From a virus, in IMG/VR virus record IMGVR_UViG_3300044648_000427: 64,000 bases of DNA. One strand, 5' to 3'. This document shows, in pieces, positions 1-64,000 of this stretch. The position numbers and the translations under genes were made by a program. The notes below the pieces were generated by a model. That model ran no database searches and was not told where the DNA came from. It was given only the letters and a program-made list of their open reading frames with translations. How positions within the stretch are numbered: the first letter of the stretch is position 1; every line of letters starts with the position of its first letter.

Positions 1-141
1 TACTACGTTTATATCAGGTTCTTCAATAATATCAAAATTTGTATCTTCACATTCAGGACATTCACCCTCTAAATCCGAATATTGTCTATATATTTCTACT
101 GCTTTTCTCCATGCTTTGTTTATTTTTTCTTCTTTGTTCAT
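1..141 (-). CDS. small CPxC protein, truncated by window start
   Basis: Hand translation MNKEEKINKAWRKAVEIYRQYSDLEGECPECEDT...; runs off the window edge. Confidence 0.6.
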   Translation of the reverse strand, partial: MNKEEKINKAWRKAVEIYRQYSDLEGECPECEDTNFDIIEEPDINVV

Positions 142-357
142 TTAAACCCACACTCCTTTTTTATTGTTCCATTTATAACCCCATTCTTTCATAATTACTT
201 CGTTTTTATCCCAACATTTACAACTTTGATCTTCGTTATAATGGCTCATATCTAAGATGAAATGTGGACACTTACGGATAACCGAGCTATCAATTTCTTT
301 TGTCTCAATTATTTCTATTTTGCCATCCTTAATTTCTGCCGTAGAGAATTTGATCAT
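142..357 (-). CDS. hypothetical protein (Cys/His)
   Basis: ORF track; abuts neighbours in a minus-strand run. Confidence 0.6.
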   Translation of the reverse strand: MIKFSTAEIKDGKIEIIETKEIDSSVIRKCPHFILDMSHYNEDQSCKCWDKNEVIMKEWGYKWNNKKGVWV

Positions 358-542
358 TTTGACAACCTCTTCAAGTCTTTAACAACATCTTTTAAAGCAT
401 CTCTATATCCTATTGATGTTAATTCTTCATATTCTCCACCAAGCGTTTTATCATCTAAACAGTCATTTATTTCTTGTATTATATCCTTGTATTGTTGAAT
501 CAATTCTGCAAATTCAAACATAAAGCTGCTAGTCAAATTCAA
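354..542 (-). CDS. hypothetical protein
   Basis: ORF track; 4-nt overlap with next gene. Confidence 0.55.
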   Translation of the reverse strand: MNLTSSFMFEFAELIQQYKDIIQEINDCLDDKTLGGEYEELTSIGYRDALKDVVKDLKRLSK

Positions 543-879
543 ATTCTCCCCCTCTGGAATTAGTCCTCATAGATAGTTTCATAATCTCTAATAATGTATA
601 ACGTTTAACTTCTCGTAACCAGTCACGTTCAACTAATAGCTTTTTTGGTATATAATTTTGTCCTACAACTTCGTAAATATTGTCTTTATTTTTGCCTGTC
701 GTAAATTCTATCCAAGCGTGTTTAATATGTCTCTTCAATGTAGATGAATAAATCCATCCATGCACAATAAAGGCTTTTTCCTTTTCTGCTAACTTTCTGA
801 ATTTCTTTGTTAAATCCTCGTAGCTATAAGGAATACACGCACCGTTTCTGTTACCTGTAATTTGGCTTTCTAAACTCAA
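529..879 (-). CDS. hypothetical protein, possible papain/transglutaminase-like fold
   Basis: GAC...VHG...HAWIE pattern suggests a Cys-His catalytic pair (inference). Confidence 0.45.
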   Translation of the reverse strand: MSLESQITGNRNGACIPYSYEDLTKKFRKLAEKEKAFIVHGWIYSSTLKRHIKHAWIEFTTGKNKDNIYEVVGQNYIPKKLLVERDWLREVKRYTLLEIMKLSMRTNSRGGEFEFD

Positions 880-1190
880 AGCAATTTCCCCTCTTTAATA
901 AGTCGAATTATAAAGTTGTCTAGATCATGGTGTTTGAAAAATCTGTTATGTAATCGTGGTTTGGCTATACTTACAGTCTGTTTCCAACCAAGAAAGCTAT
1001 TATGTAAATCATAGTCATATCTAATCGTTACTTTATTCTTGTCTAAATCTGCACCTCTAATACTTACTATGGCATAACAATTATTACCATGTCCGTCTAC
1101 ATACGCATACCCGAATTGTTTATCTTCTCCTACACTTTCTAATAGTTCTTTACCGAATACGGTAATTGTGTTCTCAAATTCTGTTTTCAT
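876..1190 (-). CDS. hypothetical protein (leaderless start 1190; in-frame upstream ATG at 1229)
   Basis: TATA box 22 nt upstream of ATG 1190; the track extension reads through the promoter. Confidence 0.6.
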   Translation of the reverse strand: MKTEFENTITVFGKELLESVGEDKQFGYAYVDGHGNNCYAIVSIRGADLDKNKVTIRYDYDLHNSFLGWKQTVSIAKPRLHNRFFKHHDLDNFIIRLIKEGKLL

Positions 1191-1224
1191 TATGTATGTA
1201 TGTATGTATGGGTTATATATAGTT
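1191..1224 (-). promoter_or_regulatory. (ATAC)n-class promoter
   Basis: Minus strand AACTATATATAACCCATACATACATACATACATA-ATG. Confidence 0.7.
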
Positions 1225-1225
1225 T

Positions 1226-1381
1226 TCATTTTAAAAACTCCTTTATTTCTTCATATGCGTCCAATTTTCCTTTATAGTAGTCATTTAAGTCATTAACATG
1301 AGTATTCTTATCAACTTTAAAATCATACATTTTTATTCTAATTTCAATTATTTCTTCTACTTTACATCTAGCACACTTCAT
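1226..1381 (-). CDS. 51-aa CxxC micro-protein ending in a class A junction repeat
   Basis: Hand translation MKCARCKVEE...GKLDAYEEIKEFLK; ends AAGGAGTTTTTAAAATGA. Confidence 0.65.
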   Translation of the reverse strand: MKCARCKVEEIIEIRIKMYDFKVDKNTHVNDLNDYYKGKLDAYEEIKEFLK

Positions 1382-1608
1382 TTTAACTTTTCCTTCTTGA
1401 TATTTATATAATAGTTATGATGGTCAACTAAATGCTGTTTTCGATGAATACAACATTTGAATAATCGATTAACTTTTCTAATGTATGTATAGATCTTGAA
1501 GTTTTCAGTCTTGCTAATCTTGACCGTCACGAATTTACCGTTATCGATTAGTTCTTCAAATTCAAGCCCATTCTCCATAAGTCTGTATTCAAGTGAAGTT
1601 AAATTCAT
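1378..1608 (-). CDS. hypothetical protein
   Basis: ORF track; ATGA overlap. Confidence 0.55.
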   Translation of the reverse strand: MNLTSLEYRLMENGLEFEELIDNGKFVTVKISKTENFKIYTYIRKVNRLFKCCIHRKQHLVDHHNYYINIKKEKLK

Positions 1609-1836
1609 TTAAACCATTTCCTCATAACCATCTAATTCTTGTAATTCAGCTCTATATTTACCTTCATATACATAATTAGGTTTTTCATTAGATCCAATTT
1701 TATCATTATATGAATATTCAAATCCCATAGCCTTTATGTATTCCTTCATTTTTTTAATTGAAGAACAATTAAAGGTTATTATATCAATAGATTCACCTGT
1801 CCGATCACTGAATGTTACAAATTTCCAAATTGTCAA
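1609..1836 (-). CDS. hypothetical protein
   Basis: ORF track; contiguous run. Confidence 0.55.
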   Translation of the reverse strand: MTIWKFVTFSDRTGESIDIITFNCSSIKKMKEYIKAMGFEYSYNDKIGSNEKPNYVYEGKYRAELQELDGYEEMV

Positions 1837-1838
1837 AC

Positions 1839-2024
1839 TTATTCAATCTCCGTTAACTTTTGAAATTCTATAAACTTATTTAGGCTTTTAGGATTAACAC
1901 CAACAGATAGATCAGGATCACTCATTAACTTAAAATGAGTTGTCCTAATAAAGCCTTCGTCTACATATTCTGTCATCATAAGATACTTACCATCTTTAGA
2001 TTGATAAAATTTTACTTGGTTCAT
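1839..2024 (-). CDS. hypothetical protein
   Basis: ORF track; contiguous run. Confidence 0.55.
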   Translation of the reverse strand: MNQVKFYQSKDGKYLMMTEYVDEGFIRTTHFKLMSDPDLSVGVNPKSLNKFIEFQKLTEIE

Positions 2025-2278
2025 TTATGTTGCCATCCTCCATTTACCCATTTACATTCATCCTCATGATGAAATATATGTATGTCCTCATCAAAGTTGC
2101 CACAGTTATTACATGTAAAACTAATTACCATATCATCCTGTTTTTCAGCAGTTCTACCTATAGCATCTAACTTGTTGCCTTCATAATCTGTTTTATAATC
2201 ATAATAAACCAGTTCAGTAAATACCTCTGATTTTATTATGTCGTTGCTTTTGCATGAATTGCAAATTAATTGATTCAT
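2021..2278 (-). CDS. Zn-ribbon protein, paralogue of 2275..2499
   Basis: LICxxC...DYEGN...CxxC. Confidence 0.6.
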   Translation of the reverse strand: MNQLICNSCKSNDIIKSEVFTELVYYDYKTDYEGNKLDAIGRTAEKQDDMVISFTCNNCGNFDEDIHIFHHEDECKWVNGGWQHK

Positions 2279-2499
2279 TGAAATTCCTCCAATTCATCAG
2301 CTTCATACTCACATTCAATACAATAATATGTTGTATTAATATCTTCTTCTGCATGTCTGTATGAATAATCACTAATTTCTTCTATTTGATTCCCATCGTA
2401 GTCTATAGTAAAACTTCTTGAATCATAACTTGTATGTTTTACAGCTATTTTGTTTTCATCGCACATTGGACAGATTAATTTTTTAGTTGTGTTCTTCAT
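2275..2499 (-). CDS. Zn-ribbon protein
   Basis: LICxxC...DYDGN...CxxC; leaderless promoter upstream. Confidence 0.65.
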   Translation of the reverse strand: MKNTTKKLICPMCDENKIAVKHTSYDSRSFTIDYDGNQIEEISDYSYRHAEEDINTTYYCIECEYEADELEEFQ

Positions 2500-2534
2500 G
2501 TATGTATGTAGGGTATTAGGGTTATAAATAGTTA
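2500..2534 (-). promoter_or_regulatory. (ATAC)n-class promoter
   Basis: Minus strand AACTATTTATAACCCTAATACCCTACATACATAC-ATG. Confidence 0.7.
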
Positions 2535-2582
2535 ACTAACATATAAAAAAGCTTTATAAGTAATCATAAATAATATTTTTGT

Positions 2583-3074
2583 ATGGCTACATTGAATATT
2601 CCCATGAATGAAAGGGTATGTCAATTCTGTAATAACAATAAAACTCAACAATGGTATAATATTGATAATAAATCATGTTGTATGAAATGTTATAAGAATA
2701 AAAAACGAATGAGATATAAAGATAAACACATAATACTTAAAGAATGTTTTAAGACTAATGTATGTTCTAAATGTGGTAAAACGATAGGGGATCAATACAT
2801 TAATAAGAAAGGCGAAATAAAAATAATCAAACAAATACAAAGACATCATTATAAATATGATGATATTAATCCTATGAAATATTCATATGAGGTATGTGTT
2901 CCATGTCATAATTACAAAGGTAAACCTAGAATTAATCCATCTAGGATAGATAGGAAGTTAAACATTTGTCCTAAATGTAATTCAACTGATTTAATTAAGA
3001 ATGGAGTAGAACACTTAGCTCAAGAAAGGTATCAAAGATATAAATGTAAAGGATGTAAATCCAACTCTTATTGA
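2583..3074 (+). CDS. multi-Zn-finger protein with HNH-like core and C-terminal InsA-like Zn ribbon
   Basis: CSKCG...QRHH...VCVPCHN; CPKCNS.LIKNG...QRYKCKGC. Confidence 0.5.
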   Translation: MATLNIPMNERVCQFCNNNKTQQWYNIDNKSCCMKCYKNKKRMRYKDKHIILKECFKTNVCSKCGKTIGDQYINKKGEIKIIKQIQRHHYKYDDINPMKYSYEVCVPCHNYKGKPRINPSRIDRKLNICPKCNSTDLIKNGVEHLAQERYQRYKCKGCKSNSY

Positions 3075-3232
3075 CTATATTTCCACGTGGAATAGGATAT
3101 TTATATAACATTTTTTATTTTTTAGAGGCATTAAGTTAGAAATCAAAATGCTAGAAAATTTTGACAGGAAAAAACTCAAGTTTTTTAACACTATATACGG
3201 AAAAAATTATTGAAAATGTTTAAGGAATTTTC

Positions 3233-3631
3233 TTAATTTTCTTGTTGCTTTTCTTTGTGGTAATTTGGATGAATATATAAGAGATTTTTGCCCTTCGTAG
3301 TCTCAATTTTTACTAGCTGATCATCCATTAACCACATACCTCCAAACGTTCTAGTATTATATATTACTAGGGGAACTTTGATTTTTCCAGTTGAACTACC
3401 TACGTAACCTTTTATATCAGATGTTTCTTCCCAATCACGTCCAGTAAGTATATCCCCATAATAGAACCTAAGCCTTATATCGTTCTTGTGTGCATGGTCT
3501 AAAACTTGAATAACCTTATCAGGTGTTTCAAGTCTGTAGTGCAGACCAGTAATAAGGGATTTCTTATACTTTACTTCTCGGTAATCACCGTTACAAGTCT
3601 TTTCTTGATTGATAATTAATTGGTAACTCAT
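3233..3631 (-). CDS. conserved virus/plasmid-type hypothetical protein
   Basis: TPDKVIQVL...RFYYGD..TGRDW.E..D..GYVG.STG..KVPL pattern recalled from mobile-element hypotheticals. Confidence 0.55.
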   Translation of the reverse strand: MSYQLIINQEKTCNGDYREVKYKKSLITGLHYRLETPDKVIQVLDHAHKNDIRLRFYYGDILTGRDWEETSDIKGYVGSSTGKIKVPLVIYNTRTFGGMWLMDDQLVKIETTKGKNLLYIHPNYHKEKQQEN

Positions 3632-3858
3632 TTGGATTTTCGCCCTTCGAATATATGATTTTTCGCTACAAGCTCTCTGAGACTTAGTAGTACTGATTCT
3701 AACCTTTCAATATGTCCTGCAAGGTTATCTATATCGTGGTCATCTTGATCTTCGTAGTCTACATCGTTCCATTCATCCAACTCCTTATTCATTTTATCTA
3801 AGTCTTTATTCCATTCATCTATTTTTTGGCTTAAAGCCTTTTGAAGTTCTTCGCACAT
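3628..3858 (-). CDS. acidic coiled-coil protein
   Basis: ORF track; leaderless promoter upstream. Confidence 0.6.
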   Translation of the reverse strand: MCEELQKALSQKIDEWNKDLDKMNKELDEWNDVDYEDQDDHDIDNLAGHIERLESVLLSLRELVAKNHIFEGRKSK

Positions 3859-3892
3859 GTATGTATGTATGTAAGAGCTTTATATATAGTTT
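3859..3892 (-). promoter_or_regulatory. (ATAC)n-class promoter
   Basis: Minus strand AAACTATATATAAAGCTCTTACATACATACATAC-ATG. Confidence 0.7.
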
Positions 3893-3942
3893 AGGATAAG
3901 AAGAACAAATAAAATTAAAATGAGTAAACGTAATTGGTGATA

Positions 3943-3980
3943 GCGTAGCTGCGGTAATAGCGGTTGTAGCGGACTGGCGG
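3943..3980 (+). repeat. phased GCGG array, locus 1
   Basis: GCGT 3943; GCGG 3951, 3960, 3969, 3977. Confidence 0.75.
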
Positions 3981-4584
3981 AAATGTAATTATTGTAATAA
4001 TTATATAAATCAAATCAATTAATAGATATTATATATTCTATTCATCTATAATTAATATTTTCCATAAATAAAAATAATTTTTTTTGTAAATTTATTTTTC
4101 GCCCTTCCAACTTCCAAAATATTTTTTGTAGTGAATAAAAATATTTTTTCAAAAAAAAATTTTTTTTTATTTTTAAATTTTTCAAATTTTTTTTTCCTCT
4201 CAAGAATTTTTTTCTCAAGAACTTTTTTTTTCACAATATTTTAATTTTTTAAATTTTAAGCTTCAAGGCTACTCTCACAATCTTCAAGAAGATTCCTCCA
4301 GAAGATTGATAGAGAATATTGTTCTATAACATAACTACGTAACATTGTTACGTAATCTAACTATATAACAATATGTTGAATACTATAAGATAAGCTAAGT
4401 GCCAAATCATGAATAAGGAAATTAACAATTCTTATAGTATTCAACATGTAAGATATTATGTTAAATCTATATATAAATGTCTAATTTTATGTATATACAC
4501 GATTTAAATTACATAATGTCATACATATGACAATTTGTAAAGTGATCAGATACATTTATATTACCAACTAACGATCCTAATCTT

Positions 4585-4770
4585 ATGCTAAATCATGAGT
4601 TAAAACATAAAATGATCGAACAAATAAATAAAAAAAGATGGACTGGATCGAGAAGATCACAAAGTTTTGTATACCTATTAGACAATTTACAAAATTTGAA
4701 TAGTGGGATTATTTCAGCAAAAGAAATAATTCAAAATGCTGAAACAATAAGAAACGGAGAAAAAATTTAA
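4585..4770 (+). CDS. hypothetical protein
   Basis: ORF track; TATA-like element upstream. Confidence 0.5.
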   Translation: MLNHELKHKMIEQINKKRWTGSRRSQSFVYLLDNLQNLNSGIISAKEIIQNAETIRNGEKI

Positions 4771-5019
4771 ATGAACAACTTAAACGATTTAAAAAATTCG
4801 TTAGCTGACTTAAATGCAGAAATGAATTTAAATATTTTTAATTCAGATATCGATAAATCACTTTGTTCAATTTGTCGAGAAATTGGACAAACTACCGATA
4901 AAATTGTTCAATATAAAAGATGTGAAAAGCATAAAAATACACATTTTTGCAATTTGTGCCGATCACTAGTTACACATAGTTTTATCTGTATTAGTTGTTT
5001 GTCTAAGGATATGATTTAA
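4771..5019 (+). CDS. RING-like Zn-finger protein
   Basis: C-x2-C-x15-C-x2-H-x3-H-x-C-x2-C-x9-C-x2-C. Confidence 0.5.
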   Translation: MNNLNDLKNSLADLNAEMNLNIFNSDIDKSLCSICREIGQTTDKIVQYKRCEKHKNTHFCNLCRSLVTHSFICISCLSKDMI

Positions 5020-5240
5020 ATGAAAAAATTAAGTCAATTACTTAAACAACTTTACAATTTTTATAATTGTGATTGTTGTAAAAGTTTTAAAAATTGAGGT
5101 GATGATCTTTGATAGTTAAAAAAGGCAAAAAACAAAAATTCGTTTTTACTGATGAATATTTGAAATTTATTTTAGCTGATTATTAAGCTAAATTTTTTTT
5201 TAATTAGTTTGTAATAAAAATCTTTTTAAAAATATAAAAA

Positions 5241-5585
5241 TTAAATATTGATATATTTAACTTGTTGAATTGTGGTATAAATTTCTAGTTGTTTGAATCT
5301 TTCTTTAAGGTTATTTACTAATGTGCTTAAAGTCAATTCGTCTAAGTTATCAACAATTATATTTATTTGTATATTATGATCTTTGTAAATTTTACCGTTA
5401 TTTTTCCAAGCACCTTTAACGGTTGAACCTATAGAATAACCACCAAATAAGTCTAAAATTTCATTAAAGGTCTGATCAAATATTCTTTTTTGTATCTTTT
5501 GACCATCGTTAAAAGTTTTTGGTAAAAGTATCGTTAAAAGCTGTTTATTGCTTAAAAGCTGTTTTAATTCTGTTGCCATGTCCAA
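5241..5585 (-). CDS. conserved hypothetical protein (possible ferredoxin/PII-like fold)
   Basis: ILLP..FNDG...FGGYS...VKGAW..NGKIYKD...FKQLEIY pattern. Confidence 0.5.
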   Translation of the reverse strand: MDMATELKQLLSNKQLLTILLPKTFNDGQKIQKRIFDQTFNEILDLFGGYSIGSTVKGAWKNNGKIYKDHNIQINIIVDNLDELTLSTLVNNLKERFKQLEIYTTIQQVKYINI

Positions 5586-5591
5586 AAAAAA

Positions 5592-5795
5592 TTAAATGAC
5601 TGTAGTAAAATGTGATCCGATTTCTACCAGTCTAAAACCGCCTTTTCTTAATTGTCCTAATTTATGCCCATTTAGTAATTCATTAGGAATAAGTATTCCG
5701 TTAGATGTTGGGACTAAATCCGATCTACTACTTCCGATCAATTGTCTTACTGCTTCGATGTCATTATTTTTTGATATAATATTTATGCTTTGCAT
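5592..5795 (-). CDS. hypothetical protein
   Basis: ORF track; co-oriented with 5241..5585. Confidence 0.45.
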   Translation of the reverse strand: MQSINIISKNNDIEAVRQLIGSSRSDLVPTSNGILIPNELLNGHKLGQLRKGGFRLVEIGSHFTTVI

Positions 5796-5887
5796 AAGAT
5801 TTATTGATTTGTTCGTTATATAAATGTTAGGAAAAATAATGAATTAAAAATAATAACGTTTATATTACTAACTGATTAATTTATAAT

Positions 5888-6043
5888 ATGGAATCAAAAC
5901 ATTGTGAAGAATGTTTTAAGTTTGCAAATAGCTTAAAATTCTGTAATCATGAGCATGAACTTTGTTTAACATGTTGTACAATGAATAGAGAATCTAAAAA
6001 ATTCGTAGCAAAACAACTTAAGGGGATTTATTCACTATGGTGA
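5888..6043 (+). CDS. 51-aa Cys/His micro-protein (partial RING-like)
   Basis: Hand translation MESKHCEECFKFANSLKFCNHEHELCLTCCTMN... Confidence 0.5.
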   Translation: MESKHCEECFKFANSLKFCNHEHELCLTCCTMNRESKKFVAKQLKGIYSLW

Positions 6044-6197
6044 AAAGTAATTTTCTAGGATCTAATCGATTAACTCTTTTCTTAGTTGTAAGTTTATCGG
6101 TTTTAGTTACTGTATTTGTTAATGAAATAGGTTTAATCTAAACCTTTTTTTTCTTACAAATACAAAACTATATATACCTAACTAACTAAGGGATTTT

Positions 6198-6443
6198 ATG
6201 CAAAAAGAAAATTTAAGAGAAAATTTAATAAGAGAACATGAAAAAGAAAAAGCAAAAAAATCATACTATGAAAATAGAATTAAAGTATCAAAACAAATAA
6301 TAAACTCTGAAAATTTAGAATCAAGTTTAACAGAACTTGAAGAAATCGCAAAAGAAAAAATCTTAAAAAATAAATTAGAACGAAAAATCGAAAAAATAAA
6401 CAAAGAAATAAAATATTTAGAATCTAATATAATAGCTTTATAA
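6198..6443 (+). CDS. coiled-coil protein
   Basis: ORF track; TATA box about 22 nt upstream. Confidence 0.5.
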   Translation: MQKENLRENLIREHEKEKAKKSYYENRIKVSKQIINSENLESSLTELEEIAKEKILKNKLERKIEKINKEIKYLESNIIAL

Positions 6444-6447
6444 TTCC

Positions 6448-6642
6448 TTATTTTACTAAATCTCTTAATTCTTCAAGTGTATCAATTAGTTTATTGTTAT
6501 CTTCAATATGTCGTCTCAATAAATTGTATTCGGGATTACAATAAGAATATTTTTTGATTAATGGCTTTAGTTGTTCAAGTAAAGAATTAAGTTGATTGAT
6601 TGATTGTTTTGTTTCAATTACTAAATTATCTAAGTTTTTCAT
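6448..6642 (-). CDS. coiled-coil protein
   Basis: ORF track. Confidence 0.55.
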   Translation of the reverse strand: MKNLDNLVIETKQSINQLNSLLEQLKPLIKKYSYCNPEYNLLRRHIEDNNKLIDTLEELRDLVK

Positions 6643-6872
6643 TTTAAATATTCAACTTTCCATTTATAGAAATCGACTCTTGCAGAATACCCGCCAACCT
6701 TTTTTAATACATATTCTAATTCTCTTTGTTTATGAATTTTATCAATAATATAAGTATTTTCATCGTCAATTATTTTTATTAATCTTTCCTTTTCAATAGT
6801 CCAATTACTTAATATTTTTTCTCTTTTTTCTAGTGCTTTTTTTGCCTTTATTAATTCTTTTTCTATTGACAT
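6639..6872 (-). CDS. coiled-coil protein
   Basis: ORF track; TTTATATT box 22 nt upstream. Confidence 0.6.
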   Translation of the reverse strand: MSIEKELIKAKKALEKREKILSNWTIEKERLIKIIDDENTYIIDKIHKQRELEYVLKKVGGYSARVDFYKWKVEYLK

Positions 6873-6983
6873 AAGTATTGATTAAACTCATACTAATATA
6901 AACTTAATGGTTTATATAACAAACTAATTAAGATCAAACATCAATATCAATAGTTTACTAAGGAAAGTAATGAAGTAAAAAAA

Positions 6984-7187
6984 TTATTGTTTTATTAAGA
7001 AATAATAATAGTCAAGTCCTTTTTTAGTTAGCCAAAATTCGTTATTCCCTTTATACTCAAATAGTCCTAAGTCCAAAAGTTTGTTAAATTGTTCGACTTG
7101 TTGTTTAGTTTTTGGCTTAATAATGATTTTATCGTAAATATAAGCCAATTGGATTAAACCATTAATACTAAATTCCAATTTTTTCAC
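6984..7187 (-). CDS. possible winged-helix protein
   Basis: LLDLGLFEYKGNNEFWLTKKG wing-like motif. Confidence 0.4.
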   Translation of the reverse strand: MKKLEFSINGLIQLAYIYDKIIIKPKTKQQVEQFNKLLDLGLFEYKGNNEFWLTKKGLDYYYFLIKQ

Positions 7188-7359
7188 CTAATATTATAGC
7201 ATTACAATTTAAGCATTTACTACTTTCTAATCTTATTGAACCGCATTTTTGACATTTGTATCTTTGTAATTTTCCCTTTTTGACTTGAACATTAAATCCC
7301 GCTTTGACCATAAAATGATCACATTTAGGACATTTAGGTTTAAATGTTGGATTAATCAT
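7168..7359 (-). CDS. InsA-like Zn-ribbon protein
   Basis: CPKC..MVKAG...QRYKCQKCG; start moved to ATG 7359. Confidence 0.55.
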   Translation of the reverse strand: MINPTFKPKCPKCDHFMVKAGFNVQVKKGKLQRYKCQKCGSIRLESSKCLNCNAIILGEKIGI

Positions 7360-7693
7360 AATTTTCTTTCCTTTCGATTGTTGCAAAATTCGATATTTCG
7401 TAATGATTACCATCATTCATGTAATCGCAATTTGGATCGGCTATTTCGTTAGTCTCATTATTAAAAAATTCTGAACCTTTATAGATTAATACACTTTCTA
7501 GTGCGTCATTTGGGTAAACTTCAAAGAATTTAGCGATTTCACCGTATAGATTCATATATTGTTTTATTGCGTGATCTAAGTCTTTTGCTTCAATTTCAAA
7601 TTTATCACTAGTCATATATTGATCATCATGTTCATAAACATTGTAAATTTTAATCATTTTATTCACCGTAATACCTTTTTCTATGTTTTGCAC
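7352..7693 (-). CDS. acidic hypothetical protein
   Basis: ORF track; alternative start at 7657. Confidence 0.55.
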   Translation of the reverse strand: MQNIEKGITVNKMIKIYNVYEHDDQYMTSDKFEIEAKDLDHAIKQYMNLYGEIAKFFEVYPNDALESVLIYKGSEFFNNETNEIADPNCDYMNDGNHYEISNFATIERKENYD

Positions 7694-7780
7694 ATAAATT
7701 AATACCGTTATAGTTTTCTAAGCTGATCAGTTTTTCAAATGATTTATAATGAATTGATTTATAGCATACTTCGCAAGGTA

Positions 7781-8074
7781 TCATTTTAATTGATCTCCTA
7801 ATTGTTTACTAAGTAAACTATTGACTTTTGTAAAATTCTTAAATGGTATGAGTTTAAAGCTTTTACGATCAATGTTTAGGTAATCAGTTAATTGATAAAT
7901 CGCCCTAGTGCTAGAACTTGAACATTTTAAAGCTTTGATAACTTTATTGCCATTAATGTTTATTTGTGCTATTTCTGTATCATAATGAAATAATGAATAA
8001 ATGCCCTTAGAGTAATCAAATACTACATAAGCATTTTTTACCTTTACAATATCGGGTAATATTCTTAAGGTCAA
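7781..8074 (-). CDS. hypothetical protein
   Basis: ORF track; SLFHYDTEIA...SSSTRAI pattern typical of small viral genes. Confidence 0.55.
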   Translation of the reverse strand: MTLRILPDIVKVKNAYVVFDYSKGIYSLFHYDTEIAQININGNKVIKALKCSSSSTRAIYQLTDYLNIDRKSFKLIPFKNFTKVNSLLSKQLGDQLK

Positions 8075-8266
8075 TTAATTATTCCTCCTAAATTCTGAAC
8101 ATAAGAAAGAAATTTTATCCTGTATAGAATTATATTCCTGTAATAATTGTTCAGATTTTTTTCGCCTGTATTCTGTATAATCACCTAAATCGATCATTCT
8201 TTGTTCTAAAAATTCGAGTCGTTTTTCTAAGCGTGAACAAACTTTATTTAATTCTTGTTGATTCAA
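8075..8266 (-). CDS. coiled-coil protein
   Basis: ORF track. Confidence 0.55.
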   Translation of the reverse strand: MNQQELNKVCSRLEKRLEFLEQRMIDLGDYTEYRRKKSEQLLQEYNSIQDKISFLCSEFRRNN

Positions 8267-8267
8267 T

Positions 8268-8528
8268 TTAAACTTCTCCTAATCTAAAGTTAATACTTGT
8301 ATGGAAATAATAATCTCTTTTGTCTTGAAGGTCGAAAATGATTTCTCTTATTATTACTAATTGATTCTCCATTCCGTAAATGCTTTTATTGTATTCAGTA
8401 ATTATTTTTTCTTTTTTTGTTTCATCATAATATGGATTGTTTTCGTATTCTTGTTTTAATTTTCTTTCATGTTTTATATTATGAGAAAGATTTTTCTCGT
8501 ATTGTTTATAACGGTTTAGATTATTCAT
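8268..8528 (-). CDS. coiled-coil protein
   Basis: ORF track. Confidence 0.55.
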   Translation of the reverse strand: MNNLNRYKQYEKNLSHNIKHERKLKQEYENNPYYDETKKEKIITEYNKSIYGMENQLVIIREIIFDLQDKRDYYFHTSINFRLGEV

Positions 8529-8717
8529 TTAAATCAATTCTCCCATTCTTTGCACATTGAAATAGCTAATAAATAAATCAGTTAGCAATTTCTGTTTTAA
8601 TTTATTGTCAATTTGCAATTGTCGAACATTCTTTATTGTTGAACTTATGCTTAAACTTATGTTGCTTATTTCTGCTAATTGGCTTAAACCGTCAGCAGTA
8701 TTATTTCCTTTATTCAT
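8529..8717 (-). CDS. hypothetical protein
   Basis: ORF track; TATATATA upstream. Confidence 0.5.
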   Translation of the reverse strand: MNKGNNTADGLSQLAEISNISLSISSTIKNVRQLQIDNKLKQKLLTDLFISYFNVQRMGELI

Positions 8718-9007
8718 GTTAAGAGTAGATTATTCAATCGTGTATATATATGTTTAAAAGCAAAAGCTTAAATACCAGAAAAGAGTATTTGCATTAGTAA
8801 TTGAGGTCTGATATATAAGTGAGTTGGTTGGGTATGTATGTAGGTATAAGGGTAAAATGAAAAACATTAGAGCTTTAACGAATAGCGTTAACGCCTCGCC
8901 AAGATGGCTCGGCTTTTCGTTGTGCGGGGGGAAGTTATCCGTTGATGCGTGGGCTGGGATTGATGGATATTCCTATATATAAATCTTTTCCCACAGGAAA
9001 AGGTTCT

Positions 9008-9210
9008 GCGGAATTGCGGTAGCAACGGCTATAGCGGAACAACGGCACAAGGGTTTAAATACTCTATAATGTATTATATATATCTATTGTTTAACATGTT
9101 ATTAAATAAATCATGTGCGTTATTTATCGCTGTTTGCTCGCCGCAATTCGTCCGCAACTGCCGTTATTCCGCAATTTCCGCTTTTCGCTATTCGTCAATC
9201 CGCCCGCCGC
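9008..9210. repeat. inverted phased (G/A)CGG arrays flanking an AT-rich core, locus 2
   Basis: Plus strand: 9008, 9016, 9025, 9034, 9042; minus strand (CCGY): 9141, 9152, 9161, 9169, 9178, 9200; AT-rich core about 9051-9112. Confidence 0.75.
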
Positions 9211-9415
9211 AAATCATCGGATTAGCGATATAAGGAATATATATATGTTGCGGCCACACGCCCACAGAGCCAATGTGTATATAATGATCAAAGGGTAATA
9301 TAAATGTTTAATAGATATTGAATGTTCCACGGTTCACTATAAAGAGGCTTTCACTCCTATGCCCTCTCGGGTCTGCACCCCAATAAGTATTATATATATT
9401 AAAGGTAATATAAAC

Positions 9416-9601
9416 CTATTTGTTTAAACTACATGAACCATTATTACAAGTCCATAATACTTTCCTAGGTTTGCCAATTGAATCTTTATAAGCAACTTCA
9501 TATATATCGTATTCTTCGTTATATTCTTCAATAACAAAAAAGGTTTGTTGGTAATGTTTTTGTAAATACAGATTACATTCAGGACATTTCATATTGATCA
9601 C
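9416..9601 (-). CDS. Zn-ribbon micro-protein
   Basis: CPEC...CNNGSC. Confidence 0.55.
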   Translation of the reverse strand: MINMKCPECNLYLQKHYQQTFFVIEEYNEEYDIYEVAYKDSIGKPRKVLWTCNNGSCSLNK

Positions 9602-9747
9602 CTTATAGTTAAGAATGCGTTATATCTATGTTTGTACTCTTGCTTACATTCAGCTTTACAAAAAAGATCATCTTCACTATATAATAAATCTTCACCGCAT
9701 AACAAACATGTATCTCTATCGTTATCAGAGTAATCGTTTATCCACAT
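9598..9747 (-). CDS. 49-aa CxxC/CxxxC micro-protein
   Basis: Hand translation MWINDYSDNDRDTCLLCGEDLLYSEDDLFCKAECKQEY...; GTGA overlap with next gene. Confidence 0.6.
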   Translation of the reverse strand: MWINDYSDNDRDTCLLCGEDLLYSEDDLFCKAECKQEYKHRYNAFLTIR

Positions 9748-9829
9748 ATAAGTTATATCGTTAGTTGGTAATATAAAGGTTTGTATTGATAAGAAAAAGA
9801 AAAAAAAGGGTAAAAAGGTTAAAAAGGGC

Positions 9830-10183
9830 TTAATTTAGGCTTGAATCGTTGCCATAGTGTTCATTGTTTTGAGTTACAAAAGGATCTTTTCCTTCATGTT
9901 CATAAATTTTTTTTAGTTCGTGCATCATTGGTTCCCAAGATTCGCCAAAGCAAGCCGGAAAATATTCTACGGAACAAATATTATTAAGTGCGTGCATAAC
10001 ACCTAAACAGGAATCGCTTTGTAGTTGGCTGCATTCCTGTAAGCCCTCAGAAATAACCTGATTTACTGGGCTGTTCTCTTCACTATATACCATCTTGGCG
10101 GCATTGGCTACCAATAACAATGTTACTACTGCACTAAATGCATATATGCTCTTCATGTTTATGTCTGATAATCTGTTTATCAT
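9830..10183 (-). CDS. secreted Cys-containing protein
   Basis: Hydrophobic N-terminal signal peptide; four Cys. Confidence 0.6.
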   Translation of the reverse strand: MINRLSDINMKSIYAFSAVVTLLLVANAAKMVYSEENSPVNQVISEGLQECSQLQSDSCLGVMHALNNICSVEYFPACFGESWEPMMHELKKIYEHEGKDPFVTQNNEHYGNDSSLN

Positions 10184-10219
10184 GTATGTATGTATGTAAT
10201 AGGGGATATATAATTGTTT
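10184..10219 (-). promoter_or_regulatory. (ATAC)n-class promoter
   Basis: Minus strand AAACAATTATATATCCCCTATTACATACATACATAC-ATG. Confidence 0.7.
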
Positions 10220-10362
10220 ATATGATCTAATAAAAAATAAAATAAAATAAAAAATAATATATATAATGTTTTAATCGGAACATTTATATAACAAACTAAT
10301 TATTATATTTATTATAAAGTGATGATCGAGATGTGAAAAGAAATAAAAAAAAAAATAAAAAT

Positions 10363-10398
10363 GATCTGCGGCTTGCGTGGCTGCGGCCACAGCGGATC
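10363..10398 (+). repeat. GCGG array / nested hairpin, locus 3
   Basis: GCGG/GCGT at 10368, 10375, 10383, 10392; GATCTGC/GCGGATC encloses GTGGC-TGCG-GCCAC. Confidence 0.55.
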
Positions 10399-10565
10399 GA
10401 TTTTGATTTTGGATCGACGGGCGAAAAAAAAAGTTGAGCCTCGTTTAAAAAATTTTACCCCCGCAGGTGTGAGGAAGCCCATTTGTTTGATCGGGGATCA
10501 AAAACCGCTATATCAACACTATATACATTAGAAAACCTTATTAATTATAATTTTTTCTAATATAA

Positions 10566-11525
10566 ATGTTGAGTAAATTAGTATATAAATATAAAACCTA
10601 TGATTTTGTTATTCCAAATTTAAGTTCAGAAGCAATAGAAAAACATATAAAGAGGAATAGATATAAAAAGAAACCCTTCATATGTCATCCAAAAATAACC
10701 GTAGCAATGAACAAGTGGTTTAAAGTTATATATTCAAAACAATATCTCACTAAGAAATATAATAAAACACATAAAGAAAAATGCAAGCAATTAGGTAAAA
10801 TACGAATATTTACCGAAAACCAGAAAGAACGACGTAGAATAAAAGGCAAACAAAATTACTATAAAAATATAAACAAAAGACGAAAACAAGCAAGAAATTA
10901 TTATTATAAAAAAAATACTATTAATCAGGAATCAATAAACATTAAATTTGTTTTTATAAATTGGTTTAAACCAAAATATGAAATACCAAAAAGAAAATAC
11001 AAATATATTAGACCTATATTCTCGAACATTAAAATAGCCTTAAATTGGTTTGAACCAAGAAAAACAAAACCATACAAAGAAACATTAATAGAATATGATT
11101 ATAATCAACTCAAAAATATAAAAGGATTTATGGAGATTTTATCACCTAAATATAGAATACCTCAAAAGTCTCTTTCATTACAATATTATCATAATAATAA
11201 AAAAAGACTACGAAAAATAAGGAGTGAAATAGATCTAAAAACAAAAATAGAAGTATTATCACATTATTCAAAAGGGAATTTAGAATGTAAATGTTGTAAA
11301 GATATTGATATCAAACATTTAACCATAGACCATATAAAAGGAGATGGTAATAAACATAGAAAAGAGATAAAAATAAAAGGTGGAGTTGCATTCCATAGAT
11401 GGCTTAAAAATAATAATTATCCAAAAGGGTATCAAGTTCTTTGTCATTATTGCAATGCTAGAAAAGGTACAAGAAAAAAATGTGGATGTACAGTATCAAA
11501 ACATTTAAAAGTAACAACCAAGTAA
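10566..11525 (+). CDS. HNH homing endonuclease
   Basis: CKCC...LTIDHIKGDGNKHR...YPKGYQVLCHYCNARK. Confidence 0.8.
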   Translation: MLSKLVYKYKTYDFVIPNLSSEAIEKHIKRNRYKKKPFICHPKITVAMNKWFKVIYSKQYLTKKYNKTHKEKCKQLGKIRIFTENQKERRRIKGKQNYYKNINKRRKQARNYYYKKNTINQESINIKFVFINWFKPKYEIPKRKYKYIRPIFSNIKIALNWFEPRKTKPYKETLIEYDYNQLKNIKGFMEILSPKYRIPQKSLSLQYYHNNKKRLRKIRSEIDLKTKIEVLSHYSKGNLECKCCKDIDIKHLTIDHIKGDGNKHRKEIKIKGGVAFHRWLKNNNYPKGYQVLCHYCNARKGTRKKCGCTVSKHLKVTTK

Positions 11526-11533
11526 ACGGATCA

Positions 11534-11728
11534 ATGAGGAATCTTAGTGAAACGATAGAGGAAATTATTCTATCTGACAGACAGGAAAGATGGAAAGAAC
11601 AAGCACAAGAAATATTAAGAGAGATTGAAAAAAGAATACATTCAAAGTTCCCAGACAATCCAATAGATACACAATATAAGACTGGTTACTATAATGCAAT
11701 TTGTGATATTATGGGGATATTAAAATGA
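11534..11728 (+). CDS. small helical protein, SLREEI family
   Basis: MRNLSETIEE...EIEKRIH; start moved to ATG 11534. Confidence 0.6.
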   Translation: MRNLSETIEEIILSDRQERWKEQAQEILREIEKRIHSKFPDNPIDTQYKTGYYNAICDIMGILK

Positions 11729-12036
11729 GAGATTGGATAGAATACAACAAGAGATATGATAGAGAAGAAAGAGATGATGTATACAACAAAGCAGATTCAC
11801 TAACAAAGACTGGAAAGGGAATAGTAGGATACGCATCTGGAGGAGGGGCGGAAACCACAATAACTGGTAATAATCTAACGGATATACATATAACCATTAA
11901 TCTTAATCTAGGTGAAAATATAAATCCTAAATCACTAAAAGCAGTAACCGATATAATAAACAAGCTACAGGAGATTAAGGCCCCACAAGTTCAACCGCCA
12001 GTTACTATAATTAGGGAGGATATAGGATGTGAATAG
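11725..12036 (+). CDS. hypothetical protein
   Basis: ORF track; ATGA coupled. Confidence 0.6.
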   Translation: MRDWIEYNKRYDREERDDVYNKADSLTKTGKGIVGYASGGGAETTITGNNLTDIHITINLNLGENINPKSLKAVTDIINKLQEIKAPQVQPPVTIIREDIGCE

Positions 12037-12235
12037 TCTTAGAGAAGAAATATATGAATATTTAGGTAATGATAAAATCACTACTGATGAAATAATATCA
12101 AAGATTGAAAAAAGAATAGATTCAATAATCCATGCAAAAGTCTCAAAATCTCATGTAGACCAATACAGTTGGGAGTCTCGTAATATTGATGAAATAGTTG
12201 GACTGTTGAGAGAAGTTAAGGAGATATTAAAATGA
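12029..12235 (+). CDS. SLREEI-family protein
   Basis: NSLREEI...IEKRID...EVKEILK. Confidence 0.7.
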   Translation: MNSLREEIYEYLGNDKITTDEIISKIEKRIDSIIHAKVSKSHVDQYSWESRNIDEIVGLLREVKEILK

Positions 12236-12324
12236 ATATACCTGTATTCTATTACATTAATGGAGTTATAACAGGAATATCATTGATGTTGATATTTTTA
12301 TATTGGAGAGAATATTTAAAATGA
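12232..12324 (+). CDS. 30-aa single-TM peptide
   Basis: Hand translation MNIPVFYYINGVITGISLMLIFLYWREYLK; ATGA at both ends. Confidence 0.55.
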   Translation: MNIPVFYYINGVITGISLMLIFLYWREYLK

Positions 12325-12452
12325 ACCCATTATGTCCAATACATAATATGATGATGGAATTAACAGAGACAAAGGAAAGAGAAAAAACATACCAGTGTTC
12401 TAAATGCGGAATAAACTGTACTACAATAGAAAGGCCATTAAGGGGAGGTTAA
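12321..12452 (+). CDS. 43-aa Zn-finger micro-protein
   Basis: Hand translation MNPLCPIHNMMMELT...YQCSKCGINC... Confidence 0.6.
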   Translation: MNPLCPIHNMMMELTETKEREKTYQCSKCGINCTTIERPLRGG

Positions 12453-12453
12453 A

Positions 12454-12741
12454 ATGAATAATCTTAGAGAAGAAATAGAGGAAATTATAGAGGATATAAT
12501 AATTGACTCAACTGAACTTGGTCTTGAAGGTAAGGTTTATTTCACTCCACCTACAAAATCTAATACAGAAAAGATAATATCATTAATTGAAAAAGAAATA
12601 GATGAAAGAATACAAGAATTAGAACAAGAACGAAAAGAAATACCAACATGGGATTTATCAAAAGAAGAAAAAGACATCCAAGATATCATAAGTGAACATA
12701 GAATAGATGAACTTAAATATGTTAAGGAGATGTTGAAATGA
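12454..12741 (+). CDS. SLREEI-family protein
   Basis: NNLREEI...IEKEID...VKEMLK. Confidence 0.7.
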   Translation: MNNLREEIEEIIEDIIIDSTELGLEGKVYFTPPTKSNTEKIISLIEKEIDERIQELEQERKEIPTWDLSKEEKDIQDIISEHRIDELKYVKEMLK

Positions 12742-12941
12742 AAGAAAAATGCGGCTGTAAATACCACAAAAGGAATATTCAACGATATTACCAAATAGCC
12801 TTAGATGATCCAGAAACAAAAGAGTATGAATATATATGTGACAAACATCTTAGAGAATTTGTATTAAGAGATTTTAATGCACATCAATGGCATTTAACAG
12901 CACAGAAAACGTTCAATAGAGTTAAGGAGATATTAAAATGA
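12738..12941 (+). CDS. CGC...CxxH family micro-protein
   Basis: CGCKY...ICDKHLREFVLRDFN. Confidence 0.65.
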   Translation: MKEKCGCKYHKRNIQRYYQIALDDPETKEYEYICDKHLREFVLRDFNAHQWHLTAQKTFNRVKEILK

Positions 12942-13048
12942 TAGCACGTATAGGAATTTTTGTTTTTGAAGATGATGCATTAGAAGAAATGGAAAATCTT
13001 CTCTCAAGATATATAAAAGCACAAAAATTGTTGGAGGAGCGGAAATGA
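12938..13048 (+). CDS. 36-aa micro-protein
   Basis: Hand translation MIARIGIFVFEDDALEEMENLLSRYIKAQKLLEERK; ATGA at both ends. Confidence 0.55.
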   Translation: MIARIGIFVFEDDALEEMENLLSRYIKAQKLLEERK

Positions 13049-13287
13049 AAGATAAAATTCATAATCTAATAGTTGACTGTAGAGATAGAGTAATGGTCAA
13101 CGGAAAAGTTGAATATACAGAACAATATTATGTTGATAAAATAATAGAATTGATTGAAACACAAATCGATAAAAAAATTCAACATGTTAATAAAGTCCTG
13201 AATGACCCACGGATTACACTACAAGGATACCACAATATGAAGGGCAAAAAAGAGGCGTTTGAAGAAATTAAGGAGTTATTAAAATGA
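13045..13287 (+). CDS. SLREEI-family protein (divergent)
   Basis: IETQIDKKI...EAFEEIKELLK. Confidence 0.65.
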   Translation: MKDKIHNLIVDCRDRVMVNGKVEYTEQYYVDKIIELIETQIDKKIQHVNKVLNDPRITLQGYHNMKGKKEAFEEIKELLK

Positions 13288-13556
13288 GTCTAAGAGATGA
13301 AATAAAAAATGATATAGCAAGACGATATGTTGAAGACGTAAATCAAGAAATGAATCTTTTAGCAGACCATATTTTTTCAAAGATTAAAAAAAGAATAGAT
13401 AAAATGATAAATGATGTAAACCAAGAATTCAAAAATGAAGGCTACGAAGGAATTAAAGATATTTGGATGAATCTTGACGTTGATGATATTGTAGACTATA
13501 AGGAATTACAGGCCGAGAAAAGGGTTTTAGAAGAGGTTAAGGAGTTACTGAAATGA
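13284..13556 (+). CDS. SLREEI-family protein
   Basis: SLRDEI...IKKRID...EEVKELLK. Confidence 0.7.
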   Translation: MSLRDEIKNDIARRYVEDVNQEMNLLADHIFSKIKKRIDKMINDVNQEFKNEGYEGIKDIWMNLDVDDIVDYKELQAEKRVLEEVKELLK

Positions 13557-13831
13557 AAAAAGCTGGCGACCAATTTGCTGTAGTAGCATCAGTAGTATTG
13601 ATATTACTTGTTATGTTTACTCTTGTTGCGTTTATCAACGGTGCGTTTGCTTCAACAAATGAATCTTTATCTGATATAATAAAAGAAGAGTCAGAAGATT
13701 ATGAACAATACAAGGAAAAAACAAAATGGTGGGACGAAGAAGAAGATGAAAAAGAGCATGAATGTGAGTCAGATGAATGGAATGAAGATGATAAGCAGGA
13801 AGAAAAAGCAATGGAGAGGGCAAGAGATTGA
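13553..13831 (+). CDS. membrane-anchored acidic protein
   Basis: N-terminal TM helix, Glu/Asp-rich tail. Confidence 0.6.
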   Translation: MKKAGDQFAVVASVVLILLVMFTLVAFINGAFASTNESLSDIIKEESEDYEQYKEKTKWWDEEEDEKEHECESDEWNEDDKQEEKAMERARD

Positions 13832-14046
13832 CTATTAGTCTTAGGGAAGAAATGTTAAATTTACTTATGGAGCAAGATACAGAAGGCACAGACATCAAAA
13901 TGCTTCGAAATAATCTAGATGAAATTATTGCAAAGATTGAAAAAAGAATAGATGAATTTATCACAGAAGACAGAAAACGTCCATATGCAGAACAGGATGA
14001 GGTTATCGCTGCAATAGAAGACTTGAAAAAGGAGATATTAAAATGA
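13828..14046 (+). CDS. SLREEI-family protein
   Basis: SLREEM...IEKRID...PYAEQDEVI...KEILK. Confidence 0.7.
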   Translation: MTISLREEMLNLLMEQDTEGTDIKMLRNNLDEIIAKIEKRIDEFITEDRKRPYAEQDEVIAAIEDLKKEILK

Positions 14047-14264
14047 ATAGTCTTAGGGAAGAAATCAAAGAGATATTAATTAAAGATGGTTATAAAGGTA
14101 ATCAAGAATATTATCTGTCTGATGATGAATTAGTAGGATTAATAATCTCAGAGATTGACAGAAGAATAGATAAATTTATAATAAAAGAAAGGAAACTTCC
14201 ATATGCTGAACAAGATGAGGTTATTTCCGGAATAGAAGAGTTGAGAAAGGAGCTATTAGAATGA
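14043..14264 (+). CDS. SLREEI-family protein, tandem duplicate of previous gene
   Basis: Shares PYAEQDEVI and a near-identical 3' DNA segment. Confidence 0.7.
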   Translation: MNSLREEIKEILIKDGYKGNQEYYLSDDELVGLIISEIDRRIDKFIIKERKLPYAEQDEVISGIEELRKELLE

Positions 14265-14437
14265 TTGATGTAAAAGGCTGTGGATGCAGATACAGAGAAA
14301 TAAATGATTCGACGTTTACTAACTGTGAACATTTATGCGAGAACCACGAGAAAGAGTTTATATTACGGTTGTTCAATTGGCAACACGGGCTGAAACAAGA
14401 AAAGGAAGTTGGAGGAGGTTATATTAGTATTGATTAG
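14261..14437 (+). CDS. CGC...CxxH family micro-protein (58 aa)
   Basis: Hand translation MIDVKGCGCRY...LCENHEKEFILRLFN; paralogue of 12738. Confidence 0.65.
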   Translation: MIDVKGCGCRYREINDSTFTNCEHLCENHEKEFILRLFNWQHGLKQEKEVGGGYISID

Positions 14438-14691
14438 TGAAAGTGAAGAATATAATGATTACGATCCGGAATGGGATGATGGAGATGACTGAAATGACAG
14501 ACTGTGAAGACTGTGAATATTATTTCAATACCAGAGACGCCTTTGTTCACGTATATATCGGTGACGTTAAAGTAATAATAATAGCATGCCCGAAACACAG
14601 AGAGGAAGCATATCAGAATCTAAAAGACTTGAGAAAAACAAAAGAAGAGAATGACCAACTGAAATTAGCATTAAAGGAGCTGTTAAAATGA
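14437..14691 (+). CDS. Zn-finger protein
   Basis: CEDC...CPKH; ends in a class A repeat. Confidence 0.55.
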   Translation: MKVKNIMITIRNGMMEMTEMTDCEDCEYYFNTRDAFVHVYIGDVKVIIIACPKHREEAYQNLKDLRKTKEENDQLKLALKELLK

Positions 14692-14825
14692 AAGTACTGA
14701 TCTGCGATTACTGCAACAAATCGATCCAAGAGGAAAACTATATATGTGATTGTACATCAGAAGACATTGTGAAATATTTTCATCATACAAATTACAAGGA
14801 TTGTTGGTGGAGGGTTAAATGCTAA
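14688..14825 (+). CDS. 45-aa Zn-finger micro-protein
   Basis: Hand translation MKVLICDYCNKSIQEENYICDC...HH...C. Confidence 0.55.
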   Translation: MKVLICDYCNKSIQEENYICDCTSEDIVKYFHHTNYKDCWWRVKC

Positions 14826-15256
14826 TCACTTGCCTAAATATAAATAAAAAAAGGATATTTAGTGAAGAACATAAAAAAAAATTAAGTGAAGCAGCAAAAG
14901 GAAGAAAACATTCTGAAAAAACACTGAAAAAGATGAGTGAATCTCATAAGGGGCATATCCTTTCTGAAGAAGGTAAAAAGAAAGTAAGTGAATCTAAAAA
15001 AGGAAATAAAAATCCGATGTGGAAAGAAAATATAACCTACTACTCTTTACATGAATGGATTAGAAATAACCTACCTAAATCAAAATTATGTCAACTTTGT
15101 AAGTTAGTTCCACCATATGATTGTGTTAATATAACAGGTATCTATAATAGAGACTTCAAAAACTGGTTGAGAGGATGTAGAAAATGTCATATGATTTCTG
15201 ATGGAAGATTAGACAACTTACATGAAAGAAAAAAAAAGAGGATTAATATCTTATGA
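14819..15256 (+). CDS. NUMOD3-repeat homing endonuclease-like protein
   Basis: FSEEHKKKLSE / HSEKTLKKMSE / LSEEGKKKVSE repeats, NPMWK, LHEWIR...CxxC...CxxCH. Confidence 0.7.
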   Translation: MLITCLNINKKRIFSEEHKKKLSEAAKGRKHSEKTLKKMSESHKGHILSEEGKKKVSESKKGNKNPMWKENITYYSLHEWIRNNLPKSKLCQLCKLVPPYDCVNITGIYNRDFKNWLRGCRKCHMISDGRLDNLHERKKKRINIL

Positions 15257-15405
15257 ATATAACATGCCCCCATTGCAAAAAGCGGCCCAACGCACAGGGG
15301 CCATTTCCGGCTGCGTTTTGGACGGAAATAACGTGTGAGTACTGCAAAGGAGTATTTGATTACAGATTAGGCGAGATAAGGCCAAGAGAAAATGAAATTC
15401 AATAA
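15253..15405 (+). CDS. 50-aa Zn-ribbon micro-protein
   Basis: Hand translation MNITCPHCKK...ITCEYCKGVF. Confidence 0.6.
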   Translation: MNITCPHCKKRPNAQGPFPAAFWTEITCEYCKGVFDYRLGEIRPRENEIQ

Positions 15406-15610
15406 AGATTTAGATTATATGATGAATGCAACAAGAAAAGATTATTGTTGTATGGATTTAATGAGGTGTGGATGGATAGAGCTTGATTTTTATGGAAAAA
15501 GGATTGTTTTAGCTACTGATTCAGGTGATGGAACATACACTTCGTTTGGATCTGAGTCAAAGAGCGGCGTGAAATTCTGCCCGTTTTGTGGAGAGAAGAT
15601 AGAGAAATGA
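15392..15610 (+). CDS. Zn-binding protein
   Basis: YCC...KFCPFCGEKI. Confidence 0.6.
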   Translation: MKFNKDLDYMMNATRKDYCCMDLMRCGWIELDFYGKRIVLATDSGDGTYTSFGSESKSGVKFCPFCGEKIEK

Positions 15611-15849
15611 AAGATATTAGCCCTTATGAAAATATGTCTGAAGAACAACTTAAAGAATTAGCCGATAAAAAAGCACAAGAAGCTTGGGATAACCTTGGTT
15701 TTGGAGGTAAACCAAAATTCCTGTGTATACATTGTTATAAACCATGTGAATATGATGAACTTAATAATAATATTGAGTGTAAGAAATGCGACCTTAATTG
15801 GACATTAGAGTCAATGAAAAAAGATTGTGAAAGGATGTTAGAAGAATGA
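15607..15849 (+). CDS. Zn-finger protein
   Basis: CIHC...CKKC; start moved to the coupled ATG 15607. Confidence 0.6.
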   Translation: MKDISPYENMSEEQLKELADKKAQEAWDNLGFGGKPKFLCIHCYKPCEYDELNNNIECKKCDLNWTLESMKKDCERMLEE

Positions 15850-15983
15850 AATGTTCTAAATGTAAACAAGAATTTTCAATTAACATTCCTGACAATCATA
15901 CTATTTTAAGAATGAAAAATATAAGAATGATAACTTGGGTTTGTAATCGTTGTAATATTGAAAATAGGGAGTATGTAAGATGA
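15846..15983 (+). CDS. 45-aa Zn-finger micro-protein
   Basis: Hand translation MKCSKCKQEF...WVCNRCNIEN. Confidence 0.6.
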   Translation: MKCSKCKQEFSINIPDNHTILRMKNIRMITWVCNRCNIENREYVR

Positions 15984-16066
15984 AGTGTAAACATAAACAT
16001 ATTTTCGGAGGTTTTGCTTATGGTTCAAATGATATACATACTTGTTCTTGTTGTTTAGATGGATAA
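15980..16066 (+). CDS. 28-aa Cys/His micro-protein
   Basis: Hand translation MKCKHKHIFGGFAYGSNDIHTCSCCLDG. Confidence 0.45.
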   Translation: MKCKHKHIFGGFAYGSNDIHTCSCCLDG

Positions 16067-16069
16067 AAA

Positions 16070-16168
16070 ATGAGATGCCCAATTTGCGAAAGAGCTCATA
16101 GAGGAAATATGCCTAATTACTTATGCCAGTGTTTTTGTCATAAAACTATGGGAGTAGAATTAATTTGA
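16070..16168 (+). CDS. 32-aa Cys/His micro-protein
   Basis: Hand translation MRCPICERAHRGNMPNYLCQCFCHKT; preceded by GATAAAAAATG. Confidence 0.55.
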   Translation: MRCPICERAHRGNMPNYLCQCFCHKTMGVELI

Positions 16169-16527
16169 CCTGCCCTAGTTGCGACAGCCCGTATGGTTTA
16201 TATGTATCTCATAGAAAGAAAGATGCAATGAACTTGTACAAGTTATCATGTAAAGACTGTAATTTTATTACTAATCAATGGATTGATGAAAGTAATCCAG
16301 ATAGTTGTATGTTGTTTTATAGTTTTGGTATTAACCCATATGATGAATGGGGGCCTGATGAATACCCAGAACGCTTTAAGGATGGAAATTTTTCAACAGA
16401 GGAAGAAATGGAAAAATTTGAAGCATCATATGAGGTAATATTGGTTGAAGACAGACCTCAATGGAAAAATTATAACGACGAATTTTATTATATTGAAGAA
16501 CAAGACTTTAAATATCGGCCCGTGTAA
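16165..16527 (+). CDS. Zn-ribbon acidic protein
   Basis: CPSC...CKDC. Confidence 0.6.
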   Translation: MTCPSCDSPYGLYVSHRKKDAMNLYKLSCKDCNFITNQWIDESNPDSCMLFYSFGINPYDEWGPDEYPERFKDGNFSTEEEMEKFEASYEVILVEDRPQWKNYNDEFYYIEEQDFKYRPV

Positions 16528-16535
16528 ATAACATT

Positions 16536-16778
16536 ATGGAACACTGTAGTAGATGCGGTCGAATAGATAGTGAGCCTTCAGGTTTTATAATGGAAGAAAA
16601 ATTTCCAGAAAATGAAATCAAGTTCGGCGGAATATGCAAGTGGTGTATGACGCCCGATGATTCATACAAGGAAATTCCTCAAGAAGAAAGAGATTTCGGA
16701 GGGTGGTTCATGGATATGAGAACGGATGATGAGAGGACTTGGTTTATTAGGAAAAGGATAGAGTTATATGGGAGTTAG
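16536..16778 (+). CDS. Zn-finger protein
   Basis: CSRC...CKWC. Confidence 0.6.
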   Translation: MEHCSRCGRIDSEPSGFIMEEKFPENEIKFGGICKWCMTPDDSYKEIPQEERDFGGWFMDMRTDDERTWFIRKRIELYGS

Positions 16779-16811
16779 AAATCATAGATATTAAAGGAAT
16801 AAAGATAAAAA

Positions 16812-16967
16812 ATGAAAATATTCATACCATGTAAATATTGTAAAGGTGGATATAGAGAAGGCGATGAAGAAAAAAAACAAGAACATGAAATATTATGTAA
16901 ACAACGTCACGAATGGATAATAAAGAGAAGAACAGAAGAATTGGGAGAGAAAGAAGATAAAAAATGA
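16812..16967 (+). CDS. cassette micro-protein B1 (51 aa, CxxC...HxxxC)
   Basis: Hand translation MKIFIPCKYCKGGY...HEILCKQRH. Confidence 0.7.
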   Translation: MKIFIPCKYCKGGYREGDEEKKQEHEILCKQRHEWIIKRRTEELGEKEDKK

Positions 16968-17119
16968 AATCTAATCTTGATTATATATTGGGCTTTCTAA
17001 ATCTTTTAAATGAATATGCTCTTGAACCGAATAAGAATCTAACAAAAGACGATATTAAATTAAAGAGACGAGTTATTAAACATATTAAATTATTCTATAT
17101 AGAGGAAGATAAAAAATGA
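16964..17119 (+). CDS. cassette micro-protein B2 (51 aa, helical)
   Basis: Hand translation MKSNLDYILGFLNLLNEY... Confidence 0.65.
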   Translation: MKSNLDYILGFLNLLNEYALEPNKNLTKDDIKLKRRVIKHIKLFYIEEDKK

Positions 17120-17292
17120 ATAATGAGTTAGAGATTAAAGTAGTTAGAGATAATGATGAGTTTAAGGTTTGTAATATATGTGATAATGAAATAACTAGAA
17201 CAGGAGATTACTATCTTGATATGCCTAAAGAAGTTAAGACAATATGTATAGATTGCGTAGAAAAAATAAATAAAGTATTTAGTGAATGGTAA
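17116..17292 (+). CDS. cassette micro-protein B3 (58 aa, C4 Zn finger)
   Basis: VCNICDN...ICIDCVEKI. Confidence 0.7.
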   Translation: MNNELEIKVVRDNDEFKVCNICDNEITRTGDYYLDMPKEVKTICIDCVEKINKVFSEW

Positions 17293-17301
17293 AGATAAAA
17301 A

Positions 17302-17466
17302 ATGAAACGTCAGAAAAGAAGGTGTGTTTATTGTGCAACCTATTTTACAACCATAACAGGTAGGCTATCTTGTATACAATGTTCACAAAAGTCTAATGAA
17401 GAACGTGATAGAATATTCAATGAAAGAGTTGAGTTCCTTAGGAGTGAGGAGAAAGATAAAAAATGA
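17302..17466 (+). CDS. cassette micro-protein B4 (54 aa, C4 Zn finger)
   Basis: RCVYCAT...SCIQCSQ. Confidence 0.7.
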   Translation: MKRQKRRCVYCATYFTTITGRLSCIQCSQKSNEERDRIFNERVEFLRSEEKDKK

Positions 17467-17642
17467 AATGTCTATTATGTGAGTCTGGAAATATCGATAG
17501 CAGTGACTTTCAAACAGTAGGAGATTTAGTAAAGCATTTAATTACTCATGATATACATAACTTGGCTTTTGCATATGCTGATATGTTATTTATCCTTGAA
17601 GAAAGGAGAATAAGAAAAGAGGAGAAAGATAAAAAACTATGA
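17463..17642 (+). CDS. cassette micro-protein B5 (59 aa, C2H2-like)
   Basis: MKCLLCES...DLVKHLITH. Confidence 0.7.
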   Translation: MKCLLCESGNIDSSDFQTVGDLVKHLITHDIHNLAFAYADMLFILEERRIRKEEKDKKL

Positions 17643-17734
17643 AATGTTGGAAGTGTGGAAAGAAGAACATGATAGACTTAGGAGATGGAAGAAATCTATA
17701 TTGTGGTGCATGTGAAACCCATATAGCAACATGA
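17639..17734 (+). CDS. cassette micro-protein B6 (31 aa, C4)
   Basis: MKCWKCGKKNMIDLGDGRNLYCGACETHIAT. Confidence 0.65.
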   Translation: MKCWKCGKKNMIDLGDGRNLYCGACETHIAT

Positions 17735-17750
17735 GGAAAGAGGATAAAAA

Positions 17751-17897
17751 ATGATCTGTCTATATTGTAATACTGAAATCCTTGATAAGGAATTTTCATA
17801 TATCAAGGTAGGAGATAGTAGACCTAAATCTTGTTATCATAAAGATTGTTTTTGGCTTAAATATGATATAAAGGATAAAGAGAAAGATGAAAAATGA
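17751..17897 (+). CDS. cassette micro-protein B7 (48 aa, CxxC...HxxC)
   Basis: MICLYCNTEI...CYHKDCFW. Confidence 0.7.
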   Translation: MICLYCNTEILDKEFSYIKVGDSRPKSCYHKDCFWLKYDIKDKEKDEK

Positions 17898-18016
17898 CTT
17901 TAGAAGGAACACATCTATGTATTAATTGTTATTTGGAAATCAAAACACCGATTAGATTGAAATATTGTCCAAGATGTAAGAAAGAAACGGATAAATATTT
18001 AGCAACAAGTCATTAA
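17894..18016 (+). CDS. cassette micro-protein B8 (40 aa, C4)
   Basis: LCINCY...YCPRCKK. Confidence 0.65.
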   Translation: MTLEGTHLCINCYLEIKTPIRLKYCPRCKKETDKYLATSH

Positions 18017-18031
18017 GGAGAAAGATAAAAA

Positions 18032-18181
18032 ATGAAATGTGGTAAATGTAATAATGATTTAAAACTACAAATAGATATGCTTTGGGAAGGTAGGACATCA
18101 GAGGGATTTTATTATTGTTCTAATTGTAACTATAGAAAATCAACAGGTATATGGGAACATCCTCAAGAAGAGTTATTTTAA
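18032..18181 (+). CDS. cassette micro-protein B9 (49 aa, C4)
   Basis: MKCGKCNN...YYCSNCNY. Confidence 0.7.
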   Translation: MKCGKCNNDLKLQIDMLWEGRTSEGFYYCSNCNYRKSTGIWEHPQEELF

Positions 18182-18196
18182 GGAGAAAGATAAAAA

Positions 18197-18289
18197 ATGA
18201 AATGCTCATTTTGTAATGATTCTGATGCTGACTTGATGTGGAACGGACATTATTATATTTGTAAGGATTGTGAAAATGAACAATCTTAA
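18197..18289 (+). CDS. cassette micro-protein B10 (30 aa, C4)
   Basis: MKCSFCNDSDADLMWNGHYYICKDCENEQS. Confidence 0.65.
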   Translation: MKCSFCNDSDADLMWNGHYYICKDCENEQS

Positions 18290-18419
18290 CACCTGTGCCT
18301 TTTGTAATAAAAGAATATGGTTCTTTCAGAAAAACATATATAGACTAGTCGGCCCGGATGATATAGGGAAATTTATAGGTCGTCATTTTCATGAGAAGTG
18401 TGTGAGAGAGAAAAAATGA
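18276..18419 (+). CDS. 47-aa CxxC...HxxC micro-protein
   Basis: CAFCNKRIWFFQK...FHEKC; paralogue at 52289. Confidence 0.65.
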   Translation: MNNLNTCAFCNKRIWFFQKNIYRLVGPDDIGKFIGRHFHEKCVREKK

Positions 18420-18529
18420 ACCTGAAAAATTTATGCCACATAGATATTCATACTTGGGCCGAAGGCTCTGATGGGCATGTCTGTTATTACTGCGGCCTGA
18501 AATTAAAGAGTTTATCACACAAACTTTAA
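18416..18529 (+). CDS. 37-aa Cys/His micro-protein
   Basis: LCHIDIHTW...VCYYCG. Confidence 0.6.
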   Translation: MNLKNLCHIDIHTWAEGSDGHVCYYCGLKLKSLSHKL

Positions 18530-18694
18530 TAATTACAAATTTTATTTTACTTTGTTGAATAGCGAAGAATTCTGTAATAGTTGTTTCCATCATTATAGTT
18601 TTCACCGAATGGGTGTAGGTCATTGTGAGAAGATATTAGTACCAGTAGTTACGAATTTCGCCCGTATAGATTGCGTTATTCCGTGTAGGTGTAA

Positions 18695-18952
18695 GTGCGT
18701 AAACTTCAAGAGGTAGATCTTTTATGTTGTTTTTTCGCCCGTCATCATATGTTAAATTCCACCGGAACTCATTATACAATAGAGATTCAATTAGGCCGCT
18801 ATTCCGAAAGCCTCGATTTGCTGGCCAAACTTGATTTGTTAGAGGCCAATTACGCCGCTGCGGTCGATGATGCCGCTAGAATCGTTATACAGAAACAGAT
18901 GTTGGATATTTATCGTCAATTGATAAACATTTTTCTGCTAGAAAGAAATTAA
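18695..18952 (+). CDS. hypothetical protein
   Basis: ORF track; GTG start, atypically GC-rich codons. Confidence 0.35.
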   Translation: MRKLQEVDLLCCFFARHHMLNSTGTHYTIEIQLGRYSESLDLLAKLDLLEANYAAAVDDAARIVIQKQMLDIYRQLINIFLLERN

Positions 18953-19051
18953 AATAACGTTTTTCGGCCCGTAATATCGGCCCTCGAAATTAAATTTTTC
19001 GTCATTCATGCGTTAGTTCTTCTTATATACGATTAACGTAATTTCGCCTTT

Positions 19052-19576
19052 ATGGGTGAAGCGGGAAGACCGACGGCAATTAGTCGTGAAGAAACACTTT
19101 ATAAAATACGTTCGATGAGAATTGAGGGCTTTAATAAACAGCAAATTATTAAGCAATTAGGTATGAGTCCGAATACTTATGATGATTATTTAAATATTAT
19201 TTATGTACAAGACGCTGAGACATTAAGTAAAAAGCGGGAACAGGCGTTAGCTACTGATGTAGAACTATACAAGAATAGGTTGGAAAAGGCTCTTCGTAAC
19301 CTTAATTACCTTTTCGGAGATGCGACAGCTACGGCTAAGGAGAAAGTCGAAATAATAAAAGCTAGCGTTGAGATTGCTGGTAAACTTATGCGTGTGGACT
19401 CTGAGGGAACTGCACTTTTAGAACTTAAGCCCGAATTGCGTCAGATGATTGAGGACGCTAATAGCTTAGTGAGGAACAAAATTGAGATAAACACTTACAA
19501 CATTGGGGAGTTACCTGAAAAAGGAGCTGGCAAGACAATTAAGCTTCAGAAAAAAGATGAAGATCTTTTTGGTTAG
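19052..19576 (+). CDS. terS: probable terminase small subunit
   Basis: GRPT followed by N-terminal HTH, helical body, upstream of terL. Confidence 0.55.
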   Translation: MGEAGRPTAISREETLYKIRSMRIEGFNKQQIIKQLGMSPNTYDDYLNIIYVQDAETLSKKREQALATDVELYKNRLEKALRNLNYLFGDATATAKEKVEIIKASVEIAGKLMRVDSEGTALLELKPELRQMIEDANSLVRNKIEINTYNIGELPEKGAGKTIKLQKKDEDLFG

Positions 19577-19665
19577 ACCAAAAAATTTGGGTAGGCGAAA
19601 AATCGTTTTCCCCTTATAATCCCCTTTCAAAGAAGTCTACCACTGTGGGGGATGTGTTCGTTTTA

Positions 19666-19731
19666 GCGGCGAAGCCGCAAGCGGAAATTGCGGTAGCTGC
19701 GGTAGCAGCGGAAATTACCGTTGAGTAGCGG
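19666..19731 (+). repeat. phased GCGG array, locus 4
   Basis: GCGG at 19666, 19681, 19690, 19699, 19708, 19728. Confidence 0.75.
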
Positions 19732-19732
19732 A

Positions 19733-19800
19733 TGATCAACCATTGAACCTACGGTTCATCCGCTGAGCAAAGTGCGTAGCACGATGCTCAACGTTGATCA
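19733..19800. other. three-way junction / cruciform-forming element
   Basis: TGATCAAC/GTTGATCA encloses TGAACC-TAC-GGTTCA and TGAGCA..GTGC-GTA-GCAC..TGCTCA. Confidence 0.7.
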
Positions 19801-19920
19801 GTACAATAAAGCGAAAGGTTTAAATAGCGGCATAGCGGTATAATATTATACCGGACGTACCGGTCGATAGTGGAGACTATAATATTATTATTATATATAT
19901 AGTCTACCACTAGCGGTGCC

Positions 19921-19946
19921 TTTTTTTTTCTTTTTTCAGTTTTTTT
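19921..19946 (+). terminator. oligo-T terminator-like tract
   Basis: T-runs right after hairpin 19868-19912. Confidence 0.4.
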
Positions 19947-20040
19947 ATCAATTTTTCCCAAACCCCTCTAAAAACACCCAATATCACTAGCGATATCACT
20001 AGCGATACGAAAGTTTAAATACTATGAGCGTTTTTTGGAC

Positions 20041-20283
20041 GAAAGGTTTAAATAGGTAGGTGTTGTAGTAACCTGTTGGATCAAATCTATTTTTTCCACT
20101 TTTTTAGCATTTTTTAACAAAATTTCCGATTCGGAAATATTTTAGCAAAAATGGGGGAAAGGTTTAAATAGGTGGGTGTTGTAGTAACTATTTGCTTCGA
20201 ATCAAAATTTGAAGGGTTTTAGTTTTTTTTAATTTTTTTTTAATTTTCGGGGAAAGGTTTAAATAGGTGGATGTTGTAGTAAC
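20041..20283 (+). repeat. three 32-bp direct repeats GAAAGGTTTAAATAGGTRGRTGTTGTAGTAAC
   Basis: Copies at 20041, 20157, 20252; each carries a BRE/TATA-like AAAGGTTTAAATA. Confidence 0.85.
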
Positions 20284-20477
20284 TAGTTGGCAAAAGTGTT
20301 TTTTCTTTAAGTTATTATTTTTAGTAACAAATAAAATACGTTTTTAAGGGGTCAAATTCGATATGTTTAAATACTACCATGAGAATATAACTAGTTGGAA
20401 CGAATAAAGGGTTATAAAATTGTATTTGACCCGTACGAACCGTAATCCATATATTTTACGATTATTTAATCAACTGT

Positions 20478-20684
20478 ATGAACAAGGAACGGTACTTCAC
20501 CATTCACATCTACGGCCCTGAATCAGATTATATTTACGAACAGGTAACAGGAGTAGACTTTAAAAAATTGGAAGAGGCTCAAAAATGGATCGATAAATAT
20601 CTCCCAAAACACTTAGGTTACAAGATAGTCAAAAGTGAAACCGTAGTCAAGAAGTCTTCTGCTCCACCACACTATTTAACATAG
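20478..20684 (+). CDS. hypothetical protein
   Basis: ORF track. Confidence 0.55.
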   Translation: MNKERYFTIHIYGPESDYIYEQVTGVDFKKLEEAQKWIDKYLPKHLGYKIVKSETVVKKSSAPPHYLT

Positions 20685-20716
20685 TTCTCTAAACCCTTGC
20701 TAAGCAACTAATTTTC

Positions 20717-22369
20717 GTGCCCGAAGAATTCATTATCCCTGAATTAGGTAGAACCCTTAAAGAGAAAAAACAAGAAAAAACAAGAAATGATGCAAGTATT
20801 CTTAAGGGAAAGCCGTTTTGGATTTGGGATAAGAAGGAGCACAAGAAAAAATATAAAGAATTAAATGGTGAATGTTGTTTTAATCATATTGCAGGATTAC
20901 CTGTAAAAAATGGACGAGCAAGACCAATTTATCCATTTCAGAAGCAGATTTATGATCTTACCATGTCGAAGGTAGAAGAGGCAAGAATGTCTGATGAAGA
21001 GCTAGAGAAACTTCATGGAAAGGATTATATAAGACGTTTAGGGGTGTGGATTGAAAAAGCCACTGGTTTGGGGGTAAGTGAATTTTATTTACGTCTTATG
21101 GGATGGTTATGTGTTTATGATGATTATTATAAAGGTTCAGATTTTTGTATTGTAACAGGGCCAAATATTAAGTTAGCTTCAGACCTTATTGATAGATTTA
21201 AGGATGTTTTCTATGAAAATTTGAAATTTAGATTTGATGATAGTAAGTTTGAGGCTACTGTAAATGATGTGCATATTGAAGCTTTTCCTTCCGATAACTT
21301 ATCTGCTCTTAGAGGTCGTCCTGATGTAAAATTTATTCTTCTAGATGAAGCAGATTTCTTTTCTATAGGATCACAAAAACAAGTACGTGCTATAGCAGAA
21401 CGTTACATTGGAAAAAGTAATTCTATCGTAGTTATGGTAAGTACGCCAAATGCTGATACTCCTGATGGACTTTATACAGAAATGAAAGCAGAATTTGATG
21501 AAGCAAGGAAGCGTGGAACTTTACAATCTATTCTTTATGATCCCTTAGAACTTCCCTACACTGTAGGATTAGGAACAATGTTTAGTGAAGCTGAAATGGC
21601 TCAGGCTAAACTTTCACCGTCATTTGAGACTGAGTATAACCTCCAAAGGGGTTTCGGACTTGGTAATTTGTTTATGCCTGAAACAATCAAAAAAATGATC
21701 GATTTGGGTGAAAAACTTGGTGAAGAAAAAATCAATGTAAATAATACTTACGTTGCAGCTCCTAACACATTTGAACTTGTAATGGATTTAAATTCAATGT
21801 ATGCAAAATCCGATATAAAATATGATAAACCATTATTTGTTCCTAAAATTGGCTCTACACGAGTTATGGGTATAGACGGTGCGTTCGGTTCAAGTAAATT
21901 CGCTATTTGCGTGGTGGAATTAGTCCAATTTGAGGGAGAACCGGTGGTAAAAGTACTATATAGTGACGAATTCGAGCGTATTGACTACGATAATGCGTTG
22001 ACTAGATGCGAAAATCTCATAAAATTCTATGGTATTAAACGTGTTTATATTGATTCTGCTAACCCTGAAGTTGTAGGTGGAATCAGAAAGATCTACGGCG
22101 AACAACATGATTGGACATTAGATCGTAGACTACCTTCTAGGTGGTCTGGATTTCCAGTTTCGTTTAATAAGGAAGGCCGCCCCTTATTAGCTAAACTTCA
22201 ACGTATGGGTGAAATGGGTAATTTAGCGGTAAGTCCATATTTTAAGAATTTACTAGTTTATCTAAGAATTGCTCAACATCAATCTTATAACTTGGAGAAA
22301 GTTGGGAAGACGCAACTCGACGAACTTGATGCGTTAAGGTTGGCTTTAAAACACTTTACATTTAGTTAA
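20717..22369 (+). CDS. terL: terminase large subunit
   Basis: KATGLGVSEF Walker A variant, ILLDEADF Walker B, VSTPN, RNase H-like MGID and C-terminal DELDA. Confidence 0.85.
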   Translation: MPEEFIIPELGRTLKEKKQEKTRNDASILKGKPFWIWDKKEHKKKYKELNGECCFNHIAGLPVKNGRARPIYPFQKQIYDLTMSKVEEARMSDEELEKLHGKDYIRRLGVWIEKATGLGVSEFYLRLMGWLCVYDDYYKGSDFCIVTGPNIKLASDLIDRFKDVFYENLKFRFDDSKFEATVNDVHIEAFPSDNLSALRGRPDVKFILLDEADFFSIGSQKQVRAIAERYIGKSNSIVVMVSTPNADTPDGLYTEMKAEFDEARKRGTLQSILYDPLELPYTVGLGTMFSEAEMAQAKLSPSFETEYNLQRGFGLGNLFMPETIKKMIDLGEKLGEEKINVNNTYVAAPNTFELVMDLNSMYAKSDIKYDKPLFVPKIGSTRVMGIDGAFGSSKFAICVVELVQFEGEPVVKVLYSDEFERIDYDNALTRCENLIKFYGIKRVYIDSANPEVVGGIRKIYGEQHDWTLDRRLPSRWSGFPVSFNKEGRPLLAKLQRMGEMGNLAVSPYFKNLLVYLRIAQHQSYNLEKVGKTQLDELDALRLALKHFTFS

Positions 22370-22399
22370 ATTTATATGACTCACTAACCTATATACTTT

Positions 22400-22621
22400 A
22401 TGTCTTTCTATAATCTCGTTAAAGATAACTGCAAGCTCGTCAAAAGTAGTCCTAAAAATAAGCTTAATATTATGTGTTGTTTTTGTGGAAAGCAAATACA
22501 TAGTTCTGCATTATTTAATTGGGAAGAATGGGATCATGATGTTATTGGTATATTTAATATAATTGAAAGCAAAACCATCTATCATTTATTATTTAAGTGC
22601 AAGAACAAAAAACTTATATAA
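22400..22621 (+). CDS. Zn-finger protein
   Basis: CCFCGK...H...C. Confidence 0.5.
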   Translation: MSFYNLVKDNCKLVKSSPKNKLNIMCCFCGKQIHSSALFNWEEWDHDVIGIFNIIESKTIYHLLFKCKNKKLI

Positions 22622-22643
22622 TTGATAACTCTTAACATTTATT

Positions 22644-22730
22644 ATGAAGTGTAAATTCTGTCAAAATGAAACTAACGTAGGCGATATGTGTGCAACATGT
22701 GAAGAAGAGTTGGAGGAAAGATTAAGATGA
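22644..22730 (+). CDS. 28-aa C4 micro-protein
   Basis: Hand translation MKCKFCQNETNVGDMCATCEEELEERLR; ATGA overlap. Confidence 0.6.
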   Translation: MKCKFCQNETNVGDMCATCEEELEERLR

Positions 22731-22981
22731 ACCCACTTAAACTTGTAATAGCTTCTAAACAAGTAAGCGATGTAGGACATTCTTTGCTTACCTTAAATCT
22801 TGATCATCATGACAGGAAGATAATACAAAAATTACTCGTGGCAACTGTTATATCATTAAATTCAAAAGATGGTGCAATGCCAGTTAAAAGGGCAGCAGAG
22901 GTTATTGAAGATGTACTTGATCAGTTAGAAAGAGCACAAGCAATAGATGCTGTACCTTACAAGGCAAGTAATAATGATTAG
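22727..22981 (+). CDS. hypothetical protein
   Basis: ORF track. Confidence 0.6.
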   Translation: MNPLKLVIASKQVSDVGHSLLTLNLDHHDRKIIQKLLVATVISLNSKDGAMPVKRAAEVIEDVLDQLERAQAIDAVPYKASNND

Positions 22982-23294
22982 AAAAACTTATATTAATTGT
23001 GGAACTAAACATCAAGAGATTATAGCCTTTTTAGCTTTATTAGGAATAGTGAAAGTGAAATGGACTAATAATACAGATTTAGCAGGATTTGTTGCTTTTT
23101 TTTCCTTGCTTCTTATTCCTTTATCTGGTGTATTTACATATATTACATGGTATATATCAAGTTTATTTCTTCCTCCCTTGGAGTTTGGGTGGATTGCAGG
23201 ACTTATTTCATTAACCGTGATTATTGGTGGATTTTGGTTTTGGACTAAAAGGTATTTTGAAAAACATTGGGTTGAAAATGTACCAACTAAATGA
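22974..23294 (+). CDS. multi-pass membrane protein
   Basis: 2-3 hydrophobic segments; start moved to ATG 22974. Confidence 0.6.
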   Translation: MIRKTYINCGTKHQEIIAFLALLGIVKVKWTNNTDLAGFVAFFSLLLIPLSGVFTYITWYISSLFLPPLEFGWIAGLISLTVIIGGFWFWTKRYFEKHWVENVPTK

Positions 23295-23736
23295 TAATTT
23301 AGCAGTAATGGGTTTCGACCTTACACCCGATTTCAGGGAAAATAATTTATTTTCTCATGAATATGACCCTTCTAATTACGGAGTCATTACTGATCCAAAA
23401 TACGATAAGAGTGGATATATGGTTATGTTTGATGAAAATGTATGGACTATTGTAGATTGCAGAACATTGTTAGATGATTGGCCAAGTCCAATACAGGCTT
23501 ATAAAACCTTGATTTCTAGTGCAATTAATTACTTGAATAATGATAGAAATGTTGTTTGTTCATGTTCCGCTGGACAATCAAGGAGCAACGCAATTGCTTT
23601 AGGAGTACTTATTGAGTATAATAATATGAATTTTTATGATGCTTGGGATTTAATAAGAGAAAAAAATCCTCTATGTAATATTGCAATGCATCATTTAGAT
23701 GTGTTAAAACATATGTATAAGGTGACATTACCTTGA
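23278..23736 (+). CDS. dual-specificity/PTP-family phosphatase
   Basis: P-loop CSAGQSRS (Cx5R); start moved to ATG 23278. Confidence 0.75.
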   Translation: MYQLNDNLAVMGFDLTPDFRENNLFSHEYDPSNYGVITDPKYDKSGYMVMFDENVWTIVDCRTLLDDWPSPIQAYKTLISSAINYLNNDRNVVCSCSAGQSRSNAIALGVLIEYNNMNFYDAWDLIREKNPLCNIAMHHLDVLKHMYKVTLP

Positions 23737-23909
23737 AATGTTTTTTCTGTGAAACAAAATTTTCTGATTCCGCTGCTCTACTTTTTGGGCCTCCTGAAGG
23801 AGACTTACCACTAGTGTCAAAATTTGATATATGTGAAGATTGTTTTATTTTTTTAATAGAATTTAGACCAACGCCAAAAACTTGGCGTGATCAATACGAG
23901 TCACCTTAA
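23733..23909 (+). CDS. 58-aa C4 micro-protein
   Basis: Hand translation from TTG: KCFFCE...ALLFGPP...DICEDC. Confidence 0.55.
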   Translation: MKCFFCETKFSDSAALLFGPPEGDLPLVSKFDICEDCFIFLIEFRPTPKTWRDQYESP

Positions 23910-23947
23910 AGTAAAATTTATAAGTATGCTTCTTGTAACTAAAGTTA

Positions 23948-24349
23948 ATGAAGCAACAAATAGAGTTGTTAAAAAAAGTTAAAGCTATACCAAAACCGTC
24001 AGAAATACTTAAAGAAGCTCACATTAAAGGCATAAAAAGATGTAGACGTCAGTTTAAAATGGGAGATTCATACTGTGCAAGAGGAATATTAATGAAAGAA
24101 TTTGGAGAATCGAAGGGTTATAAGGTAAATCCACAACACATTAATGATTTAATGCTTGATTGTGATATGTTTGAACTTGAAACTGAATTATTCTCAGTTA
24201 ATTTATATAATAAAAAATCTGAGGATTTAAGAGTAAAGGAACGTAATCACATTCATGAAATTCAAAGTAAATTAACAAAATTTAATGATTCAAATGACCA
24301 TATTACGTTCTTGGATTGTGCTAAATTTTTGGAAGATTATGGATTATAA
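23948..24349 (+). CDS. hypothetical protein
   Basis: YCARG...FND...TFLDCAKFLE pattern. Confidence 0.6.
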   Translation: MKQQIELLKKVKAIPKPSEILKEAHIKGIKRCRRQFKMGDSYCARGILMKEFGESKGYKVNPQHINDLMLDCDMFELETELFSVNLYNKKSEDLRVKERNHIHEIQSKLTKFNDSNDHITFLDCAKFLEDYGL

Positions 24350-24522
24350 GTTACACTTTTAAAAATTTTTTTTATCTTGGAAAATGTTTCTCGCAATAAA
24401 CGTCAATATGGTCATAAGTATCGTTTTTTGAACGAGTTTTTAGAAAAGTTTCGTCATTTTTAAGCTTTTTTGAGCATTTTTTGCAAAAATCAGCCAATTT
24501 TAGGCTATTTTTACCCTTTTTT

Positions 24523-24960
24523 TTAGGCATTTTTCAGTTTTACACCAATTTTTTCAAAGAAATTAGTCAATAATGTATCATAAGTTAGATCTTTACCAAA
24601 TCTGTCAGATAAATATTCAACAATTTCATCCGTATTTTCGAAGAAACGAGAAATCTTTCTGCTTAATTCAATATTTACATCATTGTCATTTTTAACTGAT
24701 TTTACAAGTACAATAACATATCGATTATTTGGAGTGCGTGCAATATAGTTTGTGTAGATAAATTCATTGGATAATGATGTTGTTGATAGTGTTGATGTTG
24801 TCCATATTGTTCCTAATGCAGATGGAATTCCCATTGGTGTAGATGAATTAGTGCCTTCTTCAGTAAATTTTGGGTCATCTTTAGGCTTATCTTGGTCTAA
24901 ATTGAACAATAAATCGAGTTTTTCAGTGTCATAAATGAGTTTATTATGTAAAACTTTCAT
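24523..24960 (-). CDS. hypothetical protein
   Basis: ORF track. Confidence 0.55.
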   Translation of the reverse strand: MKVLHNKLIYDTEKLDLLFNLDQDKPKDDPKFTEEGTNSSTPMGIPSALGTIWTTSTLSTTSLSNEFIYTNYIARTPNNRYVIVLVKSVKNDNDVNIELSRKISRFFENTDEIVEYLSDRFGKDLTYDTLLTNFFEKIGVKLKNA

Positions 24961-24994
24961 AAAAATACTTAACTTATCTGATATTTAACTTTTT

Positions 24995-25222
24995 CTACGC
25001 TAAAAATTCCTCAGGAAGCTTATTATGTATATTTTTACTCCACAACGCAAAATATTTACACATTTGCCTAATAGCCGCTTCAGGCAATTCGAAACGAATT
25101 TCTTCTGGTAATGGATCTTCAGCAAGCAGGACTTTTAGATAATTAGGATCTGTAGTTTTTAGAAAAAAAGTCTTATCTTTTTCATCATATCCGAAGCTTG
25201 TTAATCTTGAATTAATAATCAT
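24995..25222 (-). CDS. hypothetical protein
   Basis: 3' part of the track ORF; probable start ATG 25222. Confidence 0.5.
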   Translation of the reverse strand: MIINSRLTSFGYDEKDKTFFLKTTDPNYLKVLLAEDPLPEEIRFELPEAAIRQMCKYFALWSKNIHNKLPEEFLA

Positions 25223-25259
25223 AGAAAAACATATAACTTGGATATTTATAAGTTTATCT

Positions 25260-25442
25260 ATGGATTTAAGAACATCTTTACATGAAATGATTGACGAAAT
25301 GGAGTGGAATGACCTAAATTTCATGGTAAAAAAGCTAAAAAAGTATAATTTTATCGTTTCTGACAAGGATAATAACCTTGTTTGGGTATATGTTGGGCGA
25401 AAAAAGGTTAAAAAAATGTTAGAGAATTGTGTAGATATTTAA
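25260..25442 (+). CDS. hypothetical protein
   Basis: ORF track; convergent with neighbour. Confidence 0.4.
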   Translation: MDLRTSLHEMIDEMEWNDLNFMVKKLKKYNFIVSDKDNNLVWVYVGRKKVKKMLENCVDI

Positions 25443-25657
25443 AAATTTCTCCATACGTAAAATGCATACCATACAAGCAAAAATGTGAAAATTCCATGTG
25501 TAATAATCAAAAATAGACCATTAGAATCATTTATAGTGGTAATTCCTGCAAAAAAAAGTACTCCAAGAATAAAGAAAATTATTGCTAATTGAATATTTCG
25601 TAATAAATGATTATTTACATCAGTTTTATCATCCCCTCCGAATTTATATTTTACCAT
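25439..25657 (-). CDS. two-TM membrane protein
   Basis: Two hydrophobic helices. Confidence 0.6.
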   Translation of the reverse strand: MVKYKFGGDDKTDVNNHLLRNIQLAIIFFILGVLFFAGITTINDSNGLFLIITHGIFTFLLVWYAFYVWRNF

Positions 25658-25660
25658 TTT

Positions 25661-27193
25661 CTACTCCAAGCTATTAATTTTCCTTTCCGTTCTAATCTCT
25701 GATTTAAGTCTTTCTAATTGGTATTCATTCATATCGGCAAATTTGATAAATTGTGAAAGAAATTTACTTCTATTTTTTACTTCTTTGAACATTTTTTGAC
25801 AAATAATTCTATACTCTGGATTACCCTGTGGTATGGTTCTTAATTCAATAATATGAGCAAGTTCACGGAAATTACAGAATATTTGATAACGATAATTGAA
25901 GGCAAAATTCAAGCAATATGGTGCTAATTGTGGTAATCTATTATAAATATGCTTATATATTTTGATGGAATTTTCCATCAGATCACAAAATTCAACATCT
26001 AAACCCAGTTTTTTAATTTCTGGAGGTATGTAAAATCCAATATGAGGATTAAATTCAGTCCTATGGAAGGTCAATAATCGATGTCTGTGTAAATCTCTAT
26101 AAACTGCATAACTTGAAACTATTTCGAACCTCCACATAGAGTTTTCAAATACTCTAGGTAAATTATGTCGTCTGTTCTGTCTGAGATTGGACATTATTTG
26201 AGATAAGAGTTTACGTCTTTGGTTAATACTAAGACTTAATAACCATGTTCGGATGGAATCAAATGAAAGACCCTTATCATTTACTTCATAAAAGATGTTG
26301 GTAAGAATATTAATTTCAGAAATAAGTTGGACATCACTTTCTAAACATTTTACATAATTTTCGTATATATCAGGCTGATTAATTTCTTTAATTTCTCCGA
26401 AATCTAAATGTCTTGTTAAATGAGATTTTCTTCTAGAATTATAATTTATCAGATAATTTTGATATGATTGACCATGAGGGGAATCTATACGTGAAAGGAG
26501 TGGCCCGATTGTAGAACTTAATTCCTTTTGTATTTTACTACCCAATCTTTTTACTTCAGGAATGTTCGAAGCTTTCATCTTCAAAATTAAATGCTCAAAA
26601 TAACGTCCGGTTCCGTTTATTGCAACATTAGTCAATATACTTGATGGTAAAATTCCTCTGACAATATCAAGAGTTTTAGCTTTAATGGTTGAATTATAAA
26701 CAGCTTTAGTATTTTTTACTCCTTCATAGTTTAAACTTTCTTCTGGAAACTGTTCACGTAAGTAGGAATCAACTTTTTCTGACATTTCATTATAAGTTTT
26801 TATAGAATTATTACAATGTTCAATATAAATATCAGTTAAATCCCCTAATTGTTCAGGAACGTAAAACTTATCAAAAGTTACGTATCTTGAAGATCGTTCG
26901 AGATATGAAGCACCTGTTCTAGAATCTTCTATGAATTGAGCTGCAATATTAGATATATCTTCAATTGCTATTTGAGTTGAACATAATTCCGCAATTGAAT
27001 CATCGCCAAAGTTTGCGAATACTTTTTTGTAAAACTCTTCTCCTCTATTTGGATTATTTTCGAATTCATCATGATAAATTTGTCTCATACTTTTAGTTGA
27101 ACGGGAGTATCTAGACATCAAAGCTCCACGGTCAACTTCATTTGGTATTTTTATTACAAAAACATTAGAATTTTCATTACTGAATGGTTCCAT
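25661..27193 (-). CDS. thyX: FAD-dependent thymidylate synthase (long two-domain type)
   Basis: SRYSR, FGDDSIAEL, YLERSSRY, RDLHRHR, NFRELAHIIELR. Confidence 0.9.
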   Translation of the reverse strand: MEPFSNENSNVFVIKIPNEVDRGALMSRYSRSTKSMRQIYHDEFENNPNRGEEFYKKVFANFGDDSIAELCSTQIAIEDISNIAAQFIEDSRTGASYLERSSRYVTFDKFYVPEQLGDLTDIYIEHCNNSIKTYNEMSEKVDSYLREQFPEESLNYEGVKNTKAVYNSTIKAKTLDIVRGILPSSILTNVAINGTGRYFEHLILKMKASNIPEVKRLGSKIQKELSSTIGPLLSRIDSPHGQSYQNYLINYNSRRKSHLTRHLDFGEIKEINQPDIYENYVKCLESDVQLISEINILTNIFYEVNDKGLSFDSIRTWLLSLSINQRRKLLSQIMSNLRQNRRHNLPRVFENSMWRFEIVSSYAVYRDLHRHRLLTFHRTEFNPHIGFYIPPEIKKLGLDVEFCDLMENSIKIYKHIYNRLPQLAPYCLNFAFNYRYQIFCNFRELAHIIELRTIPQGNPEYRIICQKMFKEVKNRSKFLSQFIKFADMNEYQLERLKSEIRTERKINSLE

Positions 27194-27980
27194 CTATATT
27201 ATTAATATGTTTCGTTGATATAAACTTTTGGTTTTCATGGGGGCATTTACCATAAATTCCTTTTGCCATATTACAATTACTACATAGTATTTGGTAGCCG
27301 TCAGGAAAATTATTTTGTTGTAACCAATTAAAAAAATGTTTTCTTTCAGACTTTAATTTCTTTCTATGTTCTCTTCCATGTCCATCAAGATGATCAATTT
27401 CTAAAAATTCTAATTCATTTTCACCACAACATTTACAAAATGGAATTGAACTTTTTGAATAGTATTTTGTTATTTTTATTTTATCCCTCTTATAATACTC
27501 CCTTTTTTGTATTTGTTTCTTTGTGAGTATTTCTGAAGTGACTTGTATCATTCTATGATGTATACAACATTGGTTTTTCCCTTTGGAACGGTTGCAGGAA
27601 TTACAAAGAATTTGATAACCTTCAGGAAACCCATTTTTAATTAAATAGAGGTAGATATACCCTTTAAAAGTTTTTCTATGTTCTGCTCCATTACCATTTA
27701 TATGATCTATACATAGGAATTCTTTTTGAGTTATTTTACAACAATTGCATCGTGGATATAAAGTATCACTATAATAAAGTAATACTAAATCTCTTATATT
27801 CTTTCTATATTCCCTCTTATGCTTATTTATTTCTTCCTTGTGGTTATTATGATAACCTTTTTTTTGTAATAAAACCATTTCTTTATTATTTTTATAATAT
27901 TCTTTATTATGATTATAAAAATATTCTTTATGATTATTATAATATTTCTTATTATAATTGGGATCTTTTGTAACCAACAA
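27177..27980 (-). CDS. HNH endonuclease with two tandem HNH domains
   Basis: IDHINGNGAEHR...GYQILCNSCN and IDHLDGHGREHR...GYQILCSNCN. Confidence 0.8.
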   Translation of the reverse strand: MLVTKDPNYNKKYYNNHKEYFYNHNKEYYKNNKEMVLLQKKGYHNNHKEEINKHKREYRKNIRDLVLLYYSDTLYPRCNCCKITQKEFLCIDHINGNGAEHRKTFKGYIYLYLIKNGFPEGYQILCNSCNRSKGKNQCCIHHRMIQVTSEILTKKQIQKREYYKRDKIKITKYYSKSSIPFCKCCGENELEFLEIDHLDGHGREHRKKLKSERKHFFNWLQQNNFPDGYQILCSNCNMAKGIYGKCPHENQKFISTKHINNIDGTIQ

Positions 27981-28030
27981 TATTTGGAAAAATTCGAAAC
28001 ATATATATTTTACTATAAGTATAAATTCTT

Positions 28031-28693
28031 GTGAAAAGACATAACTCGTTTATTGTGATCATTGAGGGAATTGATGGTGCAGGTAAACAAACTTTAAGTG
28101 TTGCACTGAAGAATCATATTGAATCAAATATGCCTGCATTTTATATTAATACTGGTGGAGTAAATGGAGTAAATTTATGTGTGGAAGAAGTAGAATTATA
28201 TAATTTTCCTGATTATAATAGTTTAACTGGTAAATTATTAAAAAAAATGTTAAATGAGCCTAATCCCGATATAGAAACAGTAGCAACACTTTTTGCATTA
28301 GATAGAAAACTTACAGATACAGGTAATGATCACGAATTGACACTTAAAATCTTTAATCGTTACTACCCCTCAAACCTCGTTTACCATAAGAATCTAGGGT
28401 TAAAGAACTTAATTGAATTAGAAAGAGATTCATATATTGGTGATGTGGTATTTATCTTGGATATAAGTCCAGATGAATCGTTTAGACGTAGACCTGAACG
28501 TAGAGATAATTATGAATATGATAGAGATGGATTGATGGATATAAGAGATCGTTACCTTGATTTCGCTAAAAAGTTTGGTTGGGTTGTACTTGATGGATCT
28601 AAATCAACTACAGAGTTAGTAGAAGATATAGTAGTTCATTGTTTCTATAGAATGAATAAAGGTTTAGTCAATGTTCATCATGAATCAGAATGA
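28031..28693 (+). CDS. tmk: thymidylate kinase
   Basis: IEGIDGAGKQT P-loop, FPDY..TG, ALDR, RYYPSN. Confidence 0.85.
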   Translation: MKRHNSFIVIIEGIDGAGKQTLSVALKNHIESNMPAFYINTGGVNGVNLCVEEVELYNFPDYNSLTGKLLKKMLNEPNPDIETVATLFALDRKLTDTGNDHELTLKIFNRYYPSNLVYHKNLGLKNLIELERDSYIGDVVFILDISPDESFRRRPERRDNYEYDRDGLMDIRDRYLDFAKKFGWVVLDGSKSTTELVEDIVVHCFYRMNKGLVNVHHESE

Positions 28694-28983
28694 TTAACTT
28701 CTGTCTCACTTAGTATTTGATAATTCTGATTACCTAACTCAGGCCATTCATTATTTTTCCCTTTCTTCTCCTGATAAAACATAATTTTTGTCTGACCCTG
28801 ATTATCAAGTTCTGTATCTACACCTAATTTTGGTTTACATGCAGGGCCGGAATATTTATATAGTGAACCACACTGAGGGCACTTATAAAGGCTGTTTGCA
28901 TTATCATAAAGGAAAAGTTTAACTGAAACACACATCCTACAGTGGAATTCGCTACCTTTGGAATCACTAATAATATTAATCAT
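28678..28983 (-). CDS. Zn-ribbon protein
   Basis: CRMC...YKCPQCG; start uncertain. Confidence 0.5.
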   Translation of the reverse strand: MINIISDSKGSEFHCRMCVSVKLFLYDNANSLYKCPQCGSLYKYSGPACKPKLGVDTELDNQGQTKIMFYQEKKGKNNEWPELGNQNYQILSETEVNHSDS

Positions 28984-29082
28984 AAGAAAAATTATATTCT
29001 TTCACTTATATCAAGTAAGGAAACATTTATAAATAACGGATCTGAATTGTCTTTGTTGATTACTGTACTATTTAAGGATTCG

Positions 29083-29382
29083 ATGTATATTATCAAGAAG
29101 GATGAAGAGACATTAGCTTTCTATAACAATGTTTTTGACGCAATTTCCGCTGCGTCCGTAGAGGCGAATGGTGAGGGTTTTACCGTTAACTGTAATATTC
29201 CAAACTCCAGTTCTTCGAAAACATTTTATACATGTCCGAAATGTGATTTCCCAGTGAAAGTTACAGGAACACTTCCTACTCACGATTATGAAGAATTTAG
29301 CAAAGATTTATATGCCAAGTGTGCTTATTGCAATGAAAATTTTGTAATAATTTGGATGAGAAACAGGCACTTACCTGAATGA
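29083..29382 (+). CDS. Zn-ribbon protein
   Basis: CPKC...CAYC; start moved to ATG 29083. Confidence 0.55.
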   Translation: MYIIKKDEETLAFYNNVFDAISAASVEANGEGFTVNCNIPNSSSSKTFYTCPKCDFPVKVTGTLPTHDYEEFSKDLYAKCAYCNENFVIIWMRNRHLPE

Positions 29383-29906
29383 AAGCAAAGTTTGCCGATA
29401 ATTTATGGTCATCAAATGATCAAGGATGGAATACTCCTAAATGGTTATACGATAAGTTAAACAATTATTACCATTTTGAAACCGATCCAGCTACTACAAA
29501 AGATAATCCGTTAGGATGTAATACCTTTTTTACACCTGAAACAAATGGATTAGATTTCAGTAAGTGGAAAGGTACAGTTTATATAAATCCCCCTTACGCT
29601 AGAAAAGTTCAACCATTATGGGTGTATGAAGCTCAGAAATATAATCAAACAAATGGTGAAACTGTAATAATGTTATTACCAGCAAGAACCGATACTCGTT
29701 TATGGCAAAATTTTATATTTCCAAAGGCCGATTTTATATGTTTTATTAAGGGAAGATTAAAATTTAGTGGGCATAAGAATGCTGCTCCATTTCCTTCGGC
29801 TCTAATAGCTTTTTATAAACAACCTTGGCAACTTTATACTACGTGTGGAGAAGAAGAGTTATATAATGATCTAGGTAGGATGGTAATCTGTAACAATTGT
29901 TCCTAA
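29379..29906 (+). CDS. phage-type DNA N6-adenine methyltransferase
   Basis: WNTPKWL, TDPA, VYINPPY, LLPARTDT, FIKGRLKF. Confidence 0.85.
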   Translation: MKAKFADNLWSSNDQGWNTPKWLYDKLNNYYHFETDPATTKDNPLGCNTFFTPETNGLDFSKWKGTVYINPPYARKVQPLWVYEAQKYNQTNGETVIMLLPARTDTRLWQNFIFPKADFICFIKGRLKFSGHKNAAPFPSALIAFYKQPWQLYTTCGEEELYNDLGRMVICNNCS

Positions 29907-29941
29907 AAAAGTTTATATATAGAATTAGATAAAATAGTTAA

Positions 29942-32900
29942 GTGAGGCTTTTTTTAGTATCTGCAACATATAATAACAAGCGTTTTTGTGTTGATTTAAT
30001 CTTTTATAATCCTGAAACTGAAAAACTTGTAACTATTTCTGATTTTACTGGTCATAAACCATATTGTTTAACAAGAGAAGAATTTCAACCAACATTAGAT
30101 GAGATTACAGCAACAGAACACAAGTATACCATTTCATCCGTAGAACGTTATGACTCAATTGCCGATATGGACGTTAATATGCTTAAAATTCAAGCTCCAG
30201 ATCCTTTATCTATAGGTGGAAATTCCGAAAGTATTAGAAATAGGATTGTCACTTGGGAAAGTGATATACGATATTATGATAGATACTTGTACGATAATGA
30301 ATTAATTTGCGGGCTTTGGTATGACGTTGATGATGGTAATATTTCTCCATATAAAGATGATTCAATTGATTTCTCAGAAGTAGAATCAAGATTAGAGTTT
30401 GGGAAGAATAAACAATATGATGAATTCGTAAAAAATTGGGTACAAATACTTAATCAATCTATCCCTGATATTAAACGTTTGTCTGTTGATATTGAAGTTG
30501 AATATGATGGAGATAAAATTCCTACAGTAAATATTCCAAACAAAAGGATTACAGCGATAGGATTTTGTTCCAATGATGGCTTTAAGAGAGTAAATGTATT
30601 AAATCCTAAAGGTGATTTACCTAATACCGATACTACATTCTATTATACAAGTGAATATAAGATGCTTGTTGAATCAATGGATTTACTTTCTACTTATCCA
30701 TTTATAATTACTTTTAACGGTGATGCTTTTGACCTTCCTTATTTATACGCTCGATGTTCTAAACTTAATATTCATTATACGAAAATTCCGCTAACCCTCA
30801 AGACTACCAGAATTGCTGATGGAGCTTATGTAGATCCAGTATACATAAAGAATGCAATTCATATTGATCTTTACAGGTTTTTCAAGAATCCATCCATACA
30901 GAATTATGCTTTCAGTCATAAATACAGTGAATTTGGATTGGATGCAATAGCTAAAGGGCTAATAAATGAGGCTAAAATAACCCATCAAGGTTCATTAAAC
31001 ACTTTAACTCCTGATAAATTAGCAGAATATTGCTTGAATGACGCTGAAATTACAATGAAATTGACTACTTTTAATGATAATTTATTCATGAAACTTGTTA
31101 CAATGATTTGTAGAATCTCAAAAATGCCTTATGATGACTGTACTAGATATGGGGCTAATCAATGGGGCAAAGGTATGATATTCTCCGAGATGGTGAAACG
31201 AAACATTCTTATTCCCCGTCTAGACGAATTGCTAATTAAGGGAACAACTGCTTCAAAAGATGCTACAATTAAAGATAAAAAGTATGCTGGAGCATTTGTA
31301 TTTACTCCAACAAAAGGAGTTTATTTTGATGTTAAGAATGTGGATTTTGCTTCACTTTATCCATCAATAATTAAGACAAATAATATTAGTTTCGAGACAA
31401 TTAATTGTCCTCATCAAAATTGTATGAAGAATTCTATTCCTGAAACACGTTCTTGGAGGTGTCAGAAAAGAGATGGAATAATTTCTCAAGTAATAGGTTC
31501 ATTAAGAGATTTGAGAATCAATTATTATAAATTTATGTCAAAGAAAGGGGGATTAACTGAAGATCAACGTCAATTTTATGATATAATTAGTCAAACACTT
31601 AAAGTTATTATGAATGCTTCCTATGGAATACTTGGATTTGAGTCATTCCCACTCTATTGTTTACCTGTTGCTGAATCTGTTACAGCTTATGGTCGTGATG
31701 TGATTCATAAAACAATTGATAAATCTAGAAGTATAGGATTAAGTGTAGTATATGGTGATAGTGTACTACCAGATACACCTATCATAATAAAAGATAAGAA
31801 TGATAATATTCAAATAATTCCAATAGAGTCATTAGTACCTAATTCTTATGGAAGTTGTCGTTACAAATGGATGAATAAGATAAAGATTTTAACTGATAAT
31901 GGATTTCAGAATATTTTATATACATATAAACATATTGTAAAGAAAAAATGTTATAAGATATTAACTCGAAAGAGTTATATTGAATGTACTGAAGATCATA
32001 GTCTAATTATTGATGGGAAAGAGGTTAAACCATCTTCCTTAAGTGTTGGGGATACAATAGAATTTATTGATTATTCTAATTCAAATAACAAGGAATTTAA
32101 TAATGAATTAGCATGGTTATTTGGATTTTTTATAGCAGAAGGTACTACTGGTAGATATAGTTGTCCTTCGGGGTTGAAAACAACATGGAGGATAGTAAAT
32201 CAAGATATAAATATACTTAAACGTTGTCAGTATATCTTACGTAAAGAACTTGGAATAGATACAGTTATTAGAGATCATATAAAAAGTAGTGGTGTTTATG
32301 CTTTAGATCCTGTTGGGTCAGCAATTTTTGTACATAATTTTTTTAAAAAATATTGTTATTCGAATAATGAAAAAATAGTTCCATCAATAATACTGAATTC
32401 TAATACTAACACAAAAATGGCATTCCTAGAAGGAATTTTATCAGGAGATGGGTGGGATGATGGAATTTATAGGGGGTTGGATCAAATTCATAAATCGGTT
32501 TTTTCTGGTGTTATAAATATTCTATACGAACTTGGATATGATTATACAATAAATATTAGATCTGATAAACCCAATGTATTAAGAGTAAGAATAATAAAAG
32601 ATAAAAATGATAAAAGAATAAAAAATCCTAATCAAATACTTAAATTAGAATCATTTGAATATGAAGGATATGTTTATGATGTTTCTACGGAAAATAGTCA
32701 TTTCTGTGGAGGAGTAGGAAATGTTATTCTTCATAATACAGATTCTATGTATGTTCATAAAGCCGATCCAGATAAACTTAATCAAGTCATGATTTGGACA
32801 AAAGAAACCTTTGGGATTGATTTAGAACTTGACAAGTCTTATCGATATTTAGTTCTTACTGAATTAAAGAAAAACTATCTTGGAATTACGGATAAGGGTA

Positions 32901-33490
32901 AAGCCGACATAAAGGGTCTTACAGGAAAGAAATCTCATACACCTGTATTTATTAGGGAGCTGTTTTTTCAGGTTTTAGACATTCTGTGTAATATTCAAAC
33001 AGAAAAAGATGTACCTAAAGCACGAGAAACTATGTCTGAACTTATACGGAATCGTGTAAATGATCTAAAAGAAAATGCTATTCCATTCAATAAACTCGCA
33101 TATAATGTTGTAGTTAATAAAAATCCTGATTCATATGGAAAGAAGATTTCAAGTAACAAAGTTAAGAACTTGTTTGGTGAAGAAGAAACTATAGATGAAT
33201 ACAAGTCTTTACCGCAACACATAAAAGCTGCAAAAATGCTTCCAAATATTGAGGCAGGTAGCGTGATTTCCATAATCAAAACAAGGGATGAAGATGGTGT
33301 CAAACCCAAACAATTAATAAAGAGTATAGACGAAGTTGATAAAGATAAATATATTGATCTTATGGCTAATACCTTTAGCCAAATATTAGATAGCTTTAAA
33401 CTTGATTTCAAAACAATTATAAATAACAGTAAACAATTAACTATGGATGATATAGCAAATCTTGTTGTATTAAAAGAGGAAGAGAAATGA
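29942..33490 (+). CDS. polB: family B DNA polymerase (archaeal B1 type) with intein
   Basis: LVSATY/GHKPYC N-terminus, exonuclease DIEVE and TFNGDAFDLPYL, DFASLYPS, KVIMNASYG, YGD|TDS. Confidence 0.95.
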   Translation: MRLFLVSATYNNKRFCVDLIFYNPETEKLVTISDFTGHKPYCLTREEFQPTLDEITATEHKYTISSVERYDSIADMDVNMLKIQAPDPLSIGGNSESIRNRIVTWESDIRYYDRYLYDNELICGLWYDVDDGNISPYKDDSIDFSEVESRLEFGKNKQYDEFVKNWVQILNQSIPDIKRLSVDIEVEYDGDKIPTVNIPNKRITAIGFCSNDGFKRVNVLNPKGDLPNTDTTFYYTSEYKMLVESMDLLSTYPFIITFNGDAFDLPYLYARCSKLNIHYTKIPLTLKTTRIADGAYVDPVYIKNAIHIDLYRFFKNPSIQNYAFSHKYSEFGLDAIAKGLINEAKITHQGSLNTLTPDKLAEYCLNDAEITMKLTTFNDNLFMKLVTMICRISKMPYDDCTRYGANQWGKGMIFSEMVKRNILIPRLDELLIKGTTASKDATIKDKKYAGAFVFTPTKGVYFDVKNVDFASLYPSIIKTNNISFETINCPHQNCMKNSIPETRSWRCQKRDGIISQVIGSLRDLRINYYKFMSKKGGLTEDQRQFYDIISQTLKVIMNASYGILGFESFPLYCLPVAESVTAYGRDVIHKTIDKSRSIGLSVVYGDSVLPDTPIIIKDKNDNIQIIPIESLVPNSYGSCRYKWMNKIKILTDNGFQNILYTYKHIVKKKCYKILTRKSYIECTEDHSLIIDGKEVKPSSLSVGDTIEFIDYSNSNNKEFNNELAWLFGFFIAEGTTGRYSCPSGLKTTWRIVNQDINILKRCQYILRKELGIDTVIRDHIKSSGVYALDPVGSAIFVHNFFKKYCYSNNEKIVPSIILNSNTNTKMAFLEGILSGDGWDDGIYRGLDQIHKSVFSGVINILYELGYDYTINIRSDKPNVLRVRIIKDKNDKRIKNPNQILKLESFEYEGYVYDVSTENSHFCGGVGNVILHNTDSMYVHKADPDKLNQVMIWTKETFGIDLELDKSYRYLVLTELKKNYLGITDKGKADIKGLTGKKSHTPVFIRELFFQVLDILCNIQTEKDVPKARETMSELIRNRVNDLKENAIPFNKLAYNVVVNKNPDSYGKKISSNKVKNLFGEEETIDEYKSLPQHIKAAKMLPNIEAGSVISIIKTRDEDGVKPKQLIKSIDEVDKDKYIDLMANTFSQILDSFKLDFKTIINNSKQLTMDDIANLVVLKEEEK
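31760..32737 (+). mobile_element. intein with LAGLIDADG endonuclease in the PolB YGDTDS motif (326 aa)
   Basis: Starts SVLPDTPI, ends HN before T; blocks LFGFFIAEG and FLEGILSGDG. Confidence 0.9.
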
Positions 33491-33828
33491 TTACATTAGA
33501 ATACCATGAGGAAACTGAAGATAGTAAATATCCAGAACCAAAATATAAATGCAAGAACATGTTTGTTTATGATTTAGAGCAGAATGATTTTAGAGTTGAA
33601 GTAGGTGGAGAGAGAATAGATATAGAGTTTACTGGAGCAGAAATAAGGAAAGAATATGGAGATAAAATAACAAAGATTAAAATAACAAGGGATTATGATG
33701 GGATTACTATTGAACATCTTGACGCTAAAGGAATAGTTTATTGTAAAACAGTGGTACGTGAATATGCTTTTGATTATTTTGAAATTAGAAGTATGACAAG
33801 ATTGATTAAGACTACGCCTAAATCTTAG
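33487..33828 (+). CDS. hypothetical protein
   Basis: ORF track; ATGA overlap with polB. Confidence 0.55.
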   Translation: MITLEYHEETEDSKYPEPKYKCKNMFVYDLEQNDFRVEVGGERIDIEFTGAEIRKEYGDKITKIKITRDYDGITIEHLDAKGIVYCKTVVREYAFDYFEIRSMTRLIKTTPKS

Positions 33829-33860
33829 TTCGTATATATTACTTTTGCATTTGTTCTTTA

Positions 33861-35465
33861 ATGCGAAAGCCTACTCCGAAGTTTACTCGTCATACTTCTA
33901 ATGATGAAGTAGCTATTTATGCTCAAAAACTTGACTTATTTGATTATGATAAAATTTATGAAATGCGAATGGCCGTTCAAGCCAAAGTTCCCGTTCAACC
34001 GGATGAAGATAATAATGTAATTATGACTAATCCCTATAAACCGGGACAATTAATTAGTTATGAACATGGTTGGAGATTTGATCCAATCGTTAGATTAGCA
34101 ATTAATAAAAAGGTTGATTTCATTATTGGTGAAAGACCAGTAACTGTTCTTGATACAATTAAAGAATTCACTGGAGATCCTGAAGCAGCTAATCAGGCTT
34201 TCAATAATATTGTTGGTAATAATCAATACCAAGAGATGAAAAGTTGGATTGATAATCTTAATACTAAATTAAAATGGCATGAAAAGTTTAAATCTGCTAC
34301 TGTTAACATGAAAACCTATGGACGTTCTGCTTTACATGTAGAAAAACTTTTAGATATTGAACCTATAGACCTTAAATTACTTAACTCACAGAAATTAGGT
34401 GATGTATATGTTAAGAATGATACTTGGAAATTAAGTGCAGTAAGATATAATAATTCCAAAGGAAAACCCTCTGAAAATGATGATTTACTAGAAGCTAATG
34501 AATTAATTTATTTCCCTAATTTAAATCACAATGTTACTCCTGATACATATTGGTATGGTTATAGTGAAATTGAACCTATAGTCCATGTTTCAGAGCTTAA
34601 TCGTATAATGGATATGACAGATTTCAAAGAGATTAACGCTAAAATGTGGGGAGGATATGGGATTATCAAGTTCTTAGAAGCTAAAGATGAAGTTTCTATG
34701 GCACAATGGTTAAGTAAATTCAAACCGGGAACTTGGATGGCAACCGATTCTAACGTTGAAGTTGCAGTTCATGAACTGAAAAACTCTATGAAAGAGTTAA
34801 TCGAGCAACGTGAGAGTAATGACTTGAGAATCTTAAGAGCAATAGGAATTCCTTCATTCTTAGGTGGATATGAGAAGATTACCAATAGGGCAACTGTCCG
34901 CAGTATACTTGAAGCATGGAAAGTAAGCACTCTAATTCCTGAACGTACAATGCTTAAGAATATCGTTGAACCACAATGGTATGATACATTAGTAGCTCAC
35001 TATCTGGGAGAAAGAAATATAACATCCATTATGGTTAAAGTTAAACAAGAATTTAAAGATATTGTTTTCGAAAATGTAAAAGACTTGGTAGAAAGTTATC
35101 TGCCCTTATTTGAACAGGGAATGATTAATGCATATCAGTTCCTCAGATTGCTTGACCTTGAATATTTAGCTGATGAAACAAAAGCTCTTCAAAACAAAAT
35201 GTTACAACAAACAGAACAACTTAAACAAGAGTTATCAATGAGAATAGATCAAAACTTGGGAAGAGTTCCCGGTTCAAGAACAGATATGGAACAAAGCATA
35301 ATGCAGAAAGTAATTAAGGATAATTTACTTGAAGATATAGAAGCAAAAATGCAAGAAATGGTTACAGCAGCAGTAGATGACTTTGCACGAAATGCAGCAT
35401 TAAAGAAAATAGCAAAAGATAAATTAGATTGGGCTGTAAGTGACGAAGAATTAGGATTACGTTAA
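33861..35465 (+). CDS. portal protein
   Basis: 534 aa; DPIVRLAINKK, MKTYGRS, YGYSEIEP, ILRAIGIP, EKITNRAT portal-like motifs. Confidence 0.75.
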   Translation: MRKPTPKFTRHTSNDEVAIYAQKLDLFDYDKIYEMRMAVQAKVPVQPDEDNNVIMTNPYKPGQLISYEHGWRFDPIVRLAINKKVDFIIGERPVTVLDTIKEFTGDPEAANQAFNNIVGNNQYQEMKSWIDNLNTKLKWHEKFKSATVNMKTYGRSALHVEKLLDIEPIDLKLLNSQKLGDVYVKNDTWKLSAVRYNNSKGKPSENDDLLEANELIYFPNLNHNVTPDTYWYGYSEIEPIVHVSELNRIMDMTDFKEINAKMWGGYGIIKFLEAKDEVSMAQWLSKFKPGTWMATDSNVEVAVHELKNSMKELIEQRESNDLRILRAIGIPSFLGGYEKITNRATVRSILEAWKVSTLIPERTMLKNIVEPQWYDTLVAHYLGERNITSIMVKVKQEFKDIVFENVKDLVESYLPLFEQGMINAYQFLRLLDLEYLADETKALQNKMLQQTEQLKQELSMRIDQNLGRVPGSRTDMEQSIMQKVIKDNLLEDIEAKMQEMVTAAVDDFARNAALKKIAKDKLDWAVSDEELGLR

Positions 35466-35644
35466 ACTTTTAACTCGTATAATTCTTCAATTCTTAATGC
35501 ACAAGTTCTACACATTCTATGGGTTTGTGCGAATATATAACCAACTCCTCCTACAGTTTCTTCTTGTATAATAAGCTTTGTATTAAAAATATTTCCACTA
35601 ATCTTACTATTACATTTGTAGCATCTAGATAAAGGCTTTTCCAT
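35462..35644 (-). CDS. C4 micro-protein
   Basis: CYKC...CRTC. Confidence 0.55.
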   Translation of the reverse strand: MEKPLSRCYKCNSKISGNIFNTKLIIQEETVGGVGYIFAQTHRMCRTCALRIEELYELKV

Positions 35645-45330: not shown

Positions 45331-45642
45331 ATGGTAACAGAAAAAGAGAGAGTTTGGCAGAAAAATTACGTATTAAAAATTAAACAAAAATCAATCGGAT
45401 ATTACAGTAATTATACCTATGAATGCAAATGTTGTGGCGAAGATGATTTCAATAAATTAACTATAGATCACATTAATGGTGGAGGAATGTATCACACTTG
45501 TGCACTTAAACGTCAAGGGTGGCCATTTCATAAATGGTTAATAGATGAAGGTTATCCTGATGGATATCAAATATTATGTAAAAGGTGTAATTGCATAAAA
45601 GGTAAAAAACCAGAATGTAATTGCCAATCAAAAGTTAATTAA
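45331..45642 (+). CDS. minimal HNH endonuclease
   Basis: CKCC...LTIDHINGGG...YPDGYQILCKRCNCIK. Confidence 0.75.
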   Translation: MVTEKERVWQKNYVLKIKQKSIGYYSNYTYECKCCGEDDFNKLTIDHINGGGMYHTCALKRQGWPFHKWLIDEGYPDGYQILCKRCNCIKGKKPECNCQSKVN

Positions 45643-45677
45643 AAACACTTAAATAACGAACAAACTATCAATTCTTT

Positions 45678-45890
45678 ATGGGTTATTTTGTATGTAAAGG
45701 AATGTGTAAACGTTTACACGGATATGAAAAAGGTCACGTAAAATATATGATGGAAGGAAAAAAATGGTGCTTTCAATGTAATTATAAAATAAAAATTGAT
45801 TCACTTAGATGTGATTGTTGTGGTTCACTATATAGAGTAAAATCACGAAGACCTAGACCTATAGTGGTATTAGCAGCTTTGGCGAGTTAA
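45678..45890 (+). CDS. Cys-rich protein
   Basis: CKGMC, WCFQC, RCDCCG..YR.KSR. Confidence 0.6.
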   Translation: MGYFVCKGMCKRLHGYEKGHVKYMMEGKKWCFQCNYKIKIDSLRCDCCGSLYRVKSRRPRPIVVLAALAS

Positions 45891-45893
45891 GAA

Positions 45894-46091
45894 ATGAATC
45901 CAATAACTGATAACTTTGTATATATCTTAATGGCGGATATTGGTGAATATTCTGAGTTTTTTGGAGTATTTGATTCAGAAGAAAAAGCAAGAAAGAGATT
46001 GGATGAATTCGCTTTCTATGTTAGAGATGTCTATTATATTATTAAACAGGAATTAAACTATCCAGAAGAAAAAGAAACTATTGATATATAA
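45894..46091 (+). CDS. hypothetical protein
   Basis: VYIL...GVFDSEEKA pattern. Confidence 0.6.
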   Translation: MNPITDNFVYILMADIGEYSEFFGVFDSEEKARKRLDEFAFYVRDVYYIIKQELNYPEEKETIDI

Positions 46092-46235
46092 TTTACTATC
46101 ATAAAGTTTAAATACTAGATCCACATATATAATATCAATCGATTAACGCCAAATTTTGGTGCGAGAAGAGTTAAGTACCGGGTAATATCTTGACTAAAAC
46201 TTTTTTATTATAAAAAATTTAAAAAAAAATAGAGA

Positions 46236-46631
46236 TTAATCTCTTTTGTCGTTCTTTTTGTGAGCGTCACCGCTTTTACCGGGGTCGTTACCATAACCTT
46301 GGTCATCGTCACCGGGGTTGTCAGCATAAGCAGATGGAATGTTCAACATAAAGTTGTTATTTCCGGGCTTGTGATTTGGTGGGTCATTTCCTCCGCCTTG
46401 GTTGTCATCTGATGGACTATCTTTCTTCTTACTTACTTCTGTTATTTGAGAATCTAAGATATAGTCATTGTTATTATTGTTGTTATCATTGCCTTTATTG
46501 TTGTTGTTTCCTTTGTTGTTATCATTTCCTTTGTTATTTGCGAATGCATCAAATGATGCAACGGTTGGTGCTATTGCAACTAGTGCTAATGCGAAGACTA
46601 GTGCATAGATTCCTAATGTTTGATTTTTCAT
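46236..46631 (-). CDS. secreted Asn/Asp-rich low-complexity protein
   Basis: Signal peptide; NNKGND repeats; DDxQGxGNDP twice. Confidence 0.6.
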   Translation of the reverse strand: MKNQTLGIYALVFALALVAIAPTVASFDAFANNKGNDNNKGNNNNKGNDNNNNNNDYILDSQITEVSKKKDSPSDDNQGGGNDPPNHKPGNNNFMLNIPSAYADNPGDDDQGYGNDPGKSGDAHKKNDKRD

Positions 46632-46724
46632 CCTTTGTTGTTACAAGTCTACGATATTTAAGTGTTGCTACAAAAGGTTTAATAATATAGAAATAGTTAA
46701 ATATTTGTATAGGACAATTTAAAC

Positions 46725-47084
46725 ATGTTAAAATTCGACAACATTGAACAATTATTAACAGAAAAGAAAATTCCATGCATCCTAGCTGACATAAGTGAAT
46801 CTAATTCTTCTTATACATTAGATTATATATATAAAGATCTTAAGCAAAACAGTGATATTTTAGATGATATATCAAAACTTTTACAAGATATACACAAAGT
46901 AGTTCCAAATGAACGATTTCATTTCGAAGTATTTATTAATAGTAATAATAATTATGTATATAGACTTCAAAGAAGAACAGAAAATGGAAGTAAATCAGTA
47001 CCTTATGTACATTCAGATAGTATAAGATGGTTTTTTAATCACTTGCAAATATTTTATACAGGTATATGTATAAATGTGATATAG
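46725..47084 (+). CDS. hypothetical protein
   Basis: ORF track. Confidence 0.5.
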   Translation: MLKFDNIEQLLTEKKIPCILADISESNSSYTLDYIYKDLKQNSDILDDISKLLQDIHKVVPNERFHFEVFINSNNNYVYRLQRRTENGSKSVPYVHSDSIRWFFNHLQIFYTGICINVI

Positions 47085-47100
47085 TGAGGAAGTGTAATCT

Positions 47101-47286
47101 ATGAGGTGTATGTTCTGTAGTGGTGAAGATGAGTATGAATACAACAAACTCCTCCCAATAGAAAGAAAATATCCTGATGGATCTCATACGATATATGCTA
47201 CTCATATAGACTGTTTACATGATGCATCTTTCATTAAATCAGAGTATGAAGATTTAAAGAAAATGATTAAAAAACTTGTTAAATAA
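47101..47286 (+). CDS. CxxC...HxxC micro-protein
   Basis: CMFC...HIDC. Confidence 0.55.
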   Translation: MRCMFCSGEDEYEYNKLLPIERKYPDGSHTIYATHIDCLHDASFIKSEYEDLKKMIKKLVK

Positions 47287-47321
47287 AAAACCTTAAATAT
47301 ATCTAAACTCATTTACTTTTA

Positions 47322-48122
47322 TTGAACATACCTGACGCTGACGAAGATTTCATTCACTGTGAATTCCTTAACCTAAAAAAACAATATTCAAATATTAATA
47401 TTGGATTTGCCGTTATAACAGGCTCGGATTCTTATGGATTCAAGTCTGAAAATAGTGATCATGATATCCGTGGAGTTTTTTACTATAACACAAAAGACCA
47501 ACTCAAGTTATTTAATAATAAACAATCCAATTTTAATTATACATTAAAAGAAAAATATGATTTCGTACTTACTGAGGTCGATAACTTTATTAAAAACATT
47601 GTTAGAATGAATTGTACAACTCTAGAACAGTTATTTTCGCCCTTCATACTATACTGTAATCCACCTTTTGAAAAACTTAAAAACGTAGTAAGTAACAATC
47701 TTGCATCCAAAGGTATATACGAATCATATCATGGAATGGCTACATTTAATTATAAGCATTATATTGAATCAGAGTCAAAAGCTACCATAAAGAAGTGGCT
47801 ATATGTAATTCGTGCATATTTATCTGGAATTTATGCATTAAAATACGGGAAAGTTGAACAGAATATTCTATCATTACTTGCTGCTAAACTAGTAAATTAT
47901 GAACAATCCCAATTAATAGATGATCTCGTTGTTATGAAACTACATAATAAGGAAGATTCCCCAGTTACCGATTACAAGTTATTGAAAGAAGAATTATTAC
48001 AACTCAGAGAAGAATTAAATCATAGACTTGAAACCCATTATAAAGAATGTAAGTTACCTAAGGAATCAACAGAAATATTTAAAGATTATTTGGATTATTG
48101 GATAGTGGATTTGAGAGAATGA
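47322..48122 (+). CDS. Pol-beta superfamily nucleotidyltransferase (RlaP/YcgL-like)
   Basis: GSDSYGF.SENSDHDIRGVF, LEQLFSP, KKWLYVIRAYL. Confidence 0.75.
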   Translation: MNIPDADEDFIHCEFLNLKKQYSNINIGFAVITGSDSYGFKSENSDHDIRGVFYYNTKDQLKLFNNKQSNFNYTLKEKYDFVLTEVDNFIKNIVRMNCTTLEQLFSPFILYCNPPFEKLKNVVSNNLASKGIYESYHGMATFNYKHYIESESKATIKKWLYVIRAYLSGIYALKYGKVEQNILSLLAAKLVNYEQSQLIDDLVVMKLHNKEDSPVTDYKLLKEELLQLREELNHRLETHYKECKLPKESTEIFKDYLDYWIVDLRE

Positions 48123-48442
48123 ATGAAGGAATGCTTGCAGCAATAATAATGTTAGTAGTAATATTTTCTGTTATATGGATAGGGATTTACATTTCTAAAA
48201 TTGATTTCCCAGACCCTGATAAACGCACTTTATTTATTTACGATAAACAAATGAGTTCTAATGGGTTTCTTAGTTCAGCTAGTTATTATGTAGCAGGATT
48301 TGATGAAAATAATACTAAAGTTGTTTTAGAACTTAAATTTTCAGGAGATATTATGAAAACTGAATTAAATAAGACTAATATTTATGAATGTCCTCATGGA
48401 ACAGATTTCTACTGTACATACATAGATACACTTAAATATTAA
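48119..48442 (+). CDS. membrane-anchored protein
   Basis: N-terminal TM helix; coupled ATG 48119. Confidence 0.55.
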   Translation: MNEGMLAAIIMLVVIFSVIWIGIYISKIDFPDPDKRTLFIYDKQMSSNGFLSSASYYVAGFDENNTKVVLELKFSGDIMKTELNKTNIYECPHGTDFYCTYIDTLKY

Positions 48443-48460
48443 AAATTATTATCAATTTTT

Positions 48461-48763
48461 ATGAATGAAAAAATTTTCATTATAACATTCGTAATGGCCG
48501 CAATTGTTTTACCAACAGCTTGGTCAGAAATAGATCCTGAAACATATATTAACCAAACAAGAGATGAAATAGCCAAATTCAATTCGTCAAATACTCTAAA
48601 CTTTACTGGTAGCGAGAACTTTACTGATTCAAATGGAAACACCTTTCAAGGTAATAACTTGGATATGAAAAATAAAGTTAAAATTATAAATCAAACAAAT
48701 TGGCCGATTTGTGGATTATTTAATTTGCCGTCTGAACAAGAATATCGCTGTCACACAGCATAA
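48461..48763 (+). CDS. secreted putative glycoprotein
   Basis: Signal peptide; five N-x-S/T sequons. Confidence 0.55.
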   Translation: MNEKIFIITFVMAAIVLPTAWSEIDPETYINQTRDEIAKFNSSNTLNFTGSENFTDSNGNTFQGNNLDMKNKVKIINQTNWPICGLFNLPSEQEYRCHTA

Positions 48764-48766
48764 AGT

Positions 48767-49297
48767 TCAAGCTTCAGATTCTTCCCCATTTACTGTACTT
48801 TCTTCTACCAAATCAGCATGAACATATTTCAATACTAAAGTCAAGTCAAGTTCCTTTGATATAATATTTTCATCTGTTGCAAATCCTTCACACACATTAT
48901 CATTCTCATAATCATCAAACCACACACATACTTTATAACTATCTAGTCGGCCATCGGTAAGAGGAATTAAAATTGTATTATTATCAATTAATTCAGTAAT
49001 TGGAGCTACTTTATCGAAACCAAAAGTTCCACTTGATTTCATTTGGACTGTATAAGTTAATTTAAATTTATCATAAATTTCTTTAATTATATTATCATTT
49101 ATATCAATCTTTAATTTGACTAATAATTTTCTATCAGTTTGATTAGTAGGTTCTATATAATGAAAGAAGTTGGGTGAAACTGTTCCGCCTTTCTGATCAG
49201 GTTTTGGTTGTACCCAATACCCCCATGTCTCATTTTGCTGTGCCGCTACACTGACTACTCCGAAGAGCAATACAGCTATTGTTAATTGTGCTAACAT
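48767..49297 (-). CDS. secreted protein
   Basis: Signal peptide; several sequons; leaderless promoter. Confidence 0.6.
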   Translation of the reverse strand: MLAQLTIAVLLFGVVSVAAQQNETWGYWVQPKPDQKGGTVSPNFFHYIEPTNQTDRKLLVKLKIDINDNIIKEIYDKFKLTYTVQMKSSGTFGFDKVAPITELIDNNTILIPLTDGRLDSYKVCVWFDDYENDNVCEGFATDENIISKELDLTLVLKYVHADLVEESTVNGEESEA

Positions 49298-49362
49298 GTA
49301 CTATATATAGTGGGTAATTAATATAAATGTATCTTATATACTAATTTACTGTTATACTTTTC

Positions 49363-49512
49363 ATGAAAGAATTCCATAATATAAAATACCCATGTGGATG
49401 TAAAATCAATACAGTAAATATTATGTACGAAAGTGAAGAAAAGTTTCTCCCTATAGAATTTATTATTTGTGAAACTCATAAAAAAGAATTCGAAGATAAA
49501 CGTTGGAGATAA
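49363..49512 (+). CDS. CGC...CxxH family micro-protein (49 aa)
   Basis: Hand translation YPCGC...ICETHKKEF; paralogue of 12738 and 14261. Confidence 0.6.
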   Translation: MKEFHNIKYPCGCKINTVNIMYESEEKFLPIEFIICETHKKEFEDKRWR

Positions 49513-49751
49513 TAAGAAGACCGATATTTGATTGGGTAGTAGTAATTATTGTACTCTCAATTTTTTTTAGTTTAGCTTATTTAGTTTATGATAAAGATGG
49601 AACTTCATTAAAAACTGATTGTATTCATACAAATTCAACAGAATTTGTAGCAATTTTTATGAATTGCCCTTCAGTTATTGATAATTATGTAAAAAAAGGT
49701 TGGAATATAAGCACTTTTGGGGATAATTTAGTCTATCTTTGGAAGCAATAA
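49503..49751 (+). CDS. membrane-anchored protein
   Basis: TM helix. Confidence 0.5.
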   Translation: MEIIRRPIFDWVVVIIVLSIFFSLAYLVYDKDGTSLKTDCIHTNSTEFVAIFMNCPSVIDNYVKKGWNISTFGDNLVYLWKQ

Positions 49752-49752
49752 A

Positions 49753-50100
49753 TTATTTGTGAGAAGCTTTAAAATGTTCTGTAAACTTTAATATTGATTT
49801 AAGTAAACGTTTACTGGCCTGTCTCCCATCATAATTATAATACATTTCTATACTTAAATCGTGGCATGTTTCACAATATTTACGATTTCCTACTGTTGCA
49901 TAATATTTTGTTCTATCATGTGCCCATCCTGCTATACAATATTGACAATCCATCATGGAAAAATAAGGTTTACCAAACTTACTACTTGTACTTGGAGGAG
50001 TAGCCAATTCATCATCTCTAAGTAAATTTGCAACATATGACGAAATTGGATATAATTCCTCGTAAGCTTTTTGTTTTAACTCTTTAAATTCTGCATCCAT
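49753..50100 (-). CDS. Zn-binding protein
   Basis: CQYCIAGWAH...CETC...H. Confidence 0.55.
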   Translation of the reverse strand: MDAEFKELKQKAYEELYPISSYVANLLRDDELATPPSTSSKFGKPYFSMMDCQYCIAGWAHDRTKYYATVGNRKYCETCHDLSIEMYYNYDGRQASKRLLKSILKFTEHFKASHK

Positions 50101-50155
50101 ATATTATATATTTTTTTATGAAACAGTTATATATATGTGTATCTAAATTATTTGT

Positions 50156-50425
50156 ATGAAGCAATGTTATTGCGGATGTGGTACTGAAGCGGAACTTGAG
50201 AATTTTGATGAAGCAAAAAGTAGACCAATAGATGGAAATAAGTATGATCAATTATGGCTTTGCCCAAGAGATCAAATAATACCAAAATCTCATATGATGT
50301 TTGAATTTGATAAAGTAGAATCAGGAAATGGGGTTACTATATATAATCGTTATGGTGATATAATCTATTATGGGCCATTTAGTTCAGAACCTTGTCCATG
50401 TTTAGGAAAGAGGGTGCCAATTTAA
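50156..50425 (+). CDS. Cys-rich protein
   Basis: CYCGCG...C...CPC. Confidence 0.55.
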   Translation: MKQCYCGCGTEAELENFDEAKSRPIDGNKYDQLWLCPRDQIIPKSHMMFEFDKVESGNGVTIYNRYGDIIYYGPFSSEPCPCLGKRVPI

Positions 50426-50832
50426 TGGGTACAAACTTTTATACTCTTAGGGGTAAACACATAGGTAAACGTTCTGCCGCAGGACTCTATTGTTGGAATT
50501 GCAATACCACGTTATGTAAAGAAGGAGAAGAGAGTGTTCACAATTCATTTGGATATGAATGTCATAATGATGGAAAAAGTATAGTAGAATCACTGAATGA
50601 TTATATTAATCATATAGATCAATTTTGGTATGATGAATGTCCTAAATGTCACGAAAAAACCGCTGTAAAACCTTGCTCTTCATTCTCGTGGGATGTGAAT
50701 CCAAGTAAGATAAGTAAATTGAAATATGTAAAATCCGAATATGGAGATAAAATTACAAAAGAAGAGTTTCTTAATATGTTAGATGGATGTCCGATACGAT
50801 TTTTCAATAGTATAGGAACAGATTTCAGTTGA
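50425..50832 (+). CDS. hypothetical protein
   Basis: MGTNFY...HIGKRSAAG...CWNC...CPKC; start moved to 50425. Confidence 0.6.
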   Translation: MGTNFYTLRGKHIGKRSAAGLYCWNCNTTLCKEGEESVHNSFGYECHNDGKSIVESLNDYINHIDQFWYDECPKCHEKTAVKPCSSFSWDVNPSKISKLKYVKSEYGDKITKEEFLNMLDGCPIRFFNSIGTDFS

Positions 50833-51125
50833 AAAAGTTTAAAAATTGGTATAGAGTTACAATGGATATTGATGGAAATAGCTACAGCTTTTTAGATGAA
50901 TATGATCAGGAAATTGTATATTTTAAGGAATCTTTTATAACAGATGAAGTTCGTCCTGTATTAGTTGCATTAGTTAACGCTGACTCGGAAGAACATGCAA
51001 TCAAGAAAACAGGTGAAATTAGAATCAGATTCAAACATGCCAATGTTTTTCCTGCACATTTAACAGATTTACGTACAATTAAAGGTAAAAAATTCCATCC
51101 CCGCACATGTGAGGAAATTATTTAG
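50829..51125 (+). CDS. hypothetical protein
   Basis: ORF track. Confidence 0.5.
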   Translation: MKKFKNWYRVTMDIDGNSYSFLDEYDQEIVYFKESFITDEVRPVLVALVNADSEEHAIKKTGEIRIRFKHANVFPAHLTDLRTIKGKKFHPRTCEEII

Positions 51126-51321
51126 TTTCATCTTTTTTTCTTAAATCAGTATTCATATCATCTTTTTGCCTCTTCCACCATTCTTCGACTTCTTGGGCTT
51201 CTATAGTAAATTGAGTTTTCCACATGTCACGGCAAATAATATATAATGTAATTCCAATTATTGCAACAAATATACTTAAAGCTAGAATTATTGGCCACAT
51301 CGATAAGTTCATAAGTAACAT
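51118..51321 (-). CDS. single-TM protein
   Basis: TM helix. Confidence 0.5.
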   Translation of the reverse strand: MLLMNLSMWPIILALSIFVAIIGITLYIICRDMWKTQFTIEAQEVEEWWKRQKDDMNTDLRKKDETK

Positions 51322-51339
51322 TTCTTATTTATAAGCATT

Positions 51340-51684
51340 ATGGTTAAACTTAAAGCAGAAATAGCTCAAATTCTTAAAAAATTCTTTATAGAATATACTA
51401 AAAAAACTCATATAAGTAATTGGAAAGATCCTGAGTCTTTCTTTAGACCTGAAAATATGATAGATGAAGTAGTTAAAGAATGCCAAGATTTCGAAGATAT
51501 GTATGCTGAAAATATTCTTGAAGCTATTGAGAAAAGATTAGATGATAGATTAACTACTGAAAAACGTACTATGGATGAGTTATTGAAAACAGGGCGATTT
51601 AAAGAGGATAGCCCAGTAATTGTTAGGATTGGTTCAAGAATTGAAGCGTTTGTTGCAATGAAGAAAATATTGAATTTATATTAA
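51340..51684 (+). CDS. SLREEI-family-like protein
   Basis: KLKAEI...ILEAIEKRLDD. Confidence 0.55.
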   Translation: MVKLKAEIAQILKKFFIEYTKKTHISNWKDPESFFRPENMIDEVVKECQDFEDMYAENILEAIEKRLDDRLTTEKRTMDELLKTGRFKEDSPVIVRIGSRIEAFVAMKKILNLY

Positions 51685-51723
51685 ACCGATAATCTTAAAT
51701 ATATCAATAAGCGTATATTCTGT

Positions 51724-51978
51724 ATGTCAGTAAGAGAGCAAATAGAAGATGTATTTAATTCTATTGAAGAAAAACCTAATTTTGTAGATGCAGTTGATTA
51801 TACTGATGAAGTTCTTGATATAATTACAGCTTCTATTGATGATAGAATTGATCAAATTAGATCAGATTATGGATTCAATGATGAAATAAATCCTGATTAT
51901 TTGAACGATGTTGACGAATTTGAGGCTTATGCACAAATATTGGAATTAGAAGATTTACGAGATGAATTATTGGAATGA
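51724..51978 (+). CDS. SLREEI-family-like protein
   Basis: SVREQI...IDDRID...LRDELLE. Confidence 0.6.
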   Translation: MSVREQIEDVFNSIEEKPNFVDAVDYTDEVLDIITASIDDRIDQIRSDYGFNDEINPDYLNDVDEFEAYAQILELEDLRDELLE

Positions 51979-52178
51979 TCAAAGTTATGGGAGAAGGGGT
52001 TATGAAAGAGTTTATTCCTAACGATTATTACAGAAAAAAATTCAGTAAAATTTTTGATAATATAATAGATGAGACTTGGGAAACAATTCCAAAACCACTT
52101 AATAAAGAGTGTATTTGGGAAGATTATAGTAAAAGTTTCAGCTTAATGAAAAAATTGAAGGGTATATTTAATGAATAA
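51975..52178 (+). CDS. hypothetical protein
   Basis: ORF track; ATGA coupled. Confidence 0.5.
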   Translation: MIKVMGEGVMKEFIPNDYYRKKFSKIFDNIIDETWETIPKPLNKECIWEDYSKSFSLMKKLKGIFNE

Positions 52179-52288
52179 ATTATGTGCGTTTGAATTTTGT
52201 CAAGAGGAAATTCCAAATTCTAGTGCTTTATCTGACAAAGTAGTAATTTTCTGTTCTTCTGATTGTTATATGTGGGATGAGATACAGA

Positions 52289-52456
52289 ATGACTAATAAT
52301 GTTTGTTGTTTATGTAGAAGAAAAATATGGTTTTTCCAAAAAGGGATAAAAATCTCTAACAGATCTTTTCATAAAAAATGTAACCCAGAAGATAGAGTTA
52401 AAATAATATTAGAAATATTAGCAAAAAGTTTGGAAAAGGAGGAACAAGAAGAATGA
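52289..52456 (+). CDS. 55-aa CxxC...HxxC micro-protein
   Basis: Hand translation CCLCRRKIWFFQK...FHKKC; paralogue of 18276. Confidence 0.6.
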   Translation: MTNNVCCLCRRKIWFFQKGIKISNRSFHKKCNPEDRVKIILEILAKSLEKEEQEE

Positions 52457-52686
52457 ATAAAGAAGAAAGATTAAATACTACTAAAGGACAAAGATTATCT
52501 AGATTTTTAGAAGATAAAATGGATGAATATGAAAGTTCATCAAGATTAAGTCCATCCACTAATGCAGCAATGGCATATAGTCATGCTTTATCCATCTTAG
52601 AAAATATGACTGACGATGAATTCAATGAAATAACATATGGTAGTGAAGATTATATAGATGGATATGTAATTGGAGATGGAACTTGA
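52453..52686 (+). CDS. acidic hypothetical protein
   Basis: ORF track. Confidence 0.55.
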   Translation: MNKEERLNTTKGQRLSRFLEDKMDEYESSSRLSPSTNAAMAYSHALSILENMTDDEFNEITYGSEDYIDGYVIGDGT

Positions 52687-52688
52687 TT

Positions 52689-52820
52689 ATGGAAGACGAT
52701 TTTGATGATCAATTTCAGGAATATACAGAATGTTGGTTATGTGAAAATGAGGATTGGTGTGCAATTCCCGGTATTGATTGGGAAGGAGATCCAATATGTA
52801 GGAGTTGTTATAATAATTGA
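52689..52820 (+). CDS. 43-aa C4 micro-protein
   Basis: Hand translation MEDDFDDQFQEYTECWLCENEDWC...ICRSCYNN. Confidence 0.55.
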   Translation: MEDDFDDQFQEYTECWLCENEDWCAIPGIDWEGDPICRSCYNN

Positions 52821-53097
52821 GAAAAGGAGAGAAATTATATTCTAAAATAGCACTAAAATTTTTAAATAGGGAAATTGAATATTCTGGTTTAGACAATCAT
52901 GATGCGAATGTTGGATCTGAATTGAGAGAAATGACAGATGAGGAATTCGATGAAATACTAAATGGCTCATAATCGATGGTGTGATAAGTGTGAAAAAACA
53001 ACTGAACATGTCTACATTAATTCGAATAAGACTTTAGATATTTGTATGGATCATGAACATAGAATGAAAGATATTGAAGAGGAGTATGAAATAGAAT

Positions 53098-53286
53098 ATG
53101 AAAAATGATAAAATTAGAAAGGGTGAAAAAATCTATAATTATCTAGAAGAAGAGGCAAAAGAATATTTAGCTAGTAAAGGGAAGGATTTATTTACGCCTT
53201 ATGATAATGATATAATTTATAGGGAAATCATTCATAATTTACGTTGGAAATTGGAAGACGAGGAGTTAGAAAAGATACTTGATTAA
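53098..53286 (+). CDS. hypothetical protein
   Basis: ORF track. Confidence 0.5.
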   Translation: MKNDKIRKGEKIYNYLEEEAKEYLASKGKDLFTPYDNDIIYREIIHNLRWKLEDEELEKILD

Positions 53287-53470
53287 ATTCATTTGTGATA
53301 ATTGTGGTGCAGATGCCGTTTATAAATTCAATTGGGAATTTATATATTTAGGGAGTGAAAGTGATGTTCCTGCTCCATTCAATGAAGGAAAAGATCATGC
53401 ATGTGAGGAATGTAAGAACCGTATAGGTATATTTCTAGTTACTCGTAAACCGTGGGTTAAGGATGAATAA
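53279..53470 (+). CDS. C4 micro-protein
   Basis: FICDNCG...ACEEC. Confidence 0.6.
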   Translation: MIKFICDNCGADAVYKFNWEFIYLGSESDVPAPFNEGKDHACEECKNRIGIFLVTRKPWVKDE

Positions 53471-53712
53471 ATTACTTCTTCTTTTTCTTTTTCCACATAA
53501 TAAAGTTTAAATATTACTACTCTGATTATAGAATTATAAAAATCCTAAAAAGTTAGGTGAAAAGGGCCGTACTGTCTTCTACGGTTCAAAAGGGGTTATA
53601 GGTGAAGGTATGTTACTATATGTAATAAACTAGATATAATCAAGTTCTTTAATTTAACGGAAGAACGAAGAGATTAATAATAGATAAATATAAGCATTTT
53701 TCTATTATTATT

Positions 53713-54012
53713 ATGTCATTTAAATATAACGATAAACTTGTAATCCGTGATAGAGAACAGATGGAGGATTTATTTAAACATAGATTAAGGCTTTTTGATG
53801 AAACAAGAACTAAAACTATATCATTTACTAATAATACAGGTAAAGTTTTACACCTAAAAGGAACTTTTGACCGTAGTAAAAATATTCTTAATCTTGTCAT
53901 CGAAGAAAATCCCAGAATGGCTTTTTCTAATGATAAAGATGTGGATTTAATATTGGACTATGGAGGAAAAGCTCAAATTAGCTTAATTGCTAGAGTCGAT
54001 TTGGAAGATTAA
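53713..54012 (+). CDS. hypothetical protein
   Basis: ORF track; directly upstream of the M4 protease. Confidence 0.55.
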   Translation: MSFKYNDKLVIRDREQMEDLFKHRLRLFDETRTKTISFTNNTGKVLHLKGTFDRSKNILNLVIEENPRMAFSNDKDVDLILDYGGKAQISLIARVDLED

Positions 54013-54045
54013 CTCTTTAATAGAATAAAATCTCTATTTTTATTC

Positions 54046-55179
54046 ATGATACCAAACTTTGTATTTGAAAATATTATTAAAAATGAACCTGCAAAAAAAT
54101 CACTTTACGTAAAAAATATACTTGAAGCTGAAACTCATAGAACTGATAGGAAAGTTTTTTATACTTTAAGAAAAAAAGGAATTCTTCCAGTTTCTCCTCC
54201 AACTCATATTGAACATATTATACATTATGATAATCAACAATCTTGGGATTACAGAACAGATAAGATTATTGAGGAATTTAAAGAAAACCATCAAACTGAT
54301 CAAAAGAAATATCCTACTTCAACTCTAGCAAAATTTCTTGATGGAATTTATGATGTACTTCATGATTATTATGATAGGGAGAGTTATGATAATAGTAATA
54401 GATCAGTTTTAACACATTCTAATTTTGGTAAATCATACTCGAATGCATTTTGGGATGGTTCACAACTTTGTTTTGGAAATGGAGATGGAGTTTACTTTAA
54501 TACATTTGTTATAGCAGATGTAGTTGGTCACGAGCTAGGTCATGCTGTCCAAGACCACGAAGCAGCATTCATATACCAAGGACAAAGTGGTGCATTAAAT
54601 GAACATATTTCTGACGTATTTGGTATAACTTTTGACCAGATTCTTAAAGATCAAGATGTAAACTCTTCAAAATGGCTTATAGGTGAAGGACTTTGGACAT
54701 CAAAAGTTAATGGTATTGCTTTAAGATCTATGAAAGAACCCGGAACAGCGTATGATGATCCAGTAGTAGGTAAAGATCCCCAAATTAAACATTACAGTGA
54801 ATATTATGAAACTGATGAAGATGAAGGTGGTGTACATATTTTTTCATCTTTAGGAAATCTTGCTTTCTATTTAGCTAATATTAAAAAAGGAGGTAAAATT
54901 CATGAAAATGGAATTGGACATATTTGGTACAATACAATGTTAAAGAAAAGTGGATTATCCCCTTATACTAATTATCATCAATTTGCACAAGCAACAGTTA
55001 ATAATGCTCAAGAGTTTTCTGATAAAGAAATAATCCATGAAGCATGGGATAAAGTCGGAATAATTACCAATATTCCATCTAACCCTAATCCACCTAATCC
55101 CCCAACTGAACCTGATGATAATATTGAGTGTCCTGTATTAAACTTAATATATAAGTTCAACTCATTCCTAACTAGATAA
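54046..55179 (+). CDS. M4 (thermolysin-family, protealysin-like) zinc metalloprotease
   Basis: NAFWDG, HELGH (HExxH), GALNEHISD, ALRSMKEPGTAYDDPVVGKDPQ, GGVH; short propeptide. Confidence 0.9.
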   Translation: MIPNFVFENIIKNEPAKKSLYVKNILEAETHRTDRKVFYTLRKKGILPVSPPTHIEHIIHYDNQQSWDYRTDKIIEEFKENHQTDQKKYPTSTLAKFLDGIYDVLHDYYDRESYDNSNRSVLTHSNFGKSYSNAFWDGSQLCFGNGDGVYFNTFVIADVVGHELGHAVQDHEAAFIYQGQSGALNEHISDVFGITFDQILKDQDVNSSKWLIGEGLWTSKVNGIALRSMKEPGTAYDDPVVGKDPQIKHYSEYYETDEDEGGVHIFSSLGNLAFYLANIKKGGKIHENGIGHIWYNTMLKKSGLSPYTNYHQFAQATVNNAQEFSDKEIIHEAWDKVGIITNIPSNPNPPNPPTEPDDNIECPVLNLIYKFNSFLTR

Positions 55180-55728
55180 GTGAAAACCAAATTATCAGTA
55201 GAATTCGTTTATTGTAAATGTGAATGTGGTTTAACTAGACCTAAATATGATAAATGGTATATAGAAAGAAAATTCATTAAAGGACATGAATGTATAGGGA
55301 GGAAAGCTTCGAATGAAACTAAGAATAAAATGAGAATCTCTCAAACTGGTAAAAAAATGTCACCTGAATCCATAGAAAAAACGAGAAGAGCGAATATTGG
55401 TAGAAAAGTAACTGAGGAAACTAAACAAAATATTAGTAAAGCTCGTAAAGGTAAAATGACTGGTGAAAACCACTTTGCGTGGAAAGGTGGAAAAATAATT
55501 CGTCGTGGTTATATTTATTTACTAAAACCGGGATATCCTAATGCAGAAATGGGGAGATATATAAGAGAACATAGATATGTAATGGAACAATACTTAGGAA
55601 GATTATTAAAATCATATGAAGATGTTCATCATATAAATGGAAATAAATTAGATAACAGATTAGAAAATCTAGAAGTTTTAACTAAATCTGAGCATACAAA
55701 AAAACATTTTGAAATACTGAAACTTTAA
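55180..55728 (+). CDS. NUMOD3-HNH homing endonuclease
   Basis: NUMOD3 repeats; EHRYVME...DVHHINGNKLDNRLENL. Confidence 0.85.
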   Translation: MKTKLSVEFVYCKCECGLTRPKYDKWYIERKFIKGHECIGRKASNETKNKMRISQTGKKMSPESIEKTRRANIGRKVTEETKQNISKARKGKMTGENHFAWKGGKIIRRGYIYLLKPGYPNAEMGRYIREHRYVMEQYLGRLLKSYEDVHHINGNKLDNRLENLEVLTKSEHTKKHFEILKL

Positions 55729-56057
55729 TCTTCTAATCTTTTTCCTTCAACATCAATAAATTTTTTGCAATTACAATTTTTTCCATCAATAAGTCCGAAA
55801 CATTTATCATCCGCAATAGCATTTATTGATTGTTTCTCATGTGCAAGTTTAACATGATCACAATTAATACAATAAACAAAATTCTTTGAATCAATTTTTG
55901 CTACATAATCTTTCCTTATTGCCGAATGTGGCATAGCTCTAATGGTTAAATCTGTTCTTTTTATTCCAATTTTTCCTAATTTATATAAGGTTACTTCTTC
56001 ATCTGTAACAGTAGTAAAAAATGTGAATTCTCTTAGCATATCATCTTGAAAAGCCAT
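55725..56057 (-). CDS. Zn-binding protein
   Basis: CINCDH...H...C...CNC. Confidence 0.55.
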   Translation of the reverse strand: MAFQDDMLREFTFFTTVTDEEVTLYKLGKIGIKRTDLTIRAMPHSAIRKDYVAKIDSKNFVYCINCDHVKLAHEKQSINAIADDKCFGLIDGKNCNCKKFIDVEGKRLED

Positions 56058-56286
56058 AAGAAAGATTAATTATCGAAACTTATAAATATTGCTATTGACA
56101 AAATAAATTATGTCTTTACCATGCGTTAAACGATGTATAGAATGTGATAAATTATTCGATGTTTATGAAGATGCATTTAAAGATTATAATAATTCACAGT
56201 TAAGAACACATTGTAGGAAGTGTAGAAATTGAATTTCTTTATTAACACTAAAAAAGTTTAAATATTTATAAATATATTCATTTTTC

Positions 56287-56685
56287 ATGTCTGAACATAA
56301 ATTTAAATATTTTTGTCAGTGTGGATGTAAAGCCTATGCCATACCAAAAACTATACCTCAAGAATATATCTATAACGAAATTAGAAAAGATGCAAGAGAT
56401 GATAAAGATTCAAAACAAATTGAATCTTATAATCCTAACGATGAATTTTATCATCATAAAGAACCTTGGGAATTAAGAGTCTGTTCTGGAACACAACCAA
56501 GAGTAAATGATTTAGCCTTTCCAAAGGATCATTATGTATTTGATGTAGATAAACCTTGTGATTTTAATGCAGTAATTATTCGTAATAGATTTGATAGTAC
56601 AATCATTTATGCTTTTATTTTACAAGGAGATTGCGAGTGTACGAACAAGGGATTACCGGTTAAACCAAAAAAGTTAAATACATAA
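56287..56685 (+). CDS. hypothetical protein
   Basis: ORF track; leaderless promoter. Confidence 0.55.
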   Translation: MSEHKFKYFCQCGCKAYAIPKTIPQEYIYNEIRKDARDDKDSKQIESYNPNDEFYHHKEPWELRVCSGTQPRVNDLAFPKDHYVFDVDKPCDFNAVIIRNRFDSTIIYAFILQGDCECTNKGLPVKPKKLNT

Positions 56686-56701
56686 AAAACTATAATAATC
56701 T

Positions 56702-56768
56702 AGTGTAGAGAAAGCTAAATTACGTAATAGGCTTAGGCTTGTATAGGGTTTGAACCCCTACTACACAA
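56702..56768 (+). ncRNA. tRNA-like element 1 (acceptor + T arm, non-canonical lower half)
   Basis: GTGTAG/CTACAC stem; TAGGG-TTTGAAC-CCCTA arm. Confidence 0.4.
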
Positions 56769-56771
56769 GTT

Positions 56772-56837
56772 GGATACCGCCACTTAGCAAAGCTCTATGT
56801 AAGGCTATTGGGATGCGAATTCCCTAGGTGTCCACCA
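56772..56837 (+). ncRNA. tRNA-like element 2 (66 nt, encoded CCA)
   Basis: GGATACC/GGTGTCC 7-bp stem + A-CCA; GGGA-TGCGAAT-TCCC arm; too short for a full cloverleaf. Confidence 0.5.
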
Positions 56838-56871
56838 AAAACTTTAAATATTATTGTTTAGTACGTTATTT
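56837..56871 (+). promoter_or_regulatory. archaeal BRE/TATA leaderless promoter (representative of many)
   Basis: AAAAACTTTAAATA about 22 nt before ATG 56872; similar elements at 46102, 53502, 56250, 58723, 62169. Confidence 0.6.
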
Positions 56872-57189
56872 ATGAGTCAACAAGCTCTTACCACAGAAAA
56901 ATACTTAAAAATTTATAATATTGAAATAGATTCTGATAAATTCAAAGATTATAATCTTAAAATGAGTGAAGGAGAAATAATTGATATTGATTATAGAAGT
57001 ATATCTGGTGTTCTAGAAATAGCCGTTTTAACATCTAACAAATTCGATTTAGTTAACTATGATATAAAATTGGTTCAAGATAAAGATTATGTAAATATGG
57101 ATGATGATTATAAATACTATGGAAAATTTAAACCATTTTTACAAGGTTTTAACGTGTTTATATTTATAAAAAGGGGGAATTTACAATGA
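56872..57189 (+). CDS. beta-rich hypothetical protein, paralogue of next gene
   Basis: KIYNI...YYGKF...NVFI; start moved to ATG 56872. Confidence 0.55.
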   Translation: MSQQALTTEKYLKIYNIEIDSDKFKDYNLKMSEGEIIDIDYRSISGVLEIAVLTSNKFDLVNYDIKLVQDKDYVNMDDDYKYYGKFKPFLQGFNVFIFIKRGNLQ

Positions 57190-57491
57190 GTCAAGTTAAA
57201 AAACATGTAGTAAAAACTTATCCAATAAAACAAATTGGAACAACAGAATTTGATGCTACTATTGGAAATCCTGTAGGATTACATGTTGATGATAATAACC
57301 AACCCTATGTAATATTAGAACATACGGTAAGATTTACTAATGCATCAACTTATAAAGTTTTATCAATTGAAAATGGAAAAGAAGCGGAACTTAAAGGCTA
57401 TGTATATGTTGGAAGTTTTAAACCAAAAGGTGTGATGCTAAGACATGTATATATAACTTCCAATGAAGGAGTAATAGATGTTCCACGCTAG
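57186..57491 (+). CDS. beta-rich hypothetical protein
   Basis: VKTYPI...YVGSF...RHVY. Confidence 0.55.
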   Translation: MSQVKKHVVKTYPIKQIGTTEFDATIGNPVGLHVDDNNQPYVILEHTVRFTNASTYKVLSIENGKEAELKGYVYVGSFKPKGVMLRHVYITSNEGVIDVPR

Positions 57492-57682
57492 ATATTTGGA
57501 TATTTCTCCTTTATTAATTCTTCTACCGTTTCACTTATAGCCTCAGTAGCGTCATGCCGCAAAACGATTGAGTTAATAGCTCCGAACGAGTTAAGTAATC
57601 TATTTACCCGTTTGTTTAATTCTGTATCTGTTTCTAAGATTTTTTTATATTTATCACCTAAAACTAGGCTTGGTTTACTCAT
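57488..57682 (-). CDS. hypothetical protein
   Basis: ORF track. Confidence 0.5.
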   Translation of the reverse strand: MSKPSLVLGDKYKKILETDTELNKRVNRLLNSFGAINSIVLRHDATEAISETVEELIKEKYPNI

Positions 57683-57757
57683 GATGATCCTGTATATATT
57701 TATTAGGATTTAAACGTATCGTTTAATGATAATCTTTTTATATAGCCAAATCATTAT

Positions 57758-57955
57758 TTGTACATGCTTGGAAAACTCTTTCTAGCTAATAGTATAATGT
57801 ATGCAGAATTAATGGAGTTAGTTGAAGATAATTACAATAGATGGATGGATGATTGCACTCATTCCTCCCGTGATATAGAATCTTGTGGTTGTTGGGATTG
57901 TGAAGATTGTAATACAATGAAAAAATGTGTACCATGTTCAATGCAAGAAAACTAA
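57758..57955 (+). CDS. Cys-rich micro-protein
   Basis: C.H...CGC..CEDC...CVPC. Confidence 0.5.
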   Translation: MYMLGKLFLANSIMYAELMELVEDNYNRWMDDCTHSSRDIESCGCWDCEDCNTMKKCVPCSMQEN

Positions 57956-58227
57956 TTTCCAGTTTTTTTTCTTCACTTATACCAAAATTTTACTTGGTTA
58001 AAATAAGAATACCTGAAAGTTCAAATATTGAATATTATATCCCTGAATTGAAGAAAGTTAAAGGAATTGAAAGATTTTATAAACTTGTAGATGATAATAA
58101 TAAAATTGAAGGAATAGTTGGGTTTGCTTCATGGAATAAAAGAGTAATTAATAAACGAATAAGGAGTATTTATCTTAAACTTCCAGACTTTAGTTTAGTT
58201 GAGGTTACAGAACCAACAAGGGTTTAA
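57925..58227 (+). CDS. hypothetical protein
   Basis: ORF track; start uncertain. Confidence 0.4.
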   Translation: MCTMFNARKLISSFFSSLIPKFYLVKIRIPESSNIEYYIPELKKVKGIERFYKLVDDNNKIEGIVGFASWNKRVINKRIRSIYLKLPDFSLVEVTEPTRV

Positions 58228-58426
58228 TTTAAACCTTTTTAAAAACAATTAAATTTGGCCAAGTATTACAGTACGTGTGCTCCTCCTACTAGTGTTGGTT
58301 GTGGTAATAGTTGTATTACCAGAGCCACACATCAAATTACCTGAAACAAAGATATGTGAAATGGACTTGTATAAATTTATTTACTTGGGTAATTATCGTA
58401 CTGAATATTATTGTTACAGTACATAA

Positions 58427-58678
58427 TTATCCAATATTTTTTCCTGATTTCAAATCTTCAACCAATCTTTTTATATCATAATCTCGTTTATCCTTGTATT
58501 CTATCCATATTTGAGATCCATAAATACCCGCTGAATCAAAATGTAACCAAATTAATGGAAATTCATTTGGATACTCTTTTGCAATCTCCATAAGTACAGT
58601 AGCTGCTCCCGGATTTCCTTCTGATAACGCATAAACCATATCTGGTATTGTCATATCTAGGTTTGTTATTTTAACCAT
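58427..58678 (-). CDS. conserved viral hypothetical protein
   Basis: LSEGNPGA...GIYGSQIW..YKD pattern. Confidence 0.6.
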   Translation of the reverse strand: MVKITNLDMTIPDMVYALSEGNPGAATVLMEIAKEYPNEFPLIWLHFDSAGIYGSQIWIEYKDKRDYDIKRLVEDLKSGKNIG

Positions 58679-58757
58679 AAAAGATTAAATATATTAAAGT
58701 ACTTAAGTTTTTGGGTAGTATCAAAACCTTTATTAGTTTCGAATTCCCCTATTTCTT

Positions 58758-59006
58758 ATGCAAACAATAATAAATATTGCATCAGTTAAAGATGGCCATC
58801 AACAGCTTGTAGTTGAGACAACAAATCCTCAACAAGTTCAAGAAGCTGTAGAAAAGCTAGAGCAAAAAGTAAAAACAGGTTACTTTGTATGCGGAAAAGA
58901 CAAAAATGGAGAGTCAACTTATATTCAAAAAGCGAAATTCAAAGAATTCGTTGAAAGTGATCAATACAAAGAAAAAGCCGTACTAAACGCATTAGGTGGA
59001 GGTTAA
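58758..59006 (+). CDS. 82-aa protein ending in GGG
   Basis: ...KTGYFV...GES...AVLNALGGG-stop. Confidence 0.65.
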   Translation: MQTIINIASVKDGHQQLVVETTNPQQVQEAVEKLEQKVKTGYFVCGKDKNGESTYIQKAKFKEFVESDQYKEKAVLNALGGG

Positions 59007-59010
59007 CTAA

Positions 59011-59718
59011 TTGACCGATGAAATCATCGGAACATATATTGGTACTACACTTGATGGACATGATGCAATAAGATTAACATCTTTTCCTCCTGCTGATTGG
59101 GTAGATGATTCTGAAGTTGCAGATCTTTGGGATGATTCTGAAGATGGATATCTTTGGGGTGGAGGTTGGACTAAAACCTATCCAGTTAAAAGGCAACAAA
59201 AAGCTAAAAAATTCTTAAAAAGTTGGTTAACTGATCAAGAATATGAAGATTTACAAGATAATAATTTAATTATTCCTTCAAAAATATTTCCAGATAGAAC
59301 CTATAAAATTGGAGCTTCAGCTATTAAATTGATTGAAGTTTATACATCAGGAATATTAGATCATAGACTTTGTGCCGTTGCAAAAGATCCACGATTTGAA
59401 AATGATGATACGGTATTAGCAAAAATTCTTATGCTTAAAACTAATGAAAAGCAATTTCTAAAGATTGCTGAAAAACATGGAATACATCTTGATAATGGGT
59501 TTGGAGCCTATTTGACAGGGGAAGATATGAATTTTATATCAAGTGCTTTAAATACATCTGATTTAACTATTGCATGGAATTTAGTAGGAGAAGTTTCATT
59601 AAGAGTAGGAGTAGGAACGACTTCAAGTCCAATTCAACCCGGTCAGTTACTTACAACCAATGAAAGGGGTGAAATAACTCCATTTAGATTACGTCCACGT
59701 CACCACGATAACAATTAA
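59011..59718 (+). CDS. conserved hypothetical protein, partner of the GG-ending protein
   Basis: FLKSWLTDQE...TYKI...LC...DD.VLAKILMLKTNEKQFL core. Confidence 0.65.
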   Translation: MTDEIIGTYIGTTLDGHDAIRLTSFPPADWVDDSEVADLWDDSEDGYLWGGGWTKTYPVKRQQKAKKFLKSWLTDQEYEDLQDNNLIIPSKIFPDRTYKIGASAIKLIEVYTSGILDHRLCAVAKDPRFENDDTVLAKILMLKTNEKQFLKIAEKHGIHLDNGFGAYLTGEDMNFISSALNTSDLTIAWNLVGEVSLRVGVGTTSSPIQPGQLLTTNERGEITPFRLRPRHHDNN

Positions 59719-59772
59719 TTTCCCTACTCTTTTTCATTATACTTATATAGAAGATTATACTATAAATATCAA

Positions 59773-59916
59773 ATGGAACATCCATGTAAATTGTGTGATG
59801 GGGTAAGTTGCTGCCACGGGAAAGATAATTATTGTATGATTGCAGAATGTTGTGATCCTTTCTTATGTTTATGTTATGGAATGCTTATAGAGGAAAAAGA
59901 AATAATAATTGAATAA
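59773..59916 (+). CDS. 47-aa metallothionein-like Cys-rich peptide
   Basis: Hand translation; 9 Cys (CKLC...CCH...C...CC...CLC). Confidence 0.5.
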   Translation: MEHPCKLCDGVSCCHGKDNYCMIAECCDPFLCLCYGMLIEEKEIIIE

Positions 59917-60162
59917 GGTTTATTCTTTATTCATTTTTTTATATAACTCATCAATATGATCTAAACATGACCATCTAAGATTAGTTTGTTTATCTAACAT
60001 ACCAGTTAGGGCTTCTGAATCACAAATTTCGCATTTATTCTTTTTCATTTCTTCAGCATTTTTTATAGTGAATTTTTTCACTTTATCCATAAATGCAAAA
60101 GCTTTTATACAAAATAAGATAACTATTAAAACATTAAATATAACTTAATCCTTTAATTTATT

Positions 60163-60345
60163 ATGGTAGAAAAAGTATTCAAATGTATAATTTGCGACAA
60201 AGATGTAATATCTCCAAGAGCACATATTCCTTCTCATACATTAGACGATATCATAGAAACATTCATCAAACTTACAATGAAAAATGAAGTAAAAAAGCCT
60301 TTAAAAAATGAAAAAAAATTGGTTGAATGGGATTTACATCCTTAA
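60163..60345 (+). CDS. C2H2-like micro-protein
   Basis: FKCIIC...H...H. Confidence 0.55.
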   Translation: MVEKVFKCIICDKDVISPRAHIPSHTLDDIIETFIKLTMKNEVKKPLKNEKKLVEWDLHP

Positions 60346-60560
60346 ATCTTTTTAAAGAATTTAATATAATTATAATTATTAAACTCCTTTTTTTGGTTAA
60401 GTAATTCAGAAAGATTTACTACTTTACCCCATTTACAACAGTTTCCATATTTCTTCCTATGAATATAACATAGGATTCCTTCGATTATCTTTTGTCTACC
60501 TTTTCTCTTACAAATTGGGCAAATTGATAACCGATGATTATTATATTCATACCCCTCCAT
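60342..60560 (-). CDS. Zn-binding micro-protein
   Basis: CPIC...H...C. Confidence 0.5.
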   Translation of the reverse strand: MEGYEYNNHRLSICPICKRKGRQKIIEGILCYIHRKKYGNCCKWGKVVNLSELLNQKKEFNNYNYIKFFKKI

Positions 60561-60725
60561 TATTGATAAGTCTATTACAATGACAAAATACTATATAAAT
60601 GTTAGGTGATTTATCCATTGGGAATTATTATATATCCCTCTTCCTAGTGCTAACCCGCCTTGTATTTTGCGTTATATAAAGATATTGATTTATATAGGGG
60701 GCGACTCCTAGTATATACTAATAGC

Positions 60726-62147
60726 ATGCAAAAGTTGCAATACGAACACCAAGCAGGGGCAGGATTGATCAGCGAACTTTCAAAGCGGGTCTATCATTCA
60801 CCCATGGAAGCATTTAGAGAGGTAATCTCAAATTCCATAGATGAAGGTAGTAAAAAAATTCACGTGAGACTGTCTGCCGATAGAATAATCTTCACAGATT
60901 ATGGCAGCGGAATCAAAGACATCAAAAAGTTCGTAATTTATGGAGAATCAGTAAAAATAGCAGACGGAAAGAAAGACGAAATAATCGGAGAAAAAGGACT
61001 AGGTAAGCTTTCATTGCTTATGTTGAATGAAGACAGAGTAGTATTTGATACAAACAACGGAGAATTAGGAATGCATATAGTCATGGATGAAAAGCAGTTT
61101 CATGTCAATATAAGTGACGTAGATCATTACCTCAAACACCGTGGAACAAGAATTACGGTAGATAACCCGTTATTTGTTCCAACACAACTAGAATTAGTAA
61201 AATATCTAAGCAAGATATTTGGACTATGGATAAAGAAAGGAACTGAAATATATGTCAACGATGAAAAAGTCGAACCATTCAAACATATTGACGTTGAAGA
61301 ACGAAAATTGTTTAGAAATATAACGGGTAACATCAAAGAAGACCTTAAGGGGAATGGCCTTATTGACCTGTACATAAAGCATGTTTATGTAACAACCATA
61401 ATGGTTGATCCAAACTACCTTTATAGCGGATGGATAAATTCCATAAAATTAACACCTACAACATCAAGAGACGACGTAGTAAAAGATGAAGAATATCGTA
61501 AAGTAATGGGAAACCTTAAAGATTACGTAAAACGCTTTTCAGAGAAACAACCAAAAGATTTCACCAATGAAGAAAAAATGTTGGCAATGCAAATAAGTAA
61601 AATGGCAGAACTGTTTATGGAAGAAAATAAGCTTAAAGCGGCAGGAAATAGTGGTGGAAGGAAATCAAAGAAAGCCGAAATGATTGAAGTTTCTGTTGGA
61701 AAAGACAAAATACTGGTTAAAAAACCAGATGATGACGAAGAGAGTGAAAGTGAAGAGAAATCAGATAGGAAAAGAGATGATGAACCAGAAGAAGCTCCAC
61801 AAAAACTGAGAGATAAACCAATACAACATCTTAGCAAGAACAAATACGGGGTAATAACAATCATACAAGAATATGGTGATGAGAAACCCCCCATATTCTT
61901 CTATCACCCCAACGTAATCGTGATAAATAAGACCAACAGACTATATAAATTCATGACAAAAGCCAAATCAAATTACGGGCCGCAATACTTTAGAATTCTT
62001 CCGTGGCTTTCCAGAGCATTCGCAGATTTAGAAGGATATATCAAGGGTTCATACAAAAACCTTTCCAGTGAAGAAATGATTCAGAAAAGAGATGACGAAA
62101 TAGACAAATACATAAAGTGGCACTTATCCGAATACAAGGTTATTTAA
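60726..62147 (+). CDS. GHKL (Hsp90/MutL/MORC-like) ATPase
   Basis: REVISNSID, DYGSGI, IGEKGLGKLS, GTRI; likely start ATG 60726. Confidence 0.8.
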   Translation: MQKLQYEHQAGAGLISELSKRVYHSPMEAFREVISNSIDEGSKKIHVRLSADRIIFTDYGSGIKDIKKFVIYGESVKIADGKKDEIIGEKGLGKLSLLMLNEDRVVFDTNNGELGMHIVMDEKQFHVNISDVDHYLKHRGTRITVDNPLFVPTQLELVKYLSKIFGLWIKKGTEIYVNDEKVEPFKHIDVEERKLFRNITGNIKEDLKGNGLIDLYIKHVYVTTIMVDPNYLYSGWINSIKLTPTTSRDDVVKDEEYRKVMGNLKDYVKRFSEKQPKDFTNEEKMLAMQISKMAELFMEENKLKAAGNSGGRKSKKAEMIEVSVGKDKILVKKPDDDEESESEEKSDRKRDDEPEEAPQKLRDKPIQHLSKNKYGVITIIQEYGDEKPPIFFYHPNVIVINKTNRLYKFMTKAKSNYGPQYFRILPWLSRAFADLEGYIKGSYKNLSSEEMIQKRDDEIDKYIKWHLSEYKVI

Positions 62148-62203
62148 GTGGCACAAAAAATATTTTTTAAAACTTTATAAATAAGCAAATTACATATTTT
62201 TTT

Positions 62204-62746
62204 ATGGAAATTGAACGCAAATTCATAATAGATTTAGACGTTTTTGATTTTGATAAATACAAACGAGACAATCCAGATGCAGTTAAATCTAAATTATATA
62301 TAAGTCAATATTATATTCCCGCATTAGATGGAACATTTAGATTAAGAAGGACATGTAAAGATGATCACAGTTTTTCATTCGTAATTGCCCTTAAAAAATT
62401 TGTGGAAGAAGGTAAAAATGAAGAAATTGAAGTTCATATTGATTCAAATACTGCATATGAAATGATTAATGGGATAAAGGATCTTACATCTTTACGTAAA
62501 ATTCGTTATAAAGTTGAAATAAATTCTAAATTATGGGATATTGATTTCTTTGAAAATGGAATGTGTTTAGGGGAAGTAGAATTAAATGATATAAATGAAG
62601 AATTTGAAAAACCAAGATTTGTCAAAGAAGAGGTTACTGGAGATTATAGATTTAGCAATGAAGCAATTGCAACAGATTTAGCTCCAAAAGTTGCTGAGAT
62701 AAATAAATCAATTTGGACTGAATACGGAAAAATATCTAAAGTTTAA
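62204..62746 (+). CDS. CYTH-domain triphosphatase/cyclase
   Basis: EIERKF, ISQYY, FRLR, KIRY, WDIDFF, GEVEL. Confidence 0.85.
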   Translation: MEIERKFIIDLDVFDFDKYKRDNPDAVKSKLYISQYYIPALDGTFRLRRTCKDDHSFSFVIALKKFVEEGKNEEIEVHIDSNTAYEMINGIKDLTSLRKIRYKVEINSKLWDIDFFENGMCLGEVELNDINEEFEKPRFVKEEVTGDYRFSNEAIATDLAPKVAEINKSIWTEYGKISKV

Positions 62747-62954
62747 TACTATTATTTTTTAATTTTCTTGGGGCTACTGATATTTCAAGTTCTTTATCAT
62801 ATTTAATTTGATAACCATTTTCATTGGGTTCGAGAATATCCATTAATTCTATACAAGCGGAAATTCTTATACAAACATCTGCATCCTTTTGCTTTAAAAA
62901 CTCTTCATGCAGAAAAGATTTTATGGTTTTGAGGTTGGCTATATTAATTATCAA
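62736..62954 (-). CDS. hypothetical protein
   Basis: ORF track. Confidence 0.5.
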   Translation of the reverse strand: MIINIANLKTIKSFLHEEFLKQKDADVCIRISACIELMDILEPNENGYQIKYDKELEISVAPRKLKNNSIKL

Positions 62955-63264
62955 CTATAAGTTCTACATCCTTTTCATTACTTATAAGCTTTTCTAACCG
63001 TTCTTCGTTAAATCTCCCTTTTGGAATTCTAATTATTGTTTTTGCATTTGGTAAAGATATATCTTCTTTTATTATATTATCTTCTTCATCCAATTTCTCA
63101 GGTTGATTTTCATTATTAGTCTTAAAAGCTTTTCCTGTCTTTGTTTTACTATCCCATTCAGTAAGATAAATCTTCATATCTGAGTAACTTTTACCTGAAT
63201 TTTTATCTATTACATTAATAAATAGACTCAAAGGATCTTCCATATCAAAGAACATAAAAATCAT
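62944..63264 (-). CDS. hypothetical protein
   Basis: ORF track. Confidence 0.55.
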   Translation of the reverse strand: MIFMFFDMEDPLSLFINVIDKNSGKSYSDMKIYLTEWDSKTKTGKAFKTNNENQPEKLDEEDNIIKEDISLPNAKTIIRIPKGRFNEERLEKLISNEKDVELIVDN

Positions 63265-63269
63265 CTAAT

Positions 63270-63518
63270 TTTAAAACATAAGGGAAGTAAAAAATAAATT
63301 TATAGTCTTTTTTCGTTAGTAGTTTCAATGAGTCTTAACATCATCTTAGCAAAATCTTCATATGAATTTTCTGAAAAATGCATCCTTATTTTATTATCAT
63401 CAGTTCCTTTTAATTCCATTTCGAGGAAATATTTGTCATATTCTGAGTCATATCCATTTTTAATACTTACAATATCCATTTATTAGCAACCAAATTTAAA
63501 ACATAAGGGAAGTAAAAA
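63270..63518. repeat. exact 24-bp direct repeat TTTAAAACATAAGGGAAGTAAAAA flanking one ORF
   Basis: Copies at 63270-63293 and 63495-63518. Confidence 0.85.
63300..63479 (-). CDS. 59-aa hypothetical protein between the direct repeats
   Basis: Hand translation MDIVSIKNGYDSEYDKYFLEMELKG... Confidence 0.6.
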   Translation of the reverse strand: MDIVSIKNGYDSEYDKYFLEMELKGTDDNKIRMHFSENSYEDFAKMMLRLIETTNEKRL

Positions 63519-63585
63519 TTGTATTTGAAACCTTAGCAACCAACTAATAATAGTTCCTATTAACATAAAAACTTTTCATTACTGT

Positions 63586-64000
63586 ATGGTAGCTAAAGAA
63601 ACACTTGAAGCCTACGACAAGGCCGGAATAGAATACCGTTTAACACCTCATGACGTTGCAGAAGTTTATTTTAATAACTGGATTAAGCAAAGTGGAAGAG
63701 AACCAATAAAAATCGTTAACCGAATTACACGTTTAAAAACCAAACCTGATTCAAATGGAAGAACAGAATTTATAACATGGTCAGAGAAAAAAATTGGATA
63801 TGATCATGTAGGAAATGAAAAAAGCTTTACCGAAGATAGATGTGGTCAACACATTATACCAATATTCAGAAATGAATTTGATCAAACTACAAATACTATT
63901 AAAGCACTTCAAATTGAAAGACAAGAAACAGTCTATACAACTCCATATGACCCAGAGAAAATTGATGAATTGAATGATTTGGCTGATCCTGTAAAAATAC
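63586..64000 (+). CDS. hypothetical protein, truncated by window end
   Basis: Open frame MVAKETLEAYDKAG... to the window edge. Confidence 0.6.
   Translation, partial: MVAKETLEAYDKAGIEYRLTPHDVAEVYFNNWIKQSGREPIKIVNRITRLKTKPDSNGRTEFITWSEKKIGYDHVGNEKSFTEDRCGQHIIPIFRNEFDQTTNTIKALQIERQETVYTTPYDPEKIDELNDLADPVKI

Follow-up and report, generated by a model that had tools for sequence, protein, structure and literature searches.

In a 64-kb stretch of viral DNA (the window), about 20 very small genes follow one another on the + strand, and one short word recurs at the start of gene after gene. Does this repeat serve translation, does it mark points at which genes are exchanged between viruses, or did it spread by duplication together with the genes? 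The anatomy of the junctions, together with blocks of homology between genomes that end in them, leads us to read the locus as a 3.3-kb polycistron of micro-genes, whose junction would be both a translational coupling signal and a recombination patch (probability about two in three). The block precedes the terminase genes of a tailed virus from soil, the host of which is probably one of the ammonia-oxidising archaea (Nitrososphaeria).

Extent and content of the micro-gene block

The 11-nt word GATAAAAAATG occurs in nine exact copies in the 64-kb window, all on the + strand and all within 16062-18199 (mean in shuffled sequences 0.36, maximum 3). A sequence-only reading of the locus had described a repeat-spacer array at 16804-18204 with ten copies at spacings of 152, 152, 186, 161, 173, 115, 143, 138 and 165 bp. 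Copies and spacings were reproduced in that range, with eight copies exact, one carrying a single mismatch and one a 3-nt insertion. The long identities between copies were likewise recovered (27 nt between those near 18013 and 18178, 25 nt with that at 17447), as were five ATGA stop/start overlaps (16964, 17116, 17463, 17639 and 17894), one ORF of 30-59 aa per interval, and at least one CxxC in each of nine of the ten ORFs. The range itself was too short: further copies lie at 16062 (exact) and 18408 (one mismatch), and the run of micro-ORFs extends over 15253-18529. The block and the junction copies are listed with the basis of each entry in brackets.

15253..18529, + strand, micro-gene block, about 20 co-directional ORFs of 28-99 aa (ORF layout)
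16062..16072, + strand, exact junction before B05 (11-mer count)
16804..16814, + strand, exact junction, start of B08 (11-mer count)
16956..16966, + strand, exact junction, ATGA overlap of B08 stop and B09 start (ORF layout)
17108..17118, + strand, exact junction, ATGA overlap of B09 and B10 (ORF layout)
17294..17304, + strand, exact junction 3' of the B10 TAA stop, start of B11 (ORF layout)
17455..17465, + strand, exact junction, ATGA overlap of B11 and B12, GAGGAG just before (ORF layout)
17628..17641, + strand, variant junction GATAAAAAACTATG with the 3-nt insertion, ATGA overlap of B12 and B13 (ORF layout)
17743..17753, + strand, exact junction, start of B14, in the form GAGGATAAAAA (11-mer count)
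17886..17896, + strand, one-mismatch junction GATGAAAAATG, ATGA overlap of B14 and B15 (left-hand boundary of the homology to a different soil element, contig L288)
18024..18034, + strand, exact junction 3' of the B15 TAA stop, start of B16 (right-hand boundary of the homology to L288)
18189..18199, + strand, exact junction 3' of the B16 TAA stop, start of B17 (11-mer count)
18408..18418, + strand, degenerate junction GAGAAAAAATG, ATGA overlap of B18 and B19 (ORF layout)

ATGA overlaps make up 9 of the 19 junctions of the whole block, and the remaining junctions are mostly gaps of 3-16 nt. ORFs cover 95% of the + strand of the block (mean in shuffled sequences 15%, maximum 39%), and the best codon likelihood falls in the proposed frame for all 20 of 20 ORFs. 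Measured against homologues, pN/pS was 0.17 for B15 and 0.08 for B05. From these values, and from the homologue and the zinc-ribbon model of B16 described below, we conclude that, on sequence criteria, the micro-ORFs of the block are real genes. The micro-genes referred to in the text are as follows.

15846..15983, + strand, B03, 45 aa, two CxxC, MKCxKC subfamily (paralogue scoring)
16070..16168, + strand, B05, 32 aa, Cys-rich (shared with L288)
16812..16967, + strand, B08, 51 aa, CxxC..C..H, tail ..EKEDKK (ORF layout; variant P0134)
16964..17119, + strand, B09, 51 aa, no Cys, tail ..EEDKK (ORF layout)
17116..17292, + strand, B10, 58 aa, two CxxC (ORF layout)
17302..17466, + strand, B11, 54 aa, two CxxC, tail ..SEEKDKK (ORF layout)
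17463..17642, + strand, B12, 59 aa, CxxC...HxxxH (ORF layout)
17639..17734, + strand, B13, 31 aa, two CxxC, MKCxKC subfamily (paralogue scoring)
17751..17897, + strand, B14, 48 aa, CxxC and CxxxxC, tail ..KEKDEK (ORF layout)
17894..18016, + strand, B15, 40 aa, two CxxC, cassette common to another element (L288 comparison)
18032..18181, + strand, B16, 49-aa predicted zinc ribbon (AlphaFold model)
18197..18289, + strand, B17, 30 aa, adjacent paralogue of B16 (z 8.4, alignment)

The block encodes mostly stand-alone zinc ribbons, whose zinc binding is predicted. The AlphaFold model of B16 (pLDDT 87.7, three strands) has the two CxxC knuckles and three-stranded sheet of the zinc ribbon fold, which B16 is thus predicted to adopt. 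Its closest PDB structures were NrdR and Rpb9-type ribbons, all weak matches (Foldseek, none below E 0.01). A homologue of B16 (P0132, 46%) lies within a different run of small genes, L143; the match of B16 to a 1248-aa repeat protein (P0131) was judged spurious. Pfam and PHROGs searches of the micro-proteins gave nothing above cut-off, B12 had no homologue besides itself, with only unnamed clusters returned by the Atlas, and the exact B11 protein was found on six contigs with identical neighbours.

The view that the ORFs are otherwise unrelated proved wrong for several of them. B16 and B17 are paralogues: they form the most similar pair, are adjacent, and also share the longest junction identity. 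B03, B13, B16 and B17 together constitute one MKCxKC...CxxC subfamily. A z above 3 was obtained for 5% of micro-protein pairs, and most other pairs score via the Cys pattern only; B09 shows no similarity to the neighbouring cassettes. The members of the array next door (class A) are clearly paralogues and have a different junction of their own. In the relative L002 another small-gene family occupies the corresponding place. A paralogue of B18 is found at 52277-52456, where there is no junction.

Tandem duplication and divergence might account for the whole block. One ancestral zinc-ribbon gene would have been amplified with its start context, the junction would have stayed constant as the sole translation signal, and cassettes shared with other genomes would be vertical remnants of an old array. 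The paralogy of B16 with B17 and within the MKCxKC subfamily is as this account predicts, and so is a neighbouring class A family with its own junction. Against it stand B09, which lacks Cys and is unlike its neighbours, and a B18 paralogue that has no junction.

Junction anatomy and translation

In the junction, a purine-rich SD-like stretch (GGAG or GAGG) is followed by GATAAAAA and then by ATG(A). It is A-rich with an A-run, holds stops in two frames (TAA within GATAA and TGA within ATGA), and contributes the start codon of the next gene. Conservation is limited to about -15 to +5 around the ATG, with a background identity of 0.30 elsewhere. An SD-like site had been assigned to every repeat; this holds for most junctions, but GGAG is missing from several copies, and the 11 nt that separate GGAG from the ATG are more than a classical SD usually has. 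The junction serves in some genes as the coding C-terminus (..EEKDKK-stop) and in others follows a TAA stop, so what is conserved is the DNA or RNA and not the peptide. Single variants convert between forms of stop. Run X7 has 5 nt inserted after 16056, which turns the upstream TAA-type stop into the ..DKK-stop/ATGA type, and in variant P0142 of the 18189 junction the TAA is lost and the protein ends at the second stop of the junction (..ELFLGER-stop).

No inverted repeat, dyad or hairpin was found at the junctions, and junction RNA folded no better than shuffles, indicating that it is unstructured. No conserved TATA/BRE was found at the distance expected of a promoter, identity being at background from -45 to -16; a sigma-70 scan gave no enrichment, and the one terminator-like site in 8 kb lies away from the junctions. 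Across the window, 67 ORFs reach 90 aa, and only 7 of them have GGAG or GAGG 3-14 nt before the start. Six of these seven abut the preceding ORF (the check covered six, all but 876-1229 on the - strand), and by their overlap with it or few-nt gap to it the six look operon-internal. In many of the remaining window ORFs a TATA-like box lies about 25 nt upstream of the ATG, and most other genes of the genome look leaderless.

Most simply, the primary role of the repeat would be translational, the provision of a stop, an SD and a start within a polycistron. Any incoming gene would be terminated by the junction and translation would then restart, through termination-reinitiation or through internal initiation led by the SD. 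Coupled overlapping gene pairs with ATGA or TGATG have been described (Huber et al., 2019; PMC6728339). The micro-genes resemble such pairs in being co-directional, with a 4-nt stop/start overlap or tiny gaps, and in having an SD-like motif in the upstream gene. To our knowledge, ordinary coupled pairs do not carry a near-identical junction of 11-27 nt across ten or more successive genes, and we know of no case in which they serve as exchange points.

The exact 11-mer is conserved beyond the needs of a generic initiation signal. It might therefore be an RNA address, read by a translational repressor or processing nuclease that regulates this class of genes, with recombination incidental. The logic would be comparable to that of T4 RegA and RegB. 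Besides its exactness, the position of the word over the start codon, its lack of structure and its class specificity (the class B word of the present array differs from that of class A) are in line with such an address. No candidate regulator emerged, however, and nothing in the data demands one. We consider this account quite unlikely; it is compatible with a junction that couples translation and serves as a recombination patch.

The A-run suggests another alternative, in which a -1 slip before UGA would fuse neighbours into multi-ribbon proteins, the micro-genes being their domains. At ATGA junctions the downstream frame is indeed -1, with an A6 run immediately before the stop, and in L288 a genomic A7 has the corresponding effect: the counterpart of B05 is fused in frame to the upstream cassette via an A7 junction, giving one 80-aa protein. 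This genomic fusion suggests that fused products are tolerated, and a one-base change in the A-run would be enough to fuse neighbouring genes. Slippage as the function of the junction is nevertheless highly improbable: ATG is kept at every junction and the SD-like stretch at most, half of the junctions have an in-frame TAA before the A-run, so that a slip cannot fuse the frames, and the class A junction has only an A4 run.

Cassettes shared between genomes

The soil element to which L288 belongs is represented by 14 contigs from different JGI samples (L287-L296, about 99% alike), and L288-type contigs carry six GATAAAAA[A/G]TG junctions in 1.1 kb. L288 5595-5751 corresponds to window 17882-18035, the B15 block, at 89.8% nucleotide identity from junction to junction, both ends of the homology falling in junctions. 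The protein P0141, found on 14 JGI contigs, belongs to the 90%-identity protein cluster of B15 and differs from it at 5 of 40 residues. B05 is 91% identical in nucleotides to L288 5470-5546, the right end of this homology lying inside the ORF and not in a junction, and B03 has a homologue at L288 5051-5206 (36% aa). Window and L288 agree in the relative order of B03, B05 and B15. About 13 kb of L288-type flanks had no similarity to the window. An apparent polymorphism of 44 against 53 aa among L287-L296 was traced to a gene-calling difference (GTG start), the sequence being unchanged.

An analogous junction was found in a distant pair of viruses, G001 and G002, and its core is matched by the form GAGGATAAAAA at 17743; the core GATAAAAA is common to three lineages. 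The backbones of G001 and G002 are 73.3% identical, and seven cassettes are common to both at 91-98.5% identity (pN/pS 0.15), at three different loci and in changed order, two lying in inverted orientation. Of the seven blocks, six end at most 21 nt from a gene start, and the seventh (G001 12268-12428) ends just within its own ORF. No cassette protein was common to the window and to G001/G002 beyond the Cys pattern.

Vertical descent of an old array would explain why the order of B03, B05 and B15 is preserved in L288, and duplication only is consistent also with the fixed order in all copies of the virus (see below). It accounts poorly for cassettes of about 90% nucleotide identity beside flanks without detectable similarity, and for cassettes of 91-98.5% identity on a 73% backbone that have changed array and strand. 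Duplication as the sole process is therefore unlikely. For the window and L288, it is possible that an old common array had its intervening cassettes replaced.

Exchange, addition and deletion of cassettes at the junctions had been proposed, and the comparisons between genomes bear this out; among near-identical copies of the virus the order is fixed. Cassette order was identical in six independent assemblies, no cassette polymorphism was seen among near-identical copies in contigs, and contigs of four soil runs contained no recombinant joints at junctions. Exchange in this lineage must then be slow compared with point mutation, unless rare variants were lost from the contigs. One candidate joint (16264>20300) was taken as spurious, with a 21-nt side in one contig. 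Loose ends were seen at 17262 in runs X8 and X9, and some bins of X9 had no cover. A 108-nt deletion in L285 has its breakpoints outside junctions. Each of the arrangements (that of the virus, the L288 type, and that of G001/G002) recurs across independent assemblies and is thus not an assembly artefact. The contigs examined from close relatives, recognised by TerL (83-64% identity) or by a 174-aa protein, are too short to include the array.

Further relatives were sought more widely. Among cultured phage records, blastn retrieved nothing that matched 15300-19600. In IMG/VR, neither the 174-aa protein nor TerL, each as a single query, led to a relative, and a 22-nt junction pattern was absent. 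A metagenome scan with a 19-mer gave, among the matches listed, single chance-like ones only. A two-copy junction pattern in genome_contigs and viral_contigs retrieved no micro-gene array, the matches being isolated pairs or tandem repeats of short period.

Sharp homology blocks from junction to junction, the inversion in G002 of two G001 cassettes and the presence of the GATAAAAA core in three lineages would also be expected if an unrecognised recombinase acted on the junction, as an integron integrase does on attC. Such a site-specific system is very unlikely. Neither a tyrosine nor a serine recombinase turned up among the scanned window ORFs of at least 200 aa (the source contig has 11.7 kb outside the window), the junction has no dyad or hairpin, and breakpoints occur outside junctions, at the right end of B05 and in the 108-nt deletion of L285. 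Nuclease-like proteins of the virus include one resembling Cas4 (35645-36475) and one resembling endonuclease VII (27177-27980). Under the coupling-and-patch reading, the presence of the same 15-27 nt at each boundary would make the junction a portable homology patch. Junction-bounded genes could then undergo tandem duplication, deletion, and exchange between different viruses, by recombination that would depend on homology or template switching and would not be site-specific.

A broader claim, which we put forward tentatively and short of calling it probable, is that a junction of 15-27 nt in unrelated soil viruses, whose hosts are probably ammonia-oxidising archaea, acts as a socket, kept for mobility as well as translation, in an integrase-free network that exchanges tiny zinc-ribbon effectors.

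Known systems and implications

The closest known kind is the shuffling of T4-type phages by PeSLs (promoter-early stem-loops). In phages phi1 and RB49 these are repeated expression signals that bound small accessory ORFs in a hyperplastic region; they are intergenic and comprise a sigma-70 promoter and a terminator stem-loop, with the SD and the next start codon last, and the ORFs they bound undergo insertion, deletion and replacement between related genomes (Arbiol et al., 2010; PMC2839356). The present array shares with them the SD and start at the 3' end of the junction, a variable region of small ORFans, and repeat-bounded differences between relatives. In contrast, its junction is only 15-27 nt long, often lies within the upstream coding sequence, has no conserved promoter or stem-loop, and appears to act within a polycistron at the level of translation.

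Like integron arrays and CALINs, the block consists of promoterless single-gene cassettes with a repeated boundary site, shared across different replicons. The label integron-like, which the sequence-only reading had used, nevertheless fails on the defining features: Pfam and PHROGs searches showed no integrase among window ORFs of at least 200 aa, there is no attI and no attC-type imperfect inverted repeat or hairpin, and breakpoints lie partly outside the repeat. Nor is it a repeat-spacer array of the CRISPR type, in which non-coding repeats of 23-50 nt alternate with short, unique, likewise non-coding spacers: here the repeat core measures 11-27 nt, and the supposed spacers are 115-186 nt of coding sequence under purifying selection. 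The haloviruses HF1 and HF2, which had been named as a precedent for shuffling, have intergenic, promoter-bearing repeats of 58 and 29 bp, for which these papers show no crossover role (PMC8707807, PMC7230728). They resemble the present junctions as AT-rich signals that recur between genes, in their case those of a tailed virus of archaea, and they are conserved across their virus group.

Annotation mostly misses micro-proteins under 60 aa; here about 20 such genes lie together and their movement can be read from sequence. The locus suggests a search rule for viral metagenomes, namely many ORF starts that carry one exact word. Its products are candidate host-interaction proteins for viruses of soil nitrifiers, viruses that cannot yet be grown, and they may bind nucleic acid or the transcription machinery early in infection; in view of the predicted fold of B16, the first candidate partners would be RNA polymerase and its factors. 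The array would carry the PeSL idea beyond T4-type phages, to another mechanism and to viruses that are probably archaeal, in which a translation signal with no promoter, hairpin or recombinase can bound modular exchange. If the junction is indeed such a socket, any micro-gene placed between two of them would be expressed at once and could be passed on, copied or fused.

Micro-genes and the junction between them

The junction word GATAAAAAATG, a short repeat between micro-genes, occurs in the window in nine exact copies (0.36 expected), all on the + strand at 16062–18199. The ten repeat copies described in the sequence-only reading, made up of exact copies, a one-mismatch copy at 17886 and a copy at 17628 with three extra bases, were reproduced from the window sequence together with their spacings. 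Its further counts were recovered as well: every interval holds one ORF of 30–59 aa, ATGA stop/start overlaps occur at five junctions, and nine of the ten ORFs contain CxxC. The run extends beyond the range reported there, to ~20 head-to-tail ORFs on one strand at 15253–18529 (class B; ORFs numbered with the prefix B). ORFs cover 95% of the run (shuffles: mean 15%, maximum 39%), and when codon usage was taken from the long viral genes the own frame scored best in 20/20 ORFs, a score that is partly circular because stops are absent from open frames.

As far as can be judged from sequence, the micro-ORFs are genes. B15 and B05 have homologues at ~90% nucleotide identity in another element (soil contigs L287–L296), with pN/pS of 0.17 and 0.08, respectively, and with 12 synonymous differences in 35 sites and 7 non-synonymous differences in 157 sites when the two are pooled. 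A full-length homologue of B16 (46%) lies in another run of small genes, and B16 is confidently predicted to form a three-stranded zinc ribbon (pLDDT 87.7); the solved folds closest to the model are NrdR and Rpb9/TFIIS-type ribbons, all with weak scores. Pfam and PHROG searches of the micro-proteins returned no family at threshold. The ORFs had been called otherwise unrelated, which is wrong for several of them: B16 and B17, neighbours with the longest common junction identity, are paralogous and the most similar pair (z 8.4), and B03, B13, B16 and B17 form a subfamily.

Aligned on the ATG, the junctions showed pairwise identity of 0.75–0.91 at −10 to +4 and 0.47 at −15 to −11; outside −15 to +4, identity fell to the compositional background of 0.30. 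At five junctions the last residues of the upstream protein (..EEKDKK) are encoded by the word, the frame ending at the TGA of ATGA; at others the upstream gene ends at a TAA directly 5' of GGAG. Since the word is thus translated in some junctions and untranslated in others, its conservation is that of nucleic acid and not of peptide. Stops stand in two of its frames (TAA in GATAA, TGA in ATGA), and the TAA of GATAA is in frame with the start codon. Three natural variants indicate that these stops work in practice. In one soil run carrying the virus (X7), a 5-nt insertion after 16056 switches the upstream stop from the TAA type to the ATGA type. A B16 variant without its TAA terminates three codons on, at the TAA of the junction itself. 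At 5361–5603 of L288, one of the contigs of the other element, the junction has A7 instead of A6, which fuses a 38-aa cassette in frame with the homologue of B05; the product has 80 aa and two ribbons linked by ..KRKDKK-MKC...

Dyad symmetry was looked for in the junction and none was found, and junction folding was no better than that of shuffles. GGAG or GAGG stands 5' of the start in only 7/67 window ORFs of at least 90 aa, and six of the seven abut the ORF before them. Most simply read, the junction would give a polycistronic mRNA the stop/SD/start signal of its internal cistrons, in line with the termination-reinitiation coupling demonstrated for ATGA gene pairs in archaea and bacteria (PMC6728339).

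The virus, its probable host and further small-gene arrays

The window belongs to a 75.7-kb Logan contig of soil-metagenome origin. Its genes, among them those for terminase, portal, polymerase, ThyX, TnpB and M4 protease, mark it as a tailed dsDNA virus. The main features are as follows.

12232–14825, + strand: class A array, 13 small coupled genes, junction AAGGAGATATTAAAATGA, tails ..KE(L/I)LK
20717–22369: large terminase (TerL)
29942–33490: family B DNA polymerase with intein
33861–35465: portal protein
51340–53286, + strand: third block of small coupled genes, ordinary SD contexts, no common junction word

Four indications make a member of Nitrososphaeria the probable host. A Nitrososphaeraceae MAG contig is found among the more distant TerL relatives, its TerL gene lying beside an integrase; throughout the window, many ORFs of at least 90 aa have a TATA-like box ~25 nt 5' of the ATG and no SD, as is usual for leaderless archaeal genes; a relative encodes an eRF1 domain; and all data sets with the virus are soil metagenomes. 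The eRF1 domain-2 protein is encoded by the relative L002 (6714–7319), a Ku protein by the relative L140 (16767–17552) and a NAPRTase by both, accessory genes that are out of the ordinary for tailed viruses. Array proteins are also on record (cluster table) on a 165,070-nt JGI contig, more than twice the size of the Logan contig, for which a larger genome, a concatemer and an integrated copy are all conceivable.

Class A contains several clear paralogues, among them a recent tandem pair (13852–14046 and 14043–14264, ~82% nucleotide identity). The third block holds a class A paralogue at 51724–51978 (tail ..RDELLE) and, at 52277–52456, a paralogue of B18. L002 (66% TerL identity) has an array of its own (14–5218, minus strand) in the corresponding place, 5' of its homologue of the 174-aa gene that follows the class B array. 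It comprises ~19 tandem paralogues of 30–128 aa with a common C-terminal ..CGVKP..LYKYLWGWE domain; it lies on the opposite strand to the window array and has a higher GC content. In the window, ~520 nt without ORFs (18530–19051) separate array and 174-aa gene. In an 80%-identical relative, several short contigs (L135, L139 and others) all start 324 nt upstream of this gene, which may mark a genome end or an assembly-breaking repeat.

Cassette order within the virus and between genomes

Four soil runs of different studies yielded contigs that match the window exactly over several junctions apiece, and no rearrangement joint was seen at a repeat. Two NCBI MAG contigs were 100% identical over the parts covered, small indels aside, and the sole differences among same-virus copies were small indels beside junctions. 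In one of the MAG contigs (L285), a clean 108-nt deletion (14040–14147) is the sole departure from the window over 9.7 kb. Its left end lies inside a class A junction, and through it the second paralogue loses its start and the end of the first is shifted; X7 also has small insertions at 14038–14046. Cassette order is therefore stable over a time scale without point mutations.

Through the 90% protein cluster of B15, 14 JGI soil contigs (L287–L296) were reached, which are ~99% alike and come from different samples. Their flanks (~13 kb), which encode a DUF932 protein and a 620-aa metallophosphoesterase, showed no similarity to the 64-kb window, tblastx included; the contigs represent a different element. 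Its array has six copies of GATAAAAA[A/G]TG within 1.1 kb. The B15 cassette of L288 (5595–5751) is 89.8% identical to window 17882–18035, the B05 cassette 91% over 77 nt, and B03 has a 36% amino acid match. Around B15, identity is ~90% over the gene and both of its junctions and roughly at background beyond them, where the adjoining cassettes are different genes. The pair may descend from an old common array whose intervening cassettes were replaced, as the same relative order of the three shared cassettes would suggest; however, two cassettes are only 10% diverged while backbone similarity is absent, which argues for transfer.

A TerL profile search of IMG/VR gave 52 distant relatives, and a scan of these for words common to many ORF starts singled out one further lineage, G002 (59.4 kb, two records, 99.98% identity) and G001 (59.7 kb), both complete according to CheckV. 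Their morphogenesis genes are collinear with those of the window (21–33% amino acid identity). The word GAGGATAAAAAGTAAATGA precedes 15 starts in G002 and 4 in G001, with upstream proteins ending ..EEDKK and genes of 25–66 aa, most with CxxC; the core GAGGATAAAAA is common to this junction and window 17740. Over long matches G001 and G002 are 73.3% identical, whereas seven micro-gene cassettes are at 91–98.5%. Six of the seven cassettes in the single G001 array have high-identity counterparts in G002, at three loci (~38–39 kb, 46 kb and 27 kb, the last inverted), where their order differs and other cassettes are interspersed; the seventh shared cassette (G001 12268–12428, 91.3%) lies outside the array. 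For six of the seven high-identity blocks, both limits lie within 21 nt of a gene start, and one block ends 4–6 nt inside its own ORF. Chimeric assembly is unlikely, since every arrangement recurs in independent assemblies.

Two further features of this pair were noted. A 30-aa hydrophobic cassette (MYEIIWVPA..) occurs twice in G002 (37901–38007 and 46691–46774, the second inverted and 88% identical), and a 706-nt segment (G001 19078–19783, G002 54843–55548; 236-aa ORF in G002) is 95% identical vs 73% elsewhere and could likewise be a gene that is mobile or was exchanged recently.

Probable exchange at the junction and related systems

These alignments show that the junction word bounds high-identity blocks between diverged or unrelated genomes. 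Exchange at the repeat had been proposed beforehand, with gain, loss or reordering of cassettes at repeat breakpoints as its support; the G001/G002 pair bears this out between genomes, but among same-virus copies order is fixed. We infer that exchange runs through the short junction homology itself, which would involve either recombination, be it general or encoded by the virus, or template switching as the DNA is replicated; the window encodes a Cas4-like PD-(D/E)XK nuclease and an endonuclease VII-like protein. A dedicated recombinase is unnecessary on present evidence, since none was found among the window's ORFs of at least 200 aa, the site lacks a dyad and some breakpoints fall outside junctions.

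Among described systems, the PeSLs of T4-type phages (PMC2839356) come nearest, likewise a repeated expression signal that bounds small accessory genes, with shuffling between relatives; PeSLs, however, are intergenic, with a promoter and a terminator hairpin. The earlier label 'integron-like' is a loose analogy, as the cassette logic is in common but the defining parts of integrons are absent. HF1/HF2 intergenic repeats are promoters (PMC8707807), and neither this source nor PMC7230728 describes a crossover role for them. A 2025 survey of Nitrososphaeria viruses mentions neither zinc proteins, nor paralogues, nor such gene cassettes, its sole 'cassette' being CRISPR-Cas. That arrays A and B each have a class-specific word suggests conservation beyond a generic initiation signal, and besides translation, the exact junction word might be kept for the mobility of the genes or for reading by a regulator.

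Follow-up and report, generated by a model that had tools for sequence, protein, structure and literature searches.

A conserved three-way junction with C-GNA-G tips upstream of terL in an archaeal tailed virus, a candidate folded-DNA signal

The window analyzed here, a stretch of 64,000 nucleotides of viral DNA with an AT-rich base composition (about 30% G+C over the whole 64 kb), carries a 68-bp element at positions 19733–19800 that is real, selected and unusual. It has the potential to fold into a three-way junction, it lies in an island of purifying selection, and its hairpins end in C-GNA-G triloops that are enriched there. We tentatively favor, at somewhat under an even chance, the view that these selected nested inverted repeats, once the DNA is single-stranded or has been extruded, serve as a signal recognized by its structure. 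A packaging (pac) or an origin signal are candidate roles for the junction. The features discussed are listed in Table 1.

Table 1. Features of the junction region and of the neighboring genes in the window
Feature	Positions	Strand	Remarks
ORF174	19052–19576	+	HTH and long helical hairpin protein
AGTCTACCACT copies, including near-complement	19634–19644, 19871–19881, 19901–19911		All three kept in L001
GCGG word array, phase about 9 bp	19666–19732	+	Directly 5' of the junction
All GCGG arrays	3943–3980, 9008–9045, 9141–9210, 10368–10395, 19666–19732		
Hairpin GCGGC-GAA-GCCGC	19666–19678	+	With GCGAAGC (at 19669); identical in L001
Competing 9-bp stem, 5' arm AGCGGATGA	19727–19735		Also last GCGG repeat of the array
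Competing 9-bp stem, 3' arm TCATCCGCT	19756–19764		Overlaps 3' arm of hairpin 1 and junction linker
Three-way junction	19733–19800		8-bp closing stem and two hairpins; 24 pairs, all Watson-Crick
Mini-hairpin word CCGTAGG	19748–19754	− (+ in L001 and L003)	Tip of hairpin 1
Mini-hairpin word GCGTAGC	19774–19780	+	Tip of hairpin 2
Archaeal BRE/TATA-like motif GAAAGGTTTAAATAG	19813–19827	+	Conserved
Small-RNA-like unit	19850–19929	+	Hairpin ACCGG-ACGTA-CCGGT, long AT-tipped hairpin, T9 run
Stack of strong BRE/TATA-like repeats	20041–20283	rightward	Without ORFs; T/A tracts between
Large terminase subunit (terL)	20717–22369	+	phrog_2; homologues with PF17289
510-aa ORF	25661–27193	−	ThyX domain in C-terminal part
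Endonuclease VII-like	27177–27980	−	Weak match, E = 5.9e-5
Family B DNA polymerase	29942–33490		Interrupted by intein with LAGLIDADG domain

Fold and conservation of the junction

The outer stem is formed by TGATCAAC (19733–40) and GTTGATCA (19793–800). Hairpin 1 (TGAACC-TAC-GGTTCA, 19744–58) consists of 6 bp and the loop TAC. In hairpin 2, TGAGCA (19764–69) pairs with TGCTCA (19785–90) over 6 bp; a 2x2 internal loop separates this lower part from four further pairs closed by the loop GTA (GTGC-GTA-GCAC, 19772–82). The stems and loops described in an earlier sequence-only reading of 19733–19800 were confirmed. The arms of the element all begin with TGA and end with TCA. No G-T or G-U pair occurs among the 24 pairs of the junction or among the nine pairs of an alternative stem.

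Folded on their own, the exact 68 nt of the plus strand take up the three-way junction as their minimum-energy structure (−26.9 kcal/mol with RNA and −16.1 kcal/mol with DNA parameters); on the minus strand, the junction has −27.4 and −16.7 kcal/mol, respectively. The DNA folds were run with ViennaRNA, whose output apparently lacks a special term for GNA triloops. The 84-nt stretch around the junction gave z-scores of −3.9 (DNA) and −3.4 (RNA), with one of 200 shuffles equally good. Furthermore, the 12 lowest energies among 6,392 80-nt segments of the 64 kb were all found inside 19630–19930, which is the most structured block of the window. Based on the minimum-energy fold, the shuffle z-scores and the window-wide energy ranking, the junction is real and not a product of chance.

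A perfect 9-bp stem competes with the junction and is mutually exclusive with both the outer stem and hairpin 1. As the last GCGG word of the upstream array serves as its 5' arm, its 3' arm repeats this word in inverted orientation. With flanks included, this stem was slightly better than the junction on the plus strand. In a 141-nt context, the outer-stem probability was 0.44 (RNA) and 0.13 (DNA) on the plus strand and 0.78 (RNA) and 0.42 (DNA) on the minus strand. Hairpin 2 formed with a probability of 0.84–1.0 in every fold context.

A metagenome scan yielded three close contigs. Two of them, L001 and L003, span the region, and the third, L002, begins inside terL. L001 and L003 are mutually identical here and represent one lineage; the comparison took in these two contigs. 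Relatives at intermediate distance are P0002–P0007 by terL (64–83% identity) and P0121–P0128 by ORF174 (48–91%). All 24 junction pairs are unchanged in L001 and L003. On the minus strand of L001, the junction reached a probability of 0.96 and dominated the ensemble. L001 differs only by two substitutions outside the pairs, A19742G and G19783A, and by the replacement of the hairpin 1 loop TAC by GTA. As GTA is the exact reverse complement of TAC, this replacement is explained by a single loop inversion. No covariation was observed in the junction between these contigs and the window. With one lineage and no covariation, conservation of the structure is not separable from conservation of the sequence, and paired and unpaired junction bases are conserved alike.

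The four-fold sites of terL, which differ from L001 at 0.19 per site, served as the yardstick. Compared to these, the junction is more conserved (P = 0.0005 counted as events to 0.007 counted as bases), and so are the downstream hairpins at 19843–19916 (P about 3e-6), where 73 of 74 bases are identical in L001, more than in any other non-coding part of the gap. The remainder of the 1.1-kb gap is 23–65% identical to L001, and conservation resumes at 20438, the proximal promoter of ORF68-terL. Because they are conserved beyond both the four-fold sites and the gap, the junction and the downstream hairpin unit are islands of purifying selection.

The loop inversion refutes the opposite-strand design as a conserved feature. 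The sequence-only reading had described one C-GTA-G triloop per strand; in L001 and L003 both GTA loops are on the plus strand, so that this design belongs to the window genome and not to the element. The inversion also indicates that the orientation of the hairpin 1 loop is not strongly constrained. Loop inversion by template switching requires just an inverted repeat in the DNA. It has been documented in rRNA genes too and, since it affects RNA genes as well, is no proof of a function as DNA (PMC8794818).

In distant terL relatives (33–55% in terL), neither a match to the element upstream of terL nor, in non-coding DNA, a cluster of mini-hairpin words like that seen here was found. One relative (L150) has a cluster of at least three such words about 4 kb beyond terL. 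Clusters of at least three words in L082 and L192 were rejected as a collagen-like coding repeat and a host stretch with 59% GC, respectively. INPHARED contained no DNA match to 19000–21000, IMG/VR no terL relative above 30–40%, and an exact-pattern scan of phage databases for both hairpins returned no match.

Mini-hairpin tips, neighboring signals and genes

Mini-hairpin DNA is characterized by a sheared G-A pair, a high melting temperature and nuclease resistance. In the island, GCGAAGC, GCGTAGC and CCGTAGG agree with the Hirao word consensus (GCGNAGC / CCGNAGG), stand at hairpin tips and are each extended by Watson-Crick pairs. Among perfect hairpins of at least 4 bp with a 3-nt loop, C-GNA-G (scored on either strand) was found in three of six in the island, compared to two of 412 in the remaining window (Fisher 1.6e-5). 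Of the 64 possible triloops, only GNA gives mini-hairpins, stems of the GC-GC and CC-GG type are both accepted, and the melting temperatures are 70 °C for GCGTAGC and 76 °C for GCGAAGC; the RNA counterparts are much less stable (PMC13037366). The words occur at G4-type origins, at RSF1010 ssiA and in an N4 early promoter, and what the sequence-only reading had called established, the stability of d(C-GNA-G) and its occurrence in N4 promoters, is correct according to the same source (PMC13037366).

The GNA tips and the lack of G-T and G-U pairs favor selection at the DNA level, with a confidence that stays just short of even. The earlier claim of such selection stands as far as purifying selection is concerned, which conservation and fold support. 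Its DNA-level part is strengthened by the GNA tips, with an RNA still carrying considerable weight.

In L001, the sequence and the predicted hairpins of the GCGG array are different, and no fold is common to both genomes. GCGG arrays are present at four loci of the window (about 3.9, 9.0–9.2, 10.4 and 19.7 kb), each 5' of a TATA-like box, so that a role in transcription control fits as well as one in an origin or pac site. Mini-hairpin words in or near these arrays are GCGTAGC at 3943, GCGGTAGC at 9016, 19690 and 19699, and CCGCAGG at 10461; the window has 12 GCG(N)NAGC words, each of them on the plus strand. Iteron-type origins combine initiator-type repeats with an easily melted A/T-rich segment, and GCGG words in 9-bp phase beside T tracts are found here. 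The cumulative GC skew has its minimum at about 8–10 kb and rises steadily through 19.7 kb, without a switch at the junction. As the skew may follow gene orientation, the missing switch weakens the origin reading without excluding it.

The BRE/TATA-like motif downstream of the junction is one of five copies of the strongest such motif of the window, all within 19813–20266. Its distance from the junction is 12 nt here and 20 nt in L001, due to an 8-bp insertion. With the spacing seen at leaderless genes, transcription is predicted to start at about 19850, the first base of the hairpin ACCGG-ACGTA-CCGGT. The unit that begins there looks like a small-RNA gene (RNA fold z = −4.4). T9, T6 and T7 tracts follow at 19921–19955, and more T/A tracts are located between the promoter repeats. 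The promoter stack is also present in L001 (1790–2170) at other positions and spacings and is thus kept in kind, not in sequence.

Right after the small-RNA-like unit, where the window has T-runs, L001 contains the dyad TTTCCAGTGGAAA (1537–1549), which resembles what we take to be the dyad core of archaeal origin recognition boxes. A different dyad, TTTCCGA-T-TCGGAAA, is found at 20124–20138 of the window. Two direct copies of the 11-nt word AGTCTACCACT, 267 nt apart, flank the whole conserved island, and a near-complement of this word is the 5' arm of the long hairpin in the small-RNA-like unit; long-range alternative pairing or a common binding site are possible. Across the stop codon of ORF174, an 8-bp hairpin (TTTTTGGT-TAG-ACCAAAAA, 19565–19586) is kept in L001. 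It has a T5 run before the stop on the plus strand and a T6 run on the minus strand, and the latter would suit termination of a leftward transcript.

The assignment of terL in the sequence-only reading was borne out by the phrog_2 match and by PF17289 in homologues. A portal-like gene is also present in the window, and the terL relatives in genome bins all come from Nitrososphaeraceae/Nitrososphaerales assemblies. The same reading had named the upstream gene terS, and this was not confirmed: ORF174 has no Pfam and no PHROG match, and its eight homologues are all uncharacterized. Its predicted structure comprises an HTH followed by long helices. The small terminase of G20c/P74-26 appeared in weak Foldseek rows only (prob 0.33–0.47), amid TetR-type rows. 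VIA-align returned non-specific helical matches only, and the neighbors in the ESM Atlas carry HTH families. As judged from the predicted structure, ORF174 is a candidate for a small terminase or another DNA-binding protein. The ORF174-terL gap of 1.1 kb has the junction at its start, 157 nt from the end of ORF174, and further contains five promoter-like repeats and a 68-aa ORF. The placement between the two genes is thus correct as to the gap, and direct adjacency to terL is not given, since the repeats and the 68-aa ORF intervene.

In the whole window, GTAC was counted 89 times against 177 expected from base composition, a two-fold under-representation that may reflect restriction avoidance; GATC (172 against 177 expected) is not under-represented. 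A P1-pac-like logic based on TGATCA was discarded, as TGATCA occurs 36 times against 21 expected and GATC is not avoided, which gives no signal.

A possible folded-DNA signal and rival readings

Several observations count for a folded-DNA signal: the minimum-energy fold of the 68-mer within the most structured block of the 64 kb, the conservation island with changes at unpaired positions alone, and the enrichment of GNA tips that agree with a DNA-specific mini-hairpin consensus. The absence of G-T and G-U pairs, and hence of strand asymmetry, points the same way, as do the inversion, which keeps C-GTA-G on one strand or the other, and the iteron-like array, T-rich tracts and orphan promoters alongside. 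The single relative lineage without covariation, the junction probability of 0.13–0.32 on the plus strand with standard DNA parameters against the 9-bp stem, and the hairpin 1 GTA strand, which is not conserved, count against it. So does the fact that a GC-rich island in an archaeal genome of high AT content is usually an RNA gene. On balance we favor the folded DNA over a structured RNA. We know of no DNA hairpin signal of such kind from archaeal tailed viruses.

From these observations we infer an action as DNA, which might proceed as follows. A Y- or T-shaped junction with d(C-GNA-G) mini-hairpin tips would form from single-stranded or extruded DNA. Unaided extrusion of the 68-bp junction from relaxed duplex DNA is unlikely. 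The GCGG array is probably bound by a DNA-binding protein, for which the adjacent ORF174 HTH protein would be the obvious candidate, and this protein could open the duplex, as could negative supercoiling or unwinding behind the firing rightward promoters. The mini-hairpin tips would nucleate the junction fold. The folded DNA might be read by a replication enzyme, for priming or initiation as at G4 oric and RSF1010 ssiA, or by the terminase as a pac site; of the two, we consider a link to replication about twice as probable as one to packaging. The fully specified version, in which a junction opened by an iteron-binding HTH protein and by supercoiling from ORF-less promoters serves as a start signal for replication priming or for the terminase, is in our estimate rather unlikely. 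The window ORFs scanned yielded no primase. In the part of the genome scanned, the 64-kb window, model R1 found one copy of the junction. The L001 and L003 contigs run straight through the junction, which carries no information on a pac site in concatemeric DNA.

A possible, somewhat less probable reading is that the junction belongs to a structured non-coding RNA in which the two competing folds would work as an RNA switch or offer a platform for protein binding. RNA switches typically have helices that exclude one another. On the plus strand, an RNA or 3' UTR of about 280 nt would extend from ORF174 or from a weak TATA at 19612–19619 to the T9 run at 19921; the sequence at 19612, CTTATAAT, is similar to ORF174's own TATA, but this upstream candidate is degraded in L001 (CTAATAAC). 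On the minus strand, an RNA of about 200 nt would be driven by a quasi-symmetric TATA at 19819–19826, start near 19795–19798 and end at T5/T6 runs near 19600/19582, the hairpin across the ORF174 stop providing the T6 run. Promoter-like and T-run signals are thus available on both sides of the island; however, the conserved BRE is directed rightward, away from the junction, and the minus-strand start is predicted 2–5 nt inside the outer stem in this genome. The GC content of the island (0.45–0.57 compared to 0.30 in the genome), its rank as the most structured stretch of the window, RNA folds of the whole block with z = −4.5 to −7.8 and the minus-strand ensemble dominated by the junction (0.78; 0.96 in L001) all support an RNA, and loop inversions are known in RNA genes as well (PMC8794818). 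Yet neither an Rfam family at threshold nor a tRNA was found, and the 24 + 9 pairs are free of G-U. The tips are GNA triloops of the DNA type and not GNRA or UNCG tetraloops, their enrichment has no RNA rationale, and the GCGG array, which would be included in either RNA, has no fold conserved between the two genomes.

Two further readings rank below the DNA and RNA readings. It is improbable that the inverted repeats are duplex operator sites for dimeric regulators of the promoter at 19813–19827 and the late promoter stack, with folding as a by-product. The sites would be TGATCA (twice), TGAACC-N3-GGTTCA, TGAGCA-N14-TGCTCA and an inverted GCGG pair, and the TGA start and TCA end of all arms agree with this, as do the adjoining HTH protein gene, the equal conservation of paired and unpaired bases and the GCGG arrays 5' of TATA-like boxes at 4/4 loci. 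The conserved BRE/TATA 12–20 bp downstream of the element would also suit operators, but the 8-bp insertion in front of it in L001 shifts the helical phase. Moreover, two palindromes nested exactly in an 8-bp outer repeat 52 bp apart are a prediction of folding and not of operators, which also leave the enrichment of GNA tips unexplained. Less probable still is a functionless by-product of palindrome-making template switches in a fast-evolving gap, kept because the genomes are close. Such an event is visible in the element as the loop inversion (PMC8794818), and the single relative lineage without covariation also counts for this reading. Against it, the element is far more conserved than the four-fold sites and the remaining gap, its fold energy is extreme for the window, and its GNA tips are non-random.

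Known identities were also considered. In Rfam, with its hammerhead and other ribozymes built on a three-way junction, 6 kb gave no match at E ≤ 1. The top-scoring families of a 381-nt search, M23 (16.7 vs 41.2 bits) and Mahella-1 (12.1 vs 70.7 bits), are both upstream of the junction and below threshold. ARAGORN detected no tRNA. Inspected by eye, the strands at the junction (CAU / UCCGC / AC) do not match a hammerhead core. A coding function was rejected, as neither an ORF bounded by a start codon nor one with a conserved frame extends over the junction in both genomes. The junction is followed by GTACAATAAAGCG and not by a T-run, the next of which on the plus strand is at 19921, which speaks against a terminator. 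A MITE was dismissed because model R1 detected the element once in the window and in none of 190 related loci, and no target-site duplication was seen. Searches of 406 Nitrososphaerales genomes for a host-derived or att site gave low-complexity or chance DNA matches only, and model R1 was not found in the 151 Nitrososphaerales genomes searched. A 25-nt match in L203 lacks the hairpin.

Comparison with known systems

At RSF1010 oriV, hairpin signals are located on opposite strands beside an iteron array and an AT-rich segment. The two GTA tips on opposite strands in the window genome recall this arrangement, which is lost in L001 and L003. As proposed for the present element, the complementary-strand origins of G4, ST-1 and alpha3 and the RSF1010 signals ssiA and ssiB consist of folded ssDNA with tips of the GCGNAGC / CCGNAGG type (PMC13037366). 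These signals of ssDNA phages or plasmids are separate hairpins for which the primases that read them are known, whereas the present one is a closed three-way junction with an archaeal host and no linked primase or initiator. The N4 virion-RNAP promoters likewise present a DNA hairpin with a C-G-closed 3-nt GNA loop (N4 GCGGAGC; PMC13037366). Reading requires unwinding or extrusion, and the location at a transcription start region is shared. In contrast to N4, no virion RNA polymerase gene is found among the window ORFs scanned, which represent part of the genome. The junction has three helices instead of one and lies 50–117 nt upstream of the start (about 19850) predicted for an ordinary BRE/TATA promoter.

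The inverted terminal repeat of AAV is a T-shaped folded DNA that serves as replication origin and packaging signal and exists in flip and flop orientations. As in the junction, two small hairpins with loops of 3 nt are enclosed by an outer stem. The AAV repeat is terminal, about 145 nt long and read by Rep in an ssDNA genome; the junction is internal in the assembly, 68 nt long and has an 8-bp outer stem. Flip and flop invert the whole inner part, whereas here a single loop is inverted between strains. The primary origin of T7 has tandem promoters followed by an AT-rich segment, and the transcripts prime DNA synthesis. Orphan tandem promoters, A/T-rich spacers and the lack of an ORF beside the element resemble this layout; the promoters here are of the archaeal BRE/TATA type, and in L001 the stack is kept in kind but not in position. 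The pRNA of phi29 is an RNA of 120–174 nt found in phages without terS/terL-type terminases. Like the element described here, it is a compact and highly stable three-way junction encoded by a tailed virus, and it is tied to packaging, but the present element has no Rfam match and belongs to a virus with a classical terL.

To our knowledge, nothing is known about the start of replication or packaging in tailed viruses of soil ammonia-oxidizing archaea. A small, sharply conserved element with DNA-specific tips, amid an iteron-like array, an HTH gene and the terminase operon, is a concrete object for experiments. A function as folded DNA would add archaeal dsDNA viruses to the ssDNA phages, plasmids and N4 in which initiation signals of the hairpin type are known. 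As a start signal, it would be the first structure-specific DNA signal known to us from a tailed virus of archaea, and a counterpart, in a dsDNA virus, of the terminal repeat of AAV or the plasmid ssi signals. Should it act as RNA, it would be a new viral ncRNA with a two-state fold. Under either reading, the element shows where the packaging module is controlled.

A second, weaker three-way-junction-like fold (RNA z = −2.1) was observed on the plus strand at 49607–49682, in a non-coding gap between two leftward ORFs, where an outer stem encloses two hairpins whose loops have 4 nt.

Follow-up and report, generated by a model that had tools for sequence, protein, structure and literature searches.

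The window analyzed here, a stretch of 64,000 nucleotides (64 kb) with ∼30% G+C, is part of a large tailed archaeal virus whose host is probably a soil member of the Nitrososphaerales. Its genes include those for a family-B DNA polymerase with an intein, ThyX, a portal protein, an endonuclease VII-like protein, thymidylate kinase, Dam, TnpB, a head cement protein, and an M4 peptidase. The gene for the terminase large subunit, terL (20717–22369, + strand), matches phrog_2 at 8.5e-12, and its relatives carry PF17289. The encoded protein is 35% identical to the TerL of the Nitrososphaera viennensis provirus Pro-Nvie1, its sole match among GenBank virus proteins; the promoter array described below is absent from that provirus. 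Closer TerL relatives, at the protein level, are 64–83% identical, and the 174-aa protein introduced below has protein relatives as well. More distant TerL relatives (33–41% identical) come from soil and rhizosphere, and one of them is named Nitrososphaeraceae by one source.

Upstream of terL, a 900-nt non-coding gap (19577–20477) separates the gene for a 174-aa protein (19052–19576, + strand), which has an N-terminal HTH followed by long helices, from ORF68 (20478–20684, + strand), a small conserved gene for which we found no family match. The repeats studied here sit in this gap, with ORF68 directly 3′ of them. A metagenome scan for close relatives yielded a sister strain, represented by contigs L001 (TerL 96% identical) and L003, which differ by 1 base in 1401 and so count as one independent haplotype, together with L002, a 20-kb contig of an 88%-identical relative, which stops at terL. 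Searches of IMG/VR by TerL and by exact patterns gave no further relatives, and none was found by DNA among GenBank phages. Between the window and L001, ORF68 differs at 21 nt and at 4 aa.

The Repeats Are Copies of a Predicted Core Promoter

The 32-mer GAAAGGTTTAAATAGGTRGRTGTTGTAGTAAC is present as three exact copies on the + strand, R1 (20041–20072), R2 (20157–20188), and R3 (20252–20283), at spacings of 116 and 95. When up to three mismatches were allowed, there were still three matches in the 64 kb, against a shuffle expectation of 0.00, so that the repeats reported in a preliminary description of this DNA are real and not due to chance. Similarity between the copies breaks off sharply at both edges, and the 18-nt part 3′ of the TATA box is found at R1, R2, and R3 alone within the window. 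As that description also stated, no ORF follows the repeats: the + strand holds none of at least 30 aa between 19620 and 20420.

The gene-proximal promoters of this virus, as collected in the window, have an nTTAAATA box 28–31 nt before the start codon (mode 30), usually with an A-rich BRE 5′ of the TATA box; at such a distance the promoters are therefore leaderless, with the start site at or near the start codon. The box of the repeat, TTTAAATA, is identical to the one that precedes this virus's genes, and in 3/3 copies the BRE GAAAGG lies directly 5′ of it. The purine-rich BRE on one side and the G/T-rich sequence on the other give the promoters a + direction. At +29 from the TATA start, R1, R2, R3, and a further family member (P5, below) carry TTG(G), a pyrimidine-purine initiator, from which it follows that the 32-mer reaches from the BRE to about −4 and so coincides exactly with a core promoter. 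Judged by its sequence, each 32-mer is a complete copy of an archaeal core promoter, made up of a purine-rich BRE, the TTTAAATA box, and an 18-nt stretch to about −4, and the geometry equals that of the virus's own gene promoters, in agreement with the earlier assignment of the repeat as an archaeal promoter. The TATA box and predicted start are at 20047–20054 and ∼20075–20078 in R1, where the 18-nt spacer is G/T-rich, at 20163–20170 and ∼20194 in R2, and at 20258–20265 and ∼20289 in R3.

The three repeats belong to a row of six BRE/TATA boxes, all on the + strand, starting at 19814, 20009, 20042, 20158, 20253, and 20361, and the partial copies that had been noted around the repeats hold up (19812–19827, with 16/16 of CGAAAGGTTTAAATAG; 20009–20021; 20359–20374). 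A strict motif, A[AT]ANNTTTA[AT]ATA, occurs 15 times on both strands of the window, and 5 of the 15 fall inside 548 nt here (Poisson P ∼9e-9, a post hoc value). P1 (20009–20036, + strand) is a promoter-like box with its TATA at 20014–20021, 33 nt 5′ of the R1 TATA, and a T6 run after it; its predicted start falls within the R1 BRE, an arrangement also present in L001. P5 (20359–20399, + strand; TATA 20366–20373) is a diverged member of the family that shares TAACTAGTTGG, the initiator region, with R3. Given that no run of at least five T lies between P5 and the start of ORF68, P5 is likely the mRNA promoter of ORF68-terL, with a predicted leader of ∼80 nt.

Some further observations concern these promoter sequences. 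The seven nucleotides that directly follow the TATA box read GTAGGTG in R1 and GTGGGTG in R2; both agree with RTDKKKK, the consensus of the eukaryotic BREd (PMC4581360), which we record as a post hoc lead. Elsewhere in the window (29942; 36475, − strand; 47322), apparent GTG or TTG start codons lie exactly 27–30 nt 3′ of a TATA box, GTG for PolB and for a PD-(D/E)XK nuclease and TTG for an RlaP-family protein; such spacing points to leaderless mRNAs that do not begin with AUG, an unusual situation. When 185,579 genomes were scanned for a pair of perfect boxes separated by 80–110 nt, five matches resulted, two of them archaeal (L084 and L085). In these two contigs (L085 3700–3870; L084 3620–3740), an identical promoter 16–22-mer occurs twice, ∼110 nt apart, around a small GC-rich, hairpin-rich segment. 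Both are cellular; in L085 the 16-mer CGAAAGGTTTAAATAG is found twice, and a winged-helix gene lies 40 nt downstream of the second copy. Although it bears the label Binatia bacterium, L085 is probably mis-binned, since the S15 that it encodes is archaeal in type and has its closest named relatives in Woesearchaeota/Nanoarchaeota. We considered mimicry of a host promoter and rejected it, because L085 is a DPANN contig outside the presumed host lineage; from the presence of the same box there it follows no more than that this box is a strong archaeal promoter of a generic kind.

Oligo-T Clusters Follow the Promoters

Each of the three promoters is followed closely by a cluster of T-runs on the + strand. 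After R1 this is a T6-N4-T6-N4-T6 cluster (20090–20115), which begins ∼12–15 nt from the predicted start and which we read as a putative multi-U-tract terminator; after R2 it is T8-AA-T9 (20223–20241), 29 nt from the start; and after R3 there are runs of T6, T5, and T5 (20299–20345), the first of them 10 nt downstream. The density of T-runs of at least six is the maximum of the window here (10 per 500 nt), and the array region has no A-run of at least six, although A-runs outnumber T-runs across the window. All of the array T-runs are on the transcribed-sense strand. Among 18 ordinary gene promoters, a single T5–6 run was seen within 100 nt upstream in 6 and several runs in none.

Two or more tracts of at least four U are the most efficient archaeal terminators and bind aCPSF1 most strongly, and a thaumarchaeal aCPSF1 ortholog is interchangeable with that of a methanogen (PMC8716108). 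Sequences of this form stand after R1, R2, and R3. Promoters that run directly into stop signals could yield only tiny non-coding RNAs, with predicted lengths of 21, 37, and 16 nt for R1, R2, and R3 and of 18, 20, and 30 nt for the L001 counterparts. Termination at a T-run 10–15 nt from the start, with the polymerase barely past the promoter, is putative. Of the three readings put forward in the preliminary description, stacked promoters that produce short T-terminated RNAs fit best, given the core-promoter geometry, the multi-T clusters, and the retention of the arrangement in the sister strain; the second, a TBP/TFB sponge, is neither supported nor contradicted by the sequence evidence, and the third, binding of terminase, is taken up below.

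Several other products of the region were considered and rejected. Structured small RNAs from R1–R3 find no support, as the predicted RNAs fold no better than shuffles (z −0.7 to −1.3) and give no Rfam match at gathering score or at E ≤ 10; no tRNA or tmRNA was found. Translation of micro-ORFs from the TTG at +29 would give frames of 13, 6, and 7 codons, whereas the L001 equivalents have 2 codons or lack a start. For a CRISPR or mini-array the spacers, at 84 and 63 nt, are too irregular, and the repeat has the make-up of a BRE/TATA promoter; there was no Rfam or CRISPR-type match either.

The RNAs could nonetheless matter as products. Abundant, very short, and U-tailed, they might serve as antisense or guide RNAs that evolve fast, or as decoys that draw off aCPSF1/FttA or Sm-like proteins, both of which bind U-tracts. 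Strong consensus promoters would here yield RNAs made mostly of U-tracts, and aCPSF1, which binds best where there are at least two U4-tracts, still binds RNAs of 18–24 nt (PMC8716108). The RNA bodies are, however, unstructured and very short, they are not conserved between strains whose TerL proteins are 96% identical, and they lack an Rfam match, and we regard a role for the RNAs themselves as unlikely.

The spacer before R2 contains the TTTCCGA-T-TCGGAAA hairpin described earlier, a palindrome at 20123–20137. It is strain-specific, its place being taken in the sister strain by another inverted repeat, of 16 nt.

The Row of Units, Not the Repeat, Is Kept in the Sister Strain

The flanks of the array align with L001 at 85–100%, whereas the segment 19925–20440 is only 45–60% identical, with indels of up to ∼240 nt. 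Four-fold degenerate sites of TerL are 81% identical between the window and L001; the array thus diverges faster than neutral point change would allow, which points to turnover by replacement or conversion. Within the array the parts behave differently: the boxes are identical at 36/39 positions, the 18-mers at 24/54 (44%), and the transcribed segments at 37/67, although, measured against the neutral rate, the boxes are only weakly constrained (P = 0.046). The T-run clusters stand at homologous places in L001 with the same 10-nt spacing. L001 has three gene-less units of ∼105 nt, whose three spacers are mutually different; the number and positions of the units are equal in both strains, and no unit of either strain contains an ORF.

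Low identity in the 18-mers while the boxes are kept suggests that the 32-bp repeat is a homogenized state of this strain, and the conserved entity, as judged from the alignment, is the row of predicted promoter-terminator units and not the 32-bp repeat. The preliminary description had counted against its own readings the case in which only one copy is conserved in relatives; a promoter box stands at all three positions in the relative, but conservation does not extend to the 32-bp repeat itself. None of 77 distant terL loci showed a TATA array upstream of terL.

Rapid turnover of the segment raises the alternative that recombination between the repeated promoter boxes has left behind, or shuffled, regulatory cassettes that are empty. 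The array would then have little or no function, and the boxes would persist as the joints of recombination. An identity of 45–60% with large indels, set against 85–100% in the flanks and 81% at neutral sites, is what such shuffling would leave, since an identity so far below that of neutral sites indicates replacement and not point mutation; the marginal constraint on the boxes fits too, as does the resemblance, in promoter plus terminator make-up and hyperplastic setting, to elements described in T4-type phages (PMC2839356; see below). Against it, both strains hold an equal number of gene-less units at the same positions, none with an ORF, the homogenized 32-mers have sharp edges at the limits of the core promoter, which argues for selection on promoter function, and the multi-T clusters are peculiar to the array region and are not generic junctions. 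On balance we think that empty cassettes are a rather unlikely explanation.

Two observations from this comparison stand apart. L001 contains ∼240 nt (1520–1760) that are missing from the window, including TTTCCAGTGGAAA (L001 1538–1550), a sequence that resembles the core of origin-recognition boxes in archaea. Another palindrome, TTTCCGATTCGGAAA, is present in the window ∼190 nt further on.

A Candidate Structured RNA and Conserved Elements Upstream of the Array

The first box of the row, P0 (19812–19929, + strand), is the same BRE/TATA box (TATA 19819–19826) placed before a candidate small RNA of ∼82 nt that has two hairpins, ACCGG-loop-CCGGU and a long AU-rich one, and ends in T9. The predicted fold is markedly stable (dG −26.9, z −4.1; z −4.7 in L001), the region is ∼95% identical to the sister strain, and no Rfam match was found. 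That the same box would drive a conserved structured RNA suggests that it is used for real transcripts.

Between P0 and R1 there is also the tandem repeat noted earlier, confirmed here as two copies of the 12-mer ATATCACTAGCG (19981–20004, + strand), which abuts the P1 BRE on its upstream side. It is 100% conserved in L001 amid diverged, indel-rich flanks, and it is likely a binding site, for now a candidate one, of a conserved factor. The sequence CACTAGCG also forms the end of the P0 RNA hairpin (19906–19915).

Further upstream, a perfect hairpin, TTTTTGGT-TAG-ACCAAAAA (19568–19602), spans the stop codon of the 174-aa gene. L001 has a further copy like it, which points to a terminator or to a gene end that was duplicated. 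An array of GCGG boxes lies at 19666–19731, with similar arrays at 3940–4260 and 9000–9210. The GCGG boxes at 3943–3980 are followed by a stretch very rich in T-runs (4080–4260), and those at 9008–9045 are directly 5′ of another gene-less AAGGGTTTAAATA box (9049) and are mirrored at 9141–9210. GCGG arrays may mark a promoter or regulatory class.

Packaging and Replication as Alternative Roles

The T-tracts of the array are phased at ∼10 nt, with 25/2000 shuffles reaching the observed power (P ∼0.0125). This modestly significant phasing would also suit intrinsically bent DNA of the sort known from packaging sites and origins. In phage lambda, cosB with its R1–R3 boxes and IHF, and in SPP1, pacL and pacR, are terminase sites with repeated boxes and bent DNA. 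The present array resembles them in having three short repeats with bent or bendable spacers beside terminase genes, and it could be a packaging recognition site (pac/cos) in which the repeated boxes and phased T-tract DNA are bound by the small terminase. The array is directly 5′ of terL and 3′ of the 174-aa protein, whose HTH-plus-long-helix form resembles that of a small terminase. The model of this protein (pLDDT 71) shows an HTH plus long helices; Foldseek returned weak rows to the G20c and P74-26 small terminases (E ∼0.5) among TetR rows, VIA-align returned generic helical hairpins only, and there was no Pfam match; the protein may be a small terminase or a regulator. The end of contig L002, 20 nt inside terL (window equivalent 20737) and just past the array position, also suits a packaging site; it may be a repeat-caused assembly break or a real DNA end.

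The comparison between strains speaks against such a site. The 174-aa protein is 94% identical in L001, and its residues 1–47, the HTH half, are 100% identical, while the repeat-specific 18-mer (24/54) is absent there; the earlier suggestion of terminase-binding repeats is therefore disfavored as far as this part of the repeat is concerned. The part common to copies and strains is a generic BRE/TATA box, unlike the boxes of cosB and pacL, and the T-runs are all on the sense strand, which terminators need and bending does not. The 174-aa protein is itself only a putative small terminase, the 77 distant terL loci have no such array, and better-conserved candidate sites lie nearby, namely the tandem 12-mer at 19981–20004 and a GC-rich block at 19640–19800. 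Overall, we consider it quite doubtful that the array is the packaging site.

A replication origin activated by transcription, in which tandem promoters would fire into easily melted AT-rich DNA to prime or open it, was weighed in the same way. Origins of this type include the T7 primary origin (phi1.1A/B) and oriF and oriG of T4. Tandem promoters followed by A/T tracts would suit this role, and GCGG-box arrays and a conserved folded junction are in the neighborhood. However, the cumulative GC skew climbs monotonically through 18–24 kb with no inflection near 20 kb, and its minimum is at 8–10 kb, the site of a better origin-like structure in which inverted GCGG arrays flank an AT-rich core. 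U-tailed RNAs of 16–37 nt would also be poor primers, and no replication initiator gene lies beside the array. An origin at this position thus seems very improbable.

Discussion

The nearest precedent in an archaeal virus is given by the intergenic repeats (IRs) of halovirus HF2, class I of 58 bp and class II of 29 bp, which reporter assays and primer extension have shown to be promoters; 9/9 tested were active, and mutations around the start region abolished the activity (Russ, Pfeiffer and Dyall-Smith 2021, PMC8707807). The likeness is one of make-up, both being repeats of a BRE, a TATA box, and the stretch to the start in a tailed archaeal virus. In HF2 the IRs are scattered, a gene module or long transcript follows each of them, and the sequence is conserved across the genus, whereas the present copies are in tandem at 95–116 nt, are gene-less with no ORF of at least 30 aa after them, are followed by putative terminators, and are unconserved outside the TATA box even in the sister strain; positions and boxes are kept and the 18-mer is not, as judged against a single comparator.

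In logic, the nearest known system by analogy is that of the promoter-early stem-loops (PeSLs) of the T4-type phages phi1 and RB49, which have been proposed to keep early transcription from spilling into virion genes (Arbiol et al. 2010, PMC2839356). Like the present units, judged by their sequence, PeSLs unite a strong promoter of host type with an effective terminator in a short cassette that recurs, and they occupy hyperplastic regions in which close relatives differ; the 45–60% identity with indels of up to ∼240 nt between flanks of 85–100% is of that kind. PeSLs have σ70 promoters and G/C stem-loops and stand nearly always directly before an ORFan. The present units share their form by sequence, with archaeal BRE/TATA boxes and oligo-T instead of stem-loop terminators, and in neither strain does any of them hold or immediately precede a small accessory ORF.

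A third likeness is to archaeal rRNA leaders. PMC4983044 cites tandem rRNA promoters, up to five in Halobacterium cutirubrum and, in Haloferax volcanii, starts 185, 293, and 444 nt 5′ of the 16 S gene. The leaders have several co-oriented promoters ∼100–150 nt apart before one operon, as here, and the upstream promoters feed the same long transcript with no terminators between them. With multi-T clusters between the promoters of the present array, upstream transcripts should mostly end, unlike those of rRNA leaders. By analogy, then, the array is a tandem, gene-less variant that combines features of HF2 IRs, PeSLs, and tandem rRNA promoters.

We put at about an even chance the interpretation that these promoter-terminator micro-units are a boundary or gate before the packaging operon. 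R1–R3 would fire and terminate as gene-less “micro transcription units,” with selection acting on the promoter and terminator activity itself and not on an RNA sequence or a terminase site. The multi-U tracts would keep transcription of the long block of small, co-directional genes further upstream from reading through, and the stacked promoters would hold TBP, TFB, and RNA polymerase loaded at the entry to the packaging operon. The operon would be transcribed from P5, the last and terminator-free member of the family, plus any read-through. The identical 32-mers would reflect strain-specific homogenization, by short-tract conversion or by the spread of one promoter variant, and would suggest that the stretch from −24 to −4 matters for promoter strength or for a strain-specific regulator. 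An insulator alone would need no promoters, however, and a boundary leaves their purpose unexplained; retention of the boxes could instead reflect their use as recombination joints and not a function.

A more specific variant is a termination-control switch for the packaging genes. In lambda, transcription from the late promoter PR′ ends at the terminator tR′, giving the 6S RNA, until it is opened by the Q antiterminator. The present array likewise has strong predicted promoters 5′ of late/packaging genes that would give only short terminated RNAs. In a gate of this form, the stacked strong promoters would idle into the multi-U terminators until read-through into ORF68-terL is allowed, the opener being a viral factor or the conserved two-hairpin P0 RNA upstream. 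Alternatively, in a decoy device, abundant multi-U-tract RNAs and termination events would titrate host aCPSF1/FttA. Lambda has one unit and a known antiterminator, whereas the array has three to five stacked units and no candidate antiterminator, and we know of no established case of antitermination in archaea. A switch of either form appears quite improbable to us.

To our knowledge, almost nothing is known of the timing of gene expression in tailed archaeal viruses. The locus described here offers a row of predicted host-type promoters joined to what, from the sequence, would be the strongest kind of archaeal terminator, gene-less and kept in a sister strain. The array is also a compact, synthesizable object of ∼600 bp on which archaeal promoter strength, early termination, and a possible control of read-through could be tested. 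If the units prove inert, they would document promoter boxes as recombination joints, as in T4-type phages. If they are active, they would put strong promoters and terminators at hand as finished parts for work in AT-rich archaea, and would mean that archaeal tailed viruses use gene-less transcription units as regulatory DNA.

Follow-up and report, generated by a model that had tools for sequence, protein, structure and literature searches.

Putative tRNA top-half mimics encoded in tandem behind a predicted promoter of their own in a probably archaeal tailed virus

What use might a virus have for two short RNAs that resemble the acceptor and T-arm half of a tRNA and that come without the half which decodes? 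The question is raised by two adjacent units at 56702-56837 of a 64-kb stretch of viral DNA (64,000 nucleotides, IMG/VR record IMGVR_UViG_3300044648_000427; hereafter the window). A first-pass annotation had placed both units there on the + strand, and a re-reading of the sequence bears out positions and strand alike.

The setting of the units

The window has a GC content of 30.5% and the gene content of a tailed virus. An HK97-type capsid protein is recognised through protein-atlas look-alikes and a portal protein by a Pfam Phage_portal match whose score lies below the curated cut-off, and genes for a family B DNA polymerase, ThyX, thymidylate kinase, Dam methylase, TnpB and an RlaP nucleotidyltransferase accompany them. 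The ThyX domain is confined to residues 339-474 of a 510-aa ORF (25661-27193, − strand), the first 330 residues of which have no Pfam match. Among the GenBank phages searched there was no close relative of the window, and only HNH fragments matched. Promoter boxes with the pattern TT(T/A)AA(T/A)A, in most cases TTAAATAT preceded by an A-run, are found 16 times with a start codon 27-31 nt downstream, and the distances of such boxes from the ORFs behind them cluster tightly at −28 to −30, which indicates that the messages are leaderless. Judged from this promoter architecture the AT-rich virus is probably an archaeal one. Three more consensus boxes on the + strand (at 5241, 8768 and 58685) have no start codon at the usual 28-30 nt and may belong to further non-coding RNAs or to messages with leaders; the box at 8768 precedes a GC-rich island. 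The GC-richest islands of the window (8885-9220 and 19640-19720, 57-60% GC) are apparently non-coding and contain motifs resembling GCGGAA(A)TTGCGGTAGC, repeated in either orientation, which could be replication-origin or protein-binding repeats.

The units lie in a gap of about 187 nt (56686-56871) that has a + strand ORF on either side, of 132 aa before it and of 105 aa after it, and the order of elements there, as read from the sequence, would be promoter, unit 1, a 3-nt spacer, unit 2 and the promoter of the next gene. The first promoter is of archaeal type (56667-56681, +), matches the window consensus with an A-run BRE-like element and an TTAAATAC box from 56674, and is overlapped by the last codons of the 132-aa ORF (AAAAAAG-TTAAATAC). 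No ORF starts 24-59 nt behind this box; the leaderless-gene spacing of 28-30 nt from the box start predicts transcription from 56702-56704, which is the 5' end of unit 1. The box sits in coding sequence and so its conservation in a relative proves nothing. Unit 1 (67 nt, 56702-56768, +) is delimited by sequence, fold and motif scan and is followed by a GUU spacer (56769-56771), at the end of which an RNase P site would be expected (56771/56772). Unit 2 (66 nt, 56772-56837, +) is delimited by the same three kinds of evidence and also by its retention in two related contigs. The next promoter and start codon (56838-56874, +) comprise an A-run, an TTAAATAT box at 56844 which matches the consensus, and a leaderless ATG at 56872; they are conserved in the relative with several substitutions, and the last A of the unit 2 ACCA doubles as the first A of this A-run.

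Within the gap no ORF is present on either strand, and the small-ORF reading was rejected. A scan of 56200-57300 for intrinsic terminators (a GC-rich hairpin followed by a T-run) returned 0 terminator-like sites, and what follows unit 2 is an A-run. The promoter spacers on either side have 12-15% GC, and between them the units stand out as a GC island, with unit 1 at 39% and unit 2 at 50%, a value reached by only 1% of 66-nt segments across the window. From this layout we infer that units 1 and 2 may constitute a promoter-defined small-RNA transcription unit.

Two top-half folds

In unit 2 a 7-bp helix that includes one G-U pair is formed between GGAUACC (56772-78) and GGUGUCC (56827-33), and is followed by A56834 and CCA (56835-37), just as had been annotated for its stem and A-CCA end. 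The G-U pair and the ACCA end, taken with the promoter, speak for a transcript from the + strand. The second "CCACCA" string, considered as a separate signal, is simply the end of the helix plus ACCA. The T-arm-like hairpin (56810-24) pairs GGGA (56810-13) with UCCC (56821-24) around the loop UGCGAAU and stands 2 nt (UA) from the 3' strand of the helix, so that a 4-bp stem and a 2-nt spacer are found where a canonical T-stem has 5 bp and no spacer. The hairpin has an alternative fold as a GNRA-capped helix, and it is this version that the folding program prefers in the short form of the unit carried by the relative. A side arm of 3 bp (GCC 56779-81 with GGC 56803-05) with a 21-nt loop completes the structure.

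Unit 1 has a 6-bp terminal helix (GUGUAG 56703-08 with CUACAC 56761-66), the would-be seventh pair being an A-A mismatch (56702/56767), and A56768 occupies the discriminator position. Its T-arm-like hairpin (56744-60) has a stem of 5 bp (UAGGG 56744-48, CCCUA 56756-60) around the loop UUUGAAC and adjoins the terminal helix without a spacer. This arm is nearly canonical, with G53-C61, U54, U55, R57 and A58 kept and only C56 missing. C56 of real tRNAs contacts the D-loop; neither unit has a D-arm. In the side arm AAGCU (56712-16) can pair with either of two GGCUU copies (56730-34 or 56736-40).

Both units carry the T-loop signature, in which the loop opens with U and has a purine as its fourth base and A as its fifth, and each is a three-way junction, some 10 nt under cloverleaf length, with no 5-bp stem closing a 7-nt anticodon loop. 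The earlier description of them as top halves about 10 nt too short for a cloverleaf and lacking an anticodon arm is upheld by ARAGORN and Rfam, neither of which finds a tRNA. ARAGORN reports 0 tRNA genes in six settings that cover its standard, relaxed, intron and mitochondrial modes; only when the score threshold is lowered to 80% does its mitochondrial mode make 14 calls in a 500-nt test stretch, and these are presumed to be noise. At the gathering score Rfam gives no tRNA or other family, and with E up to 10 the tRNA model finds nothing on the + strand and the matches otherwise are at chance level.

Compared with a canonical tRNA, neither unit forms a cloverleaf with D-arm and anticodon stem. 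The features of the canonical top half (acceptor helix, U54..R57-A58 loop, discriminator and CCA) are present in unit 2 with 7 bp, A and CCA, and in unit 1 with 6 bp plus a mismatch and a 5-bp T-stem. D-armless or armless mitochondrial tRNAs are not matched either, the side arm of unit 2 having 3 bp and a loop of 21 nt in the window and of 7 nt in the relative, with differing sequences. Nor do the units fall among the YrlA or Y RNAs, since Rfam has no such match at E up to 10 and the RNA ends at the acceptor helix. A C/D-box or H/ACA guide RNA was considered and rejected, there being no CUGA or UGAUGA in 56702-56837. As regards an attP core, which would copy the 3' half of a host tRNA exactly, the loop UGCGAAU is without the near-universal U55, each unit brings its own 5' strand, and no integrase occurs among the neighbouring ORFs scanned.

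How readily such folds arise by chance was gauged with a strict motif of a 4-bp GC-rich stem, a 7-nt U/R/A loop, a spacer of 0-2 nt and a 6-bp terminal helix, which on both strands of the window matches at units 1 and 2 only. Dinucleotide shuffles give 0.08 matches per window, and in none of the 150 did two occur, for criteria that were chosen after the units had been seen; a looser structural scan without the T-loop signature gives about one match per shuffled window. Two adjacent co-oriented matches within one 187-nt gap are very unlikely to be a product of chance. Folding energy on its own is unremarkable (z of −1.3 for unit 1 and −1.6 for unit 2). The units are not detectably paralogous, their local alignment being no better than that of shuffles (p 0.36), and a covariance model of unit 2 run across 76 kb (the window and the loci of its relatives) found neither unit 1 nor any second copy.

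Retention and replacement in a relative

Relatives of the locus appear to be scarce. Among 5.8 billion proteins the flanking protein finds only its own 90% cluster, viral contigs searched by protein and by DNA pattern gave nothing related (the sole match, L001, is chance), and a scan of GTDB genomes gave four matches, all of them chance and inside bacterial genes. Two contigs, L002 and L003, came out of a metagenome scan; they are identical at the locus, so that they amount to a single relative, and in both the flanking protein is 91% identical. The first-pass annotation had named intact tRNAs in relatives, of which the units would be decayed copies, as the finding that would speak against its reading; no tRNA is present at the spot in L002 or L003, and that case does not arise here.

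Unit 2 is retained in the relative as a 52-nt form in which a 14-nt deletion takes the side-arm loop from 21 to 7 nt. From the T-arm through ACCA all 28 bases are identical, and the single change in the helix (U to C) turns the G-U pair into G-C. Five substitutions separate the two versions; the four outside the helix are confined to side-arm loop and junction (two of them junction bases), a placement which for five changes is not significant by a binomial estimate (~0.14). The 52-nt form folds with a z of −2.85, its best fold taking up 63% of the ensemble. In unit 2, 14 of 14 pairs are kept, and unit 1 is not conserved. The annotation had named covariation in relatives as a check; no pair of unit 2 is changed on both sides, and covariation support is nil with two sequence versions to compare.

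In place of unit 1 the relative carries an unrelated 108-nt segment of 49% GC (L003:3154-3261, identical in L002). Homology stops a few bases past the predicted start and resumes exactly at 56772, the first base of the unit 2 helix, so that the piece which has been swapped corresponds exactly to the first RNA. The segment, which adjoins unit 2 on its 5' side, shows a hairpin at its 5' end and a long terminal helix (GAAGCC..ACUACUC with GAGUAGU.GGUUUC), after which comes ACC, and it probably represents a further small RNA. Rfam assigns it to no family, with a C/D-box model matching at chance level only (E 2.6-7).

The neighbourhood is a mosaic, with an HNH gene and the 105-aa ORF missing from L003 and an extra 550 nt present elsewhere in L003. 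The HNH homing endonuclease gene (55180-55728, +) lies behind an M4 protease gene, and its absence from L003 marks it as a recent mobile insertion; its DNA matches HNH genes of Staphylococcus and Streptococcus phages only. The 105-aa ORF (56872-57189, +) and the next gene (57186) both begin with ATGAGTCAA, a shared start which suggests that recombination at the start-codon region brought the 105-aa gene in. The 7-mer AAGCTCT at 56790-56796, which belongs to the extra loop of unit 2, recurs at 56882-56888, just inside the 105-aa ORF; both stretches are missing from L003, and the repetition is probably chance.

Unit 2 can be regarded with considerable confidence as a real non-decoding mimic of a tRNA top half. 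For unit 1 the same identification is plausible and somewhat favoured, its T-arm being better than that of unit 2 and its conservation absent; at 39% GC and not conserved, unit 1 on its own would make a weak case.

Possible roles and known counterparts

The reading that we prefer, and to which the features of the sequence lend about an even chance, is a two-RNA operon of non-decoding tRNA top-half mimics, in which unit 2 would be a constant t-element-like module cut by host tRNA-end enzymes. Transcription would run from about 56702-04 through both three-way-junction RNAs, each of which would present the acceptor/T-arm half only, together with one short variable side arm, and would do no decoding. 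Host tRNA enzymes would then cut the transcript before G56772, the 5' end of unit 2, to leave two small RNAs with defined ends; this place of cutting is the most likely one because the top half is chiefly what RNase P, tRNase Z and the CCA-adding enzyme recognise in a tRNA. Acting as a t-element, unit 2 would supply the 3' end of an exchangeable upstream RNA (unit 1 here and the 108-nt RNA in the relative), and would itself become a free RNA of 52-66 nt that ends like a tRNA in ACCA. RNase P takes its measure from the T-arm/acceptor stack rather than from sequence (PMC4919913), and in Haloferax cutting of archaeal t-elements by RNase P and tRNase Z releases the flanking RNAs (PMC4326828). An encoded ACCA is not required of a mere processing signal and so counts against a reading of unit 2 as a t-element only, and the conserved ACCA and the dedicated promoter would also be compatible with a true mimic or decoy.

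That role is the substance of a possible if tentative alternative, in which unit 2, and perhaps unit 1, would be a functional mimic of the tRNA end, an abundant decoy or competitive substrate offering acceptor helix, A73 and CCA. Candidate targets are host toxins, the CCA-adding enzyme, a synthetase and the viral RlaP. The presence of the encoded ACCA and of a perfect 7-bp helix in both versions speaks for such a role, as does a strong promoter of its own, and so does the possession by the virus of an RNA-repair nucleotidyltransferase. This RlaP-family protein (47322-48122, +; 266 aa; PF10127, E 2.5e-29), with a predicted leaderless promoter of its own at 47293, is the "viral nucleotidyltransferase" of which the annotation had proposed the units to be possible substrates; no RNA ligase was seen among the ORFs scanned. 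The task proposed for RlaP is to put back a nucleotide missing from tRNAs that ribotoxins such as the anticodon nuclease RloC have cut (PMC12776372), and tRNA damage is on this account plausibly relevant to the virus. The link to the units is a weak one, however, as the gene lies 9 kb off and RlaP is tied to cuts in the anticodon loop, a loop that the units do not have. Against a decoy further stand the single copy within the 76 kb searched, and the final A of ACCA that also opens the A-run of the next promoter. A fuller version, in which unit 2 is a promoter-driven 52-66-nt acceptor-end mimic used in infection, where it would soak up host attackers or sensors of tRNA 3' ends, or be charged, or be extended by RlaP, with the upstream slot holding exchangeable small-RNA cargo, seems unlikely.

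It is quite unlikely that the units are decaying remnants of viral tRNA genes, or a neutral leader, with no present function. The T-arm of unit 1 is nearly canonical and yet dispensable in the relative, and the identity of about 90% between the two versions of unit 2 is no higher than that of the flanking genes, both of which would suit decay. However the + strand goes unmatched by the tRNA model with E up to 10, no tRNA stands at this locus in the relative, unit 2 has been shortened there with every pair kept and with a better fold, and 50% GC in a 30% GC genome is not expected to last without selection.

Very unlikely is an element that acts at the DNA level or is linked to the promoter, such as a conserved joint for the recombination of gene cassettes, or a likeness to tRNA that is coincidental. 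Promoter/stem-loop cassettes do recombine in T4-type phages, and here the two viruses differ in the HNH gene, the 105-aa ORF, the 550-nt insert and what occupies the place of unit 1, with unit 2 and the next promoter fixed in both. The G-U pair and the ACCA end are nevertheless features of RNA, unit 2 is single-copy in the window and the loci, so that it is not a dispersed recombination repeat, and coincidence is made improbable by the strict-motif shuffles. Scarcely credible are odd decoding tRNAs without a D-arm, suggested by the 7-nt side-arm loop of L003 with its U at the second position, which is readable as an anticodon loop, and opposed by a side arm of only 3 bp whose 21-nt loop in the window has another sequence and hence no conserved anticodon, or a gene on the minus strand, where the Rfam tRNA model has a weak match to unit 2 (E 4.3) that at 12.7 bits lies far under the 29-bit threshold and where the G-U pair becomes an A-C mismatch and T-arm, CCA and consensus promoter are all missing.

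To return to the two-RNA operon with its constant module, if host tRNA enzymes do cut the units the virus would have a simple route to precisely ended small RNAs without terminators, and RNA "cargo" would be exchanged upstream of a processing module that stays constant. A decoy role of unit 2, with its mature tRNA end, would point instead to an archaeal conflict over tRNA 3' ends that has gone unrecognised, and should the acceptor-end mimic reading be true, the RNA would represent a new class of counter-defence RNA in archaeal viruses. Either way the locus offers a compact natural substrate for the requirements of archaeal RNase P, tRNase Z and CCA-adding enzyme.

Processing elements that resemble tRNA are known from archaea, organelles, mammals and one herpesvirus, and to our knowledge the small RNAs of archaeal viruses are almost unexplored. 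In our searches of the literature no description of tRNA-like minihelix genes from archaeal viruses turned up, nor any of promoter-driven tandem top-half mimics with an encoded CCA in an archaeal virus. In mascRNA/MALAT1 and MEN-beta a tRNA-like module lies 3' of a non-coding RNA and RNase P makes the 3' end of the RNA upstream; the small RNAs so freed carry CCA and remain uncharged. Unlike the units here, they are eukaryotic and nuclear, have a full cloverleaf outline and receive CCA after transcription, and Rfam gives no match of the units to the mascRNA/MALAT1 family. Murine gammaherpesvirus 68 makes viral tRNA look-alikes that are not aminoacylated, and these are co-transcribed with small RNAs from which host tRNase Z separates them. 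They differ from the units in belonging to an animal virus, in their internal Pol III promoters, in their cloverleaf form and in their place at the 5' end of the transcription unit. YrlA, among the bacterial and phage Y RNAs, shares with the units a tRNA mimicry that includes the T-arm and has genes linked to RNA-repair genes, of which RlaP would be the one here; unlike the units it ends on the side of the anticodon stem, keeps a D-arm and has a Ro-binding stem, and near the locus neither a Ro nor an RtcB gene was seen.

D-armless and armless mitochondrial tRNAs come close in size and plan to the units, with 52-67 nt and a three-helix layout, and differ from them in a 5-bp anticodon stem, a 7-nt loop and a conserved anticodon; enzymes are able to adapt to such tRNAs (PMC7730189). 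Closest to the preferred reading are the t-elements, non-decoding tRNA-like folds that stand between other RNAs, as unit 2 also does, and that are known in archaea. Upstream of the 5S rRNA of Haloferax volcanii their cutting by RNase P and tRNase Z sets the ends of their neighbours (PMC4326828), and the same principle of cutting operates at the ends of plant mitochondrial mRNAs (PMC1920247). The units, the cleavage of which is a prediction, differ from t-elements in being viral and in tandem, in having their own promoter with a predicted start at the first helix, in having another small RNA as neighbour where t-elements have an mRNA or rRNA, and in that the conserved one of the two encodes its own ACCA.
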